DNA from: Escherichia phage a48
Strand: one strand, 5' to 3'
Sequence record: OQ067375.1
Length of the DNA: 64,000 nt
Part shown: piece by piece, positions 1 to 64,000 of the stretch
Numbering within the stretch: the first letter of the stretch is position 1
How the letters are laid out: every line of letters starts with the position of its first letter
The notes under the pieces: model-generated
The model's input: only the letters and a program-made list of their open reading frames with translations
Told to the model about the DNA's origin: nothing
Databases searched by the model: none
Translations under genes and position numbers: made by a program

Positions 1-1117
1 TACTTTTACTTTCTGGAGATTTAAATTTTTCAACCTTTGAGTTAATCAATTCATCAACTTCAGCTTCAACAATTTCATTACTATCAATAGCACCTAACTG
101 ATAAGCACGTTTAATAGCATCTCGGAATGGTTGATGCTTAAATAAAGGACCCCAGAATGTAGTGCAGTTGGTATCTTTTGCACGCCAAGATTTTTCTTCG
201 CGAATCATCTCGCCGGTTTCTTCATCAAGAAATTCACGAGCATACCAACCATTTTTAGGTTTTACTACAAATCCTAATTCTAGAGCCATATCTAACAATC
301 CAGAATAAGGATCAATACCACCGTCAAATTTAACATCAATAAAGAATTTACTTTTTTCTTTAACGGTACGAGATTTTTCTACATTTAGAACAAATTGATA
401 CCCCTGAAGATCAGAACCATCTTTAATCTGACGCTTACCGATAATGAATACAGTATCAGCCGAATACATTACGCCTGTACCACCTGTCATCACGGTTTTA
501 CTAAACATTTCAATTGTTTCAATTGTATGGTTAACCGCAACACATGGAATATTTTTAATGCTAAAGTAAGGAGTAACAATACGGAATAATGACTTCAGTG
601 ATTTAGCACGAGTCATATCTGCCACAGATTTTTCATTCAAGGCATCTTCCGTTTCTTTCTTAGAAGCCATATTACCGATTGAGTCGATGAATACAATAAC
701 TTTTTCACCACGCTCAATAGCTTCAAGCTGATTCACCATATCAATTTTCAGCTGTTCAACTGACTGGATTGGCGTATGAATTACTCGTTCCGGGTCAACT
801 CCCATGGATCGCAAATAAGCTGGAGTAATACCAAATTCACTATCATAGAATAGACAAACCGCGTCAGGATATTTGTTCAAATATGCCGCAACCATAGTCA
901 AAGACATATTTGATTTAAAGTGTTTAGAAGGCCCTGCGAAAATAGTTAAACCAGACTGCATACCGCCATCAATCGCACCAGAAATAGCAATATTAAGCAT
1001 TGGAATTTTTGTACGAATTACATCCTTTTCATTAAAGAATTTAGATGTAGTCAGTTCAGCAGTCATTTTAGAAGTGGAAGCTTTAATCAAACGGGATTTT
1101 AAATCTGCAATAGACAT
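1..1117 (-). CDS. uvsX: UvsX RecA-like recombinase, N-terminal ~372 codons (3' end runs off the window)
   Basis: Minus-strand frame open from ATG at 1117 to position 1; product MSIADLKSRLIKASTSK... with P-loop GPSKHFKS; collinear with T4 uvsX. Confidence 0.9.
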   Translation of the reverse strand, partial: MSIADLKSRLIKASTSKMTAELTTSKFFNEKDVIRTKIPMLNIAISGAIDGGMQSGLTIFAGPSKHFKSNMSLTMVAAYLNKYPDAVCLFYDSEFGITPAYLRSMGVDPERVIHTPIQSVEQLKIDMVNQLEAIERGEKVIVFIDSIGNMASKKETEDALNEKSVADMTRAKSLKSLFRIVTPYFSIKNIPCVAVNHTIETIEMFSKTVMTGGTGVMYSADTVFIIGKRQIKDGSDLQGYQFVLNVEKSRTVKEKSKFFIDVKFDGGIDPYSGLLDMALELGFVVKPKNGWYAREFLDEETGEMIREEKSWRAKDTNCTTFWGPLFKHQPFRDAIKRAYQLGAIDSNEIVEAEVDELINSKVEKFKSPESKS

Positions 1118-1194
1118 TCATTTTTTCCATAGGCATCATTATATTTTCCTCACTGGTTAAAGATAGAGTAATTATAACACAATAAATTTAGGCA

Positions 1195-2043
1195 TTAATC
1201 AACTGCTATTGGATGAATAGCATTAAACTTATGAAATGCTTCTGATTTTTCTTTACGCGAAACGCACATGCGAAGAACCTTTAATGGCTCGTCTTCTTCA
1301 CCCAACGATTTTCGTTTTTCAATATTAGAAGTTTTCCAACGAGCTTGCTCTGGAAACTCTCTATTGATTTGCTCAAGCGCTCTATTATGTTTAGAATTAC
1401 TACGAATTGAACTACACCCGCCAGGAGCTTGTGCTTTTCCAGATACAACTAGATATTTGAACAAGGCCAAATGCGGATAACCTTGATTAATTAAATTGAG
1501 AAATGCATACATATCTTCGCATAAATCAATTTTTCCATACCCAATTTGTTCTGTCGTAAGTTTTCCGAGGTCATACCATGTATTCGTGAATCCATATGAA
1601 TTTTCACGATAATTACCCCAAGATGAAGTAATTTTAAAAATTGGTAGACGAGCATGACCGTGATAATACCCGCAATCCATGGCATCTTCAACATATTGAA
1701 TCAATTCATAGAACTGTTCACGAGTTAATTGATTAATTTTATCTACGCGCCGTTTATCGTCTCTCTTTCGTATTGAACTCATACGAATAGTAGTATCATC
1801 GTCAATCATCCAGATTCGTTGACCTGCATACATATCAGTAATTGCTTTACGAGTACCGGCAATTCCGTTTACATCATCAGGAATAGTTATAATTTTAGCT
1901 CTAGACCCATAGGCATCATAATAAGCTTTTTCTTCATGTTCACGTACTACGATATGAGGTTCATAATCAGTCGGAAACATATCAAGGGCAGAAACTGCCC
2001 CTACACGTTGATAGCTCGGAATTACGAATTGAATCATTTCCAC
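1195..2043 (-). CDS. GT-A-type glycosyltransferase at the beta-gt locus (candidate beta-glucosyl-HMC-alpha-glucosyltransferase of T2/T6 type)
   Basis: 282-aa ORF with N-terminus MIQFVIPSYQR and DxD motif IWMIDDDTTI; lies between uvsX and 42 where T4 has beta-gt but does not resemble the 351-aa T4 beta-gt. Confidence 0.55.
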   Translation of the reverse strand: MEMIQFVIPSYQRVGAVSALDMFPTDYEPHIVVREHEEKAYYDAYGSRAKIITIPDDVNGIAGTRKAITDMYAGQRIWMIDDDTTIRMSSIRKRDDKRRVDKINQLTREQFYELIQYVEDAMDCGYYHGHARLPIFKITSSWGNYRENSYGFTNTWYDLGKLTTEQIGYGKIDLCEDMYAFLNLINQGYPHLALFKYLVVSGKAQAPGGCSSIRSNSKHNRALEQINREFPEQARWKTSNIEKRKSLGEEDEPLKVLRMCVSRKEKSEAFHKFNAIHPIAVD

Positions 2044-2774
2044 TCACCGTTATAATCTTTTTTCACAATATGAGTTTCGCCAGTATTCCACCAATGATCA
2101 ACCAAGTAAAAATGACGAGAATATACATGAAGACTTCCAACATTCCATATAATAGAACCTGCTTTATACTGACGAGTTGAATCGCCGGCATTCAAATCAG
2201 ATACTAATTTATCTAATACGTATTTTTGCCATGCATAATCATTACGGAATCCGAAGACCACGTCATTTGAGCGCATGCTTACTACTGCATTGACTTTCTT
2301 ATCACGAATCAGGTATTGTACTGTATTCGTACACATGAAATCTGACATACCATCTTTATTGTAGTCAAACTGCATAGATGGACGAGTATAAATCATGATA
2401 CCGCGCCGAGAATCAGGATTTTGACCAAGTTCAGCTAAACACATATCATACTGGGCATAGTTATCTTCTGACCAAATAGCCCAACCATAATTCGAGTTAA
2501 TTTCGCCTTTAGAAGATGCTACCTGCTGCCAAATCTTTGGTGTTTCACCTGGAATATCTTTAACAAACAAGCTCTTAGATTTATACCATTCAAGTTCACG
2601 CTGAATGTATTCATCATTAAGAGCGCCAAAAATAAACGGTTCATCTGCTACAAATGATGCGCCAATAATTTCAATAGTTTTAACGCCAGTTTTATCAACT
2701 ACGAAATCTTTTTCCTTTAATGCAAGCCCCAAATGAAGACGGATTTCTTCAACTGTCATAGAGTCACTAATCAT
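2034..2774 (-). CDS. 42: dCMP hydroxymethylase
   Basis: 246-aa ORF MISDSMTVEEIRLHLGLALKEK..., same length and N-terminus as T4 gp42 (thymidylate-synthase fold). Confidence 0.93.
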   Translation of the reverse strand: MISDSMTVEEIRLHLGLALKEKDFVVDKTGVKTIEIIGASFVADEPFIFGALNDEYIQRELEWYKSKSLFVKDIPGETPKIWQQVASSKGEINSNYGWAIWSEDNYAQYDMCLAELGQNPDSRRGIMIYTRPSMQFDYNKDGMSDFMCTNTVQYLIRDKKVNAVVSMRSNDVVFGFRNDYAWQKYVLDKLVSDLNAGDSTRQYKAGSIIWNVGSLHVYSRHFYLVDHWWNTGETHIVKKDYNGEWK

Positions 2775-2781
2775 TTAAACC

Positions 2782-2931
2782 TCAATTGATACATTCATAT
2801 TTAACTTGTAACAGTAATAAACCCCAACCTAAAATAATAGTTGGAATCATAAGAGGAACCGTTACACTATAGTATATACTTATTATAACCATCAAGATTA
2901 AAAGCAATGCTGCTATAATTTTGCTTTTCAT
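2782..2931 (-). CDS. small hydrophobic membrane peptide (imm.1-like)
   Basis: 49-aa ORF MKSKIIAALLLILMVIISIYYSV...; its ATG overlaps the imm stop in an ATGA junction (translational coupling). Confidence 0.45.
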   Translation of the reverse strand: MKSKIIAALLLILMVIISIYYSVTVPLMIPTIILGWGLLLLQVKYECIN

Positions 2932-3179
2932 TCCTTCTCTCTGATGATAATTACCTGATTTGGCTGTGCAGACTTTTTGGTTTCACCCGCAATTGACCAA
3001 ATAAATGTAATAAACCAACCAATAATTGACCAGTTAAACAGTAAAGACGTGAAAAAGATTCCTACTGCCGATTTTGACCCACGCATTAAGGCGATGAACC
3101 ATGGAAGCATGTATATAATAATAGCCAACACGCCTGAAACTAAAACCATAAAAATTGAACCTGCTACTAAAGTTTCCAT
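2928..3179 (-). CDS. imm: superinfection immunity membrane protein Imm
   Basis: 83-aa ORF with two hydrophobic helices, directly downstream of 42 and before 43 as in T4. Confidence 0.85.
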   Translation of the reverse strand: METLVAGSIFMVLVSGVLAIIIYMLPWFIALMRGSKSAVGIFFTSLLFNWSIIGWFITFIWSIAGETKKSAQPNQVIIIREKE

Positions 3180-3186
3180 CTTTTCC

Positions 3187-3567
3187 TCACTTAGTCAAAT
3201 TTTTTACGCATGAATTATAAGAATTCACTACATACTCCATCGGAGCATTTTTACCAGTACGCCATTGGTAATTATTAGCCCAATTTGCCCAAAGTTCAGC
3301 GCAGTAGTTTTCAATTTTTTCTTCGCGTGTAATTACATCCGAATTACGATATGCTTGAGCAGATTCATCTGGACGAATAGCCTCGTCAAAATTCGCCTGC
3401 ATTTGTTCTACTGTCTGTTTTGGAGCTTCTTTATAACACTTGACGTTAGGATTATAAAATTTGCTTGAACAGTTTACAATTTTTCCTACATCAGACTGAT
3501 TTACTACCGGTCCTTGAGCTACACAACCAGTAAGACCTAATGCAATAACCAAAATAGCAATTTTCAT
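3187..3567 (-). CDS. predicted lipoprotein
   Basis: 126-aa ORF with signal peptide and lipobox MKIAILVIALGLTGC. Confidence 0.55.
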   Translation of the reverse strand: MKIAILVIALGLTGCVAQGPVVNQSDVGKIVNCSSKFYNPNVKCYKEAPKQTVEQMQANFDEAIRPDESAQAYRNSDVITREEKIENYCAELWANWANNYQWRTGKNAPMEYVVNSYNSCVKNLTK

Positions 3568-3577
3568 AATAATTTCC

Positions 3578-3826
3578 TCAAATACAAGTAGTAATTACTC
3601 CAGTAGTGCTTACACAGGTATTACCTAATTGAACACCCAGTGTTCCATTAGTATTCATATGAAGATTATCATCAATTTTTGTTGATACTTTACCATTCAT
3701 GTGAATAACAGTATTAGATTCAATCACATTCTGAGTATCATTTTCAATATCAATAAATGGAACAGCTGCTAATGCAACTAAACACACTGCTAAGCAACCA
3801 TAAACAATTTTCATTTTATTCTCCAA
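3578..3826 (-). CDS. small secreted protein
   Basis: 82-aa ORF MENKMKIVYGCLAVCLVALAAVPF with signal peptide; preceded by an early promoter-leader cassette. Confidence 0.5.
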   Translation of the reverse strand: MENKMKIVYGCLAVCLVALAAVPFIDIENDTQNVIESNTVIHMNGKVSTKIDDNLHMNTNGTLGVQLGNTCVSTTGVITTCI

Positions 3827-3846
3827 ATCCGTATTAGTTGATAGTT

Positions 3847-3878
3847 GTATAGTACCACAGAGGAACAGTCTTGTAAAC
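3847..3878 (-). promoter_or_regulatory. T4-type early promoter
   Basis: Minus sense GTTTACA, 17-bp spacer, TGgTACTAT; drives ORF 3578..3826. Confidence 0.55.
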
Positions 3879-3960
3879 AGTTTTGTGAAAAATTTTTAGG
3901 GAATTCTAAAGGTCCAGAATCATCTGTTTTTCATAAGTATAGATTTATATTATTTGTATG

Positions 3961-3981
3961 AAAAAGGGACCCGGAGGTCCC
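3961..3981 (-). terminator. rho-independent terminator after gene 43
   Basis: Minus-sense hairpin GGGACC-UCCG-GGUCCC followed by UUUUU. Confidence 0.6.
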
Positions 3982-3994
3982 TAGATTTATTCTA

Positions 3995-6691
3995 TCAGCC
4001 AAACAGGAAGTCTAACGAAGCTTTTTCTTCATAGTCCATACCAGCCGATTCACACATGCCCGCAAGCGGTTTAACAAACGATTTTTGGAACAAAGTTGAG
4101 TAGTCAATCCAAGATAGTACATCAGAACGAATTTCTTTTGGAAGTTCTGTGCCCGACGGCCAAGCAATGCACTTGTCACCAAATGGATTTCCTTCACGTA
4201 ATGGAAGAACCATTACCTTATTTCCATCCAAAATTGGAGCTACACCTAAACCACTAACAGCTCGACGATAAGTTAGCACACCACGGATATGGAACGGGCA
4301 TTTAAATCCTGGCCAACCTTTATCATCATATTTCGCTATATCGTTCGCAGTTTTTACTTCAGCAATAACTTTATAGTCAAGTTGACGATATTCTTTCTCG
4401 AAGTTCTTGTAATATTCTTGGACAGACTCTTCACCTTCCTGAAGAATACGACGAATACTTTCTTCAAGAGCTTCTTGTACTGCTTTTGGTGTTGAACTCT
4501 GCTGAGTTTCCATACCCATGATTTTTAGATGCGGTTCAGCAAATCGCTTATCTTCCATATCATAAACGTTCAGAGCATAACGTTTTTTCGCTTTCCAAAA
4601 TCCACCAACACCCTTTGAACCAAGTGGAGGACAAGAAATAGCTTCACGGTCCATATGCATCAGATGCTCGCGGTTATTCATATAATCACATAACTCACGA
4701 TATGCAACATCAATCATAGGTTCCATCTTTTTCTTACCGAACTGATTCATGAATTCAACTAAATCGTTCTGCTCTTTGAATCGGTCAAGACCAACTTTTT
4801 CAATAACTTTATCTACACAAACATATACCGAATCAGTATCACCTGCTGCGATGAAATCTTCACCATTAGTTCCGCATACTTTATTCAGATATTCATTAAT
4901 TTTACGAGCAATCCACTGAATACCAACTTGGCCGAAAATTGTGATAGCAGTAGCATTTCGCAAATCATAGTAACGGAAATGAATATTACCAAGAGCGCCA
5001 TAAAGACTGTTAATGAGAATTTTACGGTTCAGCTGATTTGTATTAGCAAGTGTAGCAGCTTTTTCACATTCTTCAATCAGACTATTGAGAACAGATTCAG
5101 TATAATTCGATAGTTCATTTAAGAAATCATCACTGAACTTAACATATCGTTCAACTTCTGGTTTAGTTGAACAAGACCCTGCGCCTTTCATAATAATCTT
5201 TTTAATAGCTTCGGCATTCATTTCTTCAGCGAACATTTTCTTTTTCCAGTCTTTACGCTGGAAAAATACTTTAGCGATTTCCTTTGGAATGATACCTTCT
5301 TGATGCTTATCATACATCCATCCATTCGGAGAACAAGAATATTCTTCACTTGGCTTAGGAGCTGTTCCTGCGATATATTCATGAATTGGATGAACTTTAA
5401 ATTGCCCACGAATAGTCTCAGGACTAATGTTAACCTGACGAATAATGCTCGGATACAGAGACGTCAAGTCAAAACTCATAATATATCGACGAGCAATTGG
5501 TTTAGGTTCAAATACAAATGCACCCGGAAAACTTTGTTTAACGTGCGAACCTTGTTGAGGAATAACCTTGTGTTCACCTTTCAATGAGTTAAAAATAATA
5601 GCATCCCAAGTTTTAATAGGACTCATTACACCAGAAAAAGGCATTTTGGCGTAATAAGACATACTTAAAACTAGATCGATAAACCCACGAATTTTATCAA
5701 TTGCTTGAACTGATTCTACGTCAATGATGTTATAACTAATGTATCGTTGATGATTAGTCTCACGAAGTTTATTAATAGGACCGTCGTATGGTAATTTACC
5801 TTTTTTGGTTTCATGTTGAGCAACTGATTCCAAAGAGAATGACGGCAAATTAGTAAATGCGAATTTCTTATACAAATCTAAATAATCAAGAATAGATACG
5901 CCATCAATAGAATAAATTTCTTTGCTACCGTACATATTTTGGATAAGTTTAGATTTTACTCGACCGATTGGAGAGAAACGTTTCATACTGCGTTCACCGA
6001 GAACCATTTTAACGCGATTCATGATATACGGAACGTCAAATCCCTCAATATTCCAACCAGTAAAAATAGCAGGTCGTTTCTGTTCCCAAAGATTGATATA
6101 TTCCATGAGCATATCGCGCTCATTATCGAATGGCATATAAATTACTCGGTCAAGAATTTCTTGAGGAACTTCATCACCACCTTCACAGTCAAGCTTAGCA
6201 GCTAACTTTGCATCCCATTTTGATACTGAACCGTACATTGAATTCAAAAGGTCGAAAACATAAAAACGATCATCAATTGAATCGTAATGAGTGATAGCAT
6301 CAATTTCATATTCAGCTTTCATTGGGTCAGGAAATTTATCACCAGTAACCTCAATGTCACAGTTAGCTACACGAACAAATTTTCGGTCATAAACAATTTC
6401 TGAACCATATGTATCACTGATATAAGCGAGTTTAAAATCGTTCATACCGAGAGCTTCGAGACCGATGTCTTCCATTCGTTTCATCCAATCTCGAGCATCT
6501 TTCATTGATAGAAATTTTTGAGGAGCGCAGTTTTTACCATAGATGTCTTTGTACTTTGACTCTTCCTTACAATGCCTAAACATAGTTGGAAGATATTCTA
6601 CTTCACGAGTACGTTCCTTTCCGTTTTCATCAATATAACGTTCAACAATGTTATTTCCGACTGTTTCAATAGAGATATAAAATTCTTTCAT
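3995..6691 (-). CDS. 43: DNA polymerase (family B) with 3'-5' exonuclease
   Basis: 898-aa ORF, same length as T4 gp43; polymerase motifs SLYPSII and YGDTDS present. Confidence 0.97.
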   Translation of the reverse strand: MKEFYISIETVGNNIVERYIDENGKERTREVEYLPTMFRHCKEESKYKDIYGKNCAPQKFLSMKDARDWMKRMEDIGLEALGMNDFKLAYISDTYGSEIVYDRKFVRVANCDIEVTGDKFPDPMKAEYEIDAITHYDSIDDRFYVFDLLNSMYGSVSKWDAKLAAKLDCEGGDEVPQEILDRVIYMPFDNERDMLMEYINLWEQKRPAIFTGWNIEGFDVPYIMNRVKMVLGERSMKRFSPIGRVKSKLIQNMYGSKEIYSIDGVSILDYLDLYKKFAFTNLPSFSLESVAQHETKKGKLPYDGPINKLRETNHQRYISYNIIDVESVQAIDKIRGFIDLVLSMSYYAKMPFSGVMSPIKTWDAIIFNSLKGEHKVIPQQGSHVKQSFPGAFVFEPKPIARRYIMSFDLTSLYPSIIRQVNISPETIRGQFKVHPIHEYIAGTAPKPSEEYSCSPNGWMYDKHQEGIIPKEIAKVFFQRKDWKKKMFAEEMNAEAIKKIIMKGAGSCSTKPEVERYVKFSDDFLNELSNYTESVLNSLIEECEKAATLANTNQLNRKILINSLYGALGNIHFRYYDLRNATAITIFGQVGIQWIARKINEYLNKVCGTNGEDFIAAGDTDSVYVCVDKVIEKVGLDRFKEQNDLVEFMNQFGKKKMEPMIDVAYRELCDYMNNREHLMHMDREAISCPPLGSKGVGGFWKAKKRYALNVYDMEDKRFAEPHLKIMGMETQQSSTPKAVQEALEESIRRILQEGEESVQEYYKNFEKEYRQLDYKVIAEVKTANDIAKYDDKGWPGFKCPFHIRGVLTYRRAVSGLGVAPILDGNKVMVLPLREGNPFGDKCIAWPSGTELPKEIRSDVLSWIDYSTLFQKSFVKPLAGMCESAGMDYEEKASLDFLFG

Positions 6692-6750
6692 AGATATTCC
6701 TTAGTTTATAGCCCGAGTTATTAGGCTCTTGATATATTATACTCCAAATA

Positions 6751-6766
6751 AGGGGCCGAAGCCCCT
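6751..6766 (-). other. intercistronic UUCG-tetraloop hairpin (upstream of gene 43)
   Basis: Plus aggggc-cgaa-gcccct; minus-strand mRNA carries C(UUCG)G. Confidence 0.6.
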
Positions 6767-6769
6767 TGC

Positions 6770-6991
6770 TTAAATTAGTACTATTTGCCGGGTGAAAATT
6801 ATCATTCCATCTGCATTAATTGACTTAACGACTGCAGTAAAATGTTTTTGTTCTGGGTGAACTAATTTTTGAAATTCTACCTGAAATTTTAATTGGAGGT
6901 TTTCTGGTAAATCAAAAAGTGTTTCTGTTGCAGAAAGATTATATTTTTCTTTAAGAGACGCCATGTATTCTTGTGGAGTTATAGCAGTCAT
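6770..6991 (-). CDS. hypothetical protein between regA and 43
   Basis: 73-aa ORF from the ATG placed directly after the regA stop (MTAITPQEYMASLKEK...); ORF track gives a longer 87-aa version starting inside regA. Confidence 0.35.
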   Translation of the reverse strand: MTAITPQEYMASLKEKYNLSATETLFDLPENLQLKFQVEFQKLVHPEQKHFTAVVKSINADGMIIFTRQIVLI

Positions 6992-6992
6992 A

Positions 6993-7361
6993 TTAATTAC
7001 CAATCGTATATTTAGGAACGAGTTTCCATTCATGTTTTTGTTTAAAAGAAATAACTCGGAAGTTATTAGTTAAATCTTTCATAAAAGTTCTTTGACCAGG
7101 AACGATTTCAATCAGCCCCCAATCTTCTAACAGCCATGCAATCGAATCACGACGAACTTCATCTTCTTCTGTCATTTCAACTTGACGGCCATCCATACGA
7201 AGCATTTCTTTAAAATGAACGATATAGTATAGTCCTTTTTTCTGAAGAATATGACAGGACTGATACAGAACTTTATCTTTATTATTAGCAATTCCCATAC
7301 GAGTCAAAGTTTCTTTTACTTTCAGAAAATCTTCAGGTTTTTTAAGAGTAATTTCAATCAT
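6993..7361 (-). CDS. regA: translational repressor RegA
   Basis: 122-aa ORF MIEITLKKPEDFLKVKETLTRMG..., length and position as T4 RegA. Confidence 0.9.
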   Translation of the reverse strand: MIEITLKKPEDFLKVKETLTRMGIANNKDKVLYQSCHILQKKGLYYIVHFKEMLRMDGRQVEMTEEDEVRRDSIAWLLEDWGLIEIVPGQRTFMKDLTNNFRVISFKQKHEWKLVPKYTIGN

Positions 7362-7362
7362 T

Positions 7363-7926
7363 TTACCATTCCAATGCTAGTTTTTTGAGTTGTTTCTGTT
7401 CTTTTACGTTCTTAGTCACTTCTTTCAAAAAATCATCCGTGACTAAACCTTTTAGTTCTTTTAATACTAAAGGAAGTTTTCCATTTTTAGTAAGAATTGA
7501 TTTATAGTTAATTGCATCATTTGTATTAACTTGATACCGCTTAGCAAGTAACTTAATAATCAATACTTCGGTGGAATCTTCAACCAGTTTTGCCCATTTA
7601 CCATATCTTTTACCACGAGGAACAGCAGCCATTAGATAATTAAAATGAGCTTCATCACTTAATCCAGAACCGATTAAATTCATTGCATATACAGCTGGCA
7701 TGCACTCTGGAAATTGTGATAATGCATTTTCAACCATGAATTTTGAATAATCTTTTTGAGCAATAGAGCATTTAGTTTTATTATTAATAGCTCCAATTAT
7801 TTCAAAAAACTCATTTTCAGCTTTTTCTTTAAAAGAATCAGCAGCGGATTGGACGGCTGTCCAATCTTTTGAATACCAAGCAACTTGATGCTCGTTTAAT
7901 TGAATATCATCTTCAAATAAGCTCAT
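7363..7926 (-). CDS. 62: clamp loader small subunit
   Basis: 187 aa from internal start MSLFEDDIQ (ORF track extends 7 codons upstream); adjacent to 44. Confidence 0.88.
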
Positions 7927-7927
7927 A

Positions 7928-8887
7928 TCACTTCCACTGCATTTCACATGCTAACTGAATGAAAAGATAAGCTAGATGCAATTCAGTATTAGCTGCAATA
8001 CCATGATACTGATTATTTTCGCCGACAATTTCGTACATACGAATAATACTCTGTGGAGTTACACGTGAATAGATTTCTTCGGCAAGTTTACCCACGAACC
8101 ACGAATAATCGGCTGCATATTTTGGTGCTAAAGCTCTGAGTTGTTTAACATCTTTATTTTTGAGAGACTCAAGAACATCATCAATAGCACCACGATCGTT
8201 AGTAACCAGTGATAAAATACCAGCATCCAAAACACCTTTAGATGAATAACTATCGAGCTCGCCAATAGTTTTACGAAAATCAGGAAAATTCTTTTTAACC
8301 AAAGCTGCTACAACTTTCATATCAGCTATAGCAATTCCTTCATGCTTACAGATTTCAGTCAATCGACGAATCATCTGCTTCATCATTTCAATTTTATCTT
8401 CATCGGTCGGTTGACCGAACGTAATAACTCGGCAGCGTGACTGAAGTGGTTTAATAATACCATCAATATTGTTAGCAGTAATAATAATACTACAGTTTGA
8501 ACTATAAGCTTCCATAAAGGAACGAAGATGTCGCTGAGATTCTGCTAAACCTGAACGGTCAAATTCATCAATAACGATTACTTTTTGACGACCATCAAAT
8601 GAAGCTGCACTAGCAAAATTAGTCAAAGGACCACGAACGAAATCAATTTTACAGTCTGATCCATTCACAAACATCATATCAGCATTTACATCATGACACA
8701 ATGCTTTTGCTACAGTTGTTTTACCTGTTCCTGGAGAAGGAGAATGAAGAATAATATGTGGAATCTTACCTTTACTTGTAATAGATTTAAAGGTTTCTTT
8801 ATCAAAGGCGGGAAGAATACATTCATCGATAGTAGATGGACGATATTTCTGTTCAAGAATGTGTTCTTTTTCATTTACGGTAATCAT
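7928..8887 (-). CDS. 44: clamp loader ATPase subunit (AAA+)
   Basis: 319 aa from [17 protein letters not shown]; Walker A GTGKTT, Walker B VIVIDEFD; GAGGAA ribosome-binding site before this ATG. Confidence 0.92.
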
Positions 8888-8921
8888 AATTTCCTCATTC
8901 AAGTTTTAGTGTAAATTATAA

Positions 8922-8935
8922 AGGGCCGAAGCCCT
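8922..8935 (-). other. intercistronic UUCG-tetraloop hairpin (between 45 and 44)
   Basis: Plus agggc-cgaa-gccct. Confidence 0.6.
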
Positions 8936-8938
8936 CTA

Positions 8939-9625
8939 TTAAAAATCATGGGTAGAATCAGCTTCAAGAGCTACTACATAATTCGCATGTTCACCTTCAA
9001 ATTTAGCAGCGCCTTGTTTACCTTTTGCCCAAAGCAGAAGTTTATAATTTCCTGGTTGCATTTTCATATTTGCCATATTGATAATGAAATTAAATGTGTT
9101 TTCACCATCATAATCACCAAGAGTCAAAGAATATTTAACACGAGTCAAAGCAGAATCTTCTACTTTATTAAAACCGTTAATTACGATTTTACCTTCTTTT
9201 ACTGTGATAGCAATTGTATCAATCTGCAGACCGCGAGATACACGCAACAGCTGTTGAAGGTCTTCAGCTTTAATTTCGGTAACAACAGATGCTACCGGGA
9301 ATGGAATTGGTTTATTAGGAGCAACTACTGTACTCGGATCGGCTGCTGGCCAAAAAATTGTTGAACGGGCATCAGCAATTTTAATATTTCCATCTTCTGA
9401 CTGGGAAATTTCTGCATCATCATTAACTAGAGACAGAATACCGAGAAAACCGTTCAAATCGTAAATTGCTACATCAAAATCAATAGTGTCAGAAATATTT
9501 GCTTCCGCGTAAGTTGTACCATTAACTGCGCGAGTCATAATAAATTGACCGGATTTAAGCATAATACCAGAGTTAATAGTAGCGAAATTTTTGAGCAGAG
9601 CAGTAGTATCTTTAGACAGTTTCAT
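8939..9625 (-). CDS. 45: sliding clamp
   Basis: 228-aa ORF, same length and position as T4 gp45. Confidence 0.95.
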   Translation of the reverse strand: MKLSKDTTALLKNFATINSGIMLKSGQFIMTRAVNGTTYAEANISDTIDFDVAIYDLNGFLGILSLVNDDAEISQSEDGNIKIADARSTIFWPAADPSTVVAPNKPIPFPVASVVTEIKAEDLQQLLRVSRGLQIDTIAITVKEGKIVINGFNKVEDSALTRVKYSLTLGDYDGENTFNFIINMANMKMQPGNYKLLLWAKGKQGAAKFEGEHANYVVALEADSTHDF

Positions 9626-9680
9626 GTAATTTCCTTCAATTCAAATGAGATTTAATTTTATAACTAATTTAATAAAGCAA

Positions 9681-10070
9681 TTAACGATTAAAATCAGCCG
9701 CAATTGTTTCCGCAACAATTTGAGCAGCAACAATTAGACGTTCATCTGCATTACCGCAATAATCATCTTCAAGACGTTCACCACATGAAGTCATAATAAA
9801 TTTAGCACCGGCGTTTAGGGATTCTGTAGTATGTTTGCGCATTAGTTCAATCCATTTATTACTTACTTCACGATCGATAGCTTCATAATACGCATGACGA
9901 GCAGGTGCAGATTTAATTTTGTTCTGAATAACTTCCATTGCGTTATCAGAAAGAGACAAAACCCATGCTCGACGAATTTTATTTTGGTTTTGTGGATTTG
10001 ATTCAGAACGCACGTGTTTTGGCTGAATATCTTTTACATCAACAGTATAATTCACAGTAATTTTAGTCAT
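9681..10070 (-). CDS. rpbA: RNA polymerase-binding protein RpbA
   Basis: 129-aa ORF between 45 and 46, as T4 rpbA. Confidence 0.7.
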
Positions 10071-10079
10071 AATACACCT

Positions 10080-10268
10080 TTAGTCATAATAATCAGTAAC
10101 AGTCCAAGCTTCATTTCTATTGGACATTATTTTTGTATATTCTGCTTTAAATGCATTCCTAAGCATAGATTCAGTAACTATATGCTCTTCATTAGAAAAA
10201 TTATTTCTCAGAATATATCGTTTTATTTCAGGAATAGTTAATAGATGCTGTCCAGTTGAATATTCCAT
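10080..10268 (-). CDS. hypothetical protein (45.2-like)
   Basis: 62-aa ORF at the T4 45.2 position. Confidence 0.55.
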   Translation of the reverse strand: MEYSTGQHLLTIPEIKRYILRNNFSNEEHIVTESMLRNAFKAEYTKIMSNRNEAWTVTDYYD

Positions 10269-10323
10269 GTTTTTCCTCCATAGAGATTATACTCTAATAA
10301 ATTAAAGCATAATCTCTTATAAA

Positions 10324-12006
10324 TTAAACCATTACAGTAAATCGACCAACTTTCTTCATTTGAAGATGCTGACCGTATGCTTGCGGGTCATGGTCTCTAT
10401 GTGAAATAACAAAAACGTTAGTATTTTTTAAACTATCTAAAATAATTGAAATAGCTTTTACACCTTCAACGTCGGTCGCTGAATCAAAAACTTCGTCAAG
10501 AATTAACGTGTTTATTTTAACACCTGAAACTTTTTCAGCAATATCACGCCAAGTAAATAAAAGAGCAATATCAATTCGTGCTTTTTCACCTTGACTGAAT
10601 GAAGCATAACTAAAATCTTCGCGACCACGGGATTTAATTGTCTCATTAAATTCTTCATCTAATGTAAACACATAATCCGCTTCCATTATTTTAAGATAAT
10701 GGTTAATCTGCTTATTAAATAATGGAATGTACTTTTTAATAATAGCACCTTTAATACCAGAATCTTTGAGCATATCAGTCAAAATTCCTCGGTGGTATTT
10801 TTCCATTACTAAATTAGTTTTTGTCTTAACAATTTTATCAAGTTCTTCTTGAAGCAGTGCTATTTCATCAGCATGGTCAATAAACTCAGAAGATGCTTTT
10901 TCTATAGCCGCTTTAACTTTTTTAGCTTTATCTACCGTCGTGATTAGAGATTGCTTTTTATTGCGGATATCATTTGCCAACGACTGTTGGGTTTTAATAT
11001 TATCTCGGTATTCATCAACAAGAACTTTTAAATTATCACGATGCGTTGAAAGCTGTTCAAATGAATGTGTGCATTCAGAAACTTTATCTTTAATTTTGGA
11101 AACAACTTTATCACCGGAACTCAATTGCGACAAACAGGTTGGACATAATCCACCTTCGTGATACATATTAATGACTTTATTATACGAGTCAATTTTTGAT
11201 TTAATTAAAACTGCTTCTTGACCGATTTTATTAAATGCATCAGTCGGGTCTTCGTCTAAAACAATATTAACTAATCTTTCGTTAGCTTCTTCTATTTCCG
11301 ATTTTAGCGTTCTAGCTTCTTTTGCCAAATCATCATACATATTTTGCAGACGAGTAAGGTTGTCACCAGTTAATTTTTTCTGGCGTTCAACATTATCATT
11401 ATATATTTTAATTTGTTGGATAATACTATCTTTTTTAACATCAAGCACTTGGTTTTGTGAATTTAATTCACGTATTAGTGCTTTATTAAGCTTATCCATT
11501 TCAGCTAATGTTCCTACCTCAAGCAGGTCTTCCACAAGCTTTCTTCGCGCAGGGGTCGACAAACCCATGAAAGGGGTATACCCTGCTGTACCAAGGACAA
11601 CAATCTGCTTGAAACTGGCATATGACATTCCGATAAGCTGTTCAAATTCTGCTTGGAAATCTTTACTGCTGGCAGATTCATTAAGACGTGTACCGTTAAC
11701 GGTGATTTCGAAAACGTTTGGTTTTTGTCCTCTTTTGATATAGTACTTTTTCTCATCATATTCCATCCACAGTTCAACTAAAAGTTCTTTCTTATTTGTG
11801 CTGTTTATTAATTGACCTTTCTTTACATCACGAAATGGCTTGCCAAAAAGCCCAAACGTGATGGCTTCTAGCATAGTAGACTTACCACCGCCATTTCGTC
11901 CAGTAATAAGAGTTTTTTGAACCTTATCTAATTGAATGTCAATAGGATTTCCACCTACTGACATTATATTTTGATACCTAACTCGGTTTAGTTTAAAATT
12001 CTTCAC
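10324..12006 (-). CDS. 46: recombination nuclease subunit (Rad50/SbcC-like ATPase)
   Basis: 560-aa ORF; Walker A GRNGGGKST, central coiled coil with CPTC zinc hook, signature FSQGE, Walker B LILDEVF. Confidence 0.93.
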   Translation of the reverse strand: MKNFKLNRVRYQNIMSVGGNPIDIQLDKVQKTLITGRNGGGKSTMLEAITFGLFGKPFRDVKKGQLINSTNKKELLVELWMEYDEKKYYIKRGQKPNVFEITVNGTRLNESASSKDFQAEFEQLIGMSYASFKQIVVLGTAGYTPFMGLSTPARRKLVEDLLEVGTLAEMDKLNKALIRELNSQNQVLDVKKDSIIQQIKIYNDNVERQKKLTGDNLTRLQNMYDDLAKEARTLKSEIEEANERLVNIVLDEDPTDAFNKIGQEAVLIKSKIDSYNKVINMYHEGGLCPTCLSQLSSGDKVVSKIKDKVSECTHSFEQLSTHRDNLKVLVDEYRDNIKTQQSLANDIRNKKQSLITTVDKAKKVKAAIEKASSEFIDHADEIALLQEELDKIVKTKTNLVMEKYHRGILTDMLKDSGIKGAIIKKYIPLFNKQINHYLKIMEADYVFTLDEEFNETIKSRGREDFSYASFSQGEKARIDIALLFTWRDIAEKVSGVKINTLILDEVFDSATDVEGVKAISIILDSLKNTNVFVISHRDHDPQAYGQHLQMKKVGRFTVMV

Positions 12007-12266
12007 AAAAGATTCCTTTTAATGTATCTTTTAGACCATTCTATCATATCATCATAATCTAAAAAGTATTCATCAAATTCAGCCATGCAAACAACGCCTT
12101 GTGCTGTTTTTGATGTAATATAAATTATTCCAACATATCTAGAATCTTCTTCGGTATAATCAATGTTTGCTATGAATTCATCATTAATGTCAAATGTCGA
12201 AAACTTCACAGTATGCATCCTTAATACAAGATACAGCCATATCTCGCAATGATTTAGGTGTGTCAT
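12003..12266 (-). CDS. hypothetical protein (46.1-like)
   Basis: 87-aa ORF after 46; true start possibly the internal Met at 12218. Confidence 0.4.
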   Translation of the reverse strand: MTHLNHCEIWLYLVLRMHTVKFSTFDINDEFIANIDYTEEDSRYVGIIYITSKTAQGVVCMAEFDEYFLDYDDMIEWSKRYIKRNLL

Positions 12267-12453
12267 TATCTAAAATGTTGAAGTTAAAAGATACAGCCCA
12301 GTCAGTGCAGACCGTAACCTTTTTAATACAATTATCTTCAACTTCTAGCGGTTCAAACCAGTATTCAATAATTTCTTTATGACCAATATCATCTTTTACT
12401 TCACATTCAAAATGCTGACTCATCATAACATTTTTAAATTCATCAAAAGTCAT
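12190..12453 (-). CDS. hypothetical protein (46.2-like)
   Basis: 87-aa ORF between 47 and 46. Confidence 0.45.
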   Translation of the reverse strand: MTFDEFKNVMMSQHFECEVKDDIGHKEIIEYWFEPLEVEDNCIKKVTVCTDWAVSFNFNILDNDTPKSLRDMAVSCIKDAYCEVFDI

Positions 12454-13469
12454 TGTGTTGCCTCTACATATAGCTGGTTTGCATATTGAATAAGTGCTTC
12501 ACGGTCAGAATCAGTGATGTCTGGAATTGCATTAATATACTCTTCCATTAATGTCTGAAGCGATTGAACTTCAACTTCTTCACTGTCATCTGACTCTACA
12601 GAGTTATCAATCTTTGACACAACTCGTAATGAATGCACAACTTTTTCTAATTCAGATTCGAACTTCGTCAGATTTTTGTCTACTTCAGTTACTATAACAC
12701 GTACTGATAGATTTGTAAAATCTTTATAGTCAATTTTTCCTTTAAATGGATAATGAATTCTACGATGCCAGGTAGTATTGTTTGGAATAAATTCCATTCG
12801 TTCTGTTTCTGTATCAAACATCCAGAATCCGCGAGGGTCATTCTCGTCACCTGCAGTTAGTGTCCATGGTGTCCCAATATATCTGACGTTAGCAGCCTCA
12901 GAGATAGTATGGAAGTGACCAGACCACACTTCTTTATAAGTCTTAAGGAAATCAGGTTCAAGACCGTGAGATTTCATTCCTTTATAAAAATAAAATCCAT
13001 TCAGTTCCCAGTGACCAACACAAAAAGAAGCAGATGAAGTTTTGATGTGCTCAAGAATTTCACCAGTATTTTCTTCGCACATCCAAGGAATTAAATCAAT
13101 CAAACATCCGTCAAAATCTACTGTAGTAGGCTTATCATATACTTTAACATTAGGATATTTAGCCAAAAGCTCAGTAGAGGCATTTGGAGTTAAAGTATTT
13201 TTAAAGTGCATATCATGGTTTCCTACAATAGTATGTAGGGTAATACCAGCATCATCAAGCATTTGAACTATTTCACGAGCGAACTCCATAGTTTTATGCG
13301 TGATTGCTTTTCGCACATCAAAAATATCGCCGTATTGAATCCAGGTAGTAATTCCATTTTTCTTAGAATATTCTATCGCTTGCTTAATTCCATCCAACTG
13401 AATGGATTGAACCCACTCATCATCGGCTTTAACGCCTAAATGCCAATCACCTAAATTTAAAATTTTCAT
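12450..13469 (-). CDS. 47: recombination nuclease subunit (Mre11/SbcD-like phosphoesterase)
   Basis: 339-aa ORF; metallophosphatase motifs DWHLG, GDIFD, GNHD. Confidence 0.93.
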   Translation of the reverse strand: MKILNLGDWHLGVKADDEWVQSIQLDGIKQAIEYSKKNGITTWIQYGDIFDVRKAITHKTMEFAREIVQMLDDAGITLHTIVGNHDMHFKNTLTPNASTELLAKYPNVKVYDKPTTVDFDGCLIDLIPWMCEENTGEILEHIKTSSASFCVGHWELNGFYFYKGMKSHGLEPDFLKTYKEVWSGHFHTISEAANVRYIGTPWTLTAGDENDPRGFWMFDTETERMEFIPNNTTWHRRIHYPFKGKIDYKDFTNLSVRVIVTEVDKNLTKFESELEKVVHSLRVVSKIDNSVESDDSEEVEVQSLQTLMEEYINAIPDITDSDREALIQYANQLYVEATQ

Positions 13470-13606
13470 ATATCAAGAACCGTCATTGAAATGTAAAATA
13501 AAATTATTGAAATAAATCCATCTGGAGTGCTAAAGAACCCAATCCAACATGCTCTAGTGAATAGATAAAATGCAAGAAAAAGTATCACATATCCAAGAAA
13601 TATCAT
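13466..13606 (-). CDS. small hydrophobic peptide
   Basis: 46-aa ORF MIFLGYVILFLAFYLF...; stop overlaps the gene 47 ATG (ATGA). Confidence 0.35.
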   Translation of the reverse strand: MIFLGYVILFLAFYLFTRACWIGFFSTPDGFISIILFYISMTVLDI

Positions 13607-13629
13607 TATATCAAACTCCGTATAAAGCT

Positions 13630-13647
13630 AAAGGGCCGAAGCCCTTT
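13630..13647 (-). other. intercistronic UUCG-tetraloop hairpin (between alpha-gt and 47)
   Basis: Plus aaagggc-cgaa-gcccttt. Confidence 0.6.
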
Positions 13648-14848
13648 ATTTTGTAATAATGTCAAACTGTTCTTTAAAGCAGAAGCTTGAATCTTGATGC
13701 TGATACAAAAATTCATATGCTTTTTCTCGCTCACGGTCATAAAGAGCTCGATCAGATGACAATTCTTTAATACGTTCAAATGTTGATTCCATGTCATTTT
13801 CATCAAACCAAATGATACCGCTATCATGCGAGGTCAAAGGAGTATTATCAACGCGGAATTTCAAATTATCACCCGTTGATTTCCAAAATACCGGAATTGT
13901 TCCACATGCACCAAGCTCGAGATGAGTATATTCTAAAGAACGCTGTAGATATTTTTTATCCAACTTACTCAACTGATAACCAAATCCGGATTTACTCATA
14001 CGCTCAAGCATTTCGCTATTTACATAACGGTCAAGAATTTGCGTTGGCAAATTAGGAGCAATTTTAATTTGGTCTACTTGATGAAGACGATAATACTCAT
14101 ATGGAATTCCTTTTTCTTTAATAGGAATGAACGCTGGAGAACGTTCCAGACCTTCCATAATAGTACTTAGTCCTGCAGGTTTAAGATGTTTTTCATGAAA
14201 ATCAAACATCTGATAAAAACCTTTCCATGTAGTCGTACGACCAATCCAGCGGTTGATATTCATGTTAATTTCAGAAACATCTTTCCAGTAGGTTGACCGA
14301 ACCCTCGCAATATCCATAGGAGGCTGAAAGTTGTATACGGTCGGTGCTTCTTCAATATCATCAAACAGAGAAACAGTTTCTGGATACCATTCTTTCATCA
14401 GAACTTTATTAAAATCACCATTATCAGAATGACTAAAAATAACATCAGCTCGACGAACAGTTTCTTCTAATCCCAAATTTCGACGCAAAGAAAGAGAAGA
14501 ATGGTCATGTTGATAAACTACAACACGAACAGAAGGTTTAATGTTATCAATAATTTTTTTATAGTTATTAATAGTGTCTTCTTCAACTGAAGTAGCAGGA
14601 ACTGAATTGATAATTAGAATATCACAATCATTTACCAGCTTAAGTGTTTTATCGTATTCTTTTGCCAATAAAACCGGAATTGAAAATGATTTATAATCAT
14701 GCGCGCAATTACGAGTAAATGATTTATCTTTAGCATAAACCAAAGTTACTTCATGACCATTTTTAATAAACCAATCACGTTGCTCAAGAGAAAATTTAGT
14801 TACACCACAACCTTCAAGACCTCGAGCCATAAAAATACATACTTTCAT
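13646..14848 (-). CDS. a-gt: DNA alpha-glucosyltransferase
   Basis: 400-aa ORF MKVCIFMARGLEGCGVTKFSLEQRDWFIKNGHEVTLVYAKDKSF..., near-identical to T4 alpha-gt. Confidence 0.95.
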   Translation of the reverse strand: MKVCIFMARGLEGCGVTKFSLEQRDWFIKNGHEVTLVYAKDKSFTRNCAHDYKSFSIPVLLAKEYDKTLKLVNDCDILIINSVPATSVEEDTINNYKKIIDNIKPSVRVVVYQHDHSSLSLRRNLGLEETVRRADVIFSHSDNGDFNKVLMKEWYPETVSLFDDIEEAPTVYNFQPPMDIARVRSTYWKDVSEINMNINRWIGRTTTWKGFYQMFDFHEKHLKPAGLSTIMEGLERSPAFIPIKEKGIPYEYYRLHQVDQIKIAPNLPTQILDRYVNSEMLERMSKSGFGYQLSKLDKKYLQRSLEYTHLELGACGTIPVFWKSTGDNLKFRVDNTPLTSHDSGIIWFDENDMESTFERIKELSSDRALYDREREKAYEFLYQHQDSSFCFKEQFDIITK

Positions 14849-14898
14849 TTAATATCCTCATTGTTTTGGTTTATTTTACCAAAAATTTATAAAGCAAT

Positions 14899-14918
14899 AT
14901 AGGAGCCGAAGCTCCTAT
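14899..14918 (-). other. intercistronic UUCG-tetraloop hairpin (after alpha-gt)
   Basis: Plus ataggagc-cgaa-gctcctat. Confidence 0.55.
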
Positions 14919-15088
14919 CCGCATAATACGCCATACAAAGGCTCATTAGAGCTTCTAAATTTTATGCGCTTATATGTTATAGTTCCTTCTGCTTTAGCTT
15001 TATCATGAGACTCTTTAAAGCGTCTCATCATTTCCTCTTTAGAGGAACGAATTTTATTATAATCTATTTCAGAAGTCTGGGTGTTCAT
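14915..15088 (-). CDS. hypothetical small protein
   Basis: 57-aa ORF MNTQTSEIDYNKIRSSKEEMMRRF... filling the gap after alpha-gt. Confidence 0.3.
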   Translation of the reverse strand: MNTQTSEIDYNKIRSSKEEMMRRFKESHDKAKAEGTITYKRIKFRSSNEPLYGVLCG

Positions 15089-15091
15089 CTT

Positions 15092-15298
15092 TCATAACTG
15101 CCACCATTTTTTAACTTGATAAGAATCAACCCACACTTTCATATTAGGGTCTGCTCTTACAATAGGAGGATTAACTTCTTTAATTGAACTATCACGGTAT
15201 TCTTTTTCAGAAATTTTCACACAAAGATGACCATTCAAAGATTCAGTAAATCCTGCATTAATTTTAAGACGCTTGAATTTTACGTGTGTAAGCATCAA
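15092..15298 (-). CDS. hypothetical protein
   Basis: 68-aa ORF in the operon-like run between 55 and alpha-gt. Confidence 0.4.
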   Translation of the reverse strand: MMLTHVKFKRLKINAGFTESLNGHLCVKISEKEYRDSSIKEVNPPIVRADPNMKVWVDSYQVKKWWQL

Positions 15299-15581
15299 TC
15301 ATATCCTCAATCTGCGATCTAGTAGTCTTCCAAAGAATACTAATGAGTTCATCGTTATATGGCTGTTTTAGAATATCCCGACTTTTCTTGATAGCATATT
15401 CGTATTGAGCAAAATTATTATTTTCAGCTGCAATCTGAGCGTGCTTATAAAGACGATTCAGTTCGCGTTTGTTTTTAGACAATAACTTATTTGCTTTTCT
15501 TTCTGCTTCAAGACGGTTCTTTTCTTCAATAGAAGAAATAAGCTTTTCCACTTCATCATTAATTTCGGGTTTATCAGTCAT
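15264..15581 (-). CDS. hypothetical protein
   Basis: 105-aa charged helical ORF. Confidence 0.5.
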   Translation of the reverse strand: MTDKPEINDEVEKLISSIEEKNRLEAERKANKLLSKNKRELNRLYKHAQIAAENNNFAQYEYAIKKSRDILKQPYNDELISILWKTTRSQIEDMIDAYTRKIQAS

Positions 15582-15582
15582 A

Positions 15583-15801
15583 TTATTTCTCTAATATAAA
15601 ATAAAAATCATCATCTGTTAAATGATACCGATAGTTTAATTCTACACCATTAGATTTAAAAGCGGTATCATACGGATTTTCTGGATCAATATCAATGTCA
15701 AGAGCTAAAACTTCCCTGAGATACATTTTAAGTAAATAGGGAATAGCTTCAACTTCGGGTATTTCTTCCAAGAATCCGGAGAGGTTAATCGTTAGCCTCA
15801 T
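15583..15801 (-). CDS. hypothetical protein
   Basis: 72-aa ORF immediately downstream of 55. Confidence 0.45.
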
Positions 15802-16348
15802 ATAAAAAATCCAAACTAGGAGAATCGTCTACAACACTTTTCTTTTCAGCCCCCGGTGTTCTATAGGTTGATTCTTCGTAATGCGTCATTTTATCGTAGA
15901 TGTCTTGAATAAAAGTTTCATCTACTAACGCAACCATATCGTCGTCACGGCTGTCATAGACATTGTGAACGAAGTAACTATATTTCTTTGCAACTTCCTT
16001 ACGTTCTTTTTTAATACGTTGGACGAATGCATTAAAACAAGCTTGAGTTATATACGCATGTGGGTTTTTATATTTCGTTTCATCAAAATTGTGAAGCCCC
16101 TTAATAGAAGCTTCTATACCATCTGCAATCATTTCTTGTTTCCAAGACTGGGTGTATCCTGAAAAGTTGAAACGTTTAGATAAGCCTTCTGCAATAAGCA
16201 TAATGGCTAATCCGATAGTATCATTCTGACGAACTACTTTATTTGGGTCTTTATTATTTGCTAATTCTGTTTTCCAATCAATAATAGCTTGTAAAAGCTC
16301 TTTATTGTTTACGTAATTATATTTAGGCTTAGTTTCTGACATTTTCAC
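15785..16348 (-). CDS. 55: late-transcription sigma factor
   Basis: 187-aa ORF at the T4 gene 55 position, similar length to T4 gp55. Confidence 0.88.
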
Positions 16349-16424
16349 CTCTTAGCTCAATTCATAGATCTATTATATCATAATATTTGAAGATCTATCT
16401 TAAAGCACAGAGGATGAATCAATT

Positions 16425-16640
16425 TCAAGCATTCATCAGCTTAGCCGCTCCAAGAGCTGTATCTAGTGAATCAAATTGGTCAACATATTCAATCAATTCG
16501 CCGTAATTAGCATATAACCACCATTGGCTAAATTCATACTCAAGGATGAATCCGTTTCCTTCAATTTGAGTTAAACCAATGCCATTTGTATTTACTTCAT
16601 ATCCAGCAAGACGCAAATCGTTAATAAGAGCTTCGTTCAT
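16425..16640 (-). CDS. hypothetical protein
   Basis: 71-aa ORF. Confidence 0.4.
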   Translation of the reverse strand: MNEALINDLRLAGYEVNTNGIGLTQIEGNGFILEYEFSQWWLYANYGELIEYVDQFDSLDTALGAAKLMNA

Positions 16641-16642
16641 AA

Positions 16643-16969
16643 TTATACCTTAGTAATTTTCAGGTCTGCAAATTTTTTCTTGCGTTGATTTTTCATACGA
16701 CGAATAGTCTTATCGGAAATTTCATGCTTTTGATAAGCTTTAGATTCTACACCAAAAGCTTTAACATCAAATTCTGACAAGATATATTGAACCAACAATT
16801 CACGGATAGTATTGCGTCCAATCTTCTGATCATTCTGTTTCATCATCTGATGAAGCTCTTTTTCCCATTTATCCAAAATTTGAGGAGTTACAATATCGCC
16901 TTTTTCTAGCAAAGAAACTACTTTATCATATGCGTAAGAATTGATGGCGTTTTTAATTTGAATAGTCAT
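16643..16969 (-). CDS. hypothetical protein
   Basis: 108-aa ORF, tightly packed after the next gene. Confidence 0.45.
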   Translation of the reverse strand: MTIQIKNAINSYAYDKVVSLLEKGDIVTPQILDKWEKELHQMMKQNDQKIGRNTIRELLVQYILSEFDVKAFGVESKAYQKHEISDKTIRRMKNQRKKKFADLKITKV

Positions 16970-17007
16970 ACATTATCCTCAATTACGTTAAAATTTTATT
17001 ATCCAAA

Positions 17008-17023
17008 AAGGGCCGAAGCCCTT
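17008..17023 (-). other. intercistronic UUCG-tetraloop hairpin
   Basis: Plus aagggc-cgaa-gccctt. Confidence 0.6.
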
Positions 17024-17222
17024 AGCTAAACTTTTTGGCACCCTTCCAGCCTTCATACATCATTGCGGCTGATATTAATATTGCTCCTGAGCAACTTGAA
17101 TATTTGTGATTCCAAAACCAGTTCAGAAAAACTTCGTCATCAATACCTTGGGCTATCATATTTTCAAAGAACTGACGACGAGCTTCGGCAATTCGCTGCG
17201 ATAATTTAGATTCAGGATTCAT
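17022..17222 (-). CDS. hypothetical protein
   Basis: 66-aa ORF following a UUCG hairpin. Confidence 0.4.
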   Translation of the reverse strand: MNPESKLSQRIAEARRQFFENMIAQGIDDEVFLNWFWNHKYSSCSGAILISAAMMYEGWKGAKKFS

Positions 17223-17438
17223 TTAAATTTCCCAATTACCATTTTCATCAATAAATTTAATCCAGTCATTTACTGACCACTTAGTTGTATCGCCTTTTGG
17301 AGCAACATTTAAAGTATATAGCCCTTGCTTAAAAAGCATTCGTTTGATATTCATATTTTCCTCAGCTATAACGATAACACTCGTTTGATTTACGTTTAGC
17401 AACTCGTTGAGAAGTATTATAATCAAAATCATCGTCAA
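17223..17438 (-). CDS. hypothetical protein
   Basis: 71-aa ORF. Confidence 0.4.
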   Translation of the reverse strand: MTMILIIILLNELLNVNQTSVIVIAEENMNIKRMLFKQGLYTLNVAPKGDTTKWSVNDWIKFIDENGNWEI

Positions 17439-17700
17439 TGTAAACTGATTTTTTCAACTTTCTTACTTCACCACGTAATTGACGATTTAGCTCATCTTTA
17501 ACTTCTGAATCAATGCCTTTCATTCTACGCCATTTATCTGAGCGAAAAATGTTTTCAACCATATCTTTATGACTTACACCATCAGGAGCTTTACGCTTTC
17601 CGAAATAGTCATAATCACGCACTTTTAAGTCTTTACGACGATACGTTTTACCCATGGAGTTTAATTTCCTTAGCAATTGAACTAAATACAGCACGGTCAC
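17362..17700 (-). CDS. hypothetical basic protein
   Basis: 112-aa ORF; likely true start at internal Met (MGKTYRRKDLKV, about 17655). Confidence 0.4.
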   Translation of the reverse strand: MTVLYLVQLLRKLNSMGKTYRRKDLKVRDYDYFGKRKAPDGVSHKDMVENIFRSDKWRRMKGIDSEVKDELNRQLRGEVRKLKKSVYIDDDFDYNTSQRVAKRKSNECYRYS

Positions 17701-17830
17701 AAATCATGTGTTTATGTAACTTAAGTATAAGATAATAAACATCATAACCATTTACGTAAGTAACGCGAACAGCATTACCATTAATAAGATAATACTGCCC
17801 CTTTTTAATTTCTTTATCAATCATAACCAT
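17648..17830 (-). CDS. hypothetical protein
   Basis: 60-aa ORF just downstream of an early promoter. Confidence 0.4.
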   Translation of the reverse strand: MVMIDKEIKKGQYYLINGNAVRVTYVNGYDVYYLILKLHKHMICDRAVFSSIAKEIKLHG

Positions 17831-17860
17831 ATCAATTCCTCAAAGGCAATTCATGTGTTA

Positions 17861-17890
17861 ATAATACCACAGTTTGAGCTCGTTGTAAAC
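17861..17890 (-). promoter_or_regulatory. T4-type early promoter
   Basis: Minus sense GTTTAC ... TGgTATTAT upstream of ORF 17648..17830. Confidence 0.5.
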
Positions 17891-17988
17891 AACTTTGTGA
17901 AAAATATTTTAGGGAATGATAAGAAAGGAACGATAGCTTAGAATGGTAATATACAGAATGTGAGAAAGAAAGGCCCAGAGGGCCCGTC

Positions 17989-18297
17989 TTAATCTTCTAT
18001 GATATCTCTATCATATCCAAGTGAAATGAGAGTTTCTTTGAAGTGTTTAATGTTCTTTTGTCTAGAATCATTAATGAAAATGACTGGATAACGAATGTTA
18101 AGAGATGTGAATCCAGCTCGTTTAGCAAGAGATACAATCAGTGGACGATCATACTCAATCTTACCATTATTTGTAAGAACTTTATAGAAAGTAAAAGGAG
18201 CATTGAGCTCCTTTAGAAGTTTTGTAACTGATTGACATCCAGGACAACGACCTACTTCATCTGGAATTCCATAGACTTCAATCTTATTTTGTTTCAC
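17989..18297 (-). CDS. nrdH: glutaredoxin-like protein NrdH
   Basis: 102-aa ORF with CPGC redox motif, upstream of nrdG/nrdD. Confidence 0.8.
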   Translation of the reverse strand: MKQNKIEVYGIPDEVGRCPGCQSVTKLLKELNAPFTFYKVLTNNGKIEYDRPLIVSLAKRAGFTSLNIRYPVIFINDSRQKNIKHFKETLISLGYDRDIIED

Positions 18298-18299
18298 AA

Positions 18300-18512
18300 C
18301 TATTCCTTACTAAGAGCAGCATTCAGCTTGTTAGTAATTTTATCCAGGCGCTCATTGAACTCACTGGAAGATAAGCCCTTTTCTGGAGAAATTAAACTAA
18401 TCACGAAAAATATAGCAATAAAAGGAATAAGGAAAATAGCTCCAACTGCCATAAACAGAAAGAATGTTACAGTTGTAAGAAAATCAGCTAAACCTTTACG
18501 AAATTTATACAT
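18300..18512 (-). CDS. small membrane protein
   Basis: 70-aa ORF with one strongly hydrophobic helix. Confidence 0.45.
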   Translation of the reverse strand: MYKFRKGLADFLTTVTFFLFMAVGAIFLIPFIAIFFVISLISPEKGLSSSEFNERLDKITNKLNAALSKE

Positions 18513-18630
18513 TTACATTTACCTTTAATTGATTAACCAAGCATTGATAAGCACTAAACTATATTGGGAATAAAATTCTGGACCAAAATGAAAAATCATA
18601 TCATTTATAGTATCCATAATGTAATTCAAT

Positions 18631-19101
18631 TTAATCATGTTTCCACACCCCATCGGTATTTGACCAAAGTCGCTGATTATCTGATCCTCGCCACAGCTTT
18701 TTAGTCGGAAGATTTTTCTCATACTTCCCATCAATAATAACATCAACATATTTAAGCATTTCTAGTTGTTTAATATCTTCAAACTTATATCCTGTCCACA
18801 ACCAAATGCTTTTATTGGGATAAAGATTTTTAATAGTTTGAACAATGCAATGAATAACATCTCGATTGTCAGGATAGAGAGGGTCTCCTCCAGTTATAGT
18901 CAATCCTTCTATATAATCATTATTCAAACATTCAATTAATTGTTCTAGTGTTTCACCAGTGAATGGAATACCATTTCTAGCATTCCATGTTGATTTATTA
19001 TAACACCCTTCACATTTATGCAAACAACCTGTAACGAAAAGAACGACCCTGCAACCAGGGCCATTAACAAAATCGCAAGGATAAAATCTATCATAATTCA
19101 T
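18631..19101 (-). CDS. nrdG: anaerobic ribonucleotide reductase activase (radical SAM)
   Basis: 156-aa ORF with cysteine cluster CLHKCEGCYN. Confidence 0.9.
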   Translation of the reverse strand: MNYDRFYPCDFVNGPGCRVVLFVTGCLHKCEGCYNKSTWNARNGIPFTGETLEQLIECLNNDYIEGLTITGGDPLYPDNRDVIHCIVQTIKNLYPNKSIWLWTGYKFEDIKQLEMLKYVDVIIDGKYEKNLPTKKLWRGSDNQRLWSNTDGVWKHD

Positions 19102-20915
19102 TGGTGTTTAACCCTATGCATGATTTCTTTATTTTTACCGAGATTAAATCCGCGTTCGTTCGGATTTCCCAAATAACCACATGTTCTTCTTATGGTATTC
19201 ATCTTTTTAGGATCAGTTTCTCCACAAATAGAACAAACAAATCCGTTTTCAGTAGGAGTCATTTCATGAGTACTTCCGCATGTAAAACATTTATCTACTG
19301 GCATGTTAACGCCAAAATAATCTAAATGTTGTGCAGCATAATCCCATACGGCCTCAAGACCTTTTAAGTTATTTTTCATATCAGGAAGTTCAACATAAGA
19401 AATGTGACCACCTGTCGCAATGAAATGATATGGTGCTTCGCGGGAAATCTTTTCAAACGGAGTAATATTTTCTTCTACTGAAACATGGAAACTGTTAGTG
19501 TACCAACCTTTATCGGTAACATCTTTTACACTTCCATATTTTTCTGTATCGAGTTTACAGAAGCGATAACAAAGGTTTTCAGCAGGAGTAGAATATAAAC
19601 TAAAAGCGAATCCGGTTCTTTCAGTCCACTGTTTAAGATGAGCATTCATTTTAGTTAAAATTTCTCGTCCAATATCACGACCGACAAGAATATTCAATTC
19701 GTGAATACCAATGTATCCCAAAGACACTGAACTTCTACCGTTTTTAAATAACTCAATTATGTCGTCATCAGGTTTAAGACGAACCCCGAATGCACCTTCT
19801 TGGTAAAGAATAGGAGCAACAGTAGCTTTAACTCCTTTTAAGGAACTAATTCTACACATCAAAGCTTCAAAACACAAATCCATTCGTTCATTGAATAATT
19901 CAACAAATTTCTGTTCATTGAACTGTGTTCCAATATAAGAATCTAACGCGATGCGAGGAAGATTCAGTGTTACAACACCAAGATTATTACGTCCATCAAG
20001 AATTTCATTACCAGTCGAATCTTTCCATACGCTCAAGAAACTACGGCAACCCATTGGAGAAACAGGAACAGATGAACCAGTGATAGCTTTATTGTTCTTA
20101 GCTGAAATAATATCAGGATACATCCTTTTGCTTGCACACTCTAGAGCAAGCTGCTTAATATCATAGTTCGGATCGTCTTTATAAAGATTAACACCTTCTT
20201 CAACGAACATAACAAGCTTAGGGAAAATAGGAGTTATCCCATCACGACCAAGACCTTTAATACGATTTTTCAGAATTGCTTTCTGAATCATTCGTTCAGT
20301 CCAGTCAGTTCCCGTACCAAATGTAATTGTTACAAAAGGCGTTTGTCCGTTTGAACTAAAGAGAGTATTTACTTCATATTCATAAGCTTGGAATGCATCG
20401 TATACGTCTTTTTCTGTTTTAGATTGAGCATAATTTAACGCATCAGCGATTTGCCATTTTTCTGCATCCTCAATATGTTTTGCATAGGTGCGTTTAACAT
20501 AAGGAGAAAGTACTTTATCTACATTAGCAAAAGTCGTTCCGCCGTATTGGTGAGAAGCAACCTGTGCAGTAATTTGTGCCATAATTGCAGTAGCAACGCC
20601 AATTGATTTAGGAGTTTCAATCTGCGCATTACCTAGCTTAAATCCGTTCTCAAGCATTCCTTTTAAATCTACTAAACAGCAATTAGTAAATGGAAGAGCA
20701 GGGGAATAATCAATATCGTGGAAATGGATAATTCCGCTTTCATGCGCTTTCATAATAAAAGACGGGACCATATTTTTGGCAATGTGTTTAGACACAATAC
20801 CAGCCATAAGGTCCCGTTGAGTTGGAAAAACACGAGAATCTTTATTAGCATTCTCGTTTAAAAGGTCTTTATTAGTTTTATGAATCAATCCTTCAATTTC
20901 TTTTTCAATTGTCAT
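19098..20915 (-). CDS. nrdD: anaerobic ribonucleotide reductase (glycyl radical enzyme), uninterrupted
   Basis: 605-aa contiguous ORF with C-terminal glycyl-radical motif RTCGYLGN and CxxC zinc site. Confidence 0.95.
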   Translation of the reverse strand: MTIEKEIEGLIHKTNKDLLNENANKDSRVFPTQRDLMAGIVSKHIAKNMVPSFIMKAHESGIIHFHDIDYSPALPFTNCCLVDLKGMLENGFKLGNAQIETPKSIGVATAIMAQITAQVASHQYGGTTFANVDKVLSPYVKRTYAKHIEDAEKWQIADALNYAQSKTEKDVYDAFQAYEYEVNTLFSSNGQTPFVTITFGTGTDWTERMIQKAILKNRIKGLGRDGITPIFPKLVMFVEEGVNLYKDDPNYDIKQLALECASKRMYPDIISAKNNKAITGSSVPVSPMGCRSFLSVWKDSTGNEILDGRNNLGVVTLNLPRIALDSYIGTQFNEQKFVELFNERMDLCFEALMCRISSLKGVKATVAPILYQEGAFGVRLKPDDDIIELFKNGRSSVSLGYIGIHELNILVGRDIGREILTKMNAHLKQWTERTGFAFSLYSTPAENLCYRFCKLDTEKYGSVKDVTDKGWYTNSFHVSVEENITPFEKISREAPYHFIATGGHISYVELPDMKNNLKGLEAVWDYAAQHLDYFGVNMPVDKCFTCGSTHEMTPTENGFVCSICGETDPKKMNTIRRTCGYLGNPNERGFNLGKNKEIMHRVKHQ

Positions 20916-21385
20916 TTTAAACTCTTTCTAAGCTGCTTCTTAAATGAAGCTATTAACTGTGTTTTGGTGTCAGATTCATTATATTCAAATCCTCTTTGAA
21001 GCATCTCGGCCATCATTTCCTCTTTTCCTAAACGAGAAAATTCCTTTGATTTATCTCCAACAAAGTTAGGGTGAATATTATTTTGGGTGTAATCGGATTT
21101 TAAATAAGTAAGTAAATTTTCTAACCATTCAAGATAATCAACACCTTGACCCTTTAAGCCAGAACGATTAAATTTGTGCTTCATTTGACCTTCTGCAGCA
21201 TTGCAGAGATTACAAAGCAATCCACGTACCTTTCCTGCTTTTAGTCCATTTAATTCATGGTCATGATCGAGGTGATTAGATTGAACATCAGGATTTAATT
21301 CTCGTTGGCAAATTAAGCATTTACCGTTTTGTGCATCATAAAATTTCTGTTTTTCTTCTTTGTATAATTTGCCAGTCAATAACAT
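20912..21385 (-). CDS. 49: endonuclease VII (Holliday junction resolvase)
   Basis: 157-aa ORF with CLICQ..HLDHDHELNG..CNLCN, length as T4 gp49. Confidence 0.9.
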   Translation of the reverse strand: MLLTGKLYKEEKQKFYDAQNGKCLICQRELNPDVQSNHLDHDHELNGLKAGKVRGLLCNLCNAAEGQMKHKFNRSGLKGQGVDYLEWLENLLTYLKSDYTQNNIHPNFVGDKSKEFSRLGKEEMMAEMLQRGFEYNESDTKTQLIASFKKQLRKSLK

Positions 21386-21425
21386 AATAAAACCCTTACC
21401 TTAAATAGATAAGGGTATTTATTAT

Positions 21426-21602
21426 TTAAGTATTGTAAAACATTCGATGCAATCGTTTATACTGTCGAATCATCTTTTTAGTAGGACGAGAATAGGTTCC
21501 TACGCAAGTGGTCATATGAGGGTCCGTAGAATGTCCTTTAATAAAAAGTTTCCAAACCTTACCGCCATTTAACTTTTCAGTATAAACCAATTCGGTTTTC
21601 AT
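21426..21602 (-). CDS. small chimeric ORF carrying a duplicated pin-like C-terminus
   Basis: 58-aa ORF MKTELVYTEKLNGG...MIRQYKRLHRMFYNT; last ~16 codons encoded by a near-exact copy of the 3' end of the upstream gene. Confidence 0.4.
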   Translation of the reverse strand: MKTELVYTEKLNGGKVWKLFIKGHSTDPHMTTCVGTYSRPTKKMIRQYKRLHRMFYNT

Positions 21603-21638
21603 TAAAATGTCCTGTCAGAAAAAGAATTTTGAGTTTTT

Positions 21639-22124
21639 TCAAGTATTGTAAAACATTTGATGCAATCGCTTATATTGCCGAATCATTTGGTCAGAAAAAG
21701 AAATTTGAGTTTCAAGCCATTCAATGTACTCTGCGGCAGCTTGCATTAAATTTCCTTCATAACCATCGTTATTTTCTTGTGCAGCTAATTTAGCTAATGC
21801 GTATGAAATACGTTCACCCTGAAATCCAGCTTTAGGTTTATGAATAACTTGATCAACTCGTTCTACGACCTCTTCAATTTCGCCATTTTCTACTGATTCA
21901 GTATTCCACAAGCACCAATACGTAATTGGCTTATCGTAGATGTTAATAATCTTTCCATCAGAAAGTTCAATTTCAATAATTCCAGTATCAGGTTCTATAT
22001 CATCTTCGCATTCTTTTGCAAGTTCACGAACTTTAAAGACAGTACCTGCACTAAGTTCCGGCCAGTAATTACACAGCCCTTTATCAGCACGATTAATTCT
22101 AAACCACTTATCTACTGCAATCAT
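21639..22124 (-). CDS. hypothetical protein at the T4 pin position (possible protease inhibitor Pin)
   Basis: 161 aa from internal start MIAVDKWF (ORF track gives 167 aa); identity inferred from position only. Confidence 0.5.
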   Translation of the reverse strand: MIAVDKWFRINRADKGLCNYWPELSAGTVFKVRELAKECEDDIEPDTGIIEIELSDGKIINIYDKPITYWCLWNTESVENGEIEEVVERVDQVIHKPKAGFQGERISYALAKLAAQENNDGYEGNLMQAAAEYIEWLETQISFSDQMIRQYKRLHQMFYNT

Positions 22125-22247
22125 ATCCCATCTCCATATCAATTAAGTCATTTATCGTCGGTTCATTATATACTGTTTCTTCATCAGTGTAAACCGGTTC
22201 TTCCGGCTCTGGCTCTACAGTTTCCCATCTAGCCGCCCACCAAGGTT

Positions 22248-22568
22248 TTATAGCGTAATCCATTCTCGTACTGTCTGAGTTACTACACGTTCACGGGGCT
22301 CGACTAGTTCAACAGTCGGAACTGCATAATACCAGTCAGAATGATAAGAACCTGAGCGAGATTCATTTACAGCCACATGTACATTATGTTTTGGACTAAA
22401 ATAAACACACTGACGATATTGGCATTTACCATCTTGCACCCAGTCTTCTATTTCGACAGGTTTAAGATAATCGGAAAAATCGAAATCATAGTTTTCCGAA
22501 AATGCATCATGGTCTTCAATGATTTCGCTCAGAACTGCATCAACATCTAATTTATTTTCAATAGTCAT
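22248..22568 (-). CDS. hypothetical acidic protein
   Basis: 106-aa ORF. Confidence 0.5.
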   Translation of the reverse strand: MTIENKLDVDAVLSEIIEDHDAFSENYDFDFSDYLKPVEIEDWVQDGKCQYRQCVYFSPKHNVHVAVNESRSGSYHSDWYYAVPTVELVEPRERVVTQTVREWITL

Positions 22569-22578
22569 TTTTCACCAA

Positions 22579-22749
22579 TTAATTTCGCAATTTATTAAGT
22601 TCTTCATCATCAATCCAGGATTCTAGTCCTGATGGCAGGTCACATTCAATTTCCCAAAGAAGTTCTTCAATTTTCTGAAGACGATCTAGTTCTTCGGCTG
22701 GAATAGTAACCATTGACGAAGCTCGTGATACATTAATATCGTAAATCAT
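22579..22749 (-). CDS. hypothetical small protein
   Basis: 56-aa ORF MIYDINVSRASSMVTIPAEELDRL... translated by hand; below the ORF-track cutoff. Confidence 0.35.
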   Translation of the reverse strand: MIYDINVSRASSMVTIPAEELDRLQKIEELLWEIECDLPSGLESWIDDEELNKLRN

Positions 22750-22751
22750 AT

Positions 22752-22967
22752 TTACCCCAATTTAACCATACAATCGCCGTATTTCCACTTAGAAATAGAC
22801 TTTTCACCATTAGAATAATAAACTTCGAGTTTAGCACGATTATTTTTAATTTGAATAACCTTGGCTGTCATCAAAGTTCCATACCCATAATAAACTGCAA
22901 CTTCATCACCTACATATACCGCGCTTCCGCGGTAATCATGAATATAGTCAGTTCCTTCGAGCATCAT
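22752..22967 (-). CDS. hypothetical protein
   Basis: 71-aa ORF directly downstream of nrdC. Confidence 0.45.
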   Translation of the reverse strand: MMLEGTDYIHDYRGSAVYVGDEVAVYYGYGTLMTAKVIQIKNNRAKLEVYYSNGEKSISKWKYGDCMVKLG

Positions 22968-23227
22968 TTAAAATATTCTCGCAGTTGGTCAAATCCACCA
23001 ATATGACTTCCATCAGGAGCAAATACCTGGGGCATTGTCAAGCCGATTTGAGTATCACGACCTAGTTTAGTCAGAAGCTCAGCGATTTTCTCATCATCAA
23101 AAACACCTTTTTCCGGCATAATGTTGATAAATTCAAACGGCTGTTTCTTCACGGTCAAAAGACGTTTTGCATTATCGCAATACACACATTTATGAATGTT
23201 GCTATCATAACCATATACTTTAAACAT
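22964..23227 (-). CDS. nrdC: thioredoxin/glutaredoxin NrdC
   Basis: 87-aa ORF MFKVYGYDSNIHKCVYCDNAKRLL with CVYC active site, matches T4 NrdC. Confidence 0.88.
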   Translation of the reverse strand: MFKVYGYDSNIHKCVYCDNAKRLLTVKKQPFEFINIMPEKGVFDDEKIAELLTKLGRDTQIGLTMPQVFAPDGSHIGGFDQLREYFK

Positions 23228-23228
23228 A

Positions 23229-23471
23229 TTATTCCTTAATTCCTAGTACTTGTTTAAAAGTCTCGTCGTAATCAAGACTTTGGCCCGTTTGTTCTTTATG
23301 TTTGTATATAATATCACTTACTTCTGATAGCATATTTTTATATGAACGAGTTAAAGCAGATTTAAGCACGCTGTATCTATCAGGAAATTTACCATGTTCA
23401 TTATAATAAGCTATTGCTAATTCACGGACTGCCTTTTCAGCAGCCTCCATATATTCTTTACGCTTGGTCAT
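23229..23471 (-). CDS. hypothetical protein
   Basis: 80 aa from internal start [15 protein letters not shown]; ORF track gives a longer version overlapping the upstream gene. Confidence 0.35.
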
Positions 23472-23772
23472 TTTCTTCTCGGTCAAATCGGTGTTTACAA
23501 TGACGACATTTATAACGAAGATTACTAGTCTGCCAATGGACCAATTGCACCTGTTCAGTTCCACATTCAGGGCAATTAGGAACGTTTTTAGAAGCCCTTT
23601 CACGACGTTCAACCATGACCATTACAGAATCCCAATTAACAGGAGGGCTATAATCATCACAACCATGAATCTTTCCACGCATTTCCAGATCGTCTTCTTC
23701 ACCAGCCATAATAATTTTAATTACACTAGAATTACTTGAAGCTGCAATGTCTTCTAATAGACGATTTTTCAT
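23458..23772 (-). CDS. zinc-ribbon protein
   Basis: 104-aa ORF with CPECG...CRHCKH four-cysteine motif. Confidence 0.5.
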
Positions 23773-24695
23773 TTCAATACCTCAATAGCATTGCGTAAAC
23801 CATTTGCTTTGGCGGTTAAAGCCTTAAGAACTTTAGTATGCTCTTCAATTTGTTTTTCAACTTCAATCAAACGAGCATTGAGATATTCGCGTTCTTCTTT
23901 CATAGTATCATTCCCATGATTGGATTTTGGTGTAGGTTTAAATTCACTAGGGTCCTTTAATTTAATAACAAATTTAGTTTCAAACAGCGAAAGACCATAA
24001 TTCGTATTATCATCAAAGGATTTGACTACATCCATATCAGATAATAACACGCGTAAATTATAAGCCAAAGAACTAATAGTTTCATTGTGTTTATTAGCTT
24101 CGCGTGGTTTCATATACGGAAGATTTTTATATATCTCGTGCGGAGCACAAATGATAATTGACAATTCAAATTGCCCATTCTGGGACGATGGAGTGAATTT
24201 AGCCGTAACCCAGTCTTTTACATTCACATTAATAGTACGGTTATCACCATGACAAAACAGTCTACGAGAATGCTTAAAAAGCATATTCACGTTATTATTG
24301 AATTCGTGTGAAAATTCACTAGCAAATTTTTCTTTACTATCTTTAGAAAACCATTCTTCTAAATAAGTTCTTTTCACGTCGTTAATAATATTAAATGTAA
24401 CAACACTAGCATTTGATACATTAGTCTCAATGTAGCTTGGATACATAAATTTTTTAACATTATTAACAGCTATCACAGAAGATAGTAATCGGGAACGTTT
24501 GAACCACTCGAGCAAAGAACCAAGAGAATGTGAATACGCATTTTGTGTATCTTTACAAATATGGTTTTCCCATCCAATATAGTCTAAAAAATCACGAAGA
24601 ATATTATTGATTACTGCTCTGTGTCCTATCTGATAATTACGATGTTTAGTAATAAGACTGTCAAAATAATCAATATAATGTTTACGAGTTTTCAT
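23769..24695 (-). CDS. hypothetical protein with C-terminal coiled coil (tandem family member 1)
   Basis: 308-aa ORF MKTRKHYIDYF... ending in a ~40-aa heptad-rich helix. Confidence 0.6.
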   Translation of the reverse strand: MKTRKHYIDYFDSLITKHRNYQIGHRAVINNILRDFLDYIGWENHICKDTQNAYSHSLGSLLEWFKRSRLLSSVIAVNNVKKFMYPSYIETNVSNASVVTFNIINDVKRTYLEEWFSKDSKEKFASEFSHEFNNNVNMLFKHSRRLFCHGDNRTINVNVKDWVTAKFTPSSQNGQFELSIIICAPHEIYKNLPYMKPREANKHNETISSLAYNLRVLLSDMDVVKSFDDNTNYGLSLFETKFVIKLKDPSEFKPTPKSNHGNDTMKEEREYLNARLIEVEKQIEEHTKVLKALTAKANGLRNAIEVLK

Positions 24696-24747
24696 GTTCT
24701 TCTCACTTGGTTAATGATTTATACTCCGAGCCATCCTTGGCTTTAAA

Positions 24748-25745
24748 TTACTTAATTAACTGTAAAGCTTGTTCCAGACGATCAAGACGATTAACAGATT
24801 CTTCCCAAATCCTTTTAGCCTGCTCATATTCTTTCTGCGCTTTATTAGAAATTTCTAGAACTTCTTTATAAGCTTTTTCTAGTGCAATAACTTCTGGACG
24901 AATTTCTATCGGTTCAGGTGAATCATCAAGACATTCCATTAGTTCCTCAAGGGTAGTTTCTTCTTTAGGAGTATTCACAATTTCATCACATTTTTGTTGG
25001 TAAATTTCTTTATCAGTAGGTGAATAAGCACATTTCACTTCACGAAGGCTAATTACGAGTTTATATCCTTCCCAACCGCATATATTCTTAAAAGGATATG
25101 TATGAATATTTTCTACTGTTTCCATACAAAGTAATGCGGTCTCTAATTGACGAGTTATAGTGCTAGCAATTGAGAAAAATTTATTAATATTCTTTTGGTT
25201 AGTTTCTGGTGTAAAAAATCTGTAATTAATAAAAATAGCTACTTTGTTTTTATCAAGCTCATATTCTTCTGCTATAATCATATCATCAGCTAAGGGATGA
25301 ATTGTACGATAATCACCATAACATAATTTAGAAGCTGATTTTAGAATTTGCTTCGTAAAACTCCTAAATTCACTAACCCAACGACGAGTAAAAATATTCT
25401 CAGGGTCTTCTTTAGTATTAAGATGATAAGTATTAACATCACCGAACCAATTGTATCCTACTACATCTTTAGTTCGTTTAATTTCTTTCCCAAATTTACC
25501 AAGAATATCTTGATTAACTAAATATGAAAGAAGACGAGACCCTTTAAAGGTTTTCTTAATATCATCTTTATCCGTGCGGCTAGAAATTTCATGAGCTTCA
25601 TGAATAAATTTACTGGAAGAAACAATACTTACATCAATATTATTGAGCCATTGATAATAGAAATAACATCGTTCTGACTAGACACAGGTTTAACTTTATC
25701 ATCAATAACGCTATTGAATGATTTGATATATTCGTTACGAGTCAT
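24748..25745 (-). pseudogene. frameshift-interrupted gene with C-terminal coiled coil (tandem family member 2)
   Basis: ATG at 25745 with GAGGAG ribosome-binding site reads 35 codons to a stop at 25629-25631; a different frame is open from 25677 with no Met and runs into the 177-aa ORF 24748..25281. Confidence 0.5.
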
Positions 25746-25773
25746 AATAATCTCCTCAGTAGAAAGTAAGAAC

Positions 25774-25803
25774 ATTATACCACATCCTTGTGGCAAAGTA
25801 AAC
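25774..25803 (-). promoter_or_regulatory. T4-type early promoter
   Basis: Minus sense GTTTAC ... TGgTATAAT upstream of the frameshifted gene start at 25745. Confidence 0.5.
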
Positions 25804-26816
25804 TAGTTCAGTGCATTGTTCAGTTTAGAACGTTGCTTTATCAGATTTTGAACCCTTGACTGAGCTTGTTCTAACGCCTTTTCAGCTTCTAGCACTTCAT
25901 TGGTCGCTTTAACGAGTTCATCATCTACTGCCTTAAGAGACTTCTCAATCGCGTCAGCGTGCCATTTTTCAACAGGTTTAAGACTCGGATTTTCAATAGG
26001 AAGAAAATTCACTTTATTGAATTTCCATGCATCTTTATTACCTGAACTATACATCCAAAATTTAGGATCGTTTGATGAGTAATTAGATGAATTTAAGGTA
26101 TCTTGCACTTCTTGCTTTTTCTCTTGCGGGACTTCGTCCTTTCTCAAAAAATCGTATTTAAATGAAACGATCATATCAAGTTCATATGTTGTTGTATGTT
26201 CCCAATTTCGCTCAAAACGAGGTAAAATCTTAGATTGAACAGCAGCAACAACATCCATATACTTAAATGCTTCTGTCAACTGTGATTTAAGGCATTCGCA
26301 AATTGAAAGAGAATTTTTTGTATTAGGTTTAAAGCTAATTCGTGCAGTTCTATTATTTTCTTTTAACGGTCTTACTTCCATCTGAAGAGTATAACCATCA
26401 AATTTCAGATTCTTTAAGTTAATATCAGAGCCTTTTAATCGACTAGCAGTAGACAAAATTTGCTTTAATTGTTTACGGAACAGAGCAATAAATCTCCATT
26501 CAAGACGATAATGATTTGGATTAAAAAATCCAGTTGATAGATCAGTCTTACTTTGACCAACGCCTCGAACAAATAGAGGATTTTTATAATCAATAGTTTT
26601 ACAGAAATCGGTGAGCTGCTCGCGAGCAGTCATTTGTGTAATATACCCTGCTTTACTAAAATTACGCACCCATTCACTGCTATTCGTATACTTAAAGTGA
26701 TGAATAACACGATTAACTTTATCAGGGTCTAAATTATTTTCACACAAAAATGTCATAACATCACGAGTATAACTGGCATTACGAACCATATCTTCAATTT
26801 GAGAACGAGTTTTCAT
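25803..26816 (-). CDS. hypothetical protein with C-terminal coiled coil (tandem family member 3)
   Basis: 337-aa ORF MKTRSQIEDMVRN... with coiled-coil tail. Confidence 0.6.
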   Translation of the reverse strand: MKTRSQIEDMVRNASYTRDVMTFLCENNLDPDKVNRVIHHFKYTNSSEWVRNFSKAGYITQMTAREQLTDFCKTIDYKNPLFVRGVGQSKTDLSTGFFNPNHYRLEWRFIALFRKQLKQILSTASRLKGSDINLKNLKFDGYTLQMEVRPLKENNRTARISFKPNTKNSLSICECLKSQLTEAFKYMDVVAAVQSKILPRFERNWEHTTTYELDMIVSFKYDFLRKDEVPQEKKQEVQDTLNSSNYSSNDPKFWMYSSGNKDAWKFNKVNFLPIENPSLKPVEKWHADAIEKSLKAVDDELVKATNEVLEAEKALEQAQSRVQNLIKQRSKLNNALN

Positions 26817-26824
26817 GGTGTTCC

Positions 26825-27733
26825 TTAAGATTTAAGTAAATCAACAATTTTAATTAATTTTTCACGTTCAGATTTAGCTTTACTACTCAATCCAGATAGT
26901 CTGAAAATTTCATCGTCATATTGTTGAATAGAAATATTCAGCTCTTCAATTTGCTTATTAAAATAATCAATTTGTTCAGAATGTTTTTCGTTACTACGAA
27001 CTGGTGCAGGTTTTGTAGGCAATTTAGTTGAACTGGATTCATCCGGGCGATAAATTAAAATACAATTTGAACCAATAGGGCATTTTGCACCAGACACATA
27101 TTCTAATGTTCCGGCTTCTTTTAAAACTTCAAAAGCTAAACAGAGATGATGACCCATATTGGCATAATCTGTAGAGTGAGCTCTGATATAATAATCATCT
27201 CCACGAGTACTAAATTTAAAACATTTAAGGTCTTCTGTATTATTGGTCTTAAAAATCATTTGTTTATCTAGACCTTTAGCTAATCGAGCACCTAATGCTA
27301 ATAATCGTCGTTGATTTTCCCACAAATCTGCGATCATTTGGTCAAATGATAATTTCGGCATTAGTCGACCATAAAGGTCATATCCTTTATTATAATTGCG
27401 AAGAATTTCACTCGCGTTAATGCGAGACAACGCTCCAATTTTATTAAGGGCTTTCATGATGCGATTAGATAAAAGCATTCCAGACCCGTTTGTTCGTTGT
27501 AAATGTTTTTCTAATCCAAATCCAATATCAACTTTAAACTTATCTAAAATTTCGGCGTGAACATCTTTATCGATAACATTTAAATTTAGTACTGGGTTAA
27601 ATTTATGAAAAAATTTATCTGACTCGTCGCGTTGAAGTACAGTCCATTCATTTGATTTTTTATTAACTAAAGATTTAATTACTGCATTGACATTATTAAT
27701 TGCTACTGACATATTTTCCTCACTCAATTTCAA
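26825..27733 (-). CDS. hypothetical protein with C-terminal coiled coil (tandem family member 4)
   Basis: 302-aa ORF with coiled-coil tail. Confidence 0.6.
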   Translation of the reverse strand: MKLSEENMSVAINNVNAVIKSLVNKKSNEWTVLQRDESDKFFHKFNPVLNLNVIDKDVHAEILDKFKVDIGFGLEKHLQRTNGSGMLLSNRIMKALNKIGALSRINASEILRNYNKGYDLYGRLMPKLSFDQMIADLWENQRRLLALGARLAKGLDKQMIFKTNNTEDLKCFKFSTRGDDYYIRAHSTDYANMGHHLCLAFEVLKEAGTLEYVSGAKCPIGSNCILIYRPDESSSTKLPTKPAPVRSNEKHSEQIDYFNKQIEELNISIQQYDDEIFRLSGLSSKAKSEREKLIKIVDLLKS

Positions 27734-28127
27734 TTTTACTAAATATACAGAATAAGATAGAACAGACTATATAAGCACCACACACAGATTGAACTAATAC
27801 CATTCCAAAGAACCAAACAATATTATCAAACAGTGTCTGTTTTACGTCGAAAGGACGTAAACTTACAGTAATATTATCACCTTTTTCTATTGAAGAATAC
27901 ATCTCTGGGGAAATATATTCACTAAATCTATAACCGTCTTTGAGTTCATATACGGCAATAAACGATAAACTAGACCCCTTTCCTTGTGTTCCTGTAATAG
28001 TATTAACTACAGTAACATCATAATCTTTATAATGCATATAATCATTAATTGCGTAATAACCATATGCAACTACTACACATAAACAACATATCAATAAATT
28101 CAATCTTTTAATTATCAACTGTTTCAT
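27720..28127 (-). CDS. membrane protein
   Basis: 135-aa ORF with N- and C-terminal hydrophobic helices. Confidence 0.5.
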   Translation of the reverse strand: MKQLIIKRLNLLICCLCVVVAYGYYAINDYMHYKDYDVTVVNTITGTQGKGSSLSFIAVYELKDGYRFSEYISPEMYSSIEKGDNITVSLRPFDVKQTLFDNIVWFFGMVLVQSVCGAYIVCSILFCIFSKIEIE

Positions 28128-28182
28128 AATAATCTCAGTTAAAAGGGCTTAGAACCATTATACCATCCTTGGTATAAAGCGG

Positions 28183-28710
28183 TTATGCGAGTACCGTCTT
28201 TAACCGTTCTTCAAACTTCCGAAGAGTATTCTGGCGTTCAGCTCTTTGCTTTTTGTAAGTTTCAATACGCTCTGAAATGAGAGTGTATCGTTCATTTACT
28301 GATTCTTTCATAAAATCAGGAATTTCACGAGAAGCTTTAATCTCATCAAATTTATCAATAACAGCTTGCTCTTCAGCAATTAAGTTATCATACATTAAAA
28401 TATCTTTCTTGATAAACTCAATATCTTCTTGAGTTACACGAGATAATTTAGATGCTTTATCCTTTTTGTACTGTTCGTTAGTATCACGAGACCAGTGTAA
28501 TGTACGATTTTTATTCGTATTCTTGTAAATTTCTACAATACCGATCTCATCGATAATAACGATCCAATTCCAACGGGATTTGTAAATTTGTCCTCCGTCA
28601 ACTGTGATTTCACCTCCGATTGAGATGTCATTAAAGAACTTACTTTGTGCTTCAGATTTAAATTTACCATCGTTGTAATTTACCAAGTTGAAAATATCTT
28701 TAGCGTTCAT
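28183..28710 (-). CDS. hypothetical protein with C-terminal helical tail
   Basis: 175-aa ORF downstream of an early promoter-leader cassette. Confidence 0.55.
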   Translation of the reverse strand: MNAKDIFNLVNYNDGKFKSEAQSKFFNDISIGGEITVDGGQIYKSRWNWIVIIDEIGIVEIYKNTNKNRTLHWSRDTNEQYKKDKASKLSRVTQEDIEFIKKDILMYDNLIAEEQAVIDKFDEIKASREIPDFMKESVNERYTLISERIETYKKQRAERQNTLRKFEERLKTVLA

Positions 28711-28735
28711 TTTCTGTTCCTCCGTAGTTGATAGT

Positions 28736-28768
28736 TGTATAGTACCACAGAGGAACAGTCTTGTAAAC
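28736..28768 (-). promoter_or_regulatory. T4-type early promoter (repeated cassette)
   Basis: Same gtatagtaccacagaggaacagtcttgtaaac block as at 3847; drives ORF 28183..28710. Confidence 0.55.
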
Positions 28769-28770
28769 CA

Positions 28771-29076
28771 CTAAAAGAAACTTCTTTCACAATTTTTTCC
28801 ACTGAACCAAGCACTTACCACTTTCTTAGTCTCAGGAGCAGTGTTATCCATAAACCATTCAAAGGCAGCCTTTTTATGATTCTGGAGGGCTTCTCGGGCT
28901 TTAATCTGCTCACGGTCTATTAACACTAACATATGAGCCTTTCTTGTCACCATGGGCTTCTTATGATTTTTTGAATACTCCCAATCATTTGTCCATCGCA
29001 TTGTTGTTGCGAACTGAAATACTGCTTCTTTAATCTTAGTTTCGTAAATTTCACGAGCCTTTGAGTATAACATCAC
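28771..29076 (-). CDS. hypothetical protein
   Basis: 101-aa ORF. Confidence 0.45.
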   Translation of the reverse strand: MMLYSKAREIYETKIKEAVFQFATTMRWTNDWEYSKNHKKPMVTRKAHMLVLIDREQIKAREALQNHKKAAFEWFMDNTAPETKKVVSAWFSGKNCERSFF

Positions 29077-29174
29077 TACCTCCGTTTACCAGTTTAATTC
29101 TAGTCATCTTTTTAATGGCAGTCCATATAATCTATTTCTGAACTGCCTTTTTGTCATAGAAGTCCTCTTATGAA

Positions 29175-30155
29175 TTATTTCAGAAGAGTAACCTCAGCAA
29201 TTTCTTCCCAACCGTTTTTGTCGGTCATAATAAAGTCAGCAAGATAAAGAGCAGTACGCAGTGAAACATTGCGTAAACGATTAACATTAACTTTCATCCA
29301 TGATAATGCTTTATAAGTTTCTTCATCAGAAAGACCACGCTTTTGCATCATGTCGGTTGAAAGAATAACATCTTCAACCCTGACCATAATTTCTTCATTA
29401 GTGTGAACACCCAAATCCAAATAAACCGAGCGGGACACTAATGCTTGTAAATGTGGAGCAAGTTTAGTACCACGGTCTAATTCGCGGTCAATGTCAACGT
29501 TTGTGATAAAAACAATCGTTCCTTTAAATTCAAACTCACGCTCAATGCCTTTTTCTTCTAAGTAAGAAGACGCAGTGCTCCAGCAGACTTTACGGGTCTC
29601 TCCAGTGTCCAGAGCAGCTTTCAGAAGATTAAGAATGTCCATATCAGAGAAAACATCCACATCATCAATCAAAAGGACAGAATTCTCTTCACGATTATTC
29701 CAGAGCTGTTCATAAAGACCGATACCAGAGATTTTACCGTTAATGCTTTTATATTCAATGTATCCAATATCATTTGCTTTATTTAAAGCTTTATCTAAAG
29801 AATATGTTTTACCTATACCTGCCGCGCCAGAGATAATTAATGAACGAATATTTCCATTAATAATACCATTCGTCATCATTCCCATAACATTAAATCTTTT
29901 ATTAATGCGGGTTTTCATATCTTCATATGATTCTTTAACTTCTTCAACTTTTACACCATCATATGAAATGTCTGATTTGTAAACCCAAACACCGCGACGC
30001 TTACCGTCAATTTCAACAAAAACTTTACCATCTCCTTGTGCATCTACCGGAGCATTATCTGGGAACCATTCACCTAAGAGCTCAAAAGTTCCAGAGATTT
30101 CTTTACCGAAGTAGATACCCTTATTGATAGTTACAGTTTTCATTTTATTCTCCAA
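29175..30155 (-). CDS. P-loop ATPase (AAA-like)
   Basis: 326-aa ORF; Walker A GAAGIGKT, Walker B VLLIDDVD; leader and first codons MENKMK shared with ORF 3578..3826. Confidence 0.65.
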   Translation of the reverse strand: MENKMKTVTINKGIYFGKEISGTFELLGEWFPDNAPVDAQGDGKVFVEIDGKRRGVWVYKSDISYDGVKVEEVKESYEDMKTRINKRFNVMGMMTNGIINGNIRSLIISGAAGIGKTYSLDKALNKANDIGYIEYKSINGKISGIGLYEQLWNNREENSVLLIDDVDVFSDMDILNLLKAALDTGETRKVCWSTASSYLEEKGIEREFEFKGTIVFITNVDIDRELDRGTKLAPHLQALVSRSVYLDLGVHTNEEIMVRVEDVILSTDMMQKRGLSDEETYKALSWMKVNVNRLRNVSLRTALYLADFIMTDKNGWEEIAEVTLLK

Positions 30156-30175
30156 ATCCGTATCAGTTGATAGTT

Positions 30176-30207
30176 GTATAGTACCATAAAGCTTTATGCT
30201 TGTAAAC
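30176..30207 (-). promoter_or_regulatory. T4-type early promoter (repeated cassette)
   Basis: gtatagtacc ... gtaaac block; drives the P-loop ATPase gene. Confidence 0.55.
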
Positions 30208-30237
30208 AGTTTTGTGAAAAATTTTTGAAATAAAAAA

Positions 30238-30255
30238 GGGAGCCCGAAGGCTCCC
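30238..30255 (-). other. intercistronic UUCG-tetraloop hairpin (after the nucleotidyltransferase-fold gene)
   Basis: Plus gggagcc-cgaa-ggctccc preceded by an A-run (U-run on the transcript). Confidence 0.6.
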
Positions 30256-30257
30256 TA

Positions 30258-31271
30258 TCATTTATAATAACTTCGGTGGTTTTCAAGATAGACCTTCTCA
30301 AGGAAGTCATCCCAGAAACTCATGTCTACTGTTTTAGGCATACCGTTCTTAGAAGCTTCAGTAGATGCTGCTTCTACTTGATCGACCACATCTTCCAAAA
30401 ACTCTTGAACGGTTTTAAATGGATGTTTACCCAACTTCACGTCGAGAATAAATGGAGCATCTTGAAGTGGATAAATCAAGTCGCCAGTTTTGTAAATTTC
30501 CAATAGTTGAAGTCCACCACGACAAGCATGACTCAAAGCTTTCCAGTCAATACCTTCATTGGCTTCAGCCTTACGAGCACGTTCACCATATTCAGCATCT
30601 AATTTGTTCAGTGACTGCTTAAGCTCAATAAGAGAAAGAGTTGTCTGATATTTACGACCCAACACTGTGTAAAACGTCTGTGGGCCTGTTTTCTCATGAT
30701 TATGGAACACCCATTCACAGAATTCGTTTTCTGGAAGACGATGCTTAATATCTTCAACTTTAGTGCGACGCTGCTTAATAGAACCATCTTCTTGGTAATC
30801 AACCCATTGCTCGGGGATTTGATTAACTACTTTCAATACATCACGTAATGCAGCCAAACGAGAACCCTTGACACCGTATTTAGAAGCTTGCTTGCGGACA
30901 TATCCTAAATATGATTTCATGTTAGTCGTATAAAAACGAGAACGGTTGTCTTGAATAAACTTCCACACATCAGGCAAATCAGATTTAACCACTAGTTCAG
31001 GTGGAGTGTGAAGCATATCCAATGCTACAGTTTCACCATCTGCCGCTAATTTAAAGAAATATTTAAGACTGTATAGTTCATGGTCAATATCATCTTTAGT
31101 GTTTTTAGATGATGTGTTGTTAGTGTTTTTACTCATGTGCTCTTTGACATTTCCGATAAGAATATCGCGAGCAGGAGGAACAAAGATTTCTTTAAAATCT
31201 ACATCAGATTCTGGGGTAGAAGTTCCATAAAGATGACTACCAAAATAGCTTTTCATTACTGTTTTCATCAT
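30258..31271 (-). CDS. nucleotidyltransferase-fold protein (Pol-beta superfamily)
   Basis: 337-aa ORF with GS...DxD motif YFGSHLYGTSTPESDVDF. Confidence 0.6.
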   Translation of the reverse strand: MMKTVMKSYFGSHLYGTSTPESDVDFKEIFVPPARDILIGNVKEHMSKNTNNTSSKNTKDDIDHELYSLKYFFKLAADGETVALDMLHTPPELVVKSDLPDVWKFIQDNRSRFYTTNMKSYLGYVRKQASKYGVKGSRLAALRDVLKVVNQIPEQWVDYQEDGSIKQRRTKVEDIKHRLPENEFCEWVFHNHEKTGPQTFYTVLGRKYQTTLSLIELKQSLNKLDAEYGERARKAEANEGIDWKALSHACRGGLQLLEIYKTGDLIYPLQDAPFILDVKLGKHPFKTVQEFLEDVVDQVEAASTEASKNGMPKTVDMSFWDDFLEKVYLENHRSYYK

Positions 31272-31729
31272 TCAGCCTTATATTCAATAACAGGACACAC
31301 TTTAGCTTTACGAGCTTTTAAAAATTCAACGATAATCGATTTCTTAGGTTGAATAGGAGGTAAACCTTTATACGCCCTATCAATATTTTCTACGTGTAAA
31401 GCATAATCCTTTTTCCATTTATAATCTTTATATTTTTCACGCAAATGTGCAGGAATAACAAATGAACCGATAATAAGTAAAACAACCAAAAGCGCAAGTA
31501 TAAATGCTGATGGAAGCAAAGTCCATAAACTACCAAAAATAAGCCAACGCTGTAGGCTTTCTGCACAAATAATTGTTAGCCCTACGAGTATAGCACATCC
31601 AAAAATAGAAACGAAAAATGTAGGAATGGCAATAGACCAAAAATATGCGCATAGTGTCTTAGGTCGTTGCCATTCATCGTTAAACAATTTGAATAATTTA
31701 TAGTGCCAAGAGTTTTCATTAATAATCAT
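31268..31729 (-). CDS. integral membrane protein
   Basis: 153-aa ORF with about three hydrophobic helices. Confidence 0.5.
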   Translation of the reverse strand: MIINENSWHYKLFKLFNDEWQRPKTLCAYFWSIAIPTFFVSIFGCAILVGLTIICAESLQRWLIFGSLWTLLPSAFILALLVVLLIIGSFVIPAHLREKYKDYKWKKDYALHVENIDRAYKGLPPIQPKKSIIVEFLKARKAKVCPVIEYKAE

Positions 31730-31731
31730 AA

Positions 31732-32253
31732 TTATCCTTTCATTGAAGGCGTAACGGTTGTTAAATACTTAATCATAGCTTCAGCTTCTGATTTTGATAA
31801 TGAAATTTCTTCATTGTTTTGACGAATAGAAATAAAATCCGGATGACGGTCACCACCAGCTTTTAAAACACACATATAAGTATCAGTTTCATCTTCAATA
31901 TCTGAAATGATTGAAGCAGTTCCACATGAATGTGGTTTTTGATAAATCAATACAGCTTTTCTTCCACCGTTTGACTGTTCATAAACTTTTAACACATCAA
32001 ACAAATCGCTTCTTTTATCAATAGCTAAGATGTTGTTTTCATCTTCAATATTAAATCCTTCGGATACTTCATAAAGTGTCACCCATAAATCACCAATATC
32101 AATAACAGCGTTCACTTTTCCATGACTTTCAAGAGCATGACAAATTTTCTTGATTTCGTCATAACTCATTTTAATAATATCATCTCCTTGAATAAGAAAG
32201 ATGTCATTTTTAAATTCAACACGAATTAAACCACTTCCACTTGAAATAAACAT
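31732..32253 (-). CDS. hypothetical protein (paralog pair member)
   Basis: 173-aa ORF; shares GFNIE(D/S)E and C-terminal EAxAxxxYLxxVxPxM motifs with 32260..32817. Confidence 0.55.
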   Translation of the reverse strand: MFISSGSGLIRVEFKNDIFLIQGDDIIKMSYDEIKKICHALESHGKVNAVIDIGDLWVTLYEVSEGFNIEDENNILAIDKRSDLFDVLKVYEQSNGGRKAVLIYQKPHSCGTASIISDIEDETDTYMCVLKAGGDRHPDFISIRQNNEEISLSKSEAEAMIKYLTTVTPSMKG

Positions 32254-32259
32254 ATTTCC

Positions 32260-32817
32260 TCACTTTGAAATCATAGTTGGAATGACAGAATCAAGATAAG
32301 TCTTTAGCGCAATAGCTTCGTCTTTGGTAAATGTGACAATATGTGATCGAAAATCGTCAATTTGGCGAATAGTTAAGACATCTCCATCTTCATAACATTT
32401 TGATACGTTTAAAACAGTTTCATCATTCTGACTGCAAGCGTTAGTAATAATAGCATTGCAATTTTTAAACCATTTTAAACTATGTTTTCTTTCATTAGAA
32501 TAATAAAAATATTTAATCTTATCTATAAAACTATCCCAATGGATAACTGATAAACACATTGACTCGCTTTCAATATTAAATCCTGGGCATGAAGAATAAA
32601 AATGAACTTTATTCTCATCATTGATGCTTACAATTTTATCAGTATAAGGATTTTCAATTTGGGTTAAATGAATGATTTCACTAGGCGTAAAATATAGCAT
32701 ATCGTCTTCTTGTGTCAAACGATACATATTATTTACTTTTTCTATAGCTAATTCACCAAAAAGCGGACTAACTTCTAATACTAATCGTTTCATATTGATT
32801 CTCTTCGACTCACTCAC
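32260..32817 (-). CDS. hypothetical protein (paralog pair member)
   Basis: 185-aa ORF; shares motifs with 31732..32253. Confidence 0.55.
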   Translation of the reverse strand: MSESKRINMKRLVLEVSPLFGELAIEKVNNMYRLTQEDDMLYFTPSEIIHLTQIENPYTDKIVSINDENKVHFYSSCPGFNIESESMCLSVIHWDSFIDKIKYFYYSNERKHSLKWFKNCNAIITNACSQNDETVLNVSKCYEDGDVLTIRQIDDFRSHIVTFTKDEAIALKTYLDSVIPTMISK

Positions 32818-32951
32818 AATTACATACTCCTTTGAATAATATCAATAATGTTGTTCACCAGATTATAAGTAAACATTGGGTAATTATATTGAATCATCAC
32901 ATACACAACAAACAAAACTTTCATTCTCTTCTCCTTGGCAATTGACAAGAT

Positions 32952-32982
32952 TACTATACCATAACCTTGCCAACTTGTAAAC
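32952..32982 (-). promoter_or_regulatory. T4-type early promoter
   Basis: Minus sense GTTTAC ... TGgTATAGT upstream of ORF 32260..32817. Confidence 0.45.
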
Positions 32983-32984
32983 CA

Positions 32985-33158
32985 TTAAATGACGTTTTCA
33001 ATAAAATTCTGAAGCTTTGTATGAGCATCAACCATGATTTTCAATTCTTCTTTAGCGAAAGCTGTACCTCTTTCACGAGAAGAACATTCATAGTCAGAAA
33101 CTGCATTAGCATATTCTTCAATTAGCTTCATTAAAAACATCTGCTTTTCAGTTTTCAT
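32985..33158 (-). CDS. hypothetical small protein
   Basis: 57-aa ORF MKTEKQMFLMKLIEEYANAV... translated by hand. Confidence 0.3.
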   Translation of the reverse strand: MKTEKQMFLMKLIEEYANAVSDYECSSRERGTAFAKEELKIMVDAHTKLQNFIENVI

Positions 33159-33342
33159 TATTCCACCTAATCATTTCAAGATATTGAACTAACTTAGCTT
33201 TAGATTTATCCAAATCCCTTTTAGCTGCTTCTATACCGTCGTATGAATATCCTTCACAATGCTCAACTGCTAATTGATATGAATCTATTTCAATATCATG
33301 CGCTAATTTAATGATTTTTTCAAACTGTTCGCGTGTTAGCAT
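33148..33342 (-). CDS. hypothetical small protein
   Basis: 64-aa ORF. Confidence 0.4.
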   Translation of the reverse strand: MLTREQFEKIIKLAHDIEIDSYQLAVEHCEGYSYDGIEAAKRDLDKSKAKLVQYLEMIRWNNEN

Positions 33343-33344
33343 AC

Positions 33345-33563
33345 TTACACTCTCGTATTATGATCGATAATTTCATCAAGAAACATATCTAACGCTTCTA
33401 CAGCATTATCAACTTTAGCTTCAAATTCTTCAATACCTGATAAGGCAAAGTTAATGCGTTCCTCATCTGCTTTACGAATTAAAGCTATCAATTCCTTAAT
33501 TTTATCCACTTGTTCGATACTAATCATTATTCCACCACATATGAAAGAGAGAATATTGCACAC
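33345..33563 (-). CDS. hypothetical small acidic protein
   Basis: 72-aa ORF. Confidence 0.45.
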
Positions 33564-33715
33564 GCCATGTGAGTTGCAACTTCATCACACATATTATAAC
33601 GTTTCTTAAGAAGTTCTACAAGTTCTTCACTAGTAACTTCATCCATGTCGACGAAAAAATCACCATTAATGATGACGTAGATATTTCCTTCTTGATTGAG
33701 TGCTTCAATTTTCAT
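33527..33715 (-). CDS. hypothetical small acidic protein
   Basis: 62 aa from internal start [11 protein letters not shown], which lies downstream of the predicted transcription start of the early promoter at 33732..33764. Confidence 0.4.
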
Positions 33716-33731
33716 GATGTTCTCCTCTTTA

Positions 33732-33764
33732 TCCGATAGTTGTATAGTACCACAGCTCAAACGG
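33732..33764 (-). promoter_or_regulatory. T4-type early promoter (repeated cassette)
   Basis: gtatagtacc ... gtaaac block upstream of ORF 33527..33715. Confidence 0.5.
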
Positions 33765-33788
33765 AAAGTAAACCGGTAAAATGAAAAA

Positions 33789-33806
33789 AGTCTCCCGAAG
33801 GAGACT
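33789..33806 (-). other. intercistronic UUCG-tetraloop hairpin (downstream of rI.-1-like gene)
   Basis: Plus agtctcc-cgaa-ggagact preceded by an A-run. Confidence 0.6.
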
Positions 33807-33810
33807 AATG

Positions 33811-34197
33811 TTATTCGAGGGAAAGAAGATACTTACTTTGGTAAAACATTCCAGTAATATCATCTATCGTGCTTTGGATGGCTGGAGGCATTTCTTTATA
33901 AATGCTGTTAGATTGGTCTAGTATACGATCAATCATTTTAATTGTGTCGGTAGGAAGTTTACTGGCATCTGGAATTGAAGGCGTGTATTTTCTACCAGAA
34001 TACCCCAAATATTGCTCACCAAATTTATCAATCAAATCTGGCAACTCGGAGAAAATAAAATCGTATGCTTTGTGTCTAGCATAACTTTTAGTTTCAAAAT
34101 GTGCAGAATGAAAATAAGCTTGTGCAGCCATTAATAAACCTAAATATTCATCTGCCTTTGAAGGTTTTCCACTTTGTGAAAAGTCGCTGAATTTCAT
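33811..34197 (-). CDS. hypothetical protein upstream of rI (rI.-1-like)
   Basis: 128-aa ORF adjacent to rI. Confidence 0.55.
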
Positions 34198-34487
34198 TCA
34201 GTCTCCAATTTAATGTTCATAATTCTAGCGTATGATTGTGCCATCTCCGCGCCTCGCTCTATACATTCAAAATCAGAAGAGCACGGGTCATTTTTATAGG
34301 TCGTTCTCATAAAACTATAGAATTGTTCAGACGATTCTACGCTTTTATTTTCAAAAAGCATATAAACGTGCCTAATACCAGATTCCATAAATTTATCAAA
34401 ATGAGGATCGACATTCGCTTCAATCGGTGGAGATAAAACAAATGACAATCCTAGCATGGCAAATAGTGCCGTTGCTTTTAAGGCCAT
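34194..34487 (-). CDS. rI: lysis inhibition regulator RI
   Basis: 97-aa ORF with N-terminal signal-anchor MALKATALFAMLGLSFVL and periplasmic domain, length as T4 RI. Confidence 0.85.
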   Translation of the reverse strand: MALKATALFAMLGLSFVLSPPIEANVDPHFDKFMESGIRHVYMLFENKSVESSEQFYSFMRTTYKNDPCSSDFECIERGAEMAQSYARIMNIKLETE

Positions 34488-34499
34488 AAAGGCCTCCTA

Positions 34500-34712
34500 T
34501 CATTTTTGTCCTGTATTTACTTTATGCCGATGCACGGCCTTAACTTTATCAAGGTATTTTTCAAAATTTCGCAATCTAGCATAGTCTGCCAGAGATTGGT
34601 TGAGTGATACTTCTCGACGCAAAGCTGAAATGATATTTCCAACTTCCCTACGAATTTCATCTAATTGAAGCACAGTAAGATTGCGAAGTTGCTTTTCAGT
34701 TAATTGTAGCAT
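34500..34712 (-). CDS. hypothetical protein (rI.1-like)
   Basis: 70-aa ORF between tk and rI. Confidence 0.5.
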
Positions 34713-34754
34713 ATATACCCCTTTAGTTAGATAAACCTATTTATAACTTTTGCA

Positions 34755-35336
34755 CTAACCGAGCTTTTTAGTTAATTCATTCCAATGTTTTCTACACAAA
34801 GAAACATAAATTTCATCACCAATACAGATTTGATTACCTTCTTTAACTGGTGTTCCATCTTCCATTAATCGAGCTGTCATAATCGCTTTTTTGCCGCAAT
34901 GACAAACTGCCTTTAGTTCAATAAGTTTATCTGCAATCGCTAAAAGTTCTTTAGAACCTTCAAACAATTTTCCAGCGAAATCAGTCCTTAATCCATAAGC
35001 CATAACAGGAACATTATATGTATCAACAATTCGACTTAATTGATGCACCTGTTCAGTTTTTAAAAACTGAGCTTCATCTACAAATACGCAATGAATATCT
35101 TTTTGTGCTTCAGCCCATTTATAGAACTCGAAAATATCCATATCATCTGTAATAATATTCGCTTCCTGCTTAATTCCAATGCGAGAAACGACTTCACAGA
35201 CAGAATCGCGAGTATCAATAGCAGGCTTAAGAACTAATACACTCATTCCACGTTCTTTATAATTATGTGCAGCAGTCAAAAGAGAAGCAGATTTTCCAGC
35301 ATTCATTGCTGCATAAGTAAAAATTAAACTCGCCAT
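34755..35336 (-). CDS. tk: thymidine kinase
   Basis: 193-aa ORF MASLIFTYAAMNAGKSASLL with P-loop and C-terminal zinc cysteines. Confidence 0.93.
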   Translation of the reverse strand: MASLIFTYAAMNAGKSASLLTAAHNYKERGMSVLVLKPAIDTRDSVCEVVSRIGIKQEANIITDDMDIFEFYKWAEAQKDIHCVFVDEAQFLKTEQVHQLSRIVDTYNVPVMAYGLRTDFAGKLFEGSKELLAIADKLIELKAVCHCGKKAIMTARLMEDGTPVKEGNQICIGDEIYVSLCRKHWNELTKKLG

Positions 35337-35345
35337 ATCACCTTC

Positions 35346-35531
35346 TTAAAGCGTATTCACATAAGCTATTAATTCGTTTTCTTTCTTATCAAACCGATCA
35401 GCAAATTCTTCTTGCTGATCGGGAGATAGCGGGCCATATTCATCATAAAAGGTGTTTGCTTCTGTATGCTCATCTAGAAGTTCATGGATAAGCTCAAACA
35501 ATTTATCTTTTTGTTCTTTACTCAGACTCAT
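35346..35531 (-). CDS. hypothetical acidic protein (tk.1-like)
   Basis: 61-aa ORF. Confidence 0.5.
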   Translation of the reverse strand: MSLSKEQKDKLFELIHELLDEHTEANTFYDEYGPLSPDQQEEFADRFDKKENELIAYVNTL

Positions 35532-35701
35532 ATATTAATTTCCAGGAGTTTTAAAATAATTCGCTTTTGCTTAAATATTTCCATAGTTAAATGACCAGTA
35601 TCTTTTTGACCGATTCCAATGGCAAAACCTTTATTGACAGCGAGTTCAATTAAATTATCAAGCTCACGTAACACTTCATATTGTAACTCAAAACTATTCA
35701 T
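35528..35701 (-). CDS. hypothetical small protein
   Basis: 57-aa ORF MNSFELQYEVLRELDNLIELAVNKG... translated by hand; stop overlaps the next ATG (ATATGA). Confidence 0.35.
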   Translation of the reverse strand: MNSFELQYEVLRELDNLIELAVNKGFAIGIGQKDTGHLTMEIFKQKRIILKLLEINI

Positions 35702-35925
35702 TTTGGTTTACCTTCTTTAACGAAATCGGGATAAGGATAAAATCCTGAATAAAATCCTTCACCTTTATGATTGATGCATCCTTTATTAGAACAATAGCAC
35801 CAATAATCGAAATCACAAGCCATTTCATCATTACATAAAGCAAAAACAACAGGCCATTTACACTTTTCACAATGTGCATTTTTAAGAATACTAGTTTGGC
35901 TCATAACCATGTAACCTTTAAGCAA
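35698..35925 (-). CDS. cysteine-rich small protein
   Basis: 75-aa ORF with CEKC...CNDEMACDFDYWCYCSNKGC. Confidence 0.4.
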   Translation of the reverse strand: MLKGYMVMSQTSILKNAHCEKCKWPVVFALCNDEMACDFDYWCYCSNKGCINHKGEGFYSGFYPYPDFVKEGKPK

Positions 35926-36113
35926 TATTCTTCTACGTGCTGTTTACGACCTTTCTTATCAATAAAGGTATATTCAACGAATGTTCCAATATAGTCTTTA
36001 TCTACATCATGCGGACTATTAATTGGGCATTTAGTACGGCAAATGCGTTCCCATTGACGAATAATTTCCGCTTTGTTTTTAGGGTCAAACGGATGCGGGT
36101 AATGTGCTTTCAT
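35901..36113 (-). CDS. hypothetical small protein
   Basis: 70-aa ORF. Confidence 0.4.
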   Translation of the reverse strand: MKAHYPHPFDPKNKAEIIRQWERICRTKCPINSPHDVDKDYIGTFVEYTFIDKKGRKQHVEEYCLKVTWL

Positions 36114-36564
36114 AATCCACCACTATTAAATCAATATCAGGAGTAAACATGTCGATTAATTTAGAAACCTTATCCCAATCACCGCCAGCAATACCGCAAC
36201 CTATGCGTGGAATATAAATTACAGGTTTAAACAAAAGGGTTTCTGCCTGTAGATTTAATTCTATCATGCAGTTTACTAAAGCACCATAATCAAGATTAGG
36301 ACCCGGTTCGTATTGTGTATACAGGTTATAGCATATACCAAATCCTGTAGGATTATGTTTAAAAACAATAGACATATCGCCTAATTTATCACGAGAACCG
36401 TACTCGGTAGTGGTTTTATCTATTTCTAAAATTTTGGGATAGGCTCTTGCTAATTGACCTGCTACGCCAGAGCCCATTGTGTGGAAGCAATTACACCCGT
36501 GCGCAATAATATTACCTTGAAGAAATAGGGCGACAATATCGCCCTTGATATATTTTACAATCAT
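36085..36564 (-). CDS. macro-domain protein (predicted ADP-ribose binding/hydrolase)
   Basis: 159-aa ORF; GDIVALFLQGNIIAHGCNCFHTMGSGVAGQLA and IPRIGCGIAGGD match the two glycine-rich macro-domain motifs. Confidence 0.6.
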   Translation of the reverse strand: MIVKYIKGDIVALFLQGNIIAHGCNCFHTMGSGVAGQLARAYPKILEIDKTTTEYGSRDKLGDMSIVFKHNPTGFGICYNLYTQYEPGPNLDYGALVNCMIELNLQAETLLFKPVIYIPRIGCGIAGGDWDKVSKLIDMFTPDIDLIVVDYESTLPASV

Positions 36565-36902
36565 CTAGTACTCAATCCTCGATTATAAGAATCTACTAAA
36601 CGGTCAACCATTGAATGACAAGCGGCTTTGTCTTTCTCCTCCGCAACTGAACATTCTAAGGTATTCCACTTTTTAGCATATCGTTTTAACAATGTATCAT
36701 TTTTATATCTGCTTGATTTATCTCTTTCTCCGTCTTTATATGCATATATTAATTTCTGCGCAAATTCAGCTTGACATGCTTTATTTTTCCCGCAATAATC
36801 CGCGGCAGTACGGTTTACATACTCTCTAATTTCAGTATATGATGTATTTGCTAACGCAGAAAATGAAATTAATCCTACACATAAAACCAAAATTTTAGTC
36901 AT
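36561..36902 (-). CDS. secreted cysteine-containing protein
   Basis: 113-aa ORF with signal peptide MTKILVLCVGLISFSALA. Confidence 0.5.
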   Translation of the reverse strand: MTKILVLCVGLISFSALANTSYTEIREYVNRTAADYCGKNKACQAEFAQKLIYAYKDGERDKSSRYKNDTLLKRYAKKWNTLECSVAEEKDKAACHSMVDRLVDSYNRGLSTR

Positions 36903-37440
36903 TTACTATTTCCAAAAGTTTATTATTTTTAAGGTAATTAGCCTTTTCTAGGACTTCAGAAGCATATTTAGAACCAGCTTTAACATTCCATCCCGAATTA
37001 TAAGAGGATATTGCTTTTCTTATATCGCCCTTATGTATATTTAACCAATAAGAAAGTTCAATGTACGCCCAGGAAGCTGAATTGGATCGTTTATTCAACA
37101 TTCTTTTTATTTCAGCATCAGTCATATTATAACCAAGTTCCTTAACTCTCGCTCGCATAGTAGGCAAATAATTTTGGAACATTCCGTAGGCGTGATGCTT
37201 TGGTTTAGATTTTAAATTAACTCCGCCAGAGCTTTCTTGCCATAAAATGGCTGCCATTATATGACCTAATCCACTCTTGTGGATGTTTTTGTGTGTTTTA
37301 TATTTTCCATCCTTAGAAAATTGTTCCCCGAATTGATACGCGTAACGCATGTTATCGAGTTGGACATTACTGAAAGTATGCTCGGAGCTATGTGCCATCA
37401 TTGAAATGGCCAATAGACCAGCGAGTAGTGCTTTTCTCAT
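36895..37440 (-). CDS. periplasmic lytic-transglycosylase-like protein
   Basis: 181-aa ORF with signal peptide and SLT-like segment WQESSGG...AYGMFQ. Confidence 0.6.
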   Translation of the reverse strand: MRKALLAGLLAISMMAHSSEHTFSNVQLDNMRYAYQFGEQFSKDGKYKTHKNIHKSGLGHIMAAILWQESSGGVNLKSKPKHHAYGMFQNYLPTMRARVKELGYNMTDAEIKRMLNKRSNSASWAYIELSYWLNIHKGDIRKAISSYNSGWNVKAGSKYASEVLEKANYLKNNKLLEIVND

Positions 37441-37447
37441 GCTTACC

Positions 37448-37909
37448 TCATTGAGTTTTAATTACTGCTTTAGAAGCCTTTCCTGGTAAACGACGACTGT
37501 TAATAATTGCCATTCTACATTGAAGTGACGGGTCTTTGAACTTCTCATTAGGTTTACAAACTGTAAATCCAAGCCAAAGATTTCCATCTGTGATTTCTAA
37601 ACGTCCAGGACGATATTCAACCCCATCAATAAAATCCTCATCGATGTCAGGACGCGGAGGCATACTCAGGAATTCATTAACTTCTAAAACATGGTCTTTT
37701 ATTTTGTGGAATAATTCAAAAACATATGTCTCATCAATCTCCCGTTGAATTGCACGATCAAGAAGATGCTGAGAATATTTTAGATGAAACGATGAGACTC
37801 CTGCTGCTTTTGATGCCTCACGAATCTCATTGTTAATTTGACGAAACTCCGACTCAAAGTGACGACGAAGCTTATTTCGACGGATAAAAACTTCAGTGTT
37901 GATAGTCAT
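37448..37909 (-). CDS. regB: endoribonuclease RegB
   Basis: 153-aa ORF, length and position as T4 RegB; canonical early promoter directly upstream. Confidence 0.9.
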   Translation of the reverse strand: MTINTEVFIRRNKLRRHFESEFRQINNEIREASKAAGVSSFHLKYSQHLLDRAIQREIDETYVFELFHKIKDHVLEVNEFLSMPPRPDIDEDFIDGVEYRPGRLEITDGNLWLGFTVCKPNEKFKDPSLQCRMAIINSRRLPGKASKAVIKTQ

Positions 37910-37938
37910 GTTATTCTCCTCTTAACTGATAGAAAAAT

Positions 37939-37966
37939 TATACCACAGTCAAGAGGAAAAGTAAAC
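37939..37966 (-). promoter_or_regulatory. T4-type early promoter for regB
   Basis: Minus sense GTTTAC, spacer, TGgTATAAT (perfect extended -10) upstream of the regB ATG. Confidence 0.65.
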
Positions 37967-37968
37967 AG

Positions 37969-38289
37969 TTATTCTTTAAATCTAATCAATTTATTCATAG
38001 ACTTTGAAACTTCTGCACGAACCTCATGTAGATTTTTGAGCTGTTCAAGACGCTGCGTATAGTAAGCAATTTCATCTTCTTCGAGACAGTCCTGCGAATC
38101 TTCTTTAAGATACCGTGCATAGTCCTGGAAAGCGTTACGGACTACTTCCTGGAAGTCATCAAGACTTTGAATTTTCTTAGGAGCAACAGATACACGACGA
38201 GGGGCAGTATAATACTCATAACCAAACCCTGCGCTTAATTGAGCCATTAGTATTTTTCCTCTGGTTGGAACACTGCACGACAAGCCCAC
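37969..38289 (-). CDS. hypothetical protein (vs.3 position)
   Basis: 106-aa ORF; start may be internal. Confidence 0.45.
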
Positions 38290-38549
38290 ATACTGGCTTC
38301 TTTGAGTTTCGTTTTAGCAATAGTTAACTGATCGAGGCTTTCAGCATAATTCTTCGCGAATTCACAGTCTTCACAATTATCTAGTGCTTCCCAGAATTCA
38401 TCGTATAAAGCGTCAAAGATAAGTCCTAAACGAACTTCAGCGTCTTTGATTGCATTCACTTTACCGATTTTCTCTTCAGTATGTGGTTTATAACCTTTAA
38501 TGTCTTCAATCATATTTGACTTCCTCGCCAGTACCCAAATCATATTCAA
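38247..38549 (-). CDS. small acidic protein, candidate cyclic-nucleotide sponge (Vs.4/Acb2 position)
   Basis: 100-aa ORF (88 aa from MIEDIKGY); assignment is positional only, in the regB-denV block where T4 has vs.4. Confidence 0.4.
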
Positions 38550-38727
38550 CTAAACGAATAGGTTCATGAATGCCATATCCCTGAACAGAAATTTCTGTCG
38601 TAGGATAAATTCCATCAATATCACCCATATTCCACGCTTCATTAAATTGCTGTTCACCTGAATTACTAAACCACTCGGCGAAAGCATTTAACACATCTTC
38701 AGAACCTTCAATAATTATCTTTGCCAT
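38506..38727 (-). CDS. hypothetical small acidic protein
   Basis: 73-aa ORF. Confidence 0.4.
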   Translation of the reverse strand: MAKIIIEGSEDVLNAFAEWFSNSGEQQFNEAWNMGDIDGIYPTTEISVQGYGIHEPIRLVEYDLGTGEEVKYD

Positions 38728-39089
38728 TACAAACTTTCAGTAAAGGTACGAGCGATAACGTCGCGCTGCTGTTCCGGAGTCAGAGAGTTAAAGCGAACTG
38801 CATAACCGGATACACGGATGGTCAGCTGCGGATATTTTTCCGGATGCTTAACTGCATCTTCCAGAGTTTCACGACGCAGAACGTTAACGTTCAGGTGTTG
38901 ACCACCTTCAATTTTAACTGTAGGTTGTGGCTCAATTTCAATTTCACGGGCATGCAAACCATAGAAAATTTCTGGGTCTACAAAAGAGTCCTCTTTAAAG
39001 GTTTTAGAGACAATAATTCGTGCTTGAATACCATCTTCAAAATAAATAGTACCTTTATGTGTGCCTTCAAGAATTTGATATGCTTTCAT
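38727..39089 (-). CDS. autonomous glycyl radical cofactor (GrcA/YfiD-like)
   Basis: 120-aa ORF; C-terminal half [60 protein letters not shown] carries the RVSGY glycine-radical motif and matches E. coli GrcA. Confidence 0.85.
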
Positions 39090-39096
39090 ATAAACC

Positions 39097-39477
39097 TCAA
39101 TTAGAAAATAAATTTATCCAAGATTGTTCTTTAATTAAAAATGGCTCAGAATCATATGCCATTAAACTTTGGGTAATTAACCCTTTAAAAGGTCCATCAA
39201 TAAATTCCATGGTAAAATATGGAATTTTATTCATTAGCCGTGCATTAGGAGCAGTGCACAAAACTCTGCATCCTTTGAATACACCTTTTTGTAATTTGTA
39301 TTGCTTGGGATAAAATTCGCTTAAAATGTTGTTATTTGCCAAAATTTCAAAATGATTCACCAATTTATTTTTAATAGTTTTTGGCGAAAAATAAAGATAT
39401 TCGAAAAGCTGTGTGTCTGTCATCATTGCATTCCGATTACGAAAAACTGCGGACGAGTAATACCACCAATGCAACAT
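39097..39477 (-). CDS. hypothetical protein
   Basis: 126-aa ORF. Confidence 0.45.
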
Positions 39478-40010
39478 TTACTATTACAGCAGTGTTGCAC
39501 AGTTTCAATATGAATATCGTAAATTTTATCCATATCAGGAGATTTAACAGGCTCATCGATTATATACAAAATTCGCGAAAGAGATAAACCTCTGAACTTG
39601 CTTCCTTTATTACCGATAAAACTACGGACAGAATCAGTAAATAAGCGGAATCGAATATCATCACTAGAATAACGAGAAAATTCTTTTTTAATGTGGCCTG
39701 CAGAAATTTTAGCGTAAGCTGAAGTATTAGAAAGAACAATAACTGTTCCACCGTCATACAGCCAATTAGCAGCAAAGTTAGTCACAGCAGTTGATTTACC
39801 AGATTGGCGTCCACCATCTAGTCGAAGTGTACAATATTGTTTAAGCAAGTCTTCAAATGGTGGGATATAATCGTTTTTACAAATTTCTTCTACTCTAGCA
39901 TCAGAATGGTGTGTAAAAGCATTCATCAGGGATAGATAAGGACCAGTTAAAAATGTTCTCATTTTATTCTCTCTAAATTTGGGCCATTCCATGGCACATG
40001 AATTGTCCAT
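39423..40010 (-). CDS. P-loop NTPase-like protein
   Basis: 195-aa ORF with Walker A-like DGGRQSGKST; start uncertain. Confidence 0.5.
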   Translation of the reverse strand: MDNSCAMEWPKFRENKMRTFLTGPYLSLMNAFTHHSDARVEEICKNDYIPPFEDLLKQYCTLRLDGGRQSGKSTAVTNFAANWLYDGGTVIVLSNTSAYAKISAGHIKKEFSRYSSDDIRFRLFTDSVRSFIGNKGSKFRGLSLSRILYIIDEPVKSPDMDKIYDIHIETVQHCCNSKCCIGGITRPQFFVIGMQ

Positions 40011-40115
40011 TTCTGTATTTACCCATTACCGCACTTGGGCTCGACCTTATTACAGGTTGGCGGGAATCCCTCATAGAATCATGAGGTCCAGCTTGTTCCC
40101 ATATTTCTTATTTGC

Positions 40116-40589
40116 TTATTTGAATGATTTGACGTACTGAATAGAGCCTTTGCTATTCACGAAAGCGATTTTACCATTTTTATTATACATGGTAGCAGTA
40201 CGCTGATAACCATAAGTTTGTTTACCAGATTGATAACCAACTAATGCAAAATTATCTTCGCCCATTTTATTCTGTTTGGCGCGGATACGTTCATGACCGT
40301 GTGCCATAAGAACCTTAGCGTCGCCAGTTGCAATGGATCTACGAGTTTTTTCATCTTCAACCGTATTAACAAAGTCGTCAAATGAATCAAATTTAGCATG
40401 AGATTTATTATACAGTTTTCCATCTACTGCATAATTATATCCCTGTACATCCATCTCAACTTCTGTACCATCATCCAATACAGCAGTGATTTTTTGACCT
40501 TTTTTAAATTTCAAAAGATCAGTAAAAGATTCAGCGATAATTTGAGAATTAATAGCTGCTTCAGTAATAAATTCTTGATATGTTTTCAT
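40116..40589 (-). CDS. internal-protein-like protein with capsid targeting sequence
   Basis: 157-aa ORF starting MKTYQEFITEA (T4 internal-protein targeting signal with protease site after TE); late promoter motif upstream. Confidence 0.6.
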   Translation of the reverse strand: MKTYQEFITEAAINSQIIAESFTDLLKFKKGQKITAVLDDGTEVEMDVQGYNYAVDGKLYNKSHAKFDSFDDFVNTVEDEKTRRSIATGDAKVLMAHGHERIRAKQNKMGEDNFALVGYQSGKQTYGYQRTATMYNKNGKIAFVNSKGSIQYVKSFK

Positions 40590-40598
40590 GTGTTTCCT

Positions 40599-41015
40599 TT
40601 AAATGTAAATATTTTTGCCGTAGTATTTATACCAGTGTGGCTTCATTAAAATTTTTTCATCGAGTCGTTGTTGACTCAATTTAATAGCCGATTTGCATGG
40701 GTTATAATCATTTTTCCATTCTGCTGGAATATCGCTGATGTCAGGAACTTCAGTATCTTTTATACTAAACCCGCGTTTTAAGCATTCCGTTATAATGTCT
40801 GATTGACGCTTTCGCAAAAATTCTAACTTATCATAAAAGAACGTAACATGACCAGAACCTAAAATAAACTCGGAAGATATTTTAAAATCTTTAACCCGCT
40901 TACCATTTGCCACATGTTTACGAACTATACCAAAAACACGTGGCAATTCACGGTATTCTGCGATTAAATGTTGATCAACAAGTTCAGATACTAAAGTCAA
41001 ATTAATACGAGTCAT
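40599..41015 (-). CDS. denV: endonuclease V (pyrimidine-dimer glycosylase)
   Basis: 138-aa [15 protein letters not shown]...[11 protein letters not shown], matches T4 DenV. Confidence 0.93.
40624..40631 (-). promoter_or_regulatory. late promoter (TATAAATA) for the internal-protein-like gene
   Basis: Plus-strand tatttata, i.e. TATAAATA on the minus strand, ~35 nt upstream of the ATG at 40589. Confidence 0.5.
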
Positions 41016-41030
41016 TTTATCCCTCCAAGT

Positions 41031-41060
41031 AATTGTGAATATACTATCACAATTCTAGGA
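41031..41060 (-). promoter_or_regulatory. T4-type early promoter for denV
   Basis: Minus sense GTTTAC ... GTGATAGTAT upstream of denV. Confidence 0.5.
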
Positions 41061-41074
41061 GAAAGTAAACAACT

Positions 41075-41605
<531 letters not shown>

Positions 41606-42061
41606 TTAAAAGAGGCTGTTCATTATTCGGTAAAGTGAAGGGCCCATCACATATTGCCACTGAGTACGAGGAATAAGAGCAAAAGCATCCATCTCTGGAA
41701 TCATAACGCCATCTTTATTTTCAAAATAAGACTCGCAATGGCAATTTCTAAACATCTCATGCTCTACTGGAATCGTATAATAAAATAACTGTAAGTCTTT
41801 ATTACTAGAATATTTAAATACACCTAGGTCTTCTAGAAGGTCTGGATTATAATTGCTAAAACCAGTCTCTTCTAAGCATTCTCTTCGTGCTGCATCTAGT
41901 GCGCTTAAATCAGAATTTTCTACGCGGCCCTTTGGAATATCCCAACGATGTGCCATCATTCCAGGCTTACGAGAACCAGTAACCCGACCCATAAATAAAT
42001 CTTTATCTTCTGTCATAAAGATAATACCAGCTGATAATGTTTTCATTTTAATTTCCTGCAT
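41606..42061 (-). CDS. nudE: Nudix hydrolase
   Basis: 151-aa ORF with Nudix box GRVENSDLSALDAARRECLEETGF. Confidence 0.8.
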   Translation of the reverse strand: MQEIKMKTLSAGIIFMTEDKDLFMGRVTGSRKPGMMAHRWDIPKGRVENSDLSALDAARRECLEETGFSNYNPDLLEDLGVFKYSSNKDLQLFYYTIPVEHEMFRNCHCESYFENKDGVMIPEMDAFALIPRTQWQYVMGPSLYRIMNSLF

Positions 42062-42531
42062 TCAGTGATAAAGTTATTTAAATTTTGAGCATATTTCTTT
42101 TCATCAAAAATCTTTTGTTGTCTGCGTAACCGCCATGGCATTTCAATGAACACACACCATATTCCGGATAATATTGCTGCAGTAAAAATATTAACAAATA
42201 TAGTACAAAGAGACCAATCTCCTATTCTGTCCATTGGATTTTTTCCAAAGAAGTAAAATACGAATGATGACGCAGGAAGACTAATGATATACCACAGAAG
42301 CATATTCTTATCCGTAAACCATTCAGCGTTCGTTAACTTAGCACGACCGTTTTGAATACAAACGAATTTATCATCTGTTACAGTAGATGGCTTAACTGCT
42401 TGATATCCCATTCTAAACTCCCTAATTAATCGTTTCTTTGTATCTTCAGAACAGCCACTCCAATCAACTCTATCAACTGAAATGCCATCGTCCCCATCAT
42501 CTAAATCATACCAGCGAGTTTTTAAAATCAT
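42043..42531 (-). CDS. small membrane protein (tandem trio member)
   Basis: 162-aa ORF with hydrophobic helices and C-terminal basic tail ending ITECRKLK. Confidence 0.5.
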   Translation of the reverse strand: MILKTRWYDLDDGDDGISVDRVDWSGCSEDTKKRLIREFRMGYQAVKPSTVTDDKFVCIQNGRAKLTNAEWFTDKNMLLWYIISLPASSFVFYFFGKNPMDRIGDWSLCTIFVNIFTAAILSGIWCVFIEMPWRLRRQQKIFDEKKYAQNLNNFITECRKLK

Positions 42532-42890
42532 CTGATTTTCCTACAATCACTCACAAACTCTTTCATTGATTCATTTTCAATATAAGACATGTAGCTATTA
42601 TATTCTTTTAATTGTATTTTGTAATCTTTTTTTCTTTGCCAATTTATTTTAAAATTATCATAATGAAAATATAACATGGTACCAAAGAATGAAAACAATG
42701 AAATAATTTTAGTATAACAAAGCTCACTCCAAACTTCTGTTATATTTACTGTGCCGTCGATGTTTAAAATAAGACAGTCAATTAACAATCCAAAAAGACT
42801 ACCCGCAAGAGCTGCAGCCAACGCCACAGCAAAAATTAAAAATGACTCAGGAAACGAATATTTGACTTTATTTAGTTTTGGCTTTTGCAT
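42528..42890 (-). CDS. small membrane protein (tandem trio member)
   Basis: 120-aa ORF; C-terminus FVSDCRKIR resembles neighbours. Confidence 0.5.
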   Translation of the reverse strand: MQKPKLNKVKYSFPESFLIFAVALAAALAGSLFGLLIDCLILNIDGTVNITEVWSELCYTKIISLFSFFGTMLYFHYDNFKINWQRKKDYKIQLKEYNSYMSYIENESMKEFVSDCRKIR

Positions 42891-43285
42891 CGTGATTCCT
42901 TAACAAATTTCATAATTTCATCAAATTCATACGCAGCAAGTTTAAGCTGATGTTCCTTTTTAATCTTTTTACATTGGGCTTTCCAATCACGCACGCGTTT
43001 ACGATAGTGTCTTTCTTGATACCAGTATCCTATCCAATTTACGGGTACTAATAAAAATGGAACTACCAATGGAAGAGTTAGCATTAACATAATTATTACA
43101 CCAGATTCAATATCAGTCATAACATCTAAAACACCTCCAATAATTAATAGAATTACAAATGATATAAGTATAACAGGACCTATTAATACATCAGTAGAAA
43201 TTATCTGACGCTTTAATTCATACTTCAACGGTTTACTTGGAAGGTATAGTGATGGCTTTGACATATTCTCTACATTTCTTAACAA
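42872..43285 (-). CDS. small membrane protein (tandem trio member)
   Basis: 137-aa ORF; C-terminus FVKESRCKSQN resembles neighbours. Confidence 0.5.
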   Translation of the reverse strand: MLRNVENMSKPSLYLPSKPLKYELKRQIISTDVLIGPVILISFVILLIIGGVLDVMTDIESGVIIMLMLTLPLVVPFLLVPVNWIGYWYQERHYRKRVRDWKAQCKKIKKEHQLKLAAYEFDEIMKFVKESRCKSQN

Positions 43286-43841
43286 ATTTTTCTAGTAATA
43301 AATCACTTTCAAAATTAGGATTTTCCACTAATTTATCAAAAAGATCATCAACAATATTCAAGATATTTCTTTTACTAAGAATACGTTTATTTTCATGCTT
43401 CGTTTCAGAATCAACTATAAGAGTAAAGAAATATTTCTTTCCCTGAAATTTTACTGTAGTATCAATATAGAATAAATTTGACTTTTGTAAGTTACGTTTA
43501 AACCGTGCGTCACTTAAACTATAAACACCGAGATAATCAAAATCGTCGTTTAAATAACAAACTGTCCATTCAGGAGAAATGAAATCAGTAAATTCAACAT
43601 CAAAATCGCATGTCAATGAATAAATTGATTCAATACTGTTAATAAGTATTCCAGGACGTATTAAAGACTTTTTACCTCTGGAAAATCTTCCAGAAAGACT
43701 TTCATCAGTTTCATATGAAGAACCCCAATAATAATTACGTCCTTCTGCCATACGTTTAAGAGCATTTAATAATTGGTCTGGAACATCAACCTGTCTTTGA
43801 AACTCTTCAAACATTGAATTGAAATCACTTTGCATTTTCAT
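43233..43841 (-). CDS. hypothetical protein
   Basis: 202-aa ORF. Confidence 0.5.
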   Translation of the reverse strand: MKMQSDFNSMFEEFQRQVDVPDQLLNALKRMAEGRNYYWGSSYETDESLSGRFSRGKKSLIRPGILINSIESIYSLTCDFDVEFTDFISPEWTVCYLNDDFDYLGVYSLSDARFKRNLQKSNLFYIDTTVKFQGKKYFFTLIVDSETKHENKRILSKRNILNIVDDLFDKLVENPNFESDLLLEKFVKKCREYVKAITIPSK

Positions 43842-43861
43842 TCCTATTTACTCCAAGTAAT

Positions 43862-43877
43862 AGGGGCCGAAGCCCCT
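43862..43877 (-). other. intercistronic UUCG-tetraloop hairpin
   Basis: Plus aggggc-cgaa-gcccct. Confidence 0.6.
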
Positions 43878-43882
43878 TATCA

Positions 43883-44476
43883 TTATTTCAGAGAATTAAT
43901 ATATTCCTGAACATCGGCAGAGGTAGTTTCAACCCCAGAAATATTGCCATTAAATGTTTCAACTCGGGCAAGAGTATCTTCAATATCAACCTTAGTCAGT
44001 GCTGCAATTTCAACTACATCATCAGCAGTACTAATTCCAAGGGCATTCGCGGCGCGAGTTTCACGGATATATTCCAATTTAACTGCAAGTTCTTGGCGAG
44101 CATCATCTAACTCAACTACTTTCTTGGCGATTTCAATTCGCATTTCAGCATAACCATCAGCTTTAGTAGTCAGCTGTTCAGCTGTTCGACGATATAGCAA
44201 ACCAAGTTTAGCATGCATTGTTACATCTTGACCTTCGGAAAGAAGCTTGCGAATTTCACGCTCTTTTGATTCAGCCTGTTTATTCTTTTCAACAATAAGT
44301 TCACGAATACGTTTTTCTTCATTAATAGATTTAACAGAAGCAGTTTTTAGGTCTTTAATTTTATCAAGCAGTTTTGCTGCTGCAGCAGTATACTGTTCTT
44401 CAACAGATAGATTTTTAGCCATAGCAGAACCAAGTTTAGTGCGAATAAACTCAACAATTTTCTTCAGTGTGTTCAT
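43883..44476 (-). CDS. coiled-coil protein
   Basis: 197-aa ORF, largely helical and charged. Confidence 0.55.
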
Positions 44477-44511
44477 AGTATTTCCTTAGGTTAATTAAGA
44501 TTTAAAATCCA

Positions 44512-44543
44512 TGAGAGTATTATACTCCGGATAGTTTGTAAAC
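44512..44543 (-). promoter_or_regulatory. T4-type early promoter
   Basis: Minus sense GTTTAC ... GGAGTATAAT upstream of ORF 43883..44476. Confidence 0.45.
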
Positions 44544-44696
44544 TATTTCAACATCGCCTTTTGCTGCTTTATAACCTTCAGCCCAAGATACAACCGAGTT
44601 TTTATCTGAAGATTCAAATTCTGGCATTGGGCTTTCGCCAATGTTCACGCAGTATGTTTCTTCATTTTCGTCAAACCAAATAATTAAAGTAGTCAT
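44520..44696 (-). CDS. hypothetical small protein
   Basis: 58-aa ORF MTTLIIWFDENEETYCVNIG... translated by hand. Confidence 0.3.
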   Translation of the reverse strand: MTTLIIWFDENEETYCVNIGESPMPEFESSDKNSVVSWAEGYKAAKGDVEIVYKLSGV

Positions 44697-44764
44697 TTAT
44701 TTCTCCGTTTCTGTATTTGTTTTGATAAGTCTATAATAACACCGTCCTTGGTGTTTGTACACAA

Positions 44765-45040
44765 TTATTTCATATTATTGAAATATTCTTCTGCGATTTC
44801 GTCGTTATCATGGTAAACTTTAGAAGACAGTTTAACATAACCTTCAGCAGTGAACATGTTAATCACAACCTTTACAGTATACCACTGACCATCTTCATTA
44901 CCCATTACTGCGTAAGTTTCAAACATCGGATGGTCAGGACCGATAACTTTAATATCATTCACCGTACGACCGAAATCTTCTGAAACACATTTCATAAAGA
45001 AGTTGAACAGTTCGCCGTAATTATCCATTTCGTTCTCCAA
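44765..45040 (-). CDS. hypothetical protein
   Basis: 91-aa ORF MENEMD... downstream of an early promoter-leader cassette. Confidence 0.5.
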   Translation of the reverse strand: MENEMDNYGELFNFFMKCVSEDFGRTVNDIKVIGPDHPMFETYAVMGNEDGQWYTVKVVINMFTAEGYVKLSSKVYHDNDEIAEEYFNNMK

Positions 45041-45070
45041 GTTGTTTTCTGTATCAGTAGTTGATAGTTG

Positions 45071-45102
45071 TATAGTACCATGGAAGAACAGGGATGTAAA
45101 CA
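45071..45102 (-). promoter_or_regulatory. T4-type early promoter (repeated cassette)
   Basis: gtatagtacc ... gtaaac block; drives ORF 44765..45040. Confidence 0.55.
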
Positions 45103-45210
45103 GTTTTGTGAAAAAATTTTTAAAAAATTTTAGGGAATTCTAGGGCAGGGAGGGGAAATCAAAGGATAGGATAATATATTATAAAGGGTATAAACTAAAT
45201 GATGCCTAGA

Positions 45211-45261
45211 GAGGCCCGGAAAGGCCTAGATACCAAAAAGCCCCAGCCGAAAGGTTGGGGC
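45211..45261 (-). terminator. tandem hairpins / terminator after the internal-protein-like gene 45270..45731
   Basis: Hairpins aggcc-cggaaa-ggcct and gccccagcc-gaaa-ggttggggc, the latter followed by a U-run on the minus transcript. Confidence 0.55.
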
Positions 45262-45269
45262 TAAGAATG

Positions 45270-45731
45270 TTATTTGATTTGTTTAGCAGACCAAATGCGG
45301 TCTTTAATAATTTTTTGGATGTCTTCAACATACTCTAGGTCATGAGCATGTGGATTATCTTTAAAACTATAAGCTCGCGCAAGTTTCTGGCCTTCGGTCT
45401 TAATTACCAAAAGTTCTTTAAGAATTGCTTCATACCTAGAGATAATTCCTTTAGCAATATTTTTTTCTTGTGCTGCTTTAGGGTCAGCCTTAGGAGCAGG
45501 TTTACCAGAAGGTTTTTCGAAAGCCGCACCAGTAGCAACTAGGCTTTTCCAGGCGGTAGTAACATAGTTACCCACAAAGCCTTCAGCTCTCATATCGTCG
45601 TAGAACTTGTACCGAGATTCGTCAGAAGCATCTTTATAAGAATATTTACCAGCTTTAATAGCAGCAGTTGCTACAGCGCGAACATCTGAAGCGGATGCTT
45701 CGGTCATTAAAAATTGAGCATAAGTTTTCAT
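45270..45731 (-). CDS. internal-protein-like protein with capsid targeting sequence
   Basis: 153-aa ORF starting MKTYAQFLMTEA, lysine/alanine-rich; followed by tandem hairpins. Confidence 0.55.
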   Translation of the reverse strand: MKTYAQFLMTEASASDVRAVATAAIKAGKYSYKDASDESRYKFYDDMRAEGFVGNYVTTAWKSLVATGAAFEKPSGKPAPKADPKAAQEKNIAKGIISRYEAILKELLVIKTEGQKLARAYSFKDNPHAHDLEYVEDIQKIIKDRIWSAKQIK

Positions 45732-45776
45732 CTTATTTCCTGTTTTAATTCGTGGATTTAATATACTAATTTATAC

Positions 45777-45804
45777 TAAAAAGCCCCGACCTTTTGGTCG
45801 GGGC
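45777..45804 (-). terminator. rho-independent terminator at the end of the tRNA/stable-RNA transcription unit
   Basis: Hairpin gccccgacc-ttttg-gtcggggc followed by a U-run on the minus transcript. Confidence 0.6.
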
Positions 45805-45809
45805 TAAGC

Positions 45810-46120
45810 CTTGCGGCAACCTTGTCGGGGTTCCACCTGCTAAGGCAAGTGTTTGTACGAAACGCCGGGATTCGAACCCGGTTATTAAGTAGTTGACGCT
45901 ACTCAATATTTTTAAAAGGCCATATCTCGACCATATCCGAACGTTCCGTCAAAAACGCTACTCGGCTTATGGCAAAGATATTTCCTCGAATCGATAATTC
46001 GGTGCGCCGTTTCTGCTGTGATATAAGGGGACATTAACAAAACATAAAGATTTATTAATGCCAGTCCTTAAACAGGGAACATCAGTCCGACGACTTGCCG
46101 GTAGCGACCCGGCTTCTTGT
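45810..46120 (-). ncRNA. non-coding region downstream of tRNA-Arg, candidate stable RNAs (T4 species 1/2-like)
   Basis: No ORF on either strand; contains tRNA-like T-arm CCGGGTTCGAATCCCGG (minus sense) and ends at a hairpin terminator. Confidence 0.35.
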
Positions 46121-46121
46121 C

Positions 46122-46197
46122 TGGTCGAGGCAGTAGGGATCGAACCTACGACCCAGGACTTAGAAGGTCCTTGCTCTTCCTTCTGAGCTATGCCCCG
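46122..46197 (-). tRNA. tRNA-Arg (anticodon UCU), CCA encoded
   Basis: Hand-folded cloverleaf: acceptor CGGGGCA/TGCCTCG, D-stem GCTC/GAGC, anticodon loop CTTCTAA, T-loop TTCGATC. Confidence 0.9.
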
Positions 46198-46200
46198 TAA

Positions 46201-46866
46201 TTAAAATTTCATTTTTCGACCTTTAAACCATCCTTCTGGAATTGGGTCAGTTTTCTTAATACGTTTAGAAACTTTTTCATCTAATGAATGAATCCACATC
46301 ATACCAAATTGGGAATTCTTTTCACCTTTCTGGTGATTATTTTTAGCGTGAATTTCTTTCATTTTATTAATAGTTTCAAGAGTATGATGCTTATTTAAAA
46401 ATCTGCTATTATTTAAAAATTTTTCCTTGTATTCAGGAGTTGACCATAAACGTTTAAATACATTTGAACCATTTTGACGATATTTTTCTTGAAGTAAAAT
46501 ATCATTTTTAAAACGTGACTTAAACGATTTAGCTCCTTTTAAACTAGCGTCTTTCTTCTGATTTAGCATCTCAGGAATATTTATATGATCCCATCCACCT
46601 TCACCGCCAAGTTTTAAATTATACACATCTGGTCTATTTAAAAACTCTTCTGTGACAATATTTTTCTCGGCTTCAAGCATAGATTCTTTATCATCAAAAT
46701 ATTCTAATATTTCTTTAGAAAAATTTTCTATACCATACCGGTCTTGGGCTCTTTTTAATAATTTACCAGAACCCATATATCCATCATCTAAATTTTCGGT
46801 AGAATGCACACCAATATAAATTTTATTATTAATTTTATTTGTTATTTTATAAAGATAAAAATGCAT
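46201..46866 (-). CDS. segB: GIY-YIG homing endonuclease (SegB-like) inside the tRNA cluster
   Basis: 222 aa from MHFYLYKITNKINNKIYIGVH...YMGSG (GIY-YIG motifs); ORF track's longer start would overlap the upstream tRNA. Confidence 0.8.
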   Translation of the reverse strand: MHFYLYKITNKINNKIYIGVHSTENLDDGYMGSGKLLKRAQDRYGIENFSKEILEYFDDKESMLEAEKNIVTEEFLNRPDVYNLKLGGEGGWDHINIPEMLNQKKDASLKGAKSFKSRFKNDILLQEKYRQNGSNVFKRLWSTPEYKEKFLNNSRFLNKHHTLETINKMKEIHAKNNHQKGEKNSQFGMMWIHSLDEKVSKRIKKTDPIPEGWFKGRKMKF

Positions 46867-46912
46867 ATCAGTCCTTAATAAAGAACTGAGCGTCTCACGA
46901 CGAGTCATAAAT

Positions 46913-46999
46913 TGGTGGGGAGTGGTGGAGTCGAACCACCCGAGTCGCAATGACAATGGATTTACAGTCCACACCGCTACCTCTACGGGATAACTCCCC
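46913..46999 (-). tRNA. tRNA-Tyr (anticodon GUA), class II with long variable arm, CCA encoded
   Basis: Hand-folded: acceptor GGGGAGT/ACTCCCC (7 bp), anticodon stem-loop GTGGA-CTGTAAA-TCCAT, long variable arm, T-arm GGTGG-TTCGACT-CCACC. Confidence 0.7.
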
Positions 47000-47008
47000 T
47001 AATTAATT

Positions 47009-47085
47009 TGGTGACCCAGACCAGATTTGAACTGGTAACCTTTCCCTTATGAGGGGACTGCTGCTAACCATTGAGCTACAGGGCC
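47009..47085 (-). tRNA. tRNA-Ile (anticodon CAU; Met assignment not excluded), CCA encoded
   Basis: Anticodon loop CTCATAA, T-arm ACCAG-TTCAAAT-CTGGT; one acceptor-stem mismatch. Confidence 0.75.
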
Positions 47086-47086
47086 T

Positions 47087-47162
47087 TGGTGCTGATTGAC
47101 GGAATCGAACCGCCGACGTCCTCATTACAAGTGAGGTGCTCTACCTACTGAGCTAAATCAGC
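47087..47162 (-). tRNA. tRNA-Thr (anticodon UGU), CCA encoded
   Basis: Minus-sense GCTGATTTAGCTCAGTAGGTAGAGCACCTCACTTGTAATGAGG...GGTTCGATTCC...CACCA. Confidence 0.9.
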
Positions 47163-47164
47163 AA

Positions 47165-47251
47165 CGGAGGCGATAGGATTTGAACCTATGAGTCGCCGGA
47201 GCGACTGCCGGTTTTCAAGACCGGTGCATTAAACCACTCTGCCACGCCTCC
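47165..47251 (-). tRNA. tRNA-Ser (anticodon UGA), class II, CCA not encoded
   Basis: Minus-sense GGAGGCGTGGCAGAGTGG...CCGGTCTTGAAAACCGG...GGTTCAAATCC; 2-nt spacer to tRNA-Thr. Confidence 0.9.
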
Positions 47252-47253
47252 AG

Positions 47254-47327
47254 TCTCCGTGGCAGGATTTGAACCTACGACATTCTGCTCCCAAAGCAGA
47301 CGCTCTACCAAACTGAGCTACACGGAG
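47254..47327 (-). tRNA. tRNA-Pro (anticodon UGG), CCA not encoded
   Basis: Minus-sense CTCCGTGTAGCTCAGTTTGGTAGAGC...TCTGCTTTGGGAGCAGA...GGTTCAAATCC. Confidence 0.9.
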
Positions 47328-47337
47328 TAAATTAAAT

Positions 47338-47411
<74 letters not shown>

Positions 47412-47416
47412 AAATT

Positions 47417-47503
47417 TGGTGCGAGAAGTGGGACTCGAACCCACAAGGAAATCATTCCGCAGCATTTTAAGTGCTGTGCCTTTACCAATTTGACCATTCT
47501 CGC
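47417..47503 (-). tRNA. tRNA-Leu (anticodon UAA), class II, CCA encoded
   Basis: Minus-sense GCGAGAATGGTCAAATTGGTAAAGGCACAGCACTTAAAATGCTG...GGTTCGAGTCC...CACCA, matches T4 tRNA-Leu. Confidence 0.9.
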
Positions 47504-47504
47504 G

Positions 47505-47577
47505 CTGGGAATAAAGGACTCGAACCTTTGCATCTAGCAGTCAAAGCGCTATGCCTTACCAACTTGGCTAATTCCCA
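47505..47577 (-). tRNA. tRNA-Gln (anticodon UUG), CCA not encoded
   Basis: Minus-sense TGGGAATTAGCCAAGTTGGTAAGGC...GCTTTGACTGC...GGTTCGAGTCC; abuts tRNA-Leu. Confidence 0.9.
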
Positions 47578-47674
47578 ATTATTAACAAAGGCTCTCAAAC
47601 AAGAACCCTTGATGATAGAGGGTATTAATCAGTGCGGTATGAGTTAATAATAACAAATAATTCTTAAAGCATAT

Positions 47675-47962
47675 TTACCATTTATGATGATACGTATTTA
47701 CGATACATTCAAGACACAAAGGATTCTTGAAAATATCATATTCAAGAGGACCTTTTTCTGTTTCAATAAAGAAATCAAAATTTACTGTATTAAATTTACG
47801 GTCTTCCTTCACTAATTTAACTTGAGAAGATGAACGGTCAATGTAAACCTTTTCAACTTCAAAACATGTTAAAATGCCATAATCATCAATCAAGGCTTTA
47901 GCTGCTTCTTGATCATATTTATATCCATTTTCAATGGATGATACTTTCGCATAAAGAATCAT
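47675..47962 (-). CDS. hypothetical protein
   Basis: 95-aa ORF. Confidence 0.45.
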   Translation of the reverse strand: MILYAKVSSIENGYKYDQEAAKALIDDYGILTCFEVEKVYIDRSSSQVKLVKEDRKFNTVNFDFFIETEKGPLEYDIFKNPLCLECIVNTYHHKW

Positions 47963-47964
47963 TA

Positions 47965-48363
47965 TCAGCCTTCATCAACAATAGTGTGAGTATTAGCATT
48001 TACGATTTGCCACCAATCAAAGCGATTAGAATCCATCGGTTTGTTTTCATTTTCTTTGATAATGTCACGGAGTTCATCTTCAGAGAATGCTTTAGCGATT
48101 AAATCGGTATACCCACCACGTGGATAATAATTATCACCTGCAAACAAAAGGAAATTTACCTTCCCGGAAGGAACATACGCTTCCTTAGGATACTTGTTTC
48201 CTGCGTGGTCAACCACTTCAATATAACGGTAAGGAATATCGGTTCTTTCAACCCATTGCCATGCCGCTGCAGGGGAATCGAAAGCATCTACACCTAAACG
48301 ATTATCTTCATCTTTAGACGGATTATTTTCGTAATCCGCATATACATAATATTCAACGTTCAT
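47965..48363 (-). CDS. hypothetical protein
   Basis: 132-aa ORF. Confidence 0.5.
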   Translation of the reverse strand: MNVEYYVYADYENNPSKDEDNRLGVDAFDSPAAAWQWVERTDIPYRYIEVVDHAGNKYPKEAYVPSGKVNFLLFAGDNYYPRGGYTDLIAKAFSEDELRDIIKENENKPMDSNRFDWWQIVNANTHTIVDEG

Positions 48364-48548
48364 TATTCACCTTTAGAAATTTTATCCATAACAATAGCAA
48401 TTAAACCAATTAAAAATGCTACTACAAGTGAAAACACATTTTCTGCTGTAGTCAATAATCCACATATAAATCCAACAAACATTGAAAAACTAAAAGCGGA
48501 AGCAGAAATTGCAATAGCAACATTTCGAATTAATTCACAACGTTTCAT
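48363..48548 (-). CDS. small membrane protein
   Basis: 61-aa hydrophobic ORF downstream of an early promoter. Confidence 0.4.
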   Translation of the reverse strand: MKRCELIRNVAIAISASAFSFSMFVGFICGLLTTAENVFSLVVAFLIGLIAIVMDKISKGE

Positions 48549-48575
48549 TTTATTCTCCTCAGTAGTAGATAGGGT

Positions 48576-48606
48576 AATAGTATCACTACCCTATCTAAAA
48601 GTAAAC
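48576..48606 (-). promoter_or_regulatory. T4-type early promoter
   Basis: taatagtatcac ... gtaaac block (one of three near-identical copies) upstream of ORF 48363..48548. Confidence 0.5.
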
Positions 48607-48840
48607 TTATTTTTTACGAAAAATTGATTTATTTTCTGCTGCCCATTTTTCAATAACTGCAGCAGGACCAGTAACAACAATTTTATCACCGTAATCTTCT
48701 GCGGCGAGTTGACCGAAATTATCTAATGCATCACGAAGAACTCCATGAGGCATTTCACCCATTTTATCTTTCTTGCCAGTGTAAATAAACTCAACTTTTA
48801 CATCAGCAGTTTCAGCAATAAATTCTTGGTAAGTTTTCAT
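48607..48840 (-). CDS. internal-protein-like protein with capsid targeting sequence
   Basis: 77 aa from MKTYQEFIAETADVKVEF (ORF track gives 81 aa with upstream Met); early promoter upstream. Confidence 0.6.
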   Translation of the reverse strand: MKTYQEFIAETADVKVEFIYTGKKDKMGEMPHGVLRDALDNFGQLAAEDYGDKIVVTGPAAVIEKWAAENKSIFRKK

Positions 48841-48872
48841 TTTGATTTCCATTTGGTTTTGTTTTGATAGGG

Positions 48873-48904
48873 TAATAGTATCACAACTAAAACCCTATGT
48901 AAAC
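48873..48904 (-). promoter_or_regulatory. T4-type early promoter
   Basis: taatagtatcac ... gtaaacaactttgtgaaattattttaaatc upstream of the internal-protein-like gene 48607..48840. Confidence 0.5.
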
Positions 48905-48916
48905 AACTTTGTGAAA

Positions 48917-49174
48917 TTATTTTAAATCTTCTAATCGTTTCTTCATCTTAGAACCATTTTTAGCAATTTCTCCTGCATCGGAGCATAATGCTAAAAGTGC
49001 TTTAACTTTAGTTTGGTCTCCTTTAAAAGATGAAGGATCGACCGCAGCAGCAAGTTCTTTAATACGAGAGAAAAGACGCTCAGCTTCAGCTAAAGCCATT
49101 CCAAGCTTTACTTCCATACCGTGGGAAGATTCAGTGATAGTAGTTTTTGTAGCAAACTCTTTGAAAGTTTTCAT
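48917..49174 (-). CDS. internal-protein-like protein with capsid targeting sequence
   Basis: 85-aa ORF MKTFKEFATKTTITE...; occupies the ipI position upstream of 57B. Confidence 0.55.
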   Translation of the reverse strand: MKTFKEFATKTTITESSHGMEVKLGMALAEAERLFSRIKELAAAVDPSSFKGDQTKVKALLALCSDAGEIAKNGSKMKKRLEDLK

Positions 49175-49203
49175 TTTTATTTTCCTAATTAATTTTGATG
49201 AGG

Positions 49204-49234
49204 TAATAGTATCACTACCTCATCAGTATGTAAA
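49204..49234 (-). promoter_or_regulatory. T4-type early promoter
   Basis: taatagtatcac ... gtaaacaactttgtgaaattattttaaatc upstream of the internal-protein-like gene 48917..49174. Confidence 0.5.
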
Positions 49235-49247
49235 CAACTTTGTGAAA

Positions 49248-49932
<685 letters not shown>

Positions 49933-49933
<1 letters not shown>

Positions 49934-50658
49934 TATAGTACCTTTAGTGTATTTTTAATTTTAGAAAAAAGTTCTTCAAGAGAACCATCGTTTGTAATTA
50001 CTAAATCGCCATCACGAATTGGCAATCCAGCTTCTGTAATATGTGTATCATTGGATTTTTGACCAGGACGAACTACATGAATTACTGTAGCACCCATCGC
50101 CCTAGCCGCATCCATTTCATGATCTTGACGGGTATCAGGAACGATATAATAATCATAACCTGAGTTAAATTTATCAAGATAATCTAAAGCAAATAATTTT
50201 ACCCAGTACATGCGGTCGAAGTTATTAACAATCAAATCCGTACCTAGGGCTTGCATCAGACGACGGACTGACCATTGATCTTCAATATTATTTATAACGT
50301 CAGTAATTTTGTTAAATGCTACGAAATTAACTGATTCTTTTCCTTCGTCATCAAAAACAAACACACCTTTAATTGGGCTTTTACCATTAAGATAGCAAAA
50401 TGCTTGTTCCATAATCGTGATTACTTCTAATTTAGTCAGATTTAAATTAGTCTCACGATCATAGTCAATTCCTTCAAACTCTTTACGAGTTAAGCAAGGA
50501 TAGTCAGTGTTTGCTGCAAATACACCCCATGCATAAGCCAATGCATCCTTAATAGGACCAGCAAGTTGGTATTTAACTGCAGAATAATTACTCATGATAA
50601 AATCAGCAGTAGTATCTTTTCCACTACGCTTTACACCGCTTAAAAAGATTAGTTTCAT
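49933..50658 (-). CDS. 1: deoxynucleoside monophosphate kinase
   Basis: 241 aa from MKLIFLSGVKRSGKDTTADF (P-loop); ORF track's longer start lacks a ribosome-binding site. Confidence 0.93.
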
Positions 50659-50707
50659 GTGTTTCTCCTCAAATTTAATTAAGATTATAACACACAAAAC
50701 TGAAGCA

Positions 50708-51238
50708 TTAAACTTCTGCTATAATTTTACCATCTTTTTCTACTTGAAAATAGGTGTAAGGAATCGTTGCTGTACATACTAAAGCCGGGTCTGAATCTTC
50801 CGTGTAGCTAAATTCTACTTCAGATAGGTCAGAAACCCAAGGCTTATAAAAATTTATTGACATCACGATTTCAGTTTTACTATTATCTAAAATGTAAAGC
50901 GTAATGTATTCAGGACCTGTTTTTTGGGCAGTATTTTCGCCTGTAAGATAGTTACTAGTTCCTAGCATCCATTCATACATTCCTATCCACGACTTAAGCT
51001 CTTCGTCAACTATAAATCTCACGATGAGTGGATCGTACTCAAATGTAACACCTGGACGTTGTGCTCGACCAAGTCCAAACGGCCCAGTCACGGTATCAGT
51101 AACAGGTATTCTAATTCCTGGAATAGGAACTGACTGAGCATTTAAAGTAAAAGCAGATGTAGTATTACTATGTGGTATTGATACTACAAAGTTAGTTGTA
51201 TTTGCTTGGTTAAAAATTTGTTGCAGAGCTTGCGACAT
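50708..51238 (-). CDS. 3: tail completion / sheath stabiliser protein
   Basis: 176 aa from internal start MSQALQQIFNQANTTNF, matching T4 gp3 length. Confidence 0.9.
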   Translation of the reverse strand: MSQALQQIFNQANTTNFVVSIPHSNTTSAFTLNAQSVPIPGIRIPVTDTVTGPFGLGRAQRPGVTFEYDPLIVRFIVDEELKSWIGMYEWMLGTSNYLTGENTAQKTGPEYITLYILDNSKTEIVMSINFYKPWVSDLSEVEFSYTEDSDPALVCTATIPYTYFQVEKDGKIIAEV

Positions 51239-51344
51239 ATATTCCTCATAATGCTTTATAACTGTTGGTGGTATAATGGGTCTAAGTCCCTTCCATTCAA
51301 TTCCATTTAGAACAAACAACAGAAAAGAATGGAAGATAATAGAA

Positions 51345-52169
51345 TTAAATATTTGACCAGACTTTGTTTGCAGAGAAACGTTTTCCTTTTGAAACGAACT
51401 GCTGAAGTGGCATTAACACAACGTTCGCCCAGTCTTTCGGGGCGATTTCAACAAGGCTACCCATAATATTACCAGGTATATATGCCTTAATCATTTGGTC
51501 TGCACCCCTAAATCCTTTCACTTGACTCCAATCAATTTTTAATTTCGTTTTATTAGTAATAGTAGGTGTATTTGAATATTGCTTTAAAAGCTCTTCTAGG
51601 AATTGCTGGCGAGCTTTAGGTGGAATATAGTGCAAGTTCAATCCGTACATTAAATTATGCTTACCTAAACCAAGGTAAATTATCAAAGGAAATTTATCCC
51701 AGTAAGGAAGAGTTTCCTTGTGTTTAGCATCATAAGCAAAAGCATATATTCGTCCCGGCTGCGGGCGAACAACTTTATGTCCTTTTACTTGCTTAATAGT
51801 TTCAGCAAACCACTTTCTGGTTTTATTATTAATTGCTGCGCCTTCATTACGAATTTTATCGCGCAATGTTTGTCTGAATGAATTTATCATAAGCAGTTGT
51901 CTTTCTTGCTTATTGAGTTTATTCATTGGTTTTGATTCAAGCTTTTGAATCTTTTCAGCCGTTTTAATTCCTGAAGCATATTTTGACATTGCTGAAGTAA
52001 ACGTAGAGTATTTGATTCCTCTTTCTTCAGCAAATTGCTTTCCGGTCATTCCTTTTGCTTTGGCCTTTTTATATTCAAGACCTATCTGAATCCATTTCTT
52101 TTCGTTTAATGATTGCTTAACCTTTGGAACTTGGGGAGTGCTTTCATTAATTATTTGAAAAATAGCCAT
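51345..52169 (-). CDS. 2: DNA end-protector protein
   Basis: 274-aa basic ORF between 3 and 4, length as T4 gp2. Confidence 0.9.
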
Positions 52170-52621
52170 TATGCCCCCTTAAAGCCAAGAGCTCGTAATC
52201 CATCTTCTGTTAAAATTCTAAATTTTATTCCACGCTTTTCAGCTAAAGCTTGAGCTGCTTTCCATTTGTCAGTATTAACGGAATATGTATAAATTTCATT
52301 CATAAATCTTTTCTTCGCTGCAGTTGTTAGATGTGCTGGTTTAACTGGTGGTTGTGTTTCTTTTTTAGGTTTTATTTCAATAAAAAATTCTTGTCCAGAA
52401 GAATCTTTCATCCAAATATCCATGAAGTATCTACGTTTTTTCCCTTCTGCATTACAAAAATAAGGAATTACTGCTGTTTCACTACCCCATGCAATAATTT
52501 CTGGATTTTTATCTAACCATTCAAAAAAGAATTTTTCCCAATTTGATCTATACGTAATTTTTTTAGGGTCACCTCTATACTTTGATATATTTTTAGGAAC
52601 CCATTTTCCAGAATATGCCAT
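52169..52621 (-). CDS. 4: head completion protein
   Basis: 150-aa [39 protein letters not shown], length as T4 gp4. Confidence 0.9.
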
Positions 52622-52632
52622 TGGATTCTCCT

Positions 52633-52640
52633 TATAAATA
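52633..52640 (+). promoter_or_regulatory. late promoter (TATAAATA) for gene 53
   Basis: Exact TATAAATA ~30 nt upstream of the gene 53 ATG. Confidence 0.65.
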
Positions 52641-52647
52641 GATAATA

Positions 52648-52655
52648 TATTTATA
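52648..52655 (-). promoter_or_regulatory. late promoter (TATAAATA) for gene 4, divergent from the gene 53 promoter
   Basis: Plus-strand tatttata ~27 nt upstream of the gene 4 ATG at 52621. Confidence 0.55.
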
Positions 52656-52668
52656 AACAGGAGGGCCC

Positions 52669-53259
52669 ATGCTCTTTACATTTTTTGATCCGATTGAATA
52701 TGCGGCCAAAACGGTGAATAAAAACGCGCCGACTATTCCTATGACAGATATTTTTAGAAACTATAAAGACTATTTTAAACGCGCTCTTGCGGGATACCGC
52801 TTACGTACTTATTATATCAAAGGTTCACCACGCCCGGAAGAATTAGCAAATACTATATATGGAAATCCACAGTTGTATTGGGTTTTATTGATGTGTAATG
52901 ATAATTATGACCCGTATTATGGATGGATTACTTCACAAGAAGCAGCTTATCAAGCATCTATACAAAAATACAAAAATGTAGGTGGAGACCAAATAGTATA
53001 TCATGTGAATGAGAACGGTGAAAAATTTTATAATTTAATATCATACGATGATAATCCATATGTTTGGTATGATAAAGGTGATAAAGCTAGAAAATATCCT
53101 CAATATGAAGGAGCACTTGCTGCTGTTAATACGTATGAAGATGCTGTTCTTGAAAATGAAAAACTTCGTCAAATAAAAATAATAGCAAAATCAGACATTA
53201 ATTCATTTATGAACGACCTTATACGTATAATGGAGAAATCTTATGGAAATGATAAGTAA
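52669..53259 (+). CDS. 53: baseplate wedge protein
   Basis: 196-aa ORF preceded by late promoter TATAAATA, length as T4 gp53. Confidence 0.93.
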   Translation: MLFTFFDPIEYAAKTVNKNAPTIPMTDIFRNYKDYFKRALAGYRLRTYYIKGSPRPEELANTIYGNPQLYWVLLMCNDNYDPYYGWITSQEAAYQASIQKYKNVGGDQIVYHVNENGEKFYNLISYDDNPYVWYDKGDKARKYPQYEGALAAVNTYEDAVLENEKLRQIKIIAKSDINSFMNDLIRIMEKSYGNDK

Positions 53260-54970
53260 TAACCTCAACTGGTTTGTTGGTGTTGTTGAAGATAGAATGG
53301 ACCCATTAAAATTAGGTCGTGTTCGTGTTCGTGTGGTTGGTTTGCATCCACCTCAAAGAGCACAAGGTGATGTAATGGGTATTCCAACTGATAAATTACC
53401 ATGGATGTCAGTTATTCAACCTATAACTTCTGCAGCAATGTCTGGAATTGGAGGTTCTGTTACTGGACCGGTAGAAGGAACTAGAGTTTATGGTCATTTT
53501 TTAGACAAATGGAAAACTAATGGAATTGTCCTTGGCACGTATGGTGGAATAGTTCGCGAAAAACCGAATAGACTTGAAGGATTTTCTGACCCAACTGGGC
53601 AATATCCTAGACGTTTAGGAAATGATACTAATGTATTAAACCAAGGCGGAGAAGTAGGATATGATTCGTCTTCTAACATTATCCAAGATAGTAACTTAGA
53701 CACTGCAATAAATCCCGATGATAGACCACTATCAGAGATTCCAACCGATGATAATCCAAATATGTCAATGGCTGACATGCTTCGCCGTGATGAAGGATTA
53801 AGACTAAAAGTTTATTGGGATACTGAAGGATATCCGACAATTGGTATTGGTCATCTTATCATGAAGCAGCCAGTTCGTGATATGGCTCAAATTAATAAAG
53901 TTTTATCAAAACAAGTTGGTCGTGAAATTACTGGAAACCCAGGTTCTATTACGATGGAAGAGGCGACGACTTTATTTGAACGTGATTTGGCTGATATGCA
54001 ACGGGACATTAAATCACATTCTAAAGTAGGACCAGTCTGGCAAGCTGTCAACCGTTCTCGTCAAATGGCGTTAGAAAATATGGCATTTCAAATGGGTGTT
54101 GGCGGTGTAGCTAAATTTAACACAATGTTAACTGCTATGTTAGCCGGAGATTGGGAAAAAGCATATAAAGCCGGTCGTGATTCATTGTGGTATCAACAAA
54201 CAAAAGGCCGTGCATCCCGTGTTACCATGATTATTCTTACGGGGAATTTGGAATCATATGGTGTTGAAGTGAAAACCCCAGCTAGGTCTCTATCAGCAAT
54301 GGCTGCTACTGTAGCTAAATCTTCTGACCCGGCTGACCCTCCTATTCCAAATGACTCGAGAATTTTATTCAAAGAACCAGTTTCTTCATATAAAGGTGAA
54401 TATCCTTATGTGCATACAATGGAAACTGAAAGCGGACATATTCAGGAATTTGATGATACTCCTGGGCAAGAACGATACAGATTAGTTCATCCGACTGGAA
54501 CTTATGAAGAAGTATCACCGTCAGGAAGAAGAACAAGAAAAACTGTCGATAATTTGTATGATATAACCAACGCTGATGGTAATTTTTTGGTAGCCGGTGA
54601 TAAAAAGACTAACGTCGGTGGATCAGAAATTTATTACAACATGGATAATCGTCTTCACCAAATAGATGGAAGCAATACAATATTTGTACGTGGCGATGAA
54701 ACTAAGACAGTTGAAGGCAATGGAACTATCCTAGTTAAAGGTAATGTTACTATTGTAGTTGAAGGTAATGCTGACATTACAGTTAAAGGAGATGCTACCA
54801 CTTTAGTTGAAGGAAATCAAACTAACACAGTAAATGGAAATCTTTCTTGGAAAGTTGCTGGGACAGTTGATTGGGACGTTGGTGGTGATTGGACAGAAAA
54901 AATGGCATCTATGAGTTCTATTTCATCTGGTCAATACACAATTGATGGATCGAGGATTGACATTGGCTAA
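53243..54970 (+). CDS. 5: baseplate hub / tail-associated lysozyme and cell-puncturing spike
   Basis: 575-aa ORF; central lysozyme domain (DEGLRLKVYWDTEGYPTIGIGHL) and C-terminal VxGxxxxx beta-helix repeats. Confidence 0.96.
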   Translation: MEMISNNLNWFVGVVEDRMDPLKLGRVRVRVVGLHPPQRAQGDVMGIPTDKLPWMSVIQPITSAAMSGIGGSVTGPVEGTRVYGHFLDKWKTNGIVLGTYGGIVREKPNRLEGFSDPTGQYPRRLGNDTNVLNQGGEVGYDSSSNIIQDSNLDTAINPDDRPLSEIPTDDNPNMSMADMLRRDEGLRLKVYWDTEGYPTIGIGHLIMKQPVRDMAQINKVLSKQVGREITGNPGSITMEEATTLFERDLADMQRDIKSHSKVGPVWQAVNRSRQMALENMAFQMGVGGVAKFNTMLTAMLAGDWEKAYKAGRDSLWYQQTKGRASRVTMIILTGNLESYGVEVKTPARSLSAMAATVAKSSDPADPPIPNDSRILFKEPVSSYKGEYPYVHTMETESGHIQEFDDTPGQERYRLVHPTGTYEEVSPSGRRTRKTVDNLYDITNADGNFLVAGDKKTNVGGSEIYYNMDNRLHQIDGSNTIFVRGDETKTVEGNGTILVKGNVTIVVEGNADITVKGDATTLVEGNQTNTVNGNLSWKVAGTVDWDVGGDWTEKMASMSSISSGQYTIDGSRIDIG

Positions 54971-55499
54971 TATACTTCCAATGAGCGCTGATTTAGGAGA
55001 ATCCATGGAAGGTTCTTCTATCGACGTCACCTTTACCGCTCAATTAGAAACAGGTGAAACGTTAGTATCTATAAATATAACTAGTTACGAAGAAACTCCT
55101 GGGGTTTTAGTAGAAGAAAATCGCTTATACGGAACATATGAATCTGTGTTTGGATTTGGAAATGACGCGTTGAAATATCGTTTAGGCGATGAATTTAAAA
55201 CTGCTGCTTCATGGGAAGAACTTCCTACTGATTCTGATACTCAGTTGTATTTGTGGAAAGCTCCTCAGAACCTCCAGAAGACATTCACTTACGAAGTAAC
55301 ATTAATATATGACTACCAAGAACAAAGTGAATCTGGAGGTTCTGGCAGTAATTCTAGGTCATCCTCTGATACTACTGAACCGACGGATCCTCCTGCTCCA
55401 GTAAGAAAAACTCTAGTTAAAAATTACACAAAAACTATAGTTGGAAATTGGAGTCGTTGGGCTAATAAATTAAGAAGCTATGTGTATGAGAGGTCATAG
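54942..55499 (+). CDS. hypothetical protein (5.1-like)
   Basis: 185-aa ORF between 5 and the PAAR tip protein; start may be the internal Met near 54981. Confidence 0.6.
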
Positions 55500-55793
55500 A
55501 TGTCAGGATTAAGTTATGATAAGTGTGTTACTGCTGGCCATGAAGCATGGCCTCCAACAGTTGTGAATGCCACACAAAGTAAAGTATTCACTGGAGGAAT
55601 TGCTGTTCTCGTAGCAGGTGATCCAATTACAGAACATACAGAAATTAAAAAGCCATATGAAACACATGGCGGAGTGACACAACCCAGAACTTCTAAGGTA
55701 TATGTCACTGGAAAGAAAGCTGTTCAAATGGCTGATCCAATATCATGCGGTGATACTGTGGCTCAGGCATCATCTAAAGTATTCATTAAATAG
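55500..55793 (+). CDS. 5.4: PAAR-repeat spike tip protein
   Basis: 97-aa ORF between 5.1 and 6, as T4 gp5.4. Confidence 0.8.
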
Positions 55794-55801
55794 GATTTAA
55801 A

Positions 55802-57784
55802 ATGGCAAATACCCCTGTAAATTATCAATTAACAAGAACAGCAAATGCTATTCCCGAGATATTCGTCGGGGGTACGTTTGCTGAAATAAAACAAAACCTC
55901 ATTGAATGGCTTAATGGCCAAAATGAATTTTTGGATTATGATTTTGAAGGCTCAAGATTAAACGTTCTGTGTGACCTTTTGGCTTATAATACATTGTACA
56001 TTCAGCAGTTTGGTAATGCTGCTGTGTATGAAAGCTTTATGCGTACTGCTAACTTACGAAGTTCAGTTGTTCAAGCTGCACAAGATAACGGATATTTACC
56101 TACTTCAAAATCCGCTGCGCAGACCGAAATTATGTTAACATGCACCGACGCATTGAATAGGAATTACATTACTATTCCTCGCGGAACTCGCTTTTTAGCA
56201 TATGCAAAAGATACTTCTGTTAATCCATATAACTTCGTTTCTACCGAAGACGTTATTGCTATTCGTGATAAAAATAACCAATATTTTCCGCGTTTAAAAT
56301 TGGCCCAGGGACGTATAGTAAGAACTGAAATCATTTATGATAAATTAACACCTATTATCATTTATGATAAAAATATTGATAGAAACCAGGTTAAATTATA
56401 TGTTGATGGAGCGGAATGGATTAACTGGACGAGAAAGTCAATGGTTCATGCTGGTTCAACATCAACGATTTACTATATGCGTGAAACTATTGATGGAAAC
56501 ACTGAATTCTATTTTGGTGAAGGTGAAATTTCTGTTAATGCTTCTGAAGGAGCTTTAACTGCCAATTATATCGGAGGTCTTAAACCTACTCAGAACTCTA
56601 CGATTGTTATTGAGTACATCAGTACTAATGGTGCTGACGCGAACGGAGCAGTCGGATTTTCATACGCAGATACATTAACAAATATAACTGTCATCAATAT
56701 TAATGAAAATCCAAACGATGACCCAGATTTTGTTGGGGCAGATGGCGGCGGTGATCCAGAAGATATTGAGCGTATCCGCGAATTGGGTACTATTAAACGC
56801 GAAACCCAGCAACGCTGCGTAACTGCGACTGACTATGATACATTCGTTTCAGAGAGATTTGGTTCTATTATTCAAGCAGTTCAGACTTTCACTGATTCTA
56901 CTAAACCTGGTTATGCATTTATTGCTGCTAAACCTAAATCAGGTCTGTATTTAACTACTGTACAGCGTGAAGATATTAAAAATTATCTCAAAGACTATAA
57001 TTTAGCTCCTATTACGCCATCAATTATTTCTCCTAATTACCTTTTTATTAAGACTAATTTAAAAGTCACATATGCTTTAAATAAGCTGCAAGAATCCGAA
57101 CAGTGGCTCGAAGGTCAAATAATTGATAAAATTGATCGTTATTATACCGAAGATGTAGAAATTTTTAACTCATCTTTCGCTAAATCTAAGATGTTGACAT
57201 ATGTAGATGATGCAGATCATTCTATCATTGGCTCATCCGCGACAATTCAAATTGTTCGTGAAGTACAAAACTTCTATAAAACGCCTGAAGCAGGTATTAA
57301 ATACAATAATCAAATAAAAGACCGTTCTATGGAATCTAATACGTTTTCATTTAATTCTGGACGAAAGGTTGTAAATCCTGATACTGGTTTAGAAGAAGAT
57401 GTATTATATGACGTTCGCATAGTATCAACAGACCGAAATTCTAAAGGAATTGGTAAAGTTATTATTGGTCCATTTGCTTCTGGCGATGTTACAGAAAATA
57501 AAAACATTCGTCCATATACAGGAAACGATTTTAACAAATTAGCAAATTCTGATGGACGCGACAAATACTATGTTATCGGTGAAATAAATTATCCAGCTGA
57601 TGTGATTTATTGGAATATCGCTAAAATTAATTTAACATCTGAAAAATTTGAAGTTCAGACCATTGAATTATATTCTGACCCAACCGATGATGTTATCTTT
57701 ACTCGCGATGGTTCACTGATTGTATTTGAAAATGACTTACGTCCACAATACTTAACTATCGATTTGGAGCCTATATCACAATGA
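55802..57784 (+). CDS. 6: baseplate wedge protein
   Basis: 660-aa ORF, length and order as T4 gp6. Confidence 0.95.
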   Translation: MANTPVNYQLTRTANAIPEIFVGGTFAEIKQNLIEWLNGQNEFLDYDFEGSRLNVLCDLLAYNTLYIQQFGNAAVYESFMRTANLRSSVVQAAQDNGYLPTSKSAAQTEIMLTCTDALNRNYITIPRGTRFLAYAKDTSVNPYNFVSTEDVIAIRDKNNQYFPRLKLAQGRIVRTEIIYDKLTPIIIYDKNIDRNQVKLYVDGAEWINWTRKSMVHAGSTSTIYYMRETIDGNTEFYFGEGEISVNASEGALTANYIGGLKPTQNSTIVIEYISTNGADANGAVGFSYADTLTNITVININENPNDDPDFVGADGGGDPEDIERIRELGTIKRETQQRCVTATDYDTFVSERFGSIIQAVQTFTDSTKPGYAFIAAKPKSGLYLTTVQREDIKNYLKDYNLAPITPSIISPNYLFIKTNLKVTYALNKLQESEQWLEGQIIDKIDRYYTEDVEIFNSSFAKSKMLTYVDDADHSIIGSSATIQIVREVQNFYKTPEAGIKYNNQIKDRSMESNTFSFNSGRKVVNPDTGLEEDVLYDVRIVSTDRNSKGIGKVIIGPFASGDVTENKNIRPYTGNDFNKLANSDGRDKYYVIGEINYPADVIYWNIAKINLTSEKFEVQTIELYSDPTDDVIFTRDGSLIVFENDLRPQYLTIDLEPISQ

Positions 57785-60700
57785 CAGTAAAAGCACCTTC
57801 AGTCACTAGTCTCAGAATTTCCAAGTTATCCGCAAATCAGGTGCAAGTACGCTGGGATGACGTTGGTGCTAATTTCTACTATTTTGTAGAAATCGCTGAG
57901 ACAAAGACAGACTCGGGGGAAAATCTCCCGAGTAATCAATATAGATGGATTAACTTAGGATATACTGCAAATAACAGCTTCTTTTTTGACGATGCTGACC
58001 CATTGACATCATACATTATTAGAGTAGCTACAGCTGCACAAGATTTTGAGCAGTCTGATTGGATTTATACCGAAGAGTTTGAAACTTTTGCTACGAATGC
58101 TTACACATTTCAAAACATGATTGAAATGCAATTAGCCAATAAATTCATTCAGGAAAAATTTACTCTTAACAATTCTAATTATGTCAATTTTAATAATGAC
58201 ACTATAATGGCTGCATTGATGAATGAATCGTTCCAATTCAGCCCATCATATGTTGATGTTTCATCAATCAGTAATTTTATTATTGGTGAAAATGAGTATC
58301 ATGAAATACAAGGTTCCATTCAGCAAGTATGTAAGGATATTAACCGAGTTTATTTGATGGAATCAGAAGGGATTCTATATCTTTTTGAGCGTTATCAACC
58401 CGTGGTTAAAGTATCTAATGATAAAGGACAAACCTGGAAAGCTGTAAAGCTCTTCAATGACCGTGTAGGATATCCTTTATCTAAGACAGTATATTACCAA
58501 TCTGCGAACACAACATACGTTCTAGGATACGACAAGATTTTCTATGGCCGTAAATCGACTGACGTTAGATGGTCAGCAGATGATGTCAGATTCAGTTCGC
58601 AGGATATAACATTTGCTAAACTTGGCGACCAGTTACATTTAGGATTTGATGTAGAAATCTTTGGTACTTATGCGACTTTACCAGCGAATGTATATCGTAT
58701 AGCTGAAGCCATTACTTGTACGGATGATTATATCTATGTTGTTGCCAGAGATAAAGTTAGATATATAAAAACGAGTAATGCACCTATAGATTCTGACCCG
58801 TTATCACCAACATACTCGGAAAGACTTTTTGAACCTGATACAATGACTATAACTGGAAATCCTAAAGCAGTATGCTATAAAATGGATTCTATCGGTGATA
58901 AAGTTTTTGCTCTTATTATTGGTGAAGTTGAAACATTAAATGCCAATCCGAGAACTTCAAAAATAATTGATTCTGCTGATAAAGGAATATATGTTTTAAA
59001 TCATGACGAAAAAACATGGAAAAGAGTTTTCGGTAATACCGAAGAAGAAAGAAGACGTATTCAACCTGGATACGCAAACATGTCAACTGACGGTAAATTA
59101 GTTTCTCTGTCTTCGAGTAATTTTAAATTTTTAAGTGATAATGTTGTTAATGACCCTGAAACTATGGTGAAATATCAGTTAATCGGTGCTGTTAAATATG
59201 AATTTCCCCGTGAATGGTTAGCTGATAAGCATTATCATATGATGGCATTTATAGCGGATGAAAAATCTGATTGGGAGACTTTTACTCCTCAACCAATGAA
59301 ATACTACGCAGAACCGTTCTTTAATTGGTCTAAAAAATCTAACACACGCTGTTGGATAAACAACTCTAATAGAGCTGTAGTAGTTTATGCTGATTTAAAA
59401 TACACTAAAGTTATAGAAAATATTCCGGAAACATCACCAGATAGATTAGTTCATGAATACTGGGATGATGGTGATTGTACGATAGTAATGCCAAATGTTA
59501 AATTCACGGGATTTAAAAAATATGCGTCTGGGATGCTTTTTTATAAATCTTCTGGTGAAATAATTTCTTACTATGATTTTAACTATCGTGTGAGAGATAC
59601 AGTAGAAATTATTTGGAAGCCGACTGGAGTATTTTTAAAAGCATTTTTACAAAACCAAGAGCATGAGACTCCTTGGTCACCAGAAGAAGAGCATGGATTA
59701 GCTGATCCTGATTTAAGACCATTAATTGGCACAATGATGCCTGATTCTTATTTGTTGCAGGATTCGAATTTTGAGGCATTTTGCGAAGCATATATTCAGT
59801 ATCTTTCTGATGGATATGGAACTCAGTATAACAATTTACGAAATTTAATTCGTAACCAATATCCACGAGAAGAGCATGCGTGGGAATATTTGTGGTCAGA
59901 GATATATAAAAGAAACATTTATTTAAATGCTGATAAACGTGATGCTGTTGCGAGATTCTTTGAATCACGTAGCTATGATTTTTATTCTACTAAAGGAATT
60001 GAAGCATCATACAAGTTTCTTTTTAAAGTTCTTTATAATGAAGAAGTTGAAATTGAAATTGAATCTGGGGCCGGTACTGAATATGACATAATCGTTCAAT
60101 CTGATTCTTTGACTGAAGATTTAGTAGGACAAACGATTTATACGGCAACAGGAAGATGTAATGTTACTTATATAGAAAGAAGTTATTCTAATGGTAAATT
60201 GCAATGGACCGTAACTATTCATAATCTTTTGGGAAGATTAATTGCTGGTCAAGAAGTTAAAGCAGAAAGACTCCCTAGTTTTGAAGGCGAAATTATTCGT
60301 GGAGTTAAAGGAAAGGATTTGCTTCAAAACAATATAGACTATATTAATAGAAGTAGATCATACTATGTAATGAAAATTAAATCCAATTTACCTTCTTCCC
60401 GCTGGAAATCTGACGTTATTCGTTTTGTTCATCCAGTAGGATTTGGATTTATAGCAATTACCCTTTTAACGATGTTTATTAATGTTGGTTTAACTCTTAA
60501 ACATACAGAGACTATAATTAATAAATACAAAAACTATAAATGGGATTCTGGATTGCCTACTGAATATGCTGATAGAGTAGCTAAATTAACTCCAACCGGT
60601 GAAATTGAGCATGATTCAGTAACAGGCGAAGCAATTTATGAGCCTGGCCCAATGGCTGGTGTAGAATATCCTCTTCCTGATGACTATAATGCTGAAAATA

Positions 60701-60879
60701 ATAATTCAATATTTCAAGGTCAATTGCCGTCTGAACGACGTAAATTAATGAGTCCCCTATTTGATGCTTCTGGAACAACATTTGCGCAATTTAGGGATTT
60801 AGTTAATAAACGTCTAAAAGATAATATAGGAAATCCAAGAGACCCTGAAAATCCAACACAGGTTAAAATAGATGAATGA
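57781..60879 (+). CDS. 7: baseplate wedge protein
   Basis: 1032-aa ORF, length and order as T4 gp7. Confidence 0.95.
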   Translation: MTVKAPSVTSLRISKLSANQVQVRWDDVGANFYYFVEIAETKTDSGENLPSNQYRWINLGYTANNSFFFDDADPLTSYIIRVATAAQDFEQSDWIYTEEFETFATNAYTFQNMIEMQLANKFIQEKFTLNNSNYVNFNNDTIMAALMNESFQFSPSYVDVSSISNFIIGENEYHEIQGSIQQVCKDINRVYLMESEGILYLFERYQPVVKVSNDKGQTWKAVKLFNDRVGYPLSKTVYYQSANTTYVLGYDKIFYGRKSTDVRWSADDVRFSSQDITFAKLGDQLHLGFDVEIFGTYATLPANVYRIAEAITCTDDYIYVVARDKVRYIKTSNAPIDSDPLSPTYSERLFEPDTMTITGNPKAVCYKMDSIGDKVFALIIGEVETLNANPRTSKIIDSADKGIYVLNHDEKTWKRVFGNTEEERRRIQPGYANMSTDGKLVSLSSSNFKFLSDNVVNDPETMVKYQLIGAVKYEFPREWLADKHYHMMAFIADEKSDWETFTPQPMKYYAEPFFNWSKKSNTRCWINNSNRAVVVYADLKYTKVIENIPETSPDRLVHEYWDDGDCTIVMPNVKFTGFKKYASGMLFYKSSGEIISYYDFNYRVRDTVEIIWKPTGVFLKAFLQNQEHETPWSPEEEHGLADPDLRPLIGTMMPDSYLLQDSNFEAFCEAYIQYLSDGYGTQYNNLRNLIRNQYPREEHAWEYLWSEIYKRNIYLNADKRDAVARFFESRSYDFYSTKGIEASYKFLFKVLYNEEVEIEIESGAGTEYDIIVQSDSLTEDLVGQTIYTATGRCNVTYIERSYSNGKLQWTVTIHNLLGRLIAGQEVKAERLPSFEGEIIRGVKGKDLLQNNIDYINRSRSYYVMKIKSNLPSSRWKSDVIRFVHPVGFGFIAITLLTMFINVGLTLKHTETIINKYKNYKWDSGLPTEYADRVAKLTPTGEIEHDSVTGEAIYEPGPMAGVEYPLPDDYNAENNNSIFQGQLPSERRKLMSPLFDASGTTFAQFRDLVNKRLKDNIGNPRDPENPTQVKIDE

Positions 60880-61876
60880 TTCAAGTGTTATCTATCGTGC
60901 GATAGTTACTTCAAAATTTAGAACAGAAAAAATGTTGAATTTTTATAATTCAATTGGAAGTGGTCCGGATAAAAACACTATCTTTATTACATTTGGAAGA
61001 TCAGAACCATGGTCATCAAACGAAAATGAGGTGGGATTTGCCCCACCTTATCCCACCGATTCTGTGTTAGGTGTAACTGACATGTGGACGCATATGATGG
61101 GAACAGTAAAGGTTCTTCCATCAATGCTTGATGCAGTTATTCCTCGTCGAGATTGGGGAGATACTAGATATCCGGATCCGTATACATTTAGAATTAACGA
61201 TATTGTAGTGTGTAACTCAGCTCCTTACAACGCTACTGAATCAGGCGCAGGCTGGTTAGTATATCGTTGTTTAGATGTTCCTGATACTGGAATGTGTTCA
61301 ATCGCATCTTTAACTGATAAGGATGAATGCCTTAAATTAGGCGGAAAATGGACACCTTCTGTTAGGTCAATGACTCCTCCTGAAGGTCGAGGAGATGCTG
61401 AAGGAACAATTGAACCTGGGGACGGGTATGTATGGGAATATCTTTTTGAGATTCCACCCGATGTATCTATAAATAGATGCACGAATGAATATATTGTGGT
61501 TCCTTGGCCTGAGGAATTAAAAGAAGACCCGGCTAGATGGGGATATGAAGATAATCTCACTTGGCAGCAAGATGATTTTGGATTAATTTACCGGGTTAAG
61601 GCAAATACTATCCGTTTTAAAGCATATTTAGATTCAGTTTATTTTCCTGATGCTGCATTGCCAGGAAATAAAGGATTTAGACAAATATCAATAATCACGA
61701 ATCCTCTTGAAGCTAAAGCTCATCCAAATGACCCAAACGTTAAAGCTGAAAAGGATTATTATGACCCAGAAGATTTAATGAGGCATTCGGGCGAAATGAT
61801 TTATATGGAAAATAGGCCACCTATTATTATGGCAATGGATCAAACAGAAGAAATCAATATTCTGTTTACATTTTAA
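60872..61876 (+). CDS. 8: baseplate wedge protein
   Basis: 334-aa ORF followed by a hairpin terminator. Confidence 0.93.
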   Translation: MNDSSVIYRAIVTSKFRTEKMLNFYNSIGSGPDKNTIFITFGRSEPWSSNENEVGFAPPYPTDSVLGVTDMWTHMMGTVKVLPSMLDAVIPRRDWGDTRYPDPYTFRINDIVVCNSAPYNATESGAGWLVYRCLDVPDTGMCSIASLTDKDECLKLGGKWTPSVRSMTPPEGRGDAEGTIEPGDGYVWEYLFEIPPDVSINRCTNEYIVVPWPEELKEDPARWGYEDNLTWQQDDFGLIYRVKANTIRFKAYLDSVYFPDAALPGNKGFRQISIITNPLEAKAHPNDPNVKAEKDYYDPEDLMRHSGEMIYMENRPPIIMAMDQTEEINILFTF

Positions 61877-61881
61877 ATTAA

Positions 61882-61907
61882 GGGAGCCCATGGGCTCCCT
61901 TTTTTCT
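61882..61907 (+). terminator. rho-independent terminator after gene 8
   Basis: Hairpin gggagccc-atg-ggctccc followed by TTTTTTT. Confidence 0.7.
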
Positions 61908-61908
61908 T

Positions 61909-61916
61909 TATAAATA
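61909..61916 (+). promoter_or_regulatory. late promoter (TATAAATA) for gene 9
   Basis: Exact TATAAATA between the gene 8 terminator and the gene 9 ATG. Confidence 0.65.
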
Positions 61917-61940
61917 TTATAAACTCATAAGGAAACCGCT

Positions 61941-62807
61941 ATGTTCATTCAAGAACCAAAGAAATTGATTGATACCGGCGAAATTGGTAACGCTTCTACT
62001 GGTGATATCTTATTCGACGGTGGTAATAAAATTAATAGTGATTTTAACGCAATTTATAATGCGTTTGGCGATCAGCGTAAAATGGCAGTAGCAAATGGCA
62101 CTGGAGCAGATGGTCAAATTATCCATGCTACTGGGTATTATCAAAAACACTCTATTACAGAGTACGCAACTCCAGTGAAAGTTGGCACTAGACATGATAT
62201 TGATACCTCTACTGTAGGTGTTAAAGTTATTATTGAAAGAGGCGAACTCGGCGATTGTGTTGAATTCATTAACTCTAATGGATCAATATCAGTTACTAAT
62301 CCTTTAACAATTCAAGCTATTGATTCAATTAAAGGTGTTTCAGGTAATTTAGTAGTAACTAGCCCATATAGTAAAGTAACTTTACGCTGTATTTCATCTG
62401 ATAATTCTACATCGGTTTGGAATTATTCTATTGAAAGTATGTTTGGACAAAAGGAATCACCAGCTGAAGGTACATGGAATATTTCTACATCCGGATCAGT
62501 TGATATTCCACTATTTCATCGCACTGAATACAATATGGCTAAATTGCTAGTTACGTGCCAATCAGTAGATGGAAGAAAAATTAAAACAGCAGAAATAAAT
62601 ATTCTTGTGGATACTGTTAATTCAGAAGTTATTTCTTCTGAGTATGCTGTCATGAGAGTTGGAAATGAAACAGAAGAAGACGAGATTGCTAATATTGCAT
62701 TTAGTATTAAAACCAACTATGTAACGGCGACTATAAGTTCTTCTACCGTTGGCATGAGAGCAGCAGTTAAAGTTATCGCTACGCAGAAAATCGGGGTGGC
62801 TCAATAA
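61941..62807 (+). CDS. 9: baseplate wedge protein / long tail fibre socket
   Basis: 288-aa ORF with its own late promoter. Confidence 0.93.
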   Translation: MFIQEPKKLIDTGEIGNASTGDILFDGGNKINSDFNAIYNAFGDQRKMAVANGTGADGQIIHATGYYQKHSITEYATPVKVGTRHDIDTSTVGVKVIIERGELGDCVEFINSNGSISVTNPLTIQAIDSIKGVSGNLVVTSPYSKVTLRCISSDNSTSVWNYSIESMFGQKESPAEGTWNISTSGSVDIPLFHRTEYNMAKLLVTCQSVDGRKIKTAEINILVDTVNSEVISSEYAVMRVGNETEEDEIANIAFSIKTNYVTATISSSTVGMRAAVKVIATQKIGVAQ

Positions 62808-64000
62808 TGAAACAAAATATTAATATCGGTAATGTTGTTGATGATGGTACCGGTGACTACCTGCGTAAAGGTGGTATAAAAATAAATGAAAACTTTGATG
62901 AACTTTATTATGAACTTGGCGATGGAGATGTTCCATATTCAGCCGGTGCCTGGAAAACTTATAATGCTTCATCTGGTCAAACATTAAAAGCTAAGTGGGG
63001 AAAATCATACGCTATTAATACCTCTTCTGGAAGAGTAACTTTACAACTTCCTAAAGGAACTGTTAATGATTATAATAAAGTAATTAGAGCTAGGGATGTA
63101 TTTGCAACATGGAACATTAATCCAGTTACTTTAGTAGCTGCTTCTGGAGATACAATTAAAGGGTCGTCATCATCGGTTGAAATTAATACTCAATTTAGTG
63201 ATTTAGAGCTCGTTTATTGCGCTCCAGGACGTTGGGAGTATGTCAAAAACAAACAAATTGACAAAATTATTAGTTCAGATATTAGTAATGTAGCACGTAA
63301 AGAATTTTTAGTCGAAGTTCAAGGACAAACGGACTTTTTAGATGTTTTCCGCGGAACTAGCTATAATGTTAATAACATCCGAGTAAAACACCGTGGTAAT
63401 GAATTATATTACGGCGATGTATTTAGTGAAAACAGTGACTTTGGCTCTCCTGGGGAAAATGAAGGAGAATTGATTCCTCTTGATGGATTTAATATTAGGT
63501 TAAGACAGCCTTGTAATATTGGTGACACTGTTCAAATTGAAACATTTATGGATGGTATATCACAATGGAGAAGTTCATATACAAGACGCCAAATAAAAGT
63601 ATTAGATTCAAAATTAACGTCAAAAACTTCTTTAGAAGGAAGTATTTACGTTACTGATTTATCAACAATGAAATCAATTCCATTCTCTGCATTTGGATTA
63701 ATTCCTGGAGAACCTATTAATCCTAATTCTCTTGAAGTTCGTTTTAATGGAATTTTACAACAACAAGCTGGAACAGCAGGATATCCTCTGTTTTTGTGTG
63801 AAGGTGCTAACTCAGATACGCAAGCAGGATGTATATCTCTTGGTGGTGAATGGAAAGAATCGAACACAGATTATTCTATAGAATATGAAGATGGAAAACC
63901 TGTCAGTCTTTTATTTGATAGAAAATTTGAATCAGGTGATATAATCGTTATAACATGGTTTAATAATGATTTAGGAACTCTTTTAGAAAAAGATGACATT
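62808..64000 (+). CDS. 10: baseplate wedge protein / short tail fibre attachment, 5' part (continues beyond window)
   Basis: ATG at 62808 immediately after the gene 9 stop; frame open to the window end (MKQNINIGNVVDDGTGDYLRKGG...). Confidence 0.88.

Follow-up and report, generated by a model that had tools for sequence, protein, structure and literature searches.

The short repeats dispersed through the window (the 64,000-nucleotide stretch of Escherichia phage a48, OQ067375.1, analysed here) are, as judged from their sequence, canonical T4-type early promoters with their leaders, and they are very probably immediate-early promoter-leader cassettes that have been copied ectopically and serve as cross-over points, the T-even form of the promoter-early stem-loop (PeSL) cassettes. 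The window belongs to a Tequatrovirus, a T4-like phage: its identity to Tequatrovirus genomes is 95-98%, and it is collinear with the 25.5-89 kb part of T4. The pattern GTTTAC-N15-TGnTAnnnT matched 13 sites, all on the minus (early-gene) strand, against 0.04 expected from shuffles. All 13 promoters have an exact -35 GTTTAC(A), 17-bp spacing and a TGn-extended -10 TAnnnT; each is oriented like the gene downstream and lies 25-45 nt ahead of an SD and ATG, with 22-43 nt separating the -10 from the ATG. In an alignment, AAAA/TTTTT blocks lie 5' of the -35 in both subfamilies described below (type 1 and type 2), as an A/T-rich UP element at about -40 to -60 would require; the UP element was fainter at P25802 and P28767. 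A generic sigma-70 consensus scan returned 88 sites versus 79 expected and was uninformative because the window DNA is AT-rich, so that only the T4-specific pattern was significant. Rfam gave no family at the cassettes, nine tRNAs being the sole matches. Eight of the 13 promoters are the repeats cited in the first-pass annotation, all of which were found where it had placed them or a few bases off, in two subfamilies (type-1, n=5; type-2, n=3), and its reading of their minus strand as T4 early promoters with leaders holds. The T4 orthologues, at about 27.1, 53.9, 55.4, 58.8, 70.7, 73.5 and 73.9 kb, are among the early promoters listed for T4.

We propose that each cassette runs from an A/T-rich UP element through the GTTTAC(A) -35, a 17-bp spacer and a TGn-extended -10 (TACTAT) to a conserved start region (ACAACTATCAAC or TACCCTATCAAAAC), the SD and the ATG, and, from the sequence together with established T4 biology, that host sigma-70 RNA polymerase would fire it in the first minutes of infection. 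Extra likeness in the non-consensus parts would come from ectopic homologous recombination or gene conversion, by which one dispersed site is copied to another, and the resulting homology patches would act as cross-over points at which genes are inserted, deleted or replaced while a ready-made expression signal stays in place. In this genome three loci, IP1, e/denV/IP and imm, would be the main sites of such swapping.

The type-1 core TGGTACTATACAACTATC occurs five times as an exact match in the window (3840-3857, 28730-28747, 30169-30186, 33735-33752 and 45063-45080), with 0.00 expected. All promoters, genes and terminators located here and below are on the minus strand. P3877 (3812..3897) comprises an AT-rich UP region, a spacer, a leader and the SD GGAG, with the -35 GTTTAC at 3873-3878, TGg and the -10 TACTAT at 3849-3854 and the ATG of orf78 at 3812-3814. 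Upstream of it, 3' of gene 43, lies an intrinsic terminator (AGGGACCTCCGGGTCCCT with a T-run; 3957..3982). The gene it precedes, orf78 (3578..3814; 78 aa, signal-peptide-like N-terminus, phrog_4189), sits between P3877 and imm.1; T4 lacks it, and 319 phage records contain it. The remaining type-1 cassettes each extend into the leader and ATG of the following gene: P28767 (28708..28787, promoter 28739-28768) into nrdC.8; P30206 (30141..30256, promoter 30178-30207), which has a palindromic spacer (CATAAAGCTTTATG) and is preceded by a terminator at 30237-30256, into nrdC.10; P33772 (33713..33806, promoter 33744-33773), a core-only copy with a terminator before it at 33789-33806, into mobD.5; and P45100 (45026..45130, promoter 45072-45101), whose upstream A/T block is duplicated, into e.8.

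The type-2 core (T/A)GTGATACTATTACC was found three times in the window (48573-48587, 48871-48885 and 49202-49216), against 0.12 expected, and all three copies sit in the IP1 locus, between 57B and trna.4. P48605 (48546..48634, promoter 48577-48606) is a core-only copy that carries the leader and ATG of trna.4 and has an inverted repeat, AGATAGGGTA/TACCCTATCT, on either side of its -10. P48903 (48838..48932, promoter 48875-48904) carries the leader and ATG of IP81 (48607-48840), and P49234 (49172..49263, promoter 49206-49235), whose -10 is likewise flanked by an inverted repeat, TGATGAGGTA/TACCTCATCA, carries those of IP85 (48917-49174). Both genes match internal virion/head proteins in PHROG (E 1e-52 for IP81 and 1e-49 for IP85); they start MKTYQEF/MKTFKEF, and the capsid-targeting leader MKT(Y/F)(Q/K)EF is encoded by codons common to both. 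Across 36 contigs the IP1 locus holds one to four different IP-like ORFs of 68-127 aa, and T4 has ipI there instead of IP81 and IP85. Three copies in the two subfamilies (28726-28770, 33727-33766 and 48570-48606) are partial, covering only the core from -35 to +10, as the shorter ranges first given for them already implied.

Five further early promoters complete the census. P17889 (17861..17918), absent from the first list, carries the upstream block of types 1 and 2 (TTTTTCACAAAGTTGTTTAC); this block, read on the plus strand as GTAAACNNTTTTGTGAAAAA, gave six matches versus 0.44 expected and adds the copy at 17885-17904. The others are generic: P25802 (25774..25803); P32981 (32953..32982), which shows spacer-leader complementarity; P37965 (37907..37966), ahead of regB, whose spacer is an anti-SD; and the e-proximal P41069 (41013..41070), followed by denV here and by ipIII in T4.

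As the first-pass annotation had supposed, the copies are closer to each other than to other T4 early promoters. In the identity matrix, type-1 pairs were 60-78% identical over 80 nt and the type-2 pair 48903/49234 was 79% identical, versus about 36-50% for pairwise comparisons of the five other early promoters in the window. Exact tracts ranged from 18 to 44 nt, the longest being 44 nt for 3877/28767, 33 nt for 48903/49234 and 28 nt for 3877/30206. Identity also extends through the leader into the start codon, as had been claimed for several copies: P3877 and P30206 have the leader-to-start stretch ACGGATTTGGAGAATAAAATGAAAA in common, and the two internal-protein genes behave likewise. The copies are more alike than promoter function alone demands.

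Such likeness might arise by convergence only, with selection for strong promoters driving all early promoters to one extended consensus and no recombination between copies. T4 early promoters do have a consensus beyond the -35 and -10, including the UP element, TGn and further conserved positions (PMC2988021), and the CTATCAA(A)AC start region is also found in promoters of other T4-like genera. The spacer, however, is not part of that consensus: identity between spacers was 6-65% for most promoter pairs, yet the spacers of P3877 and P28767 are identical at 17 of 17 positions. The upstream region and leader of P3877 instead match P30206, the two leaders agreeing at 27 of 28 positions (95% leader identity in the matrix), and the five generic early promoters in the window work without the subfamily sequences. 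Between genomes, moreover, orthologous promoters diverge in blocks, and these match paralogous copies. At the imm locus, five different spacers and three variants of the leader occur among T4 and five IMG/VR contigs, and each of them is also found at paralogous loci (the T2 stretch starts inside gene 43 and so is without this locus). Finally, the T4 trna.4 promoter looks like a hybrid of two promoters in the window: an in-silico cross-over between P48903 and P48605 in their common 19-nt core matched the T4 promoter-leader at 91 of 94 positions, compared with 79 of 97 for P48605 alone. The T4 arrangement is the predicted deletion product of P48903 x P48605, consistent with mini-circle excision between neighbouring copies. 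We rejected pure convergence on the identical non-consensus spacers and consider it very unlikely. The evidence for recombination is good, and the copies read as mosaics with recombination footprints.

The genes behind the cassettes tell a more mixed story. They had been described as mostly small, unrelated and lineage-variable, and this description did not survive comparison with the genus, since five of the eight are near-universal in the roughly 500-530 Tequatrovirus records in GenBank (nrdC.8 in 531, nrdC.10, which encodes 322 aa, in 509, mobD.5 in 500, e.8 in 527 and trna.4 in 512) and are fixed in position across the genus. Downstream conservation is nevertheless not uniform, because orf78, IP81 and IP85, present in only 319, 221 and 251 of about 500 records, vary within the genus. 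With five of the eight downstream genes fixed, most cassettes are therefore, as far as gene content across the genus indicates, not flanking cargo at present.

The proposal that the repeats act as substrates for gene swapping stood in part: the mosaics and the modules inserted at cassette edges speak for it, whereas five of the eight genes are fixed and, of the approximately 13 indels relative to T4, only about four have junctions that fall within a cassette. Homing-endonuclease genes or an intron account for five or six of the 13 or so, and most of those outside the cassettes are either homing-endonuclease genes or distant from any cassette. The edges of the orf78 indel are a 10-bp repeat (ATGAAAATTG), located at two start codons, rather than two full cassettes. 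At P41069 the junction between promoter and gene, which is denV here but ipIII in T4, lies in the leader. In two related contigs (L068 and L069), inserts of two or three genes lie exactly between the nrdC.10 promoter core and the SD, and the cassette ahead of nrdC.10 is, depending on the genome, one of three types; retrieval of the locus through nrdC.9 gave four contigs. In T4-like contigs, at least 12 different genes stand behind one and the same 18-nt core. Among close relatives, indels or replacements adjoin P3877, P41069, P48605, P48903 and P49234, and in relatives the P30206 site; within the genus none was seen at P28767, P33772 or P45100.

Dispersed, near-identical short repeats, some of them at indel junctions, might also suggest an autonomous mobile element, in which the cassettes would be miniature transposon-like or homing elements moved by an enzyme of their own. 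All copies, however, have one orientation, that of transcription, their positions are fixed in about 500 genomes, and the junctions fall within common homology as homologous recombination predicts. No terminal inverted repeats, target-site duplications or associated nuclease were seen at any copy. A transposon-like element was rejected for want of terminal inverted repeats and target-site duplications, and we regard it as scarcely credible.

Besides carrying these footprints of copying, many of the promoters appear to lie within RNA hairpins. In seven of the 13, the spacer is complementary to the promoter's own leader or SD, with the cognate leader as the best partner (permutation p<5e-5). Folding predicted hairpins with z of -3.5 to -6.3, and 0/200 shuffles as stable, at P28767, P37965, P41069, P48605, P48903 and P49234. 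The spacer of P28767 pairs with the SD (-23.2 kcal/mol, z -6.3), and hairpins of -22.4 kcal/mol (z -5.8) and, between spacer and leader, -18.8 kcal/mol (z -4.5) were found at P37965 (regB) and P41069; the spacer-leader duplex of P32981 has -14.6 kcal/mol, its cognate leader ranking first of 13. Folding against shuffles gave no significant hairpin at 3877, 30206, 33772 or 45100, four of the eight copies first listed. The 5' arm is the -35/-10 spacer and hence lies upstream of +1 (an inferred start site), so the promoter's own transcript is without it. At P28767, P37965 and P41069 the predicted helix (-18.8 to -23.2 kcal/mol) includes the SD/AUG, with an SD unpaired probability of 0.00 in long transcripts; for nrdC.8, denV and regB, predicted SD accessibility was 0.00 in long transcripts and reached 0.41-0.85 in those starting at the gene's own promoter, scored over the 5-nt SD core because a 17-nt span is diluted by the A-rich spacer. 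In the folding the SD was not within a helix at the IP promoters, where the stem brackets the -10 only, nor at 3877, 30206 and 45100.

Stems of unrelated sequence are found at the same place, also in orthologous promoters. In all 20 related loci compared, the cognate duplex was the stronger one (-11.3 kcal/mol, against -7.5 kcal/mol for non-cognate pairs). Covariation in a fixed register was weak for the stem bracketing the -10 (47% vs 43% paired), because the 5' arm sits at differing spacer positions; owing to these floating stems, pairing was judged by cognate versus non-cognate duplex energies. Palindromes centred on the -10 could alternatively be operators, sites at which a dimeric phage repressor would turn early promoters off a few minutes post-infection, and the shut-off mechanism of early promoters has been described as not completely understood (PMC3014915). 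The stem sequences, however, differ wholly between promoters while pairing is retained, which points to structure rather than to a sequence-specific protein site; the 3' arm is often the SD, an RNA-level signal; and about half of the promoters have no palindrome. A repressor operator was rejected since the stem sequences are not conserved, and seems to us highly improbable.

The hairpins alternate with terminators. Intrinsic terminators lie upstream of only four of the 13 promoters (P3877, P17889, P30206 and P33772); P28767 has a weak AGAA-loop-TTCT stem upstream, and the other eight have no upstream stem-loop. None of the four terminator-preceded promoters has a hairpin, versus seven of the nine others in the window (Fisher p ~0.02), and among 118 promoters the terminator-preceded ones had -7.0 kcal/mol against -11.8 kcal/mol for the others (p=0.002), although related genomes are non-independent samples. 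T4 also has hairpins at ipI, ipII, ipIII, denV, regB and trna.4. By analogy with e, soc, 49 and I-TevI, these data suggest that where an upstream terminator is absent the hairpins plausibly provide translational insulation from read-through. Older T4 papers may already mention the insulating hairpins in part; stem-loops before ipII, ipIII, denV and tk were reportedly described by Valerie et al. in 1986.

RNA pairing could therefore add a layer to recombination, rather than a strict rival, by keeping spacer and leader together in self-insulating units: read-through transcripts would carry both arms and have the SD or leader masked, while own-start transcripts, without the 5' arm, would be translated. 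The folding energies, the consistently stronger cognate pairing of differing stems, the predicted gain in SD accessibility, the either/or relation to terminators and the T4 examples favour such units, as does the known analogue of late promoters within hairpins; four of the eight listed copies without a significant hairpin, IP-promoter stems that leave the SD uncovered and the weak covariation among non-independent genomes speak against them. We consider this layer possible, at somewhat less than an even chance. That T4-like early promoters commonly lie inside RNA hairpins that are functional and not yet described as a general rule is a more speculative claim, which we think rather unlikely. 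Under it, the 5' arm would be the -35/-10 spacer, sometimes with GTTTAC, and the 3' arm the start region, the leader or the SD; the gene would be translated solely from its own immediate-early transcript, with the hairpin substituting for an upstream terminator.

Translational control by a promoter inside a hairpin is known from T4 e, soc, 49, I-TevI/II/III and segB and from Aeh1 mobE (Uzan and Miller, 2010, PMC3014915; Edgell et al., 2010, PMC2988022). As in those cases, the SD-masking 5' arm is predicted to lie upstream of the start site at nrdC.8, regB and denV, and long transcripts are predicted to be masked and promoter-proximal ones open. The known cases, in contrast, involve late (or middle) promoters and delayed expression, whereas here the promoter is early and the 5' arm is the -35/-10 spacer. 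By this analogy, an embedded early promoter would confine translation to the immediate-early burst and shield the gene from transcription that arrives from upstream.

The recurrence of early promoters as near-identical cassettes and their role in crossing over are real and already published, for PeSL and for internal-protein loci. PeSL cassettes were described in RB49/phi1 (Arbiol et al., 2010, PMC2839356) and in PST/T4 and nt-1/KVP40 (Comeau, Arbiol and Krisch, 2014, PMC4122927). Like the copies here, they are composite intergenic repeats of an AT-rich region, early promoter, SD and ATG, sometimes with an upstream stem-loop terminator, are concentrated among non-essential early genes and have indel or replacement junctions inside them; the published PST/T4 consensus, TTTACW-N17-TAYWAT (PMC4122927), fits all 13 promoters in the window. 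The PeSL definition includes an upstream stem-loop, whereas a terminator-type stem-loop precedes only the four promoters named above, and, unlike PeSL, most cassettes here stand ahead of genus-wide conserved genes. Seven promoters here have a spacer-leader stem-loop enclosing the -10, a geometry that is not in the PeSL papers. Both papers cite Repoila 1994 for the IP loci. According to their summaries (PMC2839356, PMC4122927), the polymorphic IP-locus flanks of Repoila et al. border, as here, ORFs with an N-terminal capsid-targeting leader that encode internal head proteins, and IP genes vary in number and identity among phages; the type-2 part of our finding is, on those summaries, a re-observation of that locus with no difference of substance. 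The T4 early promoter class "UP/-35/TGn/-10" (Hinton, 2010, PMC2988021; Nolan et al., 2006, PMC1524935) has the same GTTTAC, TGn -10 and UP element and is likewise placed ahead of early genes and novel ORFs; unlike that class consensus, the two subfamilies here have far more sequence in common, in the spacer, start region and leader.

Taken together, the cassettes illustrate how a T4-like phage preserves its conserved core and still trades small accessory genes, among them those for injected internal proteins directed against host defences and for membrane proteins near the superinfection-immunity gene. The promoter-leader units double as homology patches, so that a newly gained gene is expressed at once. 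This picture of cassette swapping was established already, and the window adds clean examples of it rather than a new principle. If the hairpins were to prove general, they would carry the e/soc/49/I-TevI principle beyond a few late promoters, to about half of the early promoters in several T4-like genera and would explain why spacer and leader move together as one cassette. The either/or pattern of terminator and hairpin, if real, would offer a simple, testable rule for which early genes are confined to the immediate-early burst, and could guide the design of portable expression units that work independently of their context.

The window is part of a T4-like myovirus of the genus Tequatrovirus. 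Positions 2052-64000 were collinear with 25.5-89.3 kb of the T4 reference (AF158101) at 90-98% identity, with about 13 indels or replacements. The segment 3000-6000, which spans DNA polymerase gene 43 and imm, matched many T4-like phages of Escherichia, Shigella, and Yersinia at 97-98% identity, and 27000-50000 matched many others at 95-96%, with the matches always split into several pieces. As in T4, the first 52.6 kb or so carry their genes on the minus strand, so the repeats listed in the first-pass annotation must be read as reverse complements. All eight of its copies were present, each with GTTTAC, 15 nt, TGn, TAnnnT on the minus strand. The pattern occurs 13 times in the 64 kb, always on that strand, whereas dinucleotide-preserving shuffles predict 0.04 occurrences; the early promoters, each labelled by the position of the first T in TTTAC, are P3877, P17889, P25802, P28767, P30206, P32981, P33772, P37965, P41069, P45100, P48605, P48903, and P49234.

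The copies were more alike than other early promoters, the comparison on which the first-pass annotation had staked its claim. Five promoters had the exact 18-mer TGGTACTATACAACTATC in common (type 1) and three had (T/A)GTGATACTATTACC (type 2). With the register fixed over 80 nt, identity was 60-78% for type-1 pairs and 79% for P48903/P49234, whereas the five generic early promoters of the window reached about 36-50% among themselves and with the subfamilies. The longest exact common tracts were 44 nt (P3877/P28767), 33 nt (P48903/P49234), and 28 nt (P3877/P30206). Only the -35, the TG, and three -10 positions were invariant in an alignment (A1) of all 13, and the additional identity is therefore a property of the subfamilies rather than of the class. 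The repeats are T4-type immediate-early promoter-leader cassettes, running from promoter through Shine-Dalgarno (SD) and ATG, in two subfamilies. We also observed the minus-strand motif (GA)ATTCCCTAAAA directly 5' of the A/T-rich UP block at P3877 (3899-3912), P45100 (45122-45135), and P17889 (17906-17917), which carries the common cassette out to about -50. The P30206 spacer (30185-30198, minus strand) is a perfect 14-nt palindrome, CATAAAGCTTTATG, kept in T4, T2, and IMG/VR relatives and without complementarity to the leader.

Mapping onto T4 assigned the genes downstream, which the first-pass annotation had described as mostly small, unrelated, and lineage-variable. P3877 precedes orf78 (78 aa, absent from T4) and then imm.1, and P28767, P30206, P33772, P45100, P48605, P48903, and P49234 precede nrdC.8, nrdC.10 (322 aa), mobD.5, e.8, trna.4, IP81, and IP85, respectively. 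PHROGs matches (E 1e-52 for IP81, 1e-49 for IP85) mark the last two as internal virion/head proteins, both with the capsid-targeting leader MKT(Y/F)(Q/K)EF at the N-terminus. The search of each coding sequence covered 50,697 phage records in GenBank. Tequatrovirus accounts for about 500 of these, an estimate taken from genes like mobD.5, whose 500 matching records are all at least 95% identical. Matches were found in 531 records for nrdC.8, 509 for nrdC.10, 527 for e.8, and 512 for trna.4, and in 319 for orf78 (two alleles), 221 for IP81, and 251 for IP85. Five of the eight genes are fixed and only orf78, IP81, and IP85 vary within the genus; the earlier description was therefore too strong.

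The finding is real but known in kind, and its interpretation is the published model of promoter-early stem-loop (PeSL) cassettes. These were defined in RB49/phi1, where promoter and terminator activity was demonstrated and mini-circles from recombination between neighbouring copies were detected (Arbiol et al., 2010; PMC2839356). As related there, analogous elements, built on T4 early promoters and with AT-rich stem-loops that are weaker, had earlier been found at the two internal-protein loci of T-even phages (Repoila et al., 1994). PeSLs were later extended to the T4/PST pair, with the consensus TTTACW-N17-TAYWAT and indels adjoining the elements (Comeau et al., 2014; PMC4122927). In reviews, T4 early promoters have the UP/-35/TGn/-10 form and further consensus beyond these elements; in T4-like genomes, early promoters are noted to stand before many novel ORFs. 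Like PeSLs, the window cassettes have a promoter, an AT-rich region, and SD/ATG; the upstream stem-loop is partly matched, with an intrinsic terminator at most 130 nt upstream in 4 of 13 (P3877, P17889, P30206, P33772). The type-2 part is a re-observation of the classic IP1 locus (57B to trna.4), where one to four IP-like ORFs, 68-127 aa long, were present in each of 36 contigs.

Footprints of recombination were evident in the cassettes. P3877 is a mosaic: its spacer matches that of P28767 at 17/17 positions, and its upstream 30 nt (70%) and leader (95%) match P30206. The orthologous imm-locus promoter, compared between the window, T4, and five IMG/VR contigs, had five different spacers (aagactgttcctctg, aagactgttcttcca, aagaatgttcttcca, atccctgttcttcta, atccccgttcttcca) matching nrdC.8-type or e.8-type spacers or hybrids of both, and three leader variants matching nrdC.10 or e.8 leaders. 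From one genome to another, orthologous promoters vary in blocks, each with its counterpart in a paralogous copy. Joining P48903 to P48605 in silico within their common 19-nt core GTGATACTATTACCCTATC reproduced 91 of 94 positions of the T4 trna.4 promoter-leader, against 79/97 for P48605 alone and an alignment over only 58 nt for P48903 alone. The T4 promoter-leader is a hybrid, and recombination of two adjacent window cassettes, in which IP81 is lost, is predicted to give the one-IP-gene arrangement found in T4.

The identical 18-nt type-1 core stands before at least 12 different genes across T4-like contigs, including imm.1, motA, and several small ORFs. Contig L068 keeps the window's nrdC.10 promoter as far as CTATCAA, after which come genes of 49 and 87 aa, a second early promoter, whose type is common in other T4-like genera, a gene of 66 aa, a third cassette in degenerate form, and finally nrdC.10. 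In contig L069 (IMGVR_UViG_2974787500_000001), half a cassette, its terminator fused to the -10, precedes the 49- and 87-aa genes also seen in L068, and a type-2-like promoter stands before nrdC.10. Thus, three cassette types drive nrdC.10 in different genomes, and the cargo of these relatives lies exactly at cassette edges. L069 also carries, at 9202-9921 between nrdC.10 and nrdC.9, a 239-aa ORF absent from the window. Its N-terminus is GIY-YIG-like (MKKYFTIYK...YYYGRH...YVGSG), and the ORF probably encodes a free-standing homing endonuclease.

The first-pass interpretation held in part: mosaic copies, hybrids, and edge inserts were seen, but only 3 of the 8 downstream genes vary in the genus, and only about 4 of the 13 indels relative to T4 had a junction in a cassette (3807, 41026, 48586, 49140). 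The 246-bp orf78 indel is bounded by a 10-bp direct repeat, ATGAAAATTG, at the imm.1 (3558-3567) and orf78 (3805-3814) start codons, a position at the 3' edge of one cassette and not between two cassettes. Both N-termini begin with MKI and a hydrophobic, signal-like segment. A further sign of cassette recombination is P41069, which adjoins gene e: T4 has it in conserved form but joined to ipIII, while in the window it is fused to denV, with the junction at 41026 between -10 and SD. This second IP locus (40104-41026) is rearranged relative to T4: directly after gene e comes a diverged denV, 77% identical to T4 denV, and then one 157-aa internal virion protein (40116-40589, phrog_3155), where T4 has ipIII-ipII-denV.

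Homing-endonuclease genes or the nrdD intron account for another five or six indels (mobB, mobC, I-TevII, mobD, segB, and segC regions), and several more are not near early promoters (6774-6992, 21473-21636, 22575-22963, 35336-35900). The window lacks T4 mobB, mobC, mobD, and segC (together with 5.3) as well as the nrdD intron and its I-TevII (sites 14840-14863, 19101, 20377-20380, 31272-32235, 55496-55501), and two ORFs of 153 and 173 aa replace mobD. The roughly 220 bp extra at 6774-6992, between gene 43 and regA, carries an 87-aa ORF (6770-7033, phrog_3826, function unknown) that overlaps the regA 3' end and has no adjoining early promoter. Between gene 49 and pin, a 52-nt direct repeat (21422-21473/21635-21686, 88% identical, 213 bp apart) frames an additional 58-aa ORF (21426-21602); compared with T4, this resembles a local duplication. 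An insert of about 510 bp relative to T4 (45264-45773), upstream of the e.8 promoter, carries a 153-aa ORF (45270-45731, phrog_2280, function unknown), preceded by a strong terminator (45782-45805). Near-identical GGGGCCGAAGCCCC stem-loops (repeat family D6) at four intergenic sites (6750-6776, 8920-8946, 17007-17033, 43861-43887) are probably reused intrinsic terminators with a GNRA-like loop. For the cassettes, we infer the recombination process itself: sigma-70 promoters probably double as short homology patches, both for ectopic conversion and for gain, loss, and replacement of adjoining genes.

Folding each promoter as RNA from -35 to ATG, with 200 shuffles each, gave very stable hairpins at six sites, where none of the 200 shuffles was as stable: P28767 (-23.2 kcal/mol, z -6.3), P37965 before regB (-22.4, z -5.8), P41069 before denV (-18.8, z -4.5), P48605 (-19.5, z -4.2), P48903 (-16.8, z -3.5), and P49234 (-17.4, z -5.4). 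P32981 resembles these, giving seven minus-strand promoters with spacer-leader complementarity (28708-28768, 37907-37966, 41013-41070, 32946-32982, 48546-48606, 48838-48904, 49172-49235); the same folding found no such hairpin at P3877, P30206, P17889, or P33772. The -35/-10 spacer forms the 5' arm. In nrdC.8, regB, and denV it pairs with the leader, SD included; in the IP promoters the 3' arm consists of the bases directly after the -10, which places the -10 in the loop. The pairing was specific: for 7 of the 13 spacers, none of the 13 leaders made a better duplex than the cognate one, and mean spacer-leader energy in the window was -12.8 kcal/mol for cognate vs. -8.0 for non-cognate pairs (permutation p<5e-5). 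In 130 promoters from 36 T4-like loci around gene 57B, covering several genera, the means were -11.3 and -7.5 kcal/mol, and the cognate energy was lower in 20/20 related loci. Stem sequences are wholly unlike between promoters, even orthologous trna.4, e.6, and denV promoters. With the nrdC.8 leader, the nrdC.8-type spacer of P3877 is predicted to reach -23.8 kcal/mol, vs. only -8.0 with its own leader, which fits P3877 being a chimera. T4 has hairpins at ipI, ipII, ipIII, denV, regB, and trna.4; stem-loops before ipII, ipIII, denV, and tk were reportedly remarked on by Valerie et al. in 1986.

Hairpins and upstream terminators were nearly mutually exclusive. A hairpin occurred in 0 of 4 terminator-preceded window promoters vs. 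7 of 9 others (C(6,4)/C(13,4) = 0.021, calculated by hand), and among 118 unique promoters mean duplex energy was -7.0 kcal/mol with a terminator (n=12) vs. -11.8 without (n=106; Mann-Whitney p=0.002). Control by late promoters within hairpins is documented for e, soc, 49, I-TevI, and others; by analogy, the likeliest role of the early-promoter hairpin would be to tie translation to the cassette's own promoter. Predicted SD accessibility was 0.00 in read-through transcripts, which come from upstream and carry both arms, vs. 0.85 (regB), 0.51 (denV), and 0.41 (nrdC.8) in transcripts beginning at the inferred start of the cassette's promoter. The hairpin would be a translational insulator used where a transcriptional one is absent. 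Against this reading, predicted IP stems do not cover the SD, the four first-pass copies with the most shuffled appearance are without hairpins, the related genomes in the hairpin counts are not independent samples, and a fixed-register covariation test of the stems gave a weak signal. The reviews consulted mention the promoter-in-hairpin mechanism for late or middle promoters only. The cassettes are known from the PeSL and IP-locus literature; the pattern of spacer-leader hairpins and terminators is the one lead perhaps worth following up.

Follow-up and report, generated by a model that had tools for sequence, protein, structure and literature searches.

Why does the 3′ end of pin occur twice between pin and gene 49 of Escherichia phage a48, and what is the small open reading frame (ORF58) that ends in the second copy? 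We examined this junction in a 64,000-nt stretch of the phage genome (OQ067375.1), hereafter the window. A sequence-only reading of the same DNA had described a copy of the pin 3′ end interrupted by new sequence, and had offered a recombination footprint with a truncated paralogue, or a conserved RNA element, as explanations.

Two direct repeats between gene 49 and pin

A repeat search finds two direct repeats at the junction. The longer spans 52 nt (21422-21473 versus 21635-21686, 88% identity, spacing 213) and the shorter 23 nt (21614-21636 versus 21690-21712, 22/23 identical or 96%, spacing 76). Across all diagonals of 21000-22300, the top-scoring 52-nt segment has 46/52 identical positions; 30 block shuffles gave at most 31/52. 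This confirms the near-duplicate of the end of the pin-position gene (21639-21685 versus 21426-21472) described earlier, and self-comparison of the region aligns both repeats well at the places noted for them. The second short block, given as 21690-21712 and 21610-21636, is present, but its left copy was started 4 nt early and begins at 21614. The layout that had been proposed, a pin 3′ end, about 130-140 bp and again a pin 3′ end, is right. The window contains no further repeat copy beyond the two. A candidate third repeat at the 76-nt spacing (21527-21548 versus 21603-21624, 18/22) is at chance level, since 18/22 was reached in 3/20 shuffles.

The features of the junction are as follows, with primes marking the copies nearer gene 49.

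20912..21385, minus strand: gene 49 (endonuclease VII), 157 aa, downstream of the junction; gp49 annotation in T4 and relatives
21392..21416, minus strand: hairpin ACCCTTATCT-ATTTA-AGGTAAGGGT, closely preceding the gene 49 ATG; from folding and a terminator-like scan
21416..21423, minus strand: putative late-promoter box AATAAATA, 7/8 against the T4 consensus TATAAATA, abutting the hairpin 5′ arm
21426..21602, minus strand: ORF58, 58 aa, intact DUF7279 / phrog_3272 gene by Pfam, phrog, pN/pS, alignment and AF2
21426..21473, minus strand: Y′, native DUF7279 tail of F25-type haplotype (codons 44-58 and stop), from which the repeated segment derives
21474..21602, minus strand: U, DUF7279 codons 1-43, a segment without counterpart in T4, T2 and T6
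21603..21636, minus strand: X′, relic of the 3′ end of ancestral pin (..ETQNSFSDRTF*), now non-coding, 33/34 against the F25 coding end
21634..21639, minus strand: novel joint, a six-A run linking the fused pin stop (ACTTGA) to the relic (AAACTCAAAAT)
21639..22124, minus strand: pin (Lon protease inhibitor), T4-type chimeric form, 161 aa by Pfam and phrog; T4 pin is also 161 aa
21639..21686, minus strand: Y, captured DUF7279 tail, 15 codons plus stop, the pin C-terminus; T4/T6-type haplotype
21684..21689, minus strand: fusion point in pin, GAC CAA / ATG ATT, from form (b) (NBG2, JEP6, HY01, F25) against form (c) (T4, T2, T6)
21690..21712, minus strand: X, native codons of pin (..ETQISFSD), functional equivalent of relic X′

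ORF58 as a member of the DUF7279 family

The 58-aa ORF at 21426..21602 (-) had been described correctly, with a 15-residue C-terminus in common with pin and one R/Q difference. Its interpretation as a chimeric or truncated paralogue with a novel N-terminus does not hold. Pfam DUF7279 (PF23945) matches residues 7-56 on profile positions 1-53/53 with 62.7 bits (cut-off 24.5; 3e-17) and phrog_3272 matches residues 1-58 on profile positions 1-58/59 (E 3.4e-34), which makes ORF58 a full-length family member with its native tail. The protein holds every invariant column of a 10-sequence alignment of homologues down to 57% identity (R39, P40, T41, K42, I45, R46, K49, R50, H52, R53 and F55), including the C-terminal helix motif RPTKK-IR--KR-HR-F. 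Conservation within the family is highest in the tail, MIRQYKRLHRMFYNT, which is also found in Dhakavirus homologues. In seven pairwise comparisons pN/pS lies between 0.10 and 0.34, pointing to purifying selection on ORF58, and an AGGA ribosome-binding site lies 7 nt before its ATG; the ORF is probably translated. AF2 predicts three beta-strands and a basic C-terminal helix (residues 42-56), with one of five models confident. On this comparative evidence, ORF58 reads as an old, intact phage gene.

The U segment occurs in 265 phage records, Dhakavirus among them. The family ranges over Tequatrovirus, Dhakavirus and Mosigvirus-like phages and, by fold match, Salmonella phage S16, an uncharacterised protein of which is the sole significant DUF7279 fold match. 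No PDB entry matched DUF7279 by sequence or fold, and we found no paper naming DUF7279; one record (APTC-EC-2A) annotates ORF58 as a 'host protease inhibitor'.

A probably borrowed C-terminus in Pin

Lon inhibition has been shown for T4 PinA, as cited in PMC8835725. In the window, Pfam Inhibitor_I24 (PF10465) matches residues 4-141 of pin with 164.7 bits (cut-off 27; 1.5e-48) and phrog_2167 matches residues 1-146 (1.2e-64). Both Pin profiles end before residue 147 and thus leave the last 15 residues of the 161-aa protein outside the Pin family, while residues 146-161 match phrog_3272 positions 43-58 (E 9e-4). Pins without this tail are found in forms (b) and (d) of the junction (see below), in Dhakavirus and in Mosigvirus. 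Judged by these family boundaries, the chimera is evidently pin, with the last 15 DUF7279 codons, and ORF58 is not chimeric. The fusion point at 21684..21689 would be the scar of a 137-bp deletion in which the pin stop and DUF7279 codons 1-43 were lost; the T4/T2/T6-type Pin would be a chimera because this deletion placed codon 146 of pin in frame with codon 44 of DUF7279.

The two tails have since varied differently. Among seven changes in all, copies of the DUF7279 tail show three synonymous and no non-synonymous changes, whereas copies of the pin tail show one synonymous and three non-synonymous changes plus a fixed R53Q, affecting the family-invariant residues R46, H52 and R53; pin tail Y accordingly has Q where the DUF7279 family has its invariant R53. 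That the DUF7279 tail differences are all synonymous indicates constraint at the protein level. The captured tail, by comparison, probably has little function in Pin. It could instead be functional in T4-type Pin as a basic helix, taken from the conserved core of a separate small protein, making PinA a two-module protein in which the fusion replaces the lost DUF7279 gene or alters Lon engagement, an idea we consider doubtful. Were it correct, phages of form (a) would keep both versions because the fusion is not a full replacement for the free protein. A single-sequence AlphaFold model of the 161-aa Pin (pLDDT 38.6) is too low in confidence to place the tail, and our search found no solved structure for T4 PinA or any homologue.

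Junction forms and their parents

Related phages carry the junction in distinct forms. Form (a), that of the window, consists of the fused pin (X-Y), X′ and the DUF7279 gene (U-Y′). In form (b) (F25, NBG2, JEP6 and HY01), a 148-aa pin is followed by DUF7279, and in form (c) (T4, T2 and T6) the fused 161-aa pin stands without a DUF7279 gene. The distance from a pin anchor to the hairpin is 306-308 nt in form (a), 232 in form (b), 95 in form (c) and 62 in form (d); these four length classes differ by exactly the predicted segments. The T4 junction shares with the window the 161-aa Pin, an identical fusion point, the tail, the hairpin and the start of gene 49. In the comparison with T4, T2 and T6 that had been suggested, the pin stop there leads directly to the late-promoter box and hairpin, whereas the window has 213 bp more, comprising the relic of the old pin end and the intact DUF7279 gene.

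Ancestral-type pin ends in ...SFSDRAF*, and its stop overlaps the DUF7279 start (TAATG) in NBG2, F25 and Dhakavirus VR5. In VR5 a pin-like gene ending in ..SDKAF* is followed by TAATG and a DUF7279 gene with the tail, and DUF7279-like genes with the tail also occur in JS98, WG01 and the IMG/VR loci L006 and L011. Two genera share form (b), in which pin148 occurs without the duplication. In form-(b) Tequatrovirus and in VR5, pin148 is translationally coupled to the DUF7279 gene, and this gene and its leader are as in the window. In those phages the 34 nt upstream of DUF7279 encode the end of pin, whereas the window has a non-coding relic there.

The fusion junction is present in 366/501 matching records (about 73% of the Tequatrovirus records matched). 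Forms (b) and (d) together account for about 124-135 records, a joint count in which they are not separable because the junction query bridges the DUF7279 gene, and natural 148-aa Pins without the tail make up roughly a quarter of the matched related phage records. Form (a) is a tight cluster, with at least 98% identity in U across about 115 records; forms (b) and (c) are more diverse.

The segments of the window have two affinities. X and Y together match T6 at 73/74 and T4 at 72/74 positions. The remainder resembles F25, a donor type represented by one genome: X′ matches F25 at 33/34 positions and other form-(b) phages at 30/34, U at 127/129 against 119-122/129, and Y′ at 46/48 against 43-44/48, with 40-41/48 for Y′ against the T4/T6 pin tails. 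Y has one mismatch to the NBG2 DUF7279 tail and five to its own neighbour Y′, which indicates that the two copies come from different lineages. We also sought the right-hand crossover in the flanks, where the pin body matches all types at 383-400/412 positions and gene 49 is equally non-discriminating; the parents are identifiable within the junction and not outside it, because the flanking genes are too mosaic and too uniformly similar.

A relic of the old pin end and its joint

In F25, the 34 nt matching X′ are still in frame and encode the end of pin. X′ is non-coding in the window because the fused pin, with its own stop, sits upstream. The TAA of the relic overlaps the ATG of ORF58, and X′ now serves as the ORF58 leader, carrying the AGGA ribosome-binding site. 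In F25, AGG is already present at this site, where it is a synonymous Arg codon within pin; we therefore rejected the idea that the AGGA was made by three substitutions after ORF58 lost its coupling.

The joint between Y and X′ adjoins a CTTGAAA motif common to both presumed parents, and its sequence, ACTTGAAAAAACTCAAAATTC, is identical in every form-(a) locus examined. It is fully covered in 113 deposited records of phages whose hosts are Escherichia, Shigella, Yersinia, Salmonella and Proteus, and also occurs in IMG/VR contig L010 and in 3/7 metagenome contigs (L025, L027 and L029). This left join is only loosely explained, because six A are present where a simple CTTGAAA microhomology crossover predicts three.

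Order of events and competing explanations

The sequence-only reading was right to see a footprint of recombination here. Very probably, the junction records two successive recombination events in Tequatrovirus, a deletion fusion and then a regain of DUF7279 from a divergent form (b). Given the anatomy, family memberships, ancestral state, two parental affinities and single form-(a) joint described above, the order and mechanism of the joins would be as follows. The ancestor would have had form (b), with a 148-aa pin (..SFSDRAF*), the TAATG overlap and a DUF7279 product ending in ..RPTKKMIRQYKRLHRMFYNT. A 137-bp deletion would then have taken out the final two codons of pin with its stop, together with DUF7279 codons 1-43, joining pin codon 146 in frame with DUF7279 codon 44 and so creating the 161-aa Pin of form (c). 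Later, recombination would have brought together a form-(c) genome whose tail was T6/T4-like and a divergent, F25-like form-(b) genome. On the left, an illegitimate join after the fused pin stop, in the A-run by CTTGAAA, would have entered the donor 34 nt before its pin end; on the right, homologous recombination presumably took place in the tail, the hairpin or gene 49. The outcome would be form (a), with a fused pin, a 34-nt relic holding the DUF7279 ribosome-binding site and an intact DUF7279 gene. The apparent duplications would then be homologous pieces of two parental alleles set side by side. Recombination between Y and Y′ could also have turned form (a) secondarily into form (c) in some genomes.

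The same forms could be reached in another order if a form-(b) genome first underwent tandem duplication of X-U-Y (about 213 bp) and the first copy then lost U in frame to give form (a), with form (c) arising later through the 52-nt repeats and form (b) regenerable by X/X′ recombination. T-even phages are known for tandem duplications and repeat-mediated deletions, which this order would fit, and repeat recombination in form (a) gives exactly form (c) at -213 bp and form (b) at -76 bp. We nevertheless regard it as unlikely: Y and Y′ are not sisters, Y being one mismatch from the NBG2-type tail and Y′ F25-type and five mismatches from Y; form-(a) U is F25-type as well; one extra event is needed for form (c); no genome with two DUF7279 genes appears among the length classes sampled; and the tight cluster is form (a), with forms (b) and (c) the more diverse. 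Much less probable is the earlier proposal that the pin 3′ end was copied and the copy split by new sequence of about 130 bp, yielding ORF58 as a truncated paralogue. Relative to a T4-type pin, X′-(insert)-Y′ does resemble a split X-Y; the supposed novel N-terminus and the tail, however, form one conserved family (DUF7279 / phrog_3272), the tail is absent from the Pin family profiles, and the duplication-free pin148 of form (b) exists in two genera.

A cis-acting role for the repeats, as a conserved RNA or DNA element (a regulatory structure, recombination site or mobile-cassette end), is suggested by two near-identical copies within 300 nt on one transcript and by weak Rfam matches overlapping the hairpin region (ohsC, 29.7 bits; rnk leader, 21.3 bits). 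Both scores are far under the gathering score of 50, so that no Rfam family reaches threshold, and both matches are centred on the gene 49 hairpin, not on the repeats. The RNAs of the two repeat copies and the joint fold like shuffles (z -1.4, +0.5 and +1.3), the 64-kb window lacks a third copy, and both copies are in frame, with purely synonymous variation in the DUF7279 copy. The conserved RNA element of the sequence-only reading is thus unsupported, and a cis-acting element in the wider sense is highly improbable. Between gene 49 and pin the ORF list shows nothing that encodes an endonuclease, and 21386-21720, including the interval between pin and ORF58, contains no sigma-70-like promoter and no stem-loop other than the gene 49 hairpin; the locus does not have the makeup of a mobile cassette, either a free-standing homing endonuclease or the promoter-stem-loop type of T4-type hyperplastic regions. 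A mis-joined repeat, or a collapsed one such as had been named as a possible refutation, would make the arrangement an assembly artefact. Only the existence of repeats speaks for it. The 113 independent records, which come from many different laboratories and hosts, share one Y to X′ joint with L010, L025, L027 and L029, and the repeats, just 52 and 23 nt long and diverged at several positions, are shorter than a sequencing read. We consider an artefact next to inconceivable, and retain the deletion fusion followed by regain.

The gene 49 hairpin

The hairpin that had been noted between the 58-aa ORF and gene 49 is present at 21392-21416 (-), with a 10-bp stem (-18.1 kcal/mol, z = -4.4). The Shine-Dalgarno sequence of gene 49 (AAGGG, 7 nt before the ATG) sits in its 3′ arm, and the structure is also terminator-like because a T-run comes next. 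It is kept in the T4, T2, T6, Dhakavirus and Mosigvirus loci. The box AATAAATA at its 5′ edge may act as a promoter, and the Mosigvirus-like loci L006, L011 and L018 have a perfect TATAAATA at the equivalent position. In T4, hairpins that sequester the ribosome-binding site and embed a late promoter are described for genes 49, soc, e and I-TevI in the review PMC2988022, where the gene 49 case is credited to Barth et al. 1988. The window hairpin has the same sequence as that of T4, with the Shine-Dalgarno in the 3′ arm and a TATAAATA-like box at the 5′ edge, and looks like the gene 49 ribosome-site hairpin reported there. It is the right-hand boundary of the rearrangement and no part of it.

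Relation to known systems and significance

The classic in-frame deletion fusion is the T4 rII deletion r1589, which joins rIIA to rIIB. There too an intergenic deletion removes the upstream stop and the downstream start and fuses the frames. The pin fusion differs in being natural and in keeping 15 downstream codons, and the lost gene was regained in form (a). Integrating elements may bring along a duplicate of the target gene's 3′ end, as at attP sites for tRNA genes, and the window resembles them in having inserted DNA between two gene 3′-end copies with the upstream gene intact. Unlike such elements, the window has no integrase, att core or endonuclease, the two copies are alleles that diverged in separate lineages, and the shared 3′ end came originally from the 'inserted' gene, not from the 'target' gene.

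For annotation, ORF58 should be named a DUF7279 protein and not a pin fragment, and the 34 nt upstream of it a pin relic. T4 PinA (161 aa) is the reference phage Lon inhibitor, and its last 15 residues would be borrowed from the neighbouring gene; the borrowed tail and the natural tail-less Pins may be of use in construct design and in reading Pin conservation. The locus offers a clean case of loss, fusion and regain of a small phage gene, with all intermediates in public genomes. It is ordinary mosaic evolution of T4-like phages, and leaves the known picture of T4-like genome evolution unchanged.

Layout of the pin–gene 49 junction

The window belongs to a T4-like (Tequatrovirus) genome, and the minus strand carries every gene of the region.

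Features of the region
19098-20915, minus: nrdD
20912-21385, minus: gene 49 (endonuclease VII)
21392-21416: hairpin, -18.1 kcal/mol (z = -4.4), with the gene 49 Shine-Dalgarno in its 3' arm
21426-21602, minus: ORF58, 58 aa
21639-22124, minus: pin (Lon protease inhibitor), 161 aa counted from ATG
Upstream of pin, minus: 49.1 and 49.2
21422-21473 and 21635-21686: repeat Y' (ORF58 tail) and Y (pin tail), 52 nt, 46 identities, spacing 213 nt, from the repeat search
21614-21636 and 21690-21712: repeat X' (non-coding, upstream of ORF58) and X (native pin codons), 23 nt, 22 identities, spacing 76 nt, from the repeat search

Both direct repeats described in the sequence-only reading were recovered by repeat search, and the 15-residue C-terminus that it saw shared by ORF58 and pin is identical save for one R/Q difference. 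Block shuffles of the 1.3-kb region gave at most 31/52 identities, versus 46/52 for Y/Y', and the window holds no further copy of this repeat. A third short repeat (18/22, 76-nt spacing) was taken as chance, 3/20 shuffles reaching the same score.

The nrdD gene is one unbroken 605-aa ORF, while the T4 annotation joins nrdD from two pieces around an intron; the intron appears to be absent from phage a48. The 49.1/49.2 pair upstream of pin (22108-22568, minus) is T4-like, another small-ORF pair occupies this place in T6, phage 107 and F25, and similarity to these three ends at query position 1349/1401; this marks a further mosaic breakpoint, some 500 bp away from the junction. A strong sigma-70-like promoter match inside 49.1 (22165-22193, minus; TTTACA-17-TATAAT, 11/12), at a place equivalent to an annotated promoter in phage NBG2, is the probable source of early pin and ORF58 transcripts.

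The shared tail originates from DUF7279

Pfam assigns ORF58 to DUF7279 as a full-length member (62.7 bits, cut-off 24.5), and phrog_3272 matches its residues 1-58. The Inhibitor_I24 profile covers pin residues 4-141 only, leaving the tail outside, and phrog_2167 (146 positions) spans pin residues 1-146 and ends before the tail; pin residues 146-161 instead match the ORF58 family, phrog_3272, at positions 43-58. ORF58 was aligned with nine homologues out of a collection of 5.8 billion proteins. Conservation is highest in the tail, and R39, P40, T41, K42, I45, R46, K49, R50, H52, R53 and F55 stay unchanged in sequences with as little as 57% identity. AlphaFold tentatively places three beta-strands before a helix that coincides with the tail (residues 42-56; best model pLDDT 81.6, the remaining four near 53).

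Outgroup loci from Dhakavirus, IMG/VR and Mosigvirus show that the tail belonged to DUF7279 from the start and that the ancestral Pin lacked it, ending ..SD(R/K/E)AF. The short Pin-like gene of Dhakavirus VR5 ends ..RFSDKAF, with a stop overlapping the start of DUF7279 (TAATG), and the 58-aa DUF7279 product ends ..KKMIRQFKRLHRSFYNI. JS98 and WG01 also carry DUF7279 with the tail, and the Pin-like orf78 of JS98 ends ..RFSDEAF. More distant DUF7279-like proteins (IMG/VR L006 and L011, Mosigvirus APCEc01) end ..KRFHRDFYNVY or ..KRSHRNFYREY, and Mosigvirus Pin ends ..YLERRLS, without the tail.

The Dhakavirus Pin-like proteins (JS98, L004 1144-1801; VR5, L016 853-1202) are only 57 aa, the C-terminal third of Pin, and JS98 has an additional 100-aa ORF (orf77) between the Pin-like gene and DUF7279. 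The DUF7279-like gene of APCEc01 (L018 1422-2019) lies upstream of pin rather than between pin and gene 49, and L011 has such a gene and no pin. The position of DUF7279 relative to pin has shifted more than once.

Four junction forms and the origin of the window arrangement

Tequatrovirus junctions, with the distance from an anchor in pin to the hairpin
Form (a): window, phage 107, APTC-EC-2A, L010, L025, L027, L029; fused 161-aa pin, relic X', intact DUF7279; 306-308 nt
Form (b): NBG2, JEP6, HY01, F25, metagenome L024, L026; 148-aa pin ending ..SFSDRAF, TAATG, DUF7279; 232 nt
Form (c): T4, T2, T6; 161-aa pin, no DUF7279; 95 nt
Form (d): T4_ev240; 148-aa pin with native end, DUF7279 deleted; 62 nt

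Removing 137 bp from form (b) yields form (c), with pin GAC CGA fused straight to ATG ATT CGG at DUF7279 codon 44. Form (d) equals (b) minus 170 bp, with TTTTA(C)AAT microhomology at the deletion ends, and form (a) equals (c) plus 213 bp, or (b) plus 76 bp. Comparison of the four forms thus identifies the T4-type pin as the chimera and ORF58 as the intact original. The layout proposed in the sequence-only reading stands, and its polarity is reversed by the profile ends, the outgroups and the junction forms: pin, not ORF58, is chimeric. A further natural variant of the pin C-terminus occurs in vB_VIPECOOM03 (L015 804-829), where a 1-nt deletion near the pin end shifts the frame into 25 nt of the DUF7279 gene, giving ..SFSNERFNENRINLY before the stop.

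Identities taken segment by segment show that the window junction draws on two different sources. Its X+Y segment matches T6 at 73/74 and T4 at 72/74, while X', U (DUF7279 codons 1-43) and Y' match form-(b) phage F25 at 33/34, 127/129 and 46/48, versus 30/34, 119-122/129 and 43-44/48 in other form-(b) phages. In F25 the X' sequence still codes the pin end (..ETQNSFSDRAF). Y has one mismatch to the NBG2-type DUF7279 tail and five to the window's own Y', so the two copies trace back to separate lineages rather than to duplication inside one genome. A single joint, ACTTGAAAAAACTCAAAATTC, is common to all form-(a) loci examined, which indicates a single event. The recombination footprint suspected at this locus is therefore borne out by the junction forms and the two-source identities. 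The alternative of a conserved RNA element finds no support: folding of both repeat copies and the joint is no better than shuffles (z = -1.4, +0.5, +1.3), and Rfam gave only two sub-threshold matches (29.7 and 21.3 bits, where the gathering scores are 50), both on the hairpin.

The left join would link the bases immediately downstream of the stop codon in a T6/T4-type fused pin with a site 34 nt short of an F25-type pin end, within the A-run beside a CTTGAAA motif present in both parents. It was probably illegitimate, because the joint holds six A rather than the three that a clean crossover in microhomology would leave. The right-hand exchange was presumably homologous recombination; high similarity and a mosaic make-up of the flanks mask its position. 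The relic X' was probably kept because it supplies DUF7279 with a ribosome-binding site (AGGA, 7 nt ahead of ATG).

The form-(a)-specific Y-to-X' joint has full coverage in 113 phage records (hosts Escherichia, Shigella, Yersinia, Salmonella and Proteus), and the pin::tail fusion junction in 366 of 501 matching records. The latter count puts form (c) at about 253 records; forms (b) and (d) together make up the remaining roughly 124-135. U occurs in 265 records, Dhakavirus among them, and seven metagenome contigs comprise three of form (a), two of (b) and two of (c). An assembly artefact is ruled out by the joint in 113 records and by form (a) in 3/7 metagenome contigs. The searches for U, joint and fusion junction each returned one record with two query places (e.g. 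265 records, 266 places), which could be a terminally repeated record or a true intermediate with two copies.

The gene 49 hairpin

The hairpin is directly preceded by AATAAATA, where Mosigvirus-like loci have a perfect TATAAATA, and is identical in T4. At T4 late genes a hairpin of this kind reportedly hides the ribosome site in read-through transcripts, and late transcripts begin within its stem (PMC2988022, citing Barth et al. 1988 for gene 49). By analogy, the window hairpin would match this arrangement; in the rearrangement it is the right-hand boundary only.

Constraint on DUF7279 and on the captured tail

Seven comparisons of ORF58, inside single genera and across them, gave pN/pS of 0.10-0.34. 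Among Tequatrovirus loci, the DUF7279 tail has three synonymous and no non-synonymous changes, and the pin tail one synonymous and three non-synonymous (M44K, R46Q, H52N), with R53Q fixed in all copies. Three of these four substitutions (R46Q, H52N and R53Q) fall on positions invariant across the DUF7279 family. The counts, though small, suggest relaxed or different constraint on the captured helix in Pin. Together with the natural 148-aa Pins, these substitutions make a passenger role for the tail most likely.

No solved structure matches DUF7279 by sequence or fold; among predicted structures, its sole significant match is to a 54-aa, uncharacterised protein from Salmonella phage S16 (E 1.2e-4, TM 0.75-0.80). 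We found no solved structure for Pin or for any of its homologues, and modelling Pin from its single sequence gave an unusable result (pLDDT 38.6). The literature search returned no paper naming DUF7279, and the searchable, incomplete literature held no description of a DUF7279 origin for the T4 Pin C-terminus. In APTC-EC-2A (L020 961-1137), the DUF7279 gene is labelled 'host protease inhibitor', an annotation error that the chimeric T4 Pin has propagated, presumably through the shared 15-residue tail.

The locus is a well-sampled case of known T-even processes, deletion fusion followed by mosaic re-acquisition. It leaves the overall view of how T4-like genomes evolve unaltered, and the DUF7279 origin of the Pin C-terminus is of modest practical interest for PinA/Lon work.

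Follow-up and report, generated by a model that had tools for sequence, protein, structure and literature searches.

The window, by which we mean the whole 64,000-nucleotide stretch of Escherichia phage a48 DNA analysed here (sequence record OQ067375.1), comes, judged by its sequence, from a T4-like phage (Tequatrovirus). The locus under study is colinear with that of T4 (94.6% nucleotide identity across 5.4 kb), and its position and gene order between nrdC.2 and nrdC.7 are kept. The open reading frames listed in the initial annotation are all present, including the frameshifted second gene at 24748-25745:

23769..24695, minus strand: nrdC.3 ortholog, intact, ORF of 308 aa; head about 23961-24695, linker about 23907-23960 (KDPSEFKPTPKSNHGND), heptad tail 23772-23906 (45 aa)
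about 24720-24745, between nrdC.4 and nrdC.3: sequence related to the promoter-like site at 25774..25802
24748..25745, minus strand: nrdC.4 ortholog, inactivated by a 4-nt deletion (from reading frames and DNA alignment); N-terminal stub 25632-25745 (38 codons), C-terminal in-frame ORF 24748-25281 (177 aa), linker about 24898-24975, tail 24751-24897 (49 aa)
25774..25802, minus strand: promoter-like site between nrdC.5 and nrdC.4, GTTTACT...TGGTATAAT
25803..26816, minus strand: nrdC.5 ortholog, intact, ORF of 337 aa; tail 25806-25976 (57 aa)
26825..27712, minus strand: nrdC.6 ortholog, 295 aa from the ATG at 27712 (the start used in T4-like annotations); head about 27035-27712, linker about 26996-27034, two-helix heptad tail 26828-26995
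28183-28710: nrdC.8, ORF of 175 aa

A longer nrdC.6 frame (26825-27733, 302 aa) starts at an upstream TTG. Amino acid identity to the T4 orthologs is 90-95% per gene for nrdC.3-nrdC.6. NrdC.3 of the window is 100% identical to NrdC.3 of RB33/RB32 and 92% identical to that of T4, the repaired NrdC.4 is 89.8% identical to T4 NrdC.4, and NrdC.5 is 94.7% identical to T4 NrdC.5, with a C-terminus 3 aa shorter (...NALN vs ...NALNALN). Starts of the MKTR or MTRNEY type occur in three of the four genes, as had been described. The earlier statement that no member could be assigned to a characterised family does not hold, as the genes are T4 nrdC.3-6, they fall into PF26897, PF23882 and PF26899, and a function of nrdC.5 has been published.

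Window NrdC.5 matched Pfam DUF7235 (PF23882) over residues 1-337 with 420 bits (E=8.3e-126; gathering cut-off 30 bits). End-to-end matches to phrog_1435 were obtained with NrdC.3 (E=2e-101) and with the T4 version of NrdC.4 (E=6e-168), PF26897 (Phage_T4_Y04OP) is precomputed on all NrdC.4 homologs, and NrdC.3 and NrdC.4 are already merged in both PHROGs and Pfam. NrdC.6 matched phrog_2257 over its full length (E=1.4e-149), and PF26899 (Phage_T4_Y05B) is present on all 105 NrdC.6 homologs. The databases thus hold three separate families of unassigned function (PF26897 for NrdC.3 and NrdC.4, PF23882 for NrdC.5, PF26899 for NrdC.6; PHROGs 1435, 2351 and 2257), which we here join into one superfamily, found in these searches only in T4-like phages. 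Among 1.84 billion proteins, a profile search at a threshold of E<=1e-3 returned no more than 16 cluster representatives, and the relatives that were traced to their source lie in T4-like phages.

No enzyme family was matched by the four proteins in Pfam, NCBIfam, PADLOC or solved-structure searches, NCBIfam, PADLOC and the search for solved relatives giving nothing meaningful, and the paralogs have no conserved catalytic-type residues in common. In many GenBank records the genes carry the label 'thioredoxin', and they adjoin nrdC, so that they could be taken for a housekeeping accessory of nucleotide metabolism belonging to the nrdC/nrdD/nrdG neighbourhood. However, domain searches gave no support for these labels and detected no thioredoxin or other enzyme domain, and the labels look carried over from the annotation of nrdC. 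Given also the restriction of traced relatives to T4-like phages, and the dispensability and faster evolution of the genes relative to their neighbours described below, we regard a metabolic role as extremely improbable.

The initial annotation described heads that look different in each protein and a constant C-terminal helix, which would correspond to unrelated heads grafted repeatedly onto one docking helix. The heads are indeed dissimilar by eye, BLASTP between the paralogs gave weak matches only, and on an 803-bp metagenomic contig an unrelated 120-aa head precedes the NrdC.5 tail. Profile alignments, however, indicated homology of the heads. With hhalign, about 212 head columns of NrdC.3 and NrdC.4 aligned at a probability of 98.3-98.6%, and the combined NrdC.3 and NrdC.4 profile aligned with NrdC.5 at 92.7% over 252 columns, extending into the tail, so that these three proteins can be aligned almost from end to end. 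When the NrdC.6 profile was compared directly with those of NrdC.3, NrdC.4 and NrdC.5, probabilities did not exceed 20%; its link to the others comes only through bridging sequences and structure. A bridging profile (IME523_335, EI_315, P0238) matched NrdC.6 at 89.7% (E=1.8e-6), NrdC.4 at 96.2%, NrdC.3 at 86.7% and NrdC.5 at 96.8%.

The AF2 models, which cover NrdC.6 (pLDDT 78) and, for NrdC.4, its close homolog P0002, have an identical predicted core order (H-H-beta-H-H-h-E-E-H-E-E-linker-helix). In Foldseek searches of BFVD, both models matched the same uncharacterised T4-like phage proteins of 300-370 aa, and the NrdC.4 model matched NrdC.6 of JS10 (E=7e-5, probability 1.0), the matches being reciprocal. 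TM-scores between models were 0.37-0.49, lowered by the flexible tail. Taken together, the profiles, the bridging homologs and the predicted structures show full-length homology among all four proteins, which are therefore tandem paralogs descended from one ancestral gene.

This colinearity, together with tails that themselves differ between paralogs (6-11 identities in 42 residues), largely refutes the grafting of unrelated heads, which we consider very improbable. The chimeric contig is short and single and looks like an artefact of assembly or an insertion of the endonuclease type. Of the diversifying tandem family that had been proposed, a real family with a head-linker-helix architecture stands, and the unrelated heads on a constant tail do not. 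The family also does not extend to nrdC.8, which had been said to end in a similar helix and was considered as a fifth member: its profile probability was below 3% and its tail is out of register with the others (z<=0.5). The small neighbours of 144 and 257 aa seen in phages of Klebsiella and Enterobacter are likewise unrelated.

In each gene product, a head of roughly 240-280 aa is followed by a disordered linker rich in proline and by a tail of 45-57 aa. The proline-containing linkers reported earlier are present in the ORFs (KPTPK, PEPIEIRPE, KPVEK, KPAPV) and fall in segments with AF2 pLDDT below 50 (residues 261-287 in NrdC.4, 227-241 in NrdC.6). In each tail, the heptad register is unbroken over 45-57 residues, with 75-88% of a/d positions hydrophobic (P<=0.0005 against 2000 shuffles). 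AF2 predicted a single 48-residue helix for the tail of NrdC.4 and two helices (245-271 and 277-294) for that of NrdC.6, in agreement with the heptad-rich C-terminal helix noted at the outset. The heptad core of NrdC.4 contains Ala, Tyr and Ser. The tail is probably an oligomerisation element. As heptad periodicity alone implies neither a coiled coil nor an oligomeric state, the tail could dock onto another protein instead.

The tail register is fixed relative to the C-terminus (end motif [KR]L..A[LI]..L[KN]; z 2.4-5.0 between paralogs). The tail is nevertheless not constant, as had been assumed, since between paralogs it has diverged as far as the heads. The notion of a variable head on a conserved tail does apply within the nrdC.3, nrdC.4 and nrdC.6 ortholog groups, where the tail is conserved better than the head (in the homolog P0064, for example, 29% for the head and 76% for the tail); it fails between paralogs and within the nrdC.5 group, which has no such preference.

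The locus had also been placed in a hypervariable block. In gene content this is not the case, as at least 80% of the block is present, at 90-95% nucleotide identity, in 464 of 622 phage records. The block nevertheless changes often: genes are frameshifted, deleted or fused into hybrids, and head alleles are exchanged. In nrdC.4 of the window, one ATCA of a tandem pair is lost at about 25652-25655 relative to T4, RB32 and RB9. Searching IMG/VR for the deletion allele returned two unrelated chance matches only, so the frameshift may be genuine or a sequencing error. Phage ACG-C40 has a deletion reaching from nrdC.5 into nrdC.3 and retains only nrdC.6, and P0121 is a hybrid NrdC.5/NrdC.3 gene. 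Judged from these genomes, the window frameshift, the ACG-C40 deletion and the hybrid show that the genes are dispensable. In the common Tequatrovirus allele of NrdC.3, a T4-type N-terminus is followed by a Mosigvirus-like head and then by the shared tail, which points to head allele exchange.

Leaving aside the near-identical pair formed by NrdC.3 and its RB32 counterpart, dN/dS of the four genes was 0.12-0.40, compared with 0.03-0.10 for the neighbours nrdC, nrdC.8, nrdC.9 and nrdC.10. The four genes evolve rapidly and under purifying selection; values below 1 give no direct sign of positive selection. Copy number near nrdC is one in Kanagawavirus and Marfavirus and four in Tequatrovirus, and a trio is kept in one gene order in Mosigvirus, JS10 (Dhakavirus) and phage NC-G. 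The family thus sits beside nrdC in the T4-like phages of Tevenvirinae and Marfavirus, and the four copies of Tequatrovirus would have arisen through a duplication yielding nrdC.3 and nrdC.4.

A function has been reported for one member. According to Srikant, Guegler and Laub (eLife 2022; PMC9391042), T4 nrdC.5 supplied on a plasmid restores infection by a T4 clone lacking nrdC.5 on Dsr1-carrying E. coli (MG1655 with dsr1 from ECOR17). The gene at 25803-26816 is the ortholog of T4 nrdC.5 and, given the 94.7% identity of the proteins, NrdC.5 of the window is likely to counter Dsr1 as well; the other three genes are paralogs with the same head-linker-tail layout. The earlier suggestion of host-factor binders or decoys is in line with the counter-defence effect of T4 NrdC.5 on Dsr1 (PMC9391042), for which the evidence is genetic and concerns one member of four. 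Literature searches for a mechanism or a newer designation of this gene led no further than the 2022 paper.

The closest analogue in mechanism for an action of NrdC.5 on Dsr1 is DSAD1 of phage SPbeta, which neutralises the SIR2-type, NAD+-depleting DSR2 by binding directly in its sensor pocket (PMC10973363); similarity to the DSAD1 family in sequence or fold was not found. We favour the reading, with a probability of roughly 0.6, that the four tandem paralogs are dispensable, early, non-enzymatic anti-defence binders with an oligomerising tail. Each fast-evolving alpha/beta head would bind and block a different host immune protein, a flexible proline-rich linker would join it to the C-terminal amphipathic heptad helix, and the tail would multimerise the protein, which might provide avidity or a fit to an oligomeric target. 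NrdC.3, NrdC.4 and NrdC.6 share only roughly 15-25% identity with NrdC.5, and a common target is therefore unlikely. We infer the direct binding, the tail oligomerisation and the anti-defence role of NrdC.3, NrdC.4 and NrdC.6.

Alternatively, the tails might join one Y05B-type, one DUF7235-type and one Y04OP-type protein into a single hetero-oligomeric complex with one joint function. The conserved order of the trio in Mosigvirus, JS10 and phage NC-G is consistent with this, as are tails alike in length and in register to the C-terminus, a tail type conserved within each ortholog group (nrdC.5 excepted) and the fact that the window minus nrdC.4 still has one gene per type. ACG-C40 with nrdC.6 only and the single copies of Kanagawavirus and Marfavirus argue against a joint complex, and so does the rescue, by nrdC.5 alone on a plasmid, of a T4 deletion clone whose retained neighbours the available text of PMC9391042 does not specify. 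We consider such a complex possible but unlikely. A version in which register-matched helices assemble a multi-headed anti-defence hub, with the NrdC.5 head on Dsr1, the others on other sensors and a head fold perhaps derived as a decoy from a tail terminator, is quite unlikely; if true, the trio ordered alike across T4-like genera would be a single immune-evasion machine and not three independent genes.

The head could also act as a mimic of a terminator or completion protein of the phage tail, occupying a host sensor that would otherwise detect late virion proteins, by analogy with DSAD1, which fills the tail-tube pocket of DSR2. The likeness to the tail terminator/tail completion fold (lambda gpU, T5 p142, SPP1 gp17-like) is a grey-zone score with no sequence similarity. 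Unlike proteins of that fold, NrdC.3-6 have an extra N-terminal helical part, a linker and a heptad tail, and they are encoded by early accessory genes and not by virion genes. A structural-protein decoy is in our view decidedly unlikely.

The link of nrdC.3, nrdC.4 and nrdC.6 to the characterised nrdC.5 provides three candidate counter-defence genes in T4, the reference phage, in which most genes from nrdC to mobD nevertheless have no assigned function. The genes themselves were already known; the family-level link is new. A putative design rule, in which the target is chosen by a head that changes fast and assembly is left to a conserved tail, would explain the repeated allele swaps, hybrids, frameshifts and deletions at the locus.

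T4 internal proteins carry a capsid targeting sequence of the MKTYQEFI(A/T)E type that ends in a gp21 site, L/I-x-E. The N-termini of the family (MKTRKHYIDY, MTRNEYIKSF, MKTRSQIEDM) share just MKT and ..[YF]I with the MKTYQEFITEA ORF of the window (40589), no I/L-x-E site follows them, and the NrdC.4 model places the N-terminal helix within the packed fold (pLDDT 94); we rejected a capsid targeting sequence. A scan with the promoter consensus gave a total count no higher than chance; the site at 25774..25802 resembles the T4 early-promoter consensus.

Positions 23400-28800 of the window were colinear with RB32/RB33 (95.6%) and T4 (94.6%), and by its sequence the source of the window is a T4-like phage. 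Gene identities were taken from the T4 and RB32 annotations. All ORFs proposed in the initial annotation were present as described; for nrdC.6 the ORF stood and its start did not, having been placed at an upstream TTG (27733) where T4-like records have an ATG at 27712.

22964-23227, nrdC, the thioredoxin gene
23769-24695, minus strand, nrdC.3
24748-25745, minus strand, nrdC.4, frameshifted
25803-26816, minus strand, nrdC.5
26825-27712, minus strand, nrdC.6
28183-28710, nrdC.8, the 'next gene down' of the initial annotation

Between nrdC.6 and nrdC.8 there is a small gene for a membrane protein, nrdC.7. The genes nrdC.3-6 are long-annotated T4 ORFs, and for one of them a function is already published; new here, and of moderate interest, are the superfamily link and the pattern of conservation between head (the N-terminal globular part) and tail (the C-terminal heptad helix). 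The label 'thioredoxin' is widespread on nrdC.1 to nrdC.9-type genes in deposited phage genomes and seems to have spilled over from the annotation of nrdC; in NrdC.3-6, no domain of the thioredoxin type was detectable.

The idea of a family was right and the finding is real. The heads had been seen as unrelated modules on a common tail, which was not borne out: profiles, bridging homologs and predicted structures revealed full-length homology. BLASTP matches among the paralogs were weak but colinear (NrdC.4 versus T4 NrdC.3: 25% over 269 residues), and NrdC.3 and NrdC.4 fall into one PHROGs family (phrog_1435) and one Pfam family (PF26897, 'Phage_T4_Y04OP'). The heads were compared by profile-profile alignment of family alignments. 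NrdC.3 matched NrdC.4 with 98.3% probability over about 212 head columns, and NrdC.3+4 matched NrdC.5 with 92.7% over 252 columns reaching the tail. For NrdC.3+4+5 against NrdC.6 the probability was 20.5%, with only core motifs shared (FK.SRLLS...L..F and ILK.A.(K/R)L..G.D).

NrdC.6 was joined to the others by two independent routes, sequence intermediates and structure. A bridging profile was built from three distant single-copy relatives, from Enterobacter phage IME523, Klebsiella phage EI and a metagenome (P0238, whose closest phage matches were Klebsiella phages). It matched NrdC.6 (89.7%, E=1.8e-6), NrdC.4 (96.2%), NrdC.3 (86.7%) and NrdC.5 (96.8%), and the IME523 protein on its own matched NrdC.6 at 91.7%. 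AF2 models were made of NrdC.6 (pLDDT 78, pTM 0.66) and of an NrdC.4 homolog with 93% identity (pLDDT 83, pTM 0.68); in both, the core elements followed in identical order. In BFVD, the NrdC.6 and NrdC.4 models drew one common set of uncharacterised 300-370 aa T4-like phage proteins, and the NrdC.4 model matched JS10 NrdC.6 (E=7e-5, probability 1.0). From these profile, intermediate and structure links we conclude that nrdC.3-6 are ancient tandem paralogs, a well-supported reading (probability about 0.95). In architecture they are full-length paralogs that have diverged, rather than unrelated heads with a common tail.

The proline-containing linkers were all found in the ORF translations and form low-confidence model segments (pLDDT <50; NrdC.4 residues 261-287, NrdC.6 residues 227-241). 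Every tail carries the claimed heptads in a single unbroken register of 45-57 residues, with 75-88% of a/d positions hydrophobic (P<=0.0005, 2000 shuffles). AF2 modelled the tails as long helices apart from the head, one of 48 residues in NrdC.4 and two in NrdC.6 (245-271, 277-294). In a gapless, C-terminus-anchored comparison scored against shuffles, the tails of all family members resembled each other above shuffles (z 2.4-5.0 among T4-type paralogs), with a common end motif, [KR]L..A[LI]..L[KN], in equal heptad phase. Just 6-11 of 42 residues were identical among paralogs; the tail, proposed to be constant, is therefore shared in design only. The supposedly similar helix of nrdC.8 differed in register (z<=0.5) and had an unrelated profile. 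Three ortholog groups out of four had a tail clearly more conserved than the head (identities of head and tail: NrdC.4 versus its homolog P0064, 29% and 76%; NrdC.6 versus RB69, 29% and 59%; NrdC.3 versus RB9, 57% and 82%); the NrdC.5 group was the exception, with both conserved to a similar degree.

NrdC.5 of the window is 94.7% identical to that of T4. Its C-terminus (25803-25815) reads ...KLNNALN, three residues fewer than ...KLNNALNALN in T4, which looks like the loss of one 9-nt repeat unit; NrdC.5 homologs range from 334 to 342 aa. The N-termini of NrdC.3 (24695) and NrdC.5 (26816), MKTR..., loosely resemble the MKTYQEFITE start of the ORF at 40589 (45731 was also compared), itself similar to the peptide that directs T4 internal proteins to the capsid. 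Such a peptide was rejected for NrdC.3 and NrdC.5: no gp21-type cleavage site lies downstream, and an MKT start is common (6/138 ORFs).

Functional data in the searchable literature cover, within nrdC.3-6, T4 nrdC.5 only. In the published study (PMC9391042), an evolved T4 clone with deletions did not grow on ECOR17 and grew again once dsr1 was removed from this host; plasmid-borne dsr1 protected MG1655, and nrdC.5 in trans restored infection by the deleted clone. A literature search on anti-Dsr1 nrdC.5 brought up neither a mechanism nor follow-up studies, and none of NrdC.3-6 had a match among enzyme families, solved structures or models of defence systems. Columns invariant among the paralogs were mostly hydrophobic, a pattern more in keeping with binders than with enzymes. 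In mechanism, the closest parallel is DSAD1; it blocks DSR2 via the pocket that the tail tube protein uses (PMC10973363), and no homology to DSAD1 was apparent. As variants of the reading that follows, the paralogs may form a hetero-oligomer, or the head may act as a decoy. Most likely, nrdC.3-6 encode dispensable early counter-defence binders, their conserved heptad tails driving putative oligomerisation; a candidate anti-defence role for NrdC.3, NrdC.4 and NrdC.6 is plausible, at roughly even odds.

When 1.84 billion cluster representatives were searched in full with the profile, only 16 reached E<=1e-3, and those that could be placed came from T4-like phages. At the locus adjacent to nrdC, Kanagawavirus and Marfavirus have a single copy; Mosigvirus, JS10 (Dhakavirus) and phage NC-G have the trio Y05B (PF26899, NrdC.6), DUF7235 (PF23882, NrdC.5) and Y04OP in constant order; and Tequatrovirus has four copies. 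Related promoter-like sequences in both intergenic regions, upstream of nrdC.4 and of nrdC.3, would fit a duplication that took in an entire gene unit. Computed against T4, RB32 and RB9, dN/dS was 0.12-0.40 for nrdC.3-6, except for the near-identical NrdC.3 pair with RB32, and 0.03-0.10 for nrdC, nrdC.8, nrdC.9 and nrdC.10. The genes nrdC.3-6 are real, under purifying selection and faster-evolving than their neighbours.

The nrdC.4 frameshift was confirmed by DNA alignment: relative to T4, RB32 and RB9, one ATCA is missing from the run ATTATCAATCAATGG near codon 33, which reduces the gene to a 38-codon stub plus a C-terminal ORF of 177 aa. No second contig with this allele was found in IMG/VR, so the frameshift may be a sequencing error. 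Truncated NrdC.4 fragments occur in several further Tequatroviruses including T2 (BFVD A0A2Z5WKJ2, phage T2, 155 aa; A0A482N302, phage G8, 158 aa; homologs P0037-P0039), and nrdC.4 seems to have been repeatedly lost or broken. The RB69 reference, like the window, has one frameshifted member. Its 'nrdC.5' (NC_004928, 300 aa) is shifted at the head/tail linker (about 5800-5997), the +1 frame encoding a normal heptad tail ending ...KLFNAMNALKS; the nrdC.5-type gene of other Mosigviruses is intact (319 aa).

As to gene content within the genus, the suggested hypervariability did not hold, the block being present in 464 of 622 records. The locus is structurally restless despite this stable content. 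Alleles of NrdC.3 fall into two classes; in the common one, a Mosigvirus-like head is flanked by a T4-type N-terminus and the shared tail. The homolog P0121 (299 aa, 167-kb contig) is a hybrid in which NrdC.5 residues 146-272 meet RB9-type NrdC.3 residues 134-308 at a short 'VN' motif that both have. In Shigella phage Sf25, P0122 (378 aa) is an NrdC.6 with an 83-residue internal tandem duplication (residues 177-259). ACG-C40 (NC_019399, 5802-6213) carries a natural deletion from nrdC.5 into nrdC.3.

The ACG-C40 deletion removed nrdC.4 entirely and most of nrdC.5 and nrdC.3, and left a 71-aa NrdC.5 N-terminal ORF adjoining NrdC.3 tail-coding sequence. On the ENA metagenome contig k141_89665 (803 bp), an ORF (81-641) combines an unrelated head of roughly 120 aa with the exact NrdC.5 tail, and may be a true insertion or an assembly chimera. 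This head, in which KIGDTYRP recalls GIY-YIG/T5orf172 endonucleases, had no match among 50,697 phage genomes; the start of nrdC.4 lies downstream of the ORF.

What the first reader, a model, noticed from the sequence alone, without database searches (positions are those of the whole stretch)
24748..25745. One family member is split by a frameshift
A good start (ATG at 25745 with a GAGGAG ribosome-binding site and a canonical early promoter at 25774..25803) opens a frame that stops after 35 codons (stop at 25629-25631). A second frame is open from 25677, contains no Met for ~130 codons, and runs straight into the 177-aa ORF the track reports at 24748..25281. Joined, the two frames give a ~345-aa protein with the same layout as its neighbours. 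This is either a decaying paralogue, a sequencing indel, or a programmed frameshift.
Basis: seen in the sequence. Interest (0 to 1): 0.5.

Follow-up and report, generated by a model that had tools for sequence, protein, structure and literature searches.

The report
Frameshifted nrdC.4 gene in T4-like phage
An accessory early gene (nrdC.4) of this T4-like phage is broken by loss of four bases at a short tandem repeat, which is an ordinary recent knockout (or assembly slip) and not a programmed frameshift.

Summary
The split is real in the sequence. ATG 25745 opens 38 codons that end at TAA 25631-25629. The -1 frame is open for 309 codons, from 25677 to the stop at 24750-24748. The two frames match one family profile (phrog_1435 = T4 NrdC.3/NrdC.4) end to end, at positions 1-32 and 33-334. 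The locus is the ortholog of T4 nrdC.4, which is 333 aa when intact.

The only indel against 17 or more relatives is a 4-nt deletion: ATT ATC AAT CAA TGG has become ATT ATC AAT GG, one unit of an ATCA.ATCA repeat. I did not find this allele in about 466 phage records, IMG/VR, metagenomes or 185,000 genomes.

Promoter, ribosome-binding site and the downstream frame are untouched, and there are only two private substitutions, so the lesion is recent. There is no slippery heptamer, homopolymer or stimulatory structure, and nearly all orthologs are single ORFs, so programmed frameshifting is rejected.

Other genomes carry different lesions in the same gene: phage T2 (seven identical records), an IMG/VR genome and a metagenome scaffold. 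The nrdC.1-6 block is deletable in T4.

Most likely this is a genuine slippage knockout of a dispensable gene. An assembly error cannot be excluded without reads. Interest is low.

The parts
25774..25803 (-). Early-type promoter of nrdC.4 (GTTTAC -35 at 25803-25798; TG-extended TATAAT -10 at 25779-25774)
   Evidence: Read directly. The consensus scan gives 10 of 12 matches with TG. The -35 and -10 hexamers are identical in SG1, T6, T4 and IMG/VR relatives; one spacer-adjacent base varies. Function is inferred from the consensus, not shown.
25752..25757 (-). Ribosome-binding site GAGGAG, 6 nt upstream of ATG 25745
   Evidence: Invariant in the alignments.
25629..25745 (-). Fragment 1: 38 codons plus TAA. 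Codons 1-32 (25745-25650) are the native NrdC.4 N-terminus. Codons 33-38 (GSIILM) are out-of-frame read-through.
   Evidence: Translation. phrog_1435 profile positions 1-32, E 3e-10.
25650..25656 (-). Deletion junction. Relatives read ATT ATC AAT CAA TGG (tandem ATCA ATCA); the window reads ATT ATC AAT GG. One 4-nt unit is lost; its exact position is ambiguous within the repeat.
   Evidence: Alignments. It is the only indel inside the gene. Every listed hit has the 4 extra bases. The junction has 0 hits in IMG/VR, metagenome and genome collections, while the intact-allele control has 3 hits.
24748..25677 (-). Fragment 2: -1 frame, open for 309 codons. From CAA 25653-25651 (Gln33) onward it is the native NrdC.4 sequence, down to TAA 24750-24748.
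   Evidence: Translation. phrog_1435 positions 33-334, E 1.6e-147. The reconstructed protein is 88-92% identical to the intact 332-343 aa homologs ranked 1-30.
24748..25281 (-). Mechanical 177-aa ORF (first ATG in fragment 2). It is the C-terminal half of NrdC.4 (profile 158-334) and has no Shine-Dalgarno sequence upstream.
   Evidence: The upstream sequence cccttagctgatgatATG is read. This exact product is not on record in the protein collection.
23769..24695 (-). nrdC.3, the intact paralogue downstream (308 aa)
   Evidence: phrog_1435 over its full length, E 2e-101. PF26897. Exact protein found in another phage genome record, KM607001. BLASTP against an NrdC.4 homolog gives 24% over 171 aa.
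25803..26816 (-). nrdC.5 (DUF7235, 337 aa), the intact neighbour upstream. Its T4 ortholog counteracts the Dsr1 defence.
   Evidence: Pfam PF23882, E 8e-126. PMC9391042. It carries a 9-nt repeat-unit deletion at its 3' end that none of 19 relatives shares.

Best explanation
This is the ortholog of T4 nrdC.4, an early, non-essential accessory gene of unknown function and a paralogue of nrdC.3. It has been knocked out in this phage lineage by loss of one unit of a tandem ATCA.ATCA repeat, most likely through replication slippage. Transcription and initiation signals are intact. Ribosomes should therefore start at ATG 25745, read 32 native codons and 6 aberrant ones, and terminate at TAA 25631-25629. 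The remaining 301 native codons lie in the -1 frame with no start codon or ribosome-binding site, so they should not be made. The event is recent: nothing else in the gene has decayed. It is tolerated because the gene is dispensable on the phage's current host.

Shown here: the lesion, its absence from every other sequence searched, the intact flanking signals, and the lack of recoding signals. Inferred: that it is a true mutation rather than an assembly error, that no product is made from fragment 2, and that the loss is neutral or host-dependent.
For: - Orthology and synteny: nrdC.5 - nrdC.4 - nrdC.3 - nrdC.2 - nrdC.1 - nrdC, as in T4, T6 and SG1.
- A single 4-nt deletion at a tandem repeat is the only indel against 17 relatives.
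- The profile match is split exactly at the junction, 1-32 and 33-334.
- The allele was found nowhere else. All listed hits among 466 phage records carry the 4 bases. There are 0 exact hits in IMG/VR, metagenome and genome collections, and the positive control works.
- Recency: there are 4 private amino-acid states against 34 cluster representatives, within the range seen for intact homologs. Only 2 private substitutions occur in the first 260 nt, and identity to relatives is 0-1 differences per 100 nt over the last 700 nt.
- Assembly quality: no other large gene in 64 kb is split relative to T4. The three small frame differences against T4 are natural alleles present in other assemblies.
- The lesion is not in a homopolymer.
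- A second private repeat-unit loss (9 nt, in frame) lies about 160 nt upstream, which fits slippage in this lineage.
- Dispensability and recurrence: T2 carries -1 and -2 nt lesions in seven identical records. An IMG/VR genome has +1 T, and a metagenome scaffold has +TA. The nrdC.1-6 block is deletable in T4 (PMC9825161).
Against: No reads are available, so the deletion cannot be separated from a consensus or assembly error. Contraction of short tandem repeats, here seen twice within about 160 nt, is also an error mode of some long-read consensus pipelines. No genome more than 99% identical to this one was found to corroborate the allele. Intact nrdC.4 is kept in roughly 98% of relatives: 549 of 553 records give one full-length match. 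The gene is therefore normally under selection, which makes a knockout somewhat unexpected in a wild phage.
Confidence: 0.65

Rival explanations
1. Sequencing or assembly artefact: the phage really has ATCAATCAATGG and an intact 333-aa NrdC.4, and the consensus dropped one repeat unit.
For: The allele was seen in no other record or collection. Everything else about the gene looks functional. A second private repeat contraction lies about 160 nt upstream and could reflect one local consensus problem. T-even DNA carries glucosyl-hydroxymethylcytosine, which degrades some base-callers (established knowledge).
Against: The lesion is not a homopolymer error. No other large gene in 64 kb is frameshifted relative to T4. 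The other small frame differences are corroborated by independent assemblies. The 9-nt contraction is in frame and harmless, as expected for real variation.
Confidence: 0.28
2. Programmed -1 ribosomal frameshift (or another recoding event) that fuses the two frames into a full-length protein.
For: The two frames overlap by 49 nt (25677-25629), and a -1 shift within that zone would rejoin them. Promoter and ribosome-binding site are intact.
Against: The overlap has no X XXY YYZ heptamer, no in-frame X XXY tetramer, no homopolymer run and no internal Shine-Dalgarno sequence. The downstream 91 nt fold no better than shuffles, z = -0.01. Orthologs are single ORFs in nearly all records. The two-frame state arises from a deletion found in no other sequence, so nothing is conserved that selection could have shaped.
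Confidence: 0.02
3. An old, decaying pseudogene (long-term relaxed selection on a redundant paralogue).
For: nrdC.3 is a paralogue that might compensate. T2 shows a two-lesion pseudogene of the same gene.
Against: There is only one lesion. A 309-codon frame is still open, with chance probability about 3e-11. The count of private amino-acid changes (4) is within the range for intact homologs, and there are only 2 private nucleotide substitutions. Promoter and ribosome-binding site are unchanged.
Confidence: 0.03
4. Two separately functional genes: a 38-aa peptide plus a C-terminal protein, for example the 177-aa ORF from ATG 25281.
For: Gene callers annotate such halves as separate ORFs in T2, in an IMG/VR genome (L012) and in a metagenome scaffold.
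Against: There is no Shine-Dalgarno sequence before ATG 25281, and no ATG, GTG or TTG in the 132 codons before it. The 177-aa piece begins in the middle of the predicted alpha/beta domain, at residue 157 of 333. The break points differ in every affected genome, so there is no conserved split architecture.
Confidence: 0.02

Closest known systems
T4 NrdC.4 (Y04P, 'uncharacterized 39.0 kDa protein in nrdC-mobD intergenic region'; Pfam PF26897 Phage_T4_Y04OP; phrog_1435)
   Same: Same position between nrdC.5 and nrdC.3, same promoter and ribosome-binding site, and about 93% nucleotide identity to T4. The profile match is full length when the two frames are joined.
   Different: The gene is interrupted by a 4-nt deletion after codon 32, so the 333-aa product cannot be made by normal translation.
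nrdC.4 pseudogene of phage T2 (LC348380, AP018813, PV958097, PV648363/4, SV76)
   Same: The same gene is inactivated by small slippage-type indels in an otherwise normal T-even genome, and is annotated as two hypothetical ORFs.
   Different: The lesions are different and independent: -1 nt at gene position 37 and -2 nt near position 512. T2 has two lesions and is confirmed by several independent sequencings. The window has one lesion and is unconfirmed.
Other nrdC.4 frameshifts: IMGVR_UViG_2974742932 (the same 158-aa fragment length as one from phage vB_EcoM_G8) and ENA scaffold YOKO23-1 scaffold_31
   Same: Single small indels at short repeats (+1 T in a T6 run; +TA) split the same gene.
   Different: The positions differ. 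One is a homopolymer change and so more likely to be a sequencing error.
Programmed -1 frameshifting (for example dnaX, or phage tail chaperone G/GT)
   Same: Two overlapping frames that a -1 shift would join.
   Different: There is no slippery heptamer, no stimulator and no conservation. It is not a member of this class.
T4 NrdC.5, the anti-Dsr1 counter-defence gene (PMC9391042)
   Same: It is the adjacent early gene, of similar size with a C-terminal coiled coil, in the same dispensable nrdC.1-6 block.
   Different: It belongs to a different family (DUF7235, phrog_2351). The only sequence similarity is in the coiled coil. No function has been shown for NrdC.4.

Membership tests
NrdC.3/NrdC.4 family (phrog_1435; Pfam PF26897 Phage_T4_Y04OP) | Significant match over the whole family profile | tested here: met
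   Frame 0 residues 1-32 match profile 1-32 (E 3e-10). Frame -1 residues 9-309 match profile 33-334 (E 1.6e-147). Homologs carry PF26897.
NrdC.3/NrdC.4 family (phrog_1435; Pfam PF26897 Phage_T4_Y04OP) | Orthologous position: between nrdC.5 (DUF7235) and nrdC.3, upstream of nrdC glutaredoxin | tested here: met
   Window ORF order compared with T6, SG1 and T4 annotation.
NrdC.3/NrdC.4 family (phrog_1435; Pfam PF26897 Phage_T4_Y04OP) | Single uninterrupted ORF of about 330-343 aa | tested here: not met
   Stop after 38 codons, with the rest in the -1 frame. Most homolog clusters are 321-343 aa. The locus is a disrupted member, a pseudogene, not a functional one.
Programmed -1 ribosomal frameshift site | Slippery heptamer X XXY YYZ (or a homopolymer for transcriptional slippage) inside the frame overlap | tested here: not met
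   None in 25677-25629. There are no runs of 5 or more A or T and no Shine-Dalgarno-like stimulator.
Programmed -1 ribosomal frameshift site | Downstream stimulatory RNA structure | tested here: not met
   The 91 nt downstream have MFE -14.3 kcal/mol against a shuffle mean of -14.3, z = -0.01. Pseudoknots are not modelled by this tool.
Programmed -1 ribosomal frameshift site | Two-frame arrangement conserved among orthologs | tested here: not met
   549 of 553 phage records give one full-length match. All listed hits carry the 4 bases. Rare splits elsewhere are at different positions.
Recent pseudogene caused by a slippage indel | Frame-disrupting lesion at a short tandem repeat, absent from relatives | tested here: met
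   ATCA.ATCA reduced to ATCA. The junction is absent from four collections.
Recent pseudogene caused by a slippage indel | The lesion exists in the phage DNA, not only in the assembly | not testable with these tools
   No reads or second assembly of this genome were found. Exact look-ups of the 177-aa ORF and of nrdC.5 found nothing.
Anti-defence (counter-defence) gene | Demonstrated inhibition of a host defence system | not tested

The most novel reading that the evidence does not exclude
The repeated, independent inactivation of nrdC.4 may not be neutral. It is seen in this phage, T2, an IMG/VR genome and a metagenome phage, each with a different lesion. NrdC.4 could be a host-range or counter-defence factor, like its neighbour NrdC.5, that is costly on some hosts or is itself sensed by a bacterial defence system. 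Knockouts would then be selected as escape mutations.
Probability: 0.1. Interest if true: 0.5.

Novelty: new member of a known kind. Interest (0 to 1): 0.12.

Why it matters
It matters mainly for annotation. The 38-codon ORF and the 177-aa ORF should be annotated as one disrupted nrdC.4 pseudogene, not as two hypothetical genes, and not as a recoding site.

It also adds a fourth independent example of loss of nrdC.4 in T-even phages. That marks the gene as conditionally dispensable within the nrdC.1-6 accessory block, which contains a known anti-Dsr1 gene. If the phage stock is available, it is a natural nrdC.4 null that could be plated on defence-system panels to look for a function.

Tried and rejected
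- Gene conversion or an ectopic donor for the region around the deletion: blastn-short of 141 nt against the whole window found only 9-16 nt chance matches.
- An apparent cluster of six private substitutions around the deletion dissolved when more relatives were added. G2133 and RB3 share AACGAT, and OES_C-2 shares the T that creates the TAA stop. Only two private changes remain.
- Looking for the same genome or allele elsewhere: exact protein look-ups for the 177-aa ORF and nrdC.5 found nothing. A Logan contig sharing a rare 55.1 allele (L031) proved to be only 89-96% identical and has intact nrdC.4.
- Literature: 'nrdC.4' occurs in one paper only, a genome announcement with nothing functional.
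- Paralogy with nrdC.5 and nrdC.6 by BLASTP: only coiled-coil similarity, or none. Fold-level similarity to NrdC.6 of phage JS10 does exist.

Full report
**What is there.** All features below are on the minus strand.
- A TG-extended early-type promoter (GTTTAC 25803-25798, TATAAT 25779-25774) and a GAGGAG ribosome-binding site (25757-25752) precede ATG 25745.
- That frame runs 38 codons (MTRNEYIKSFNSVIDDKVKPVSSQNDVISIINGSIILM) to TAA 25631-25629.
- The -1 frame is open from 25677 to TAA 24750-24748. That is 309 codons, with no ATG, GTG or TTG before ATG 25281. The 177-aa ORF that a mechanical ORF list reports is therefore only its tail.
- An open frame of that length has a chance probability of about 3e-11 at this composition. 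Only 18 of 8529 stop-to-stop stretches in the window reach it.

**Identity.**
- The window is a Tequatrovirus. nrdC glutaredoxin lies at 22964-23227, and the baseplate genes are mostly 98-99% identical to T4 at protein level.
- The split locus lies between DUF7235 (nrdC.5) and a 308-aa paralogue (nrdC.3). This is exactly where T4, T6 and SG1 have nrdC.4, a single 1002-nt gene encoding 333 aa.
- The two window frames match phrog_1435, the NrdC.3/NrdC.4 family, at profile positions 1-32 and 33-334. They abut with no gap.
- Other databases place these proteins in Pfam PF26897, Phage_T4_Y04OP.

**The lesion.**
- Alignment with 17 relatives shows one indel inside the gene. Relatives read ...TCT ATT ATC AAT CAA TGG CTC... 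and the window reads ...TCT ATT ATC AAT GGC TC....
- One unit of a tandem ATCA.ATCA repeat has been lost at 25650-25656. Four bases put the rest of the gene in the -1 frame.
- The lesion is not in a homopolymer.
- Every listed hit among 466 phage records with this segment has the four extra bases, and none exceeds 92% identity to the window over the segment.
- A 23-nt junction pattern has no exact match in IMG/VR, the metagenome collection or 185,579 reference genomes. The intact-allele pattern is found, which serves as a positive control.

**Age.**
- The promoter hexamers and the ribosome-binding site are identical to those of relatives.
- The reconstructed protein has four amino-acid states not seen in 34 cluster representatives. 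Intact homologs have 0-11.
- At nucleotide level, the last 700 nt differ from some relative by 0-1 positions per 100 nt.
- An apparent cluster of private changes near the deletion shrank to two (gene nt 155 and 177) once more relatives were added.
- A long-decaying pseudogene is therefore excluded. The lesion is recent, or it is not real.

**Recoding.**
- A -1 shift between 25677 and 25629 would rejoin the frames.
- That zone contains no X XXY YYZ heptamer, no in-frame X XXY tetramer, no A or T run and no internal Shine-Dalgarno sequence.
- The downstream RNA folds no better than shuffles, z = -0.01.
- Orthologs are single ORFs: 549 of 553 records give one full-length tblastn match, and most protein clusters are 321-343 aa.
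- A two-frame state created by a deletion found in no other sequence cannot be a conserved recoding device. I reject that reading.

**Real mutation or artefact.** This cannot be settled without reads.
- For a real mutation: no other large gene in the 64 kb is frameshifted relative to T4.
- For a real mutation: the three small frame differences against T4 (vs.5, 55.1 C-terminus, vs.8 N-terminus) are natural alleles found in independent assemblies. For vs.5, T4 appears to be the odd one out.
- For a real mutation: tandem-repeat unit loss is the classic slippage signature.
- Ambiguous: about 160 nt upstream, nrdC.5 has lost one copy of a 9-nt tandem unit (NALNALN to NALN), unlike all 19 relatives examined. 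This fits slippage-prone replication in this lineage, and it equally fits a local consensus problem.
- I put about 0.65 on a genuine mutation and about 0.28 on an artefact.

**Context.** nrdC.4 disruption is not unprecedented.
- Phage T2 carries -1 nt (gene position 37) and -2 nt (near position 512) in seven identical records.
- An IMG/VR genome has an extra T in a T6 run. A 158-aa fragment of the same length is reported for phage vB_EcoM_G8.
- A 171-kb metagenome scaffold has a TA duplication.
- All of these lesions differ from the window's.
- The nrdC.1-6 block can be deleted from T4 (PMC9825161).
- The neighbouring nrdC.5 is a counter-defence gene against Dsr1 and is needed only on some hosts (PMC9391042).
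- Loss of nrdC.4 is therefore plausible for a conditionally dispensable accessory gene.

**Function of the intact protein.** It remains unknown.
- A confident model (pLDDT 82) shows an N-terminal helical region, an alpha/beta domain and a long C-terminal helix.
- Foldseek against viral models links it to NrdC.3-type proteins, to NrdC.6 of JS10, and to many 300-370-aa proteins of other Straboviridae.

**Verdict.** This is an ordinary, recent, single-lesion knockout, or an assembly slip, of a known accessory gene. It should be annotated as a disrupted nrdC.4. Interest is low.

Noticed in passing
window 25803-25820 (- strand), 3' end of nrdC.5: The window has one copy of a 9-nt tandem unit (AATGCACTR) where all 19 relatives examined have two. 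The C-terminus is ...NNALN* instead of ...NNALNALN*. This is a second repeat-unit contraction not seen in any relative, in frame, about 160 nt upstream of the nrdC.4 deletion.
   Followed up: partly
window 38506-38727 (- strand), vs.5: The window encodes a 73-aa Vs.5, and the exact protein is indexed in 77 blocks of the public contig collection. The T4 reference has one base fewer (TTTCG-CGAG against TTTCGCCGAG) and a 58-aa annotated product. The T4 reference allele therefore looks like the frameshifted one.
   Followed up: partly
L016 (PV648364.1) 1501-2499, and six further records (five T2, one SV76): Phage T2 carries an nrdC.4 pseudogene with two lesions (-1 nt and -2 nt, about 475 nt apart). 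It is identical in seven records and annotated as two hypothetical proteins. MH751506 differs by 2 nt in length.
   Followed up: yes
window 3804-3897, 28694-28787, 30133-30226, 45027-45120, 48830-48923 (also 32920-32990, 33711-33781): A 70-94-nt module is repeated 5-7 times at 62-89% identity. Read on the minus strand it contains GTTTAC, then TATAC-type -10 sequence, then a 5' leader, a ribosome-binding site and ATG. These look like shared early-promoter and leader cassettes, and they are potential substrates for recombination or deletion.
   Followed up: no
window 40554-40597, 48805-48848, 49139-49182 (- strand), and 49109-49219: Three gene starts share a 44-nt segment. The 48805-48848 copy encodes MKTYQEFIAE..., and the others differ at several positions. 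From my own knowledge this resembles the capsid-targeting sequence of T4 internal proteins. The ipI-equivalent region matches T4 IPI over only 41 residues, which suggests a variant set of internal proteins.
   Followed up: no
window 21422-21473 and 21635-21686: A 52-nt direct repeat (88% identity) with copies spaced 213 nt apart, in the pin/49.x region. Not examined.
   Followed up: no
window 16425-16640 (- strand), 55.1: The C-terminus differs from T4 because of a 1-nt difference (GATGAA-TGC against GATGAAGTGC). The exact 71-aa protein was found in only one other public contig, Logan DRR848666, a phage about 96% identical over that region.
   Followed up: partly
model of P0002 (intact NrdC.4 homolog) against BFVD: Fold-level relatives include NrdC.3-type proteins, NrdC.6 of JS10, and pairs of adjacent 300-330-aa proteins in Acinetobacter phage Acj61. 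This suggests a broad family of tandemly duplicated early genes across Straboviridae, with unknown function.
   Followed up: partly
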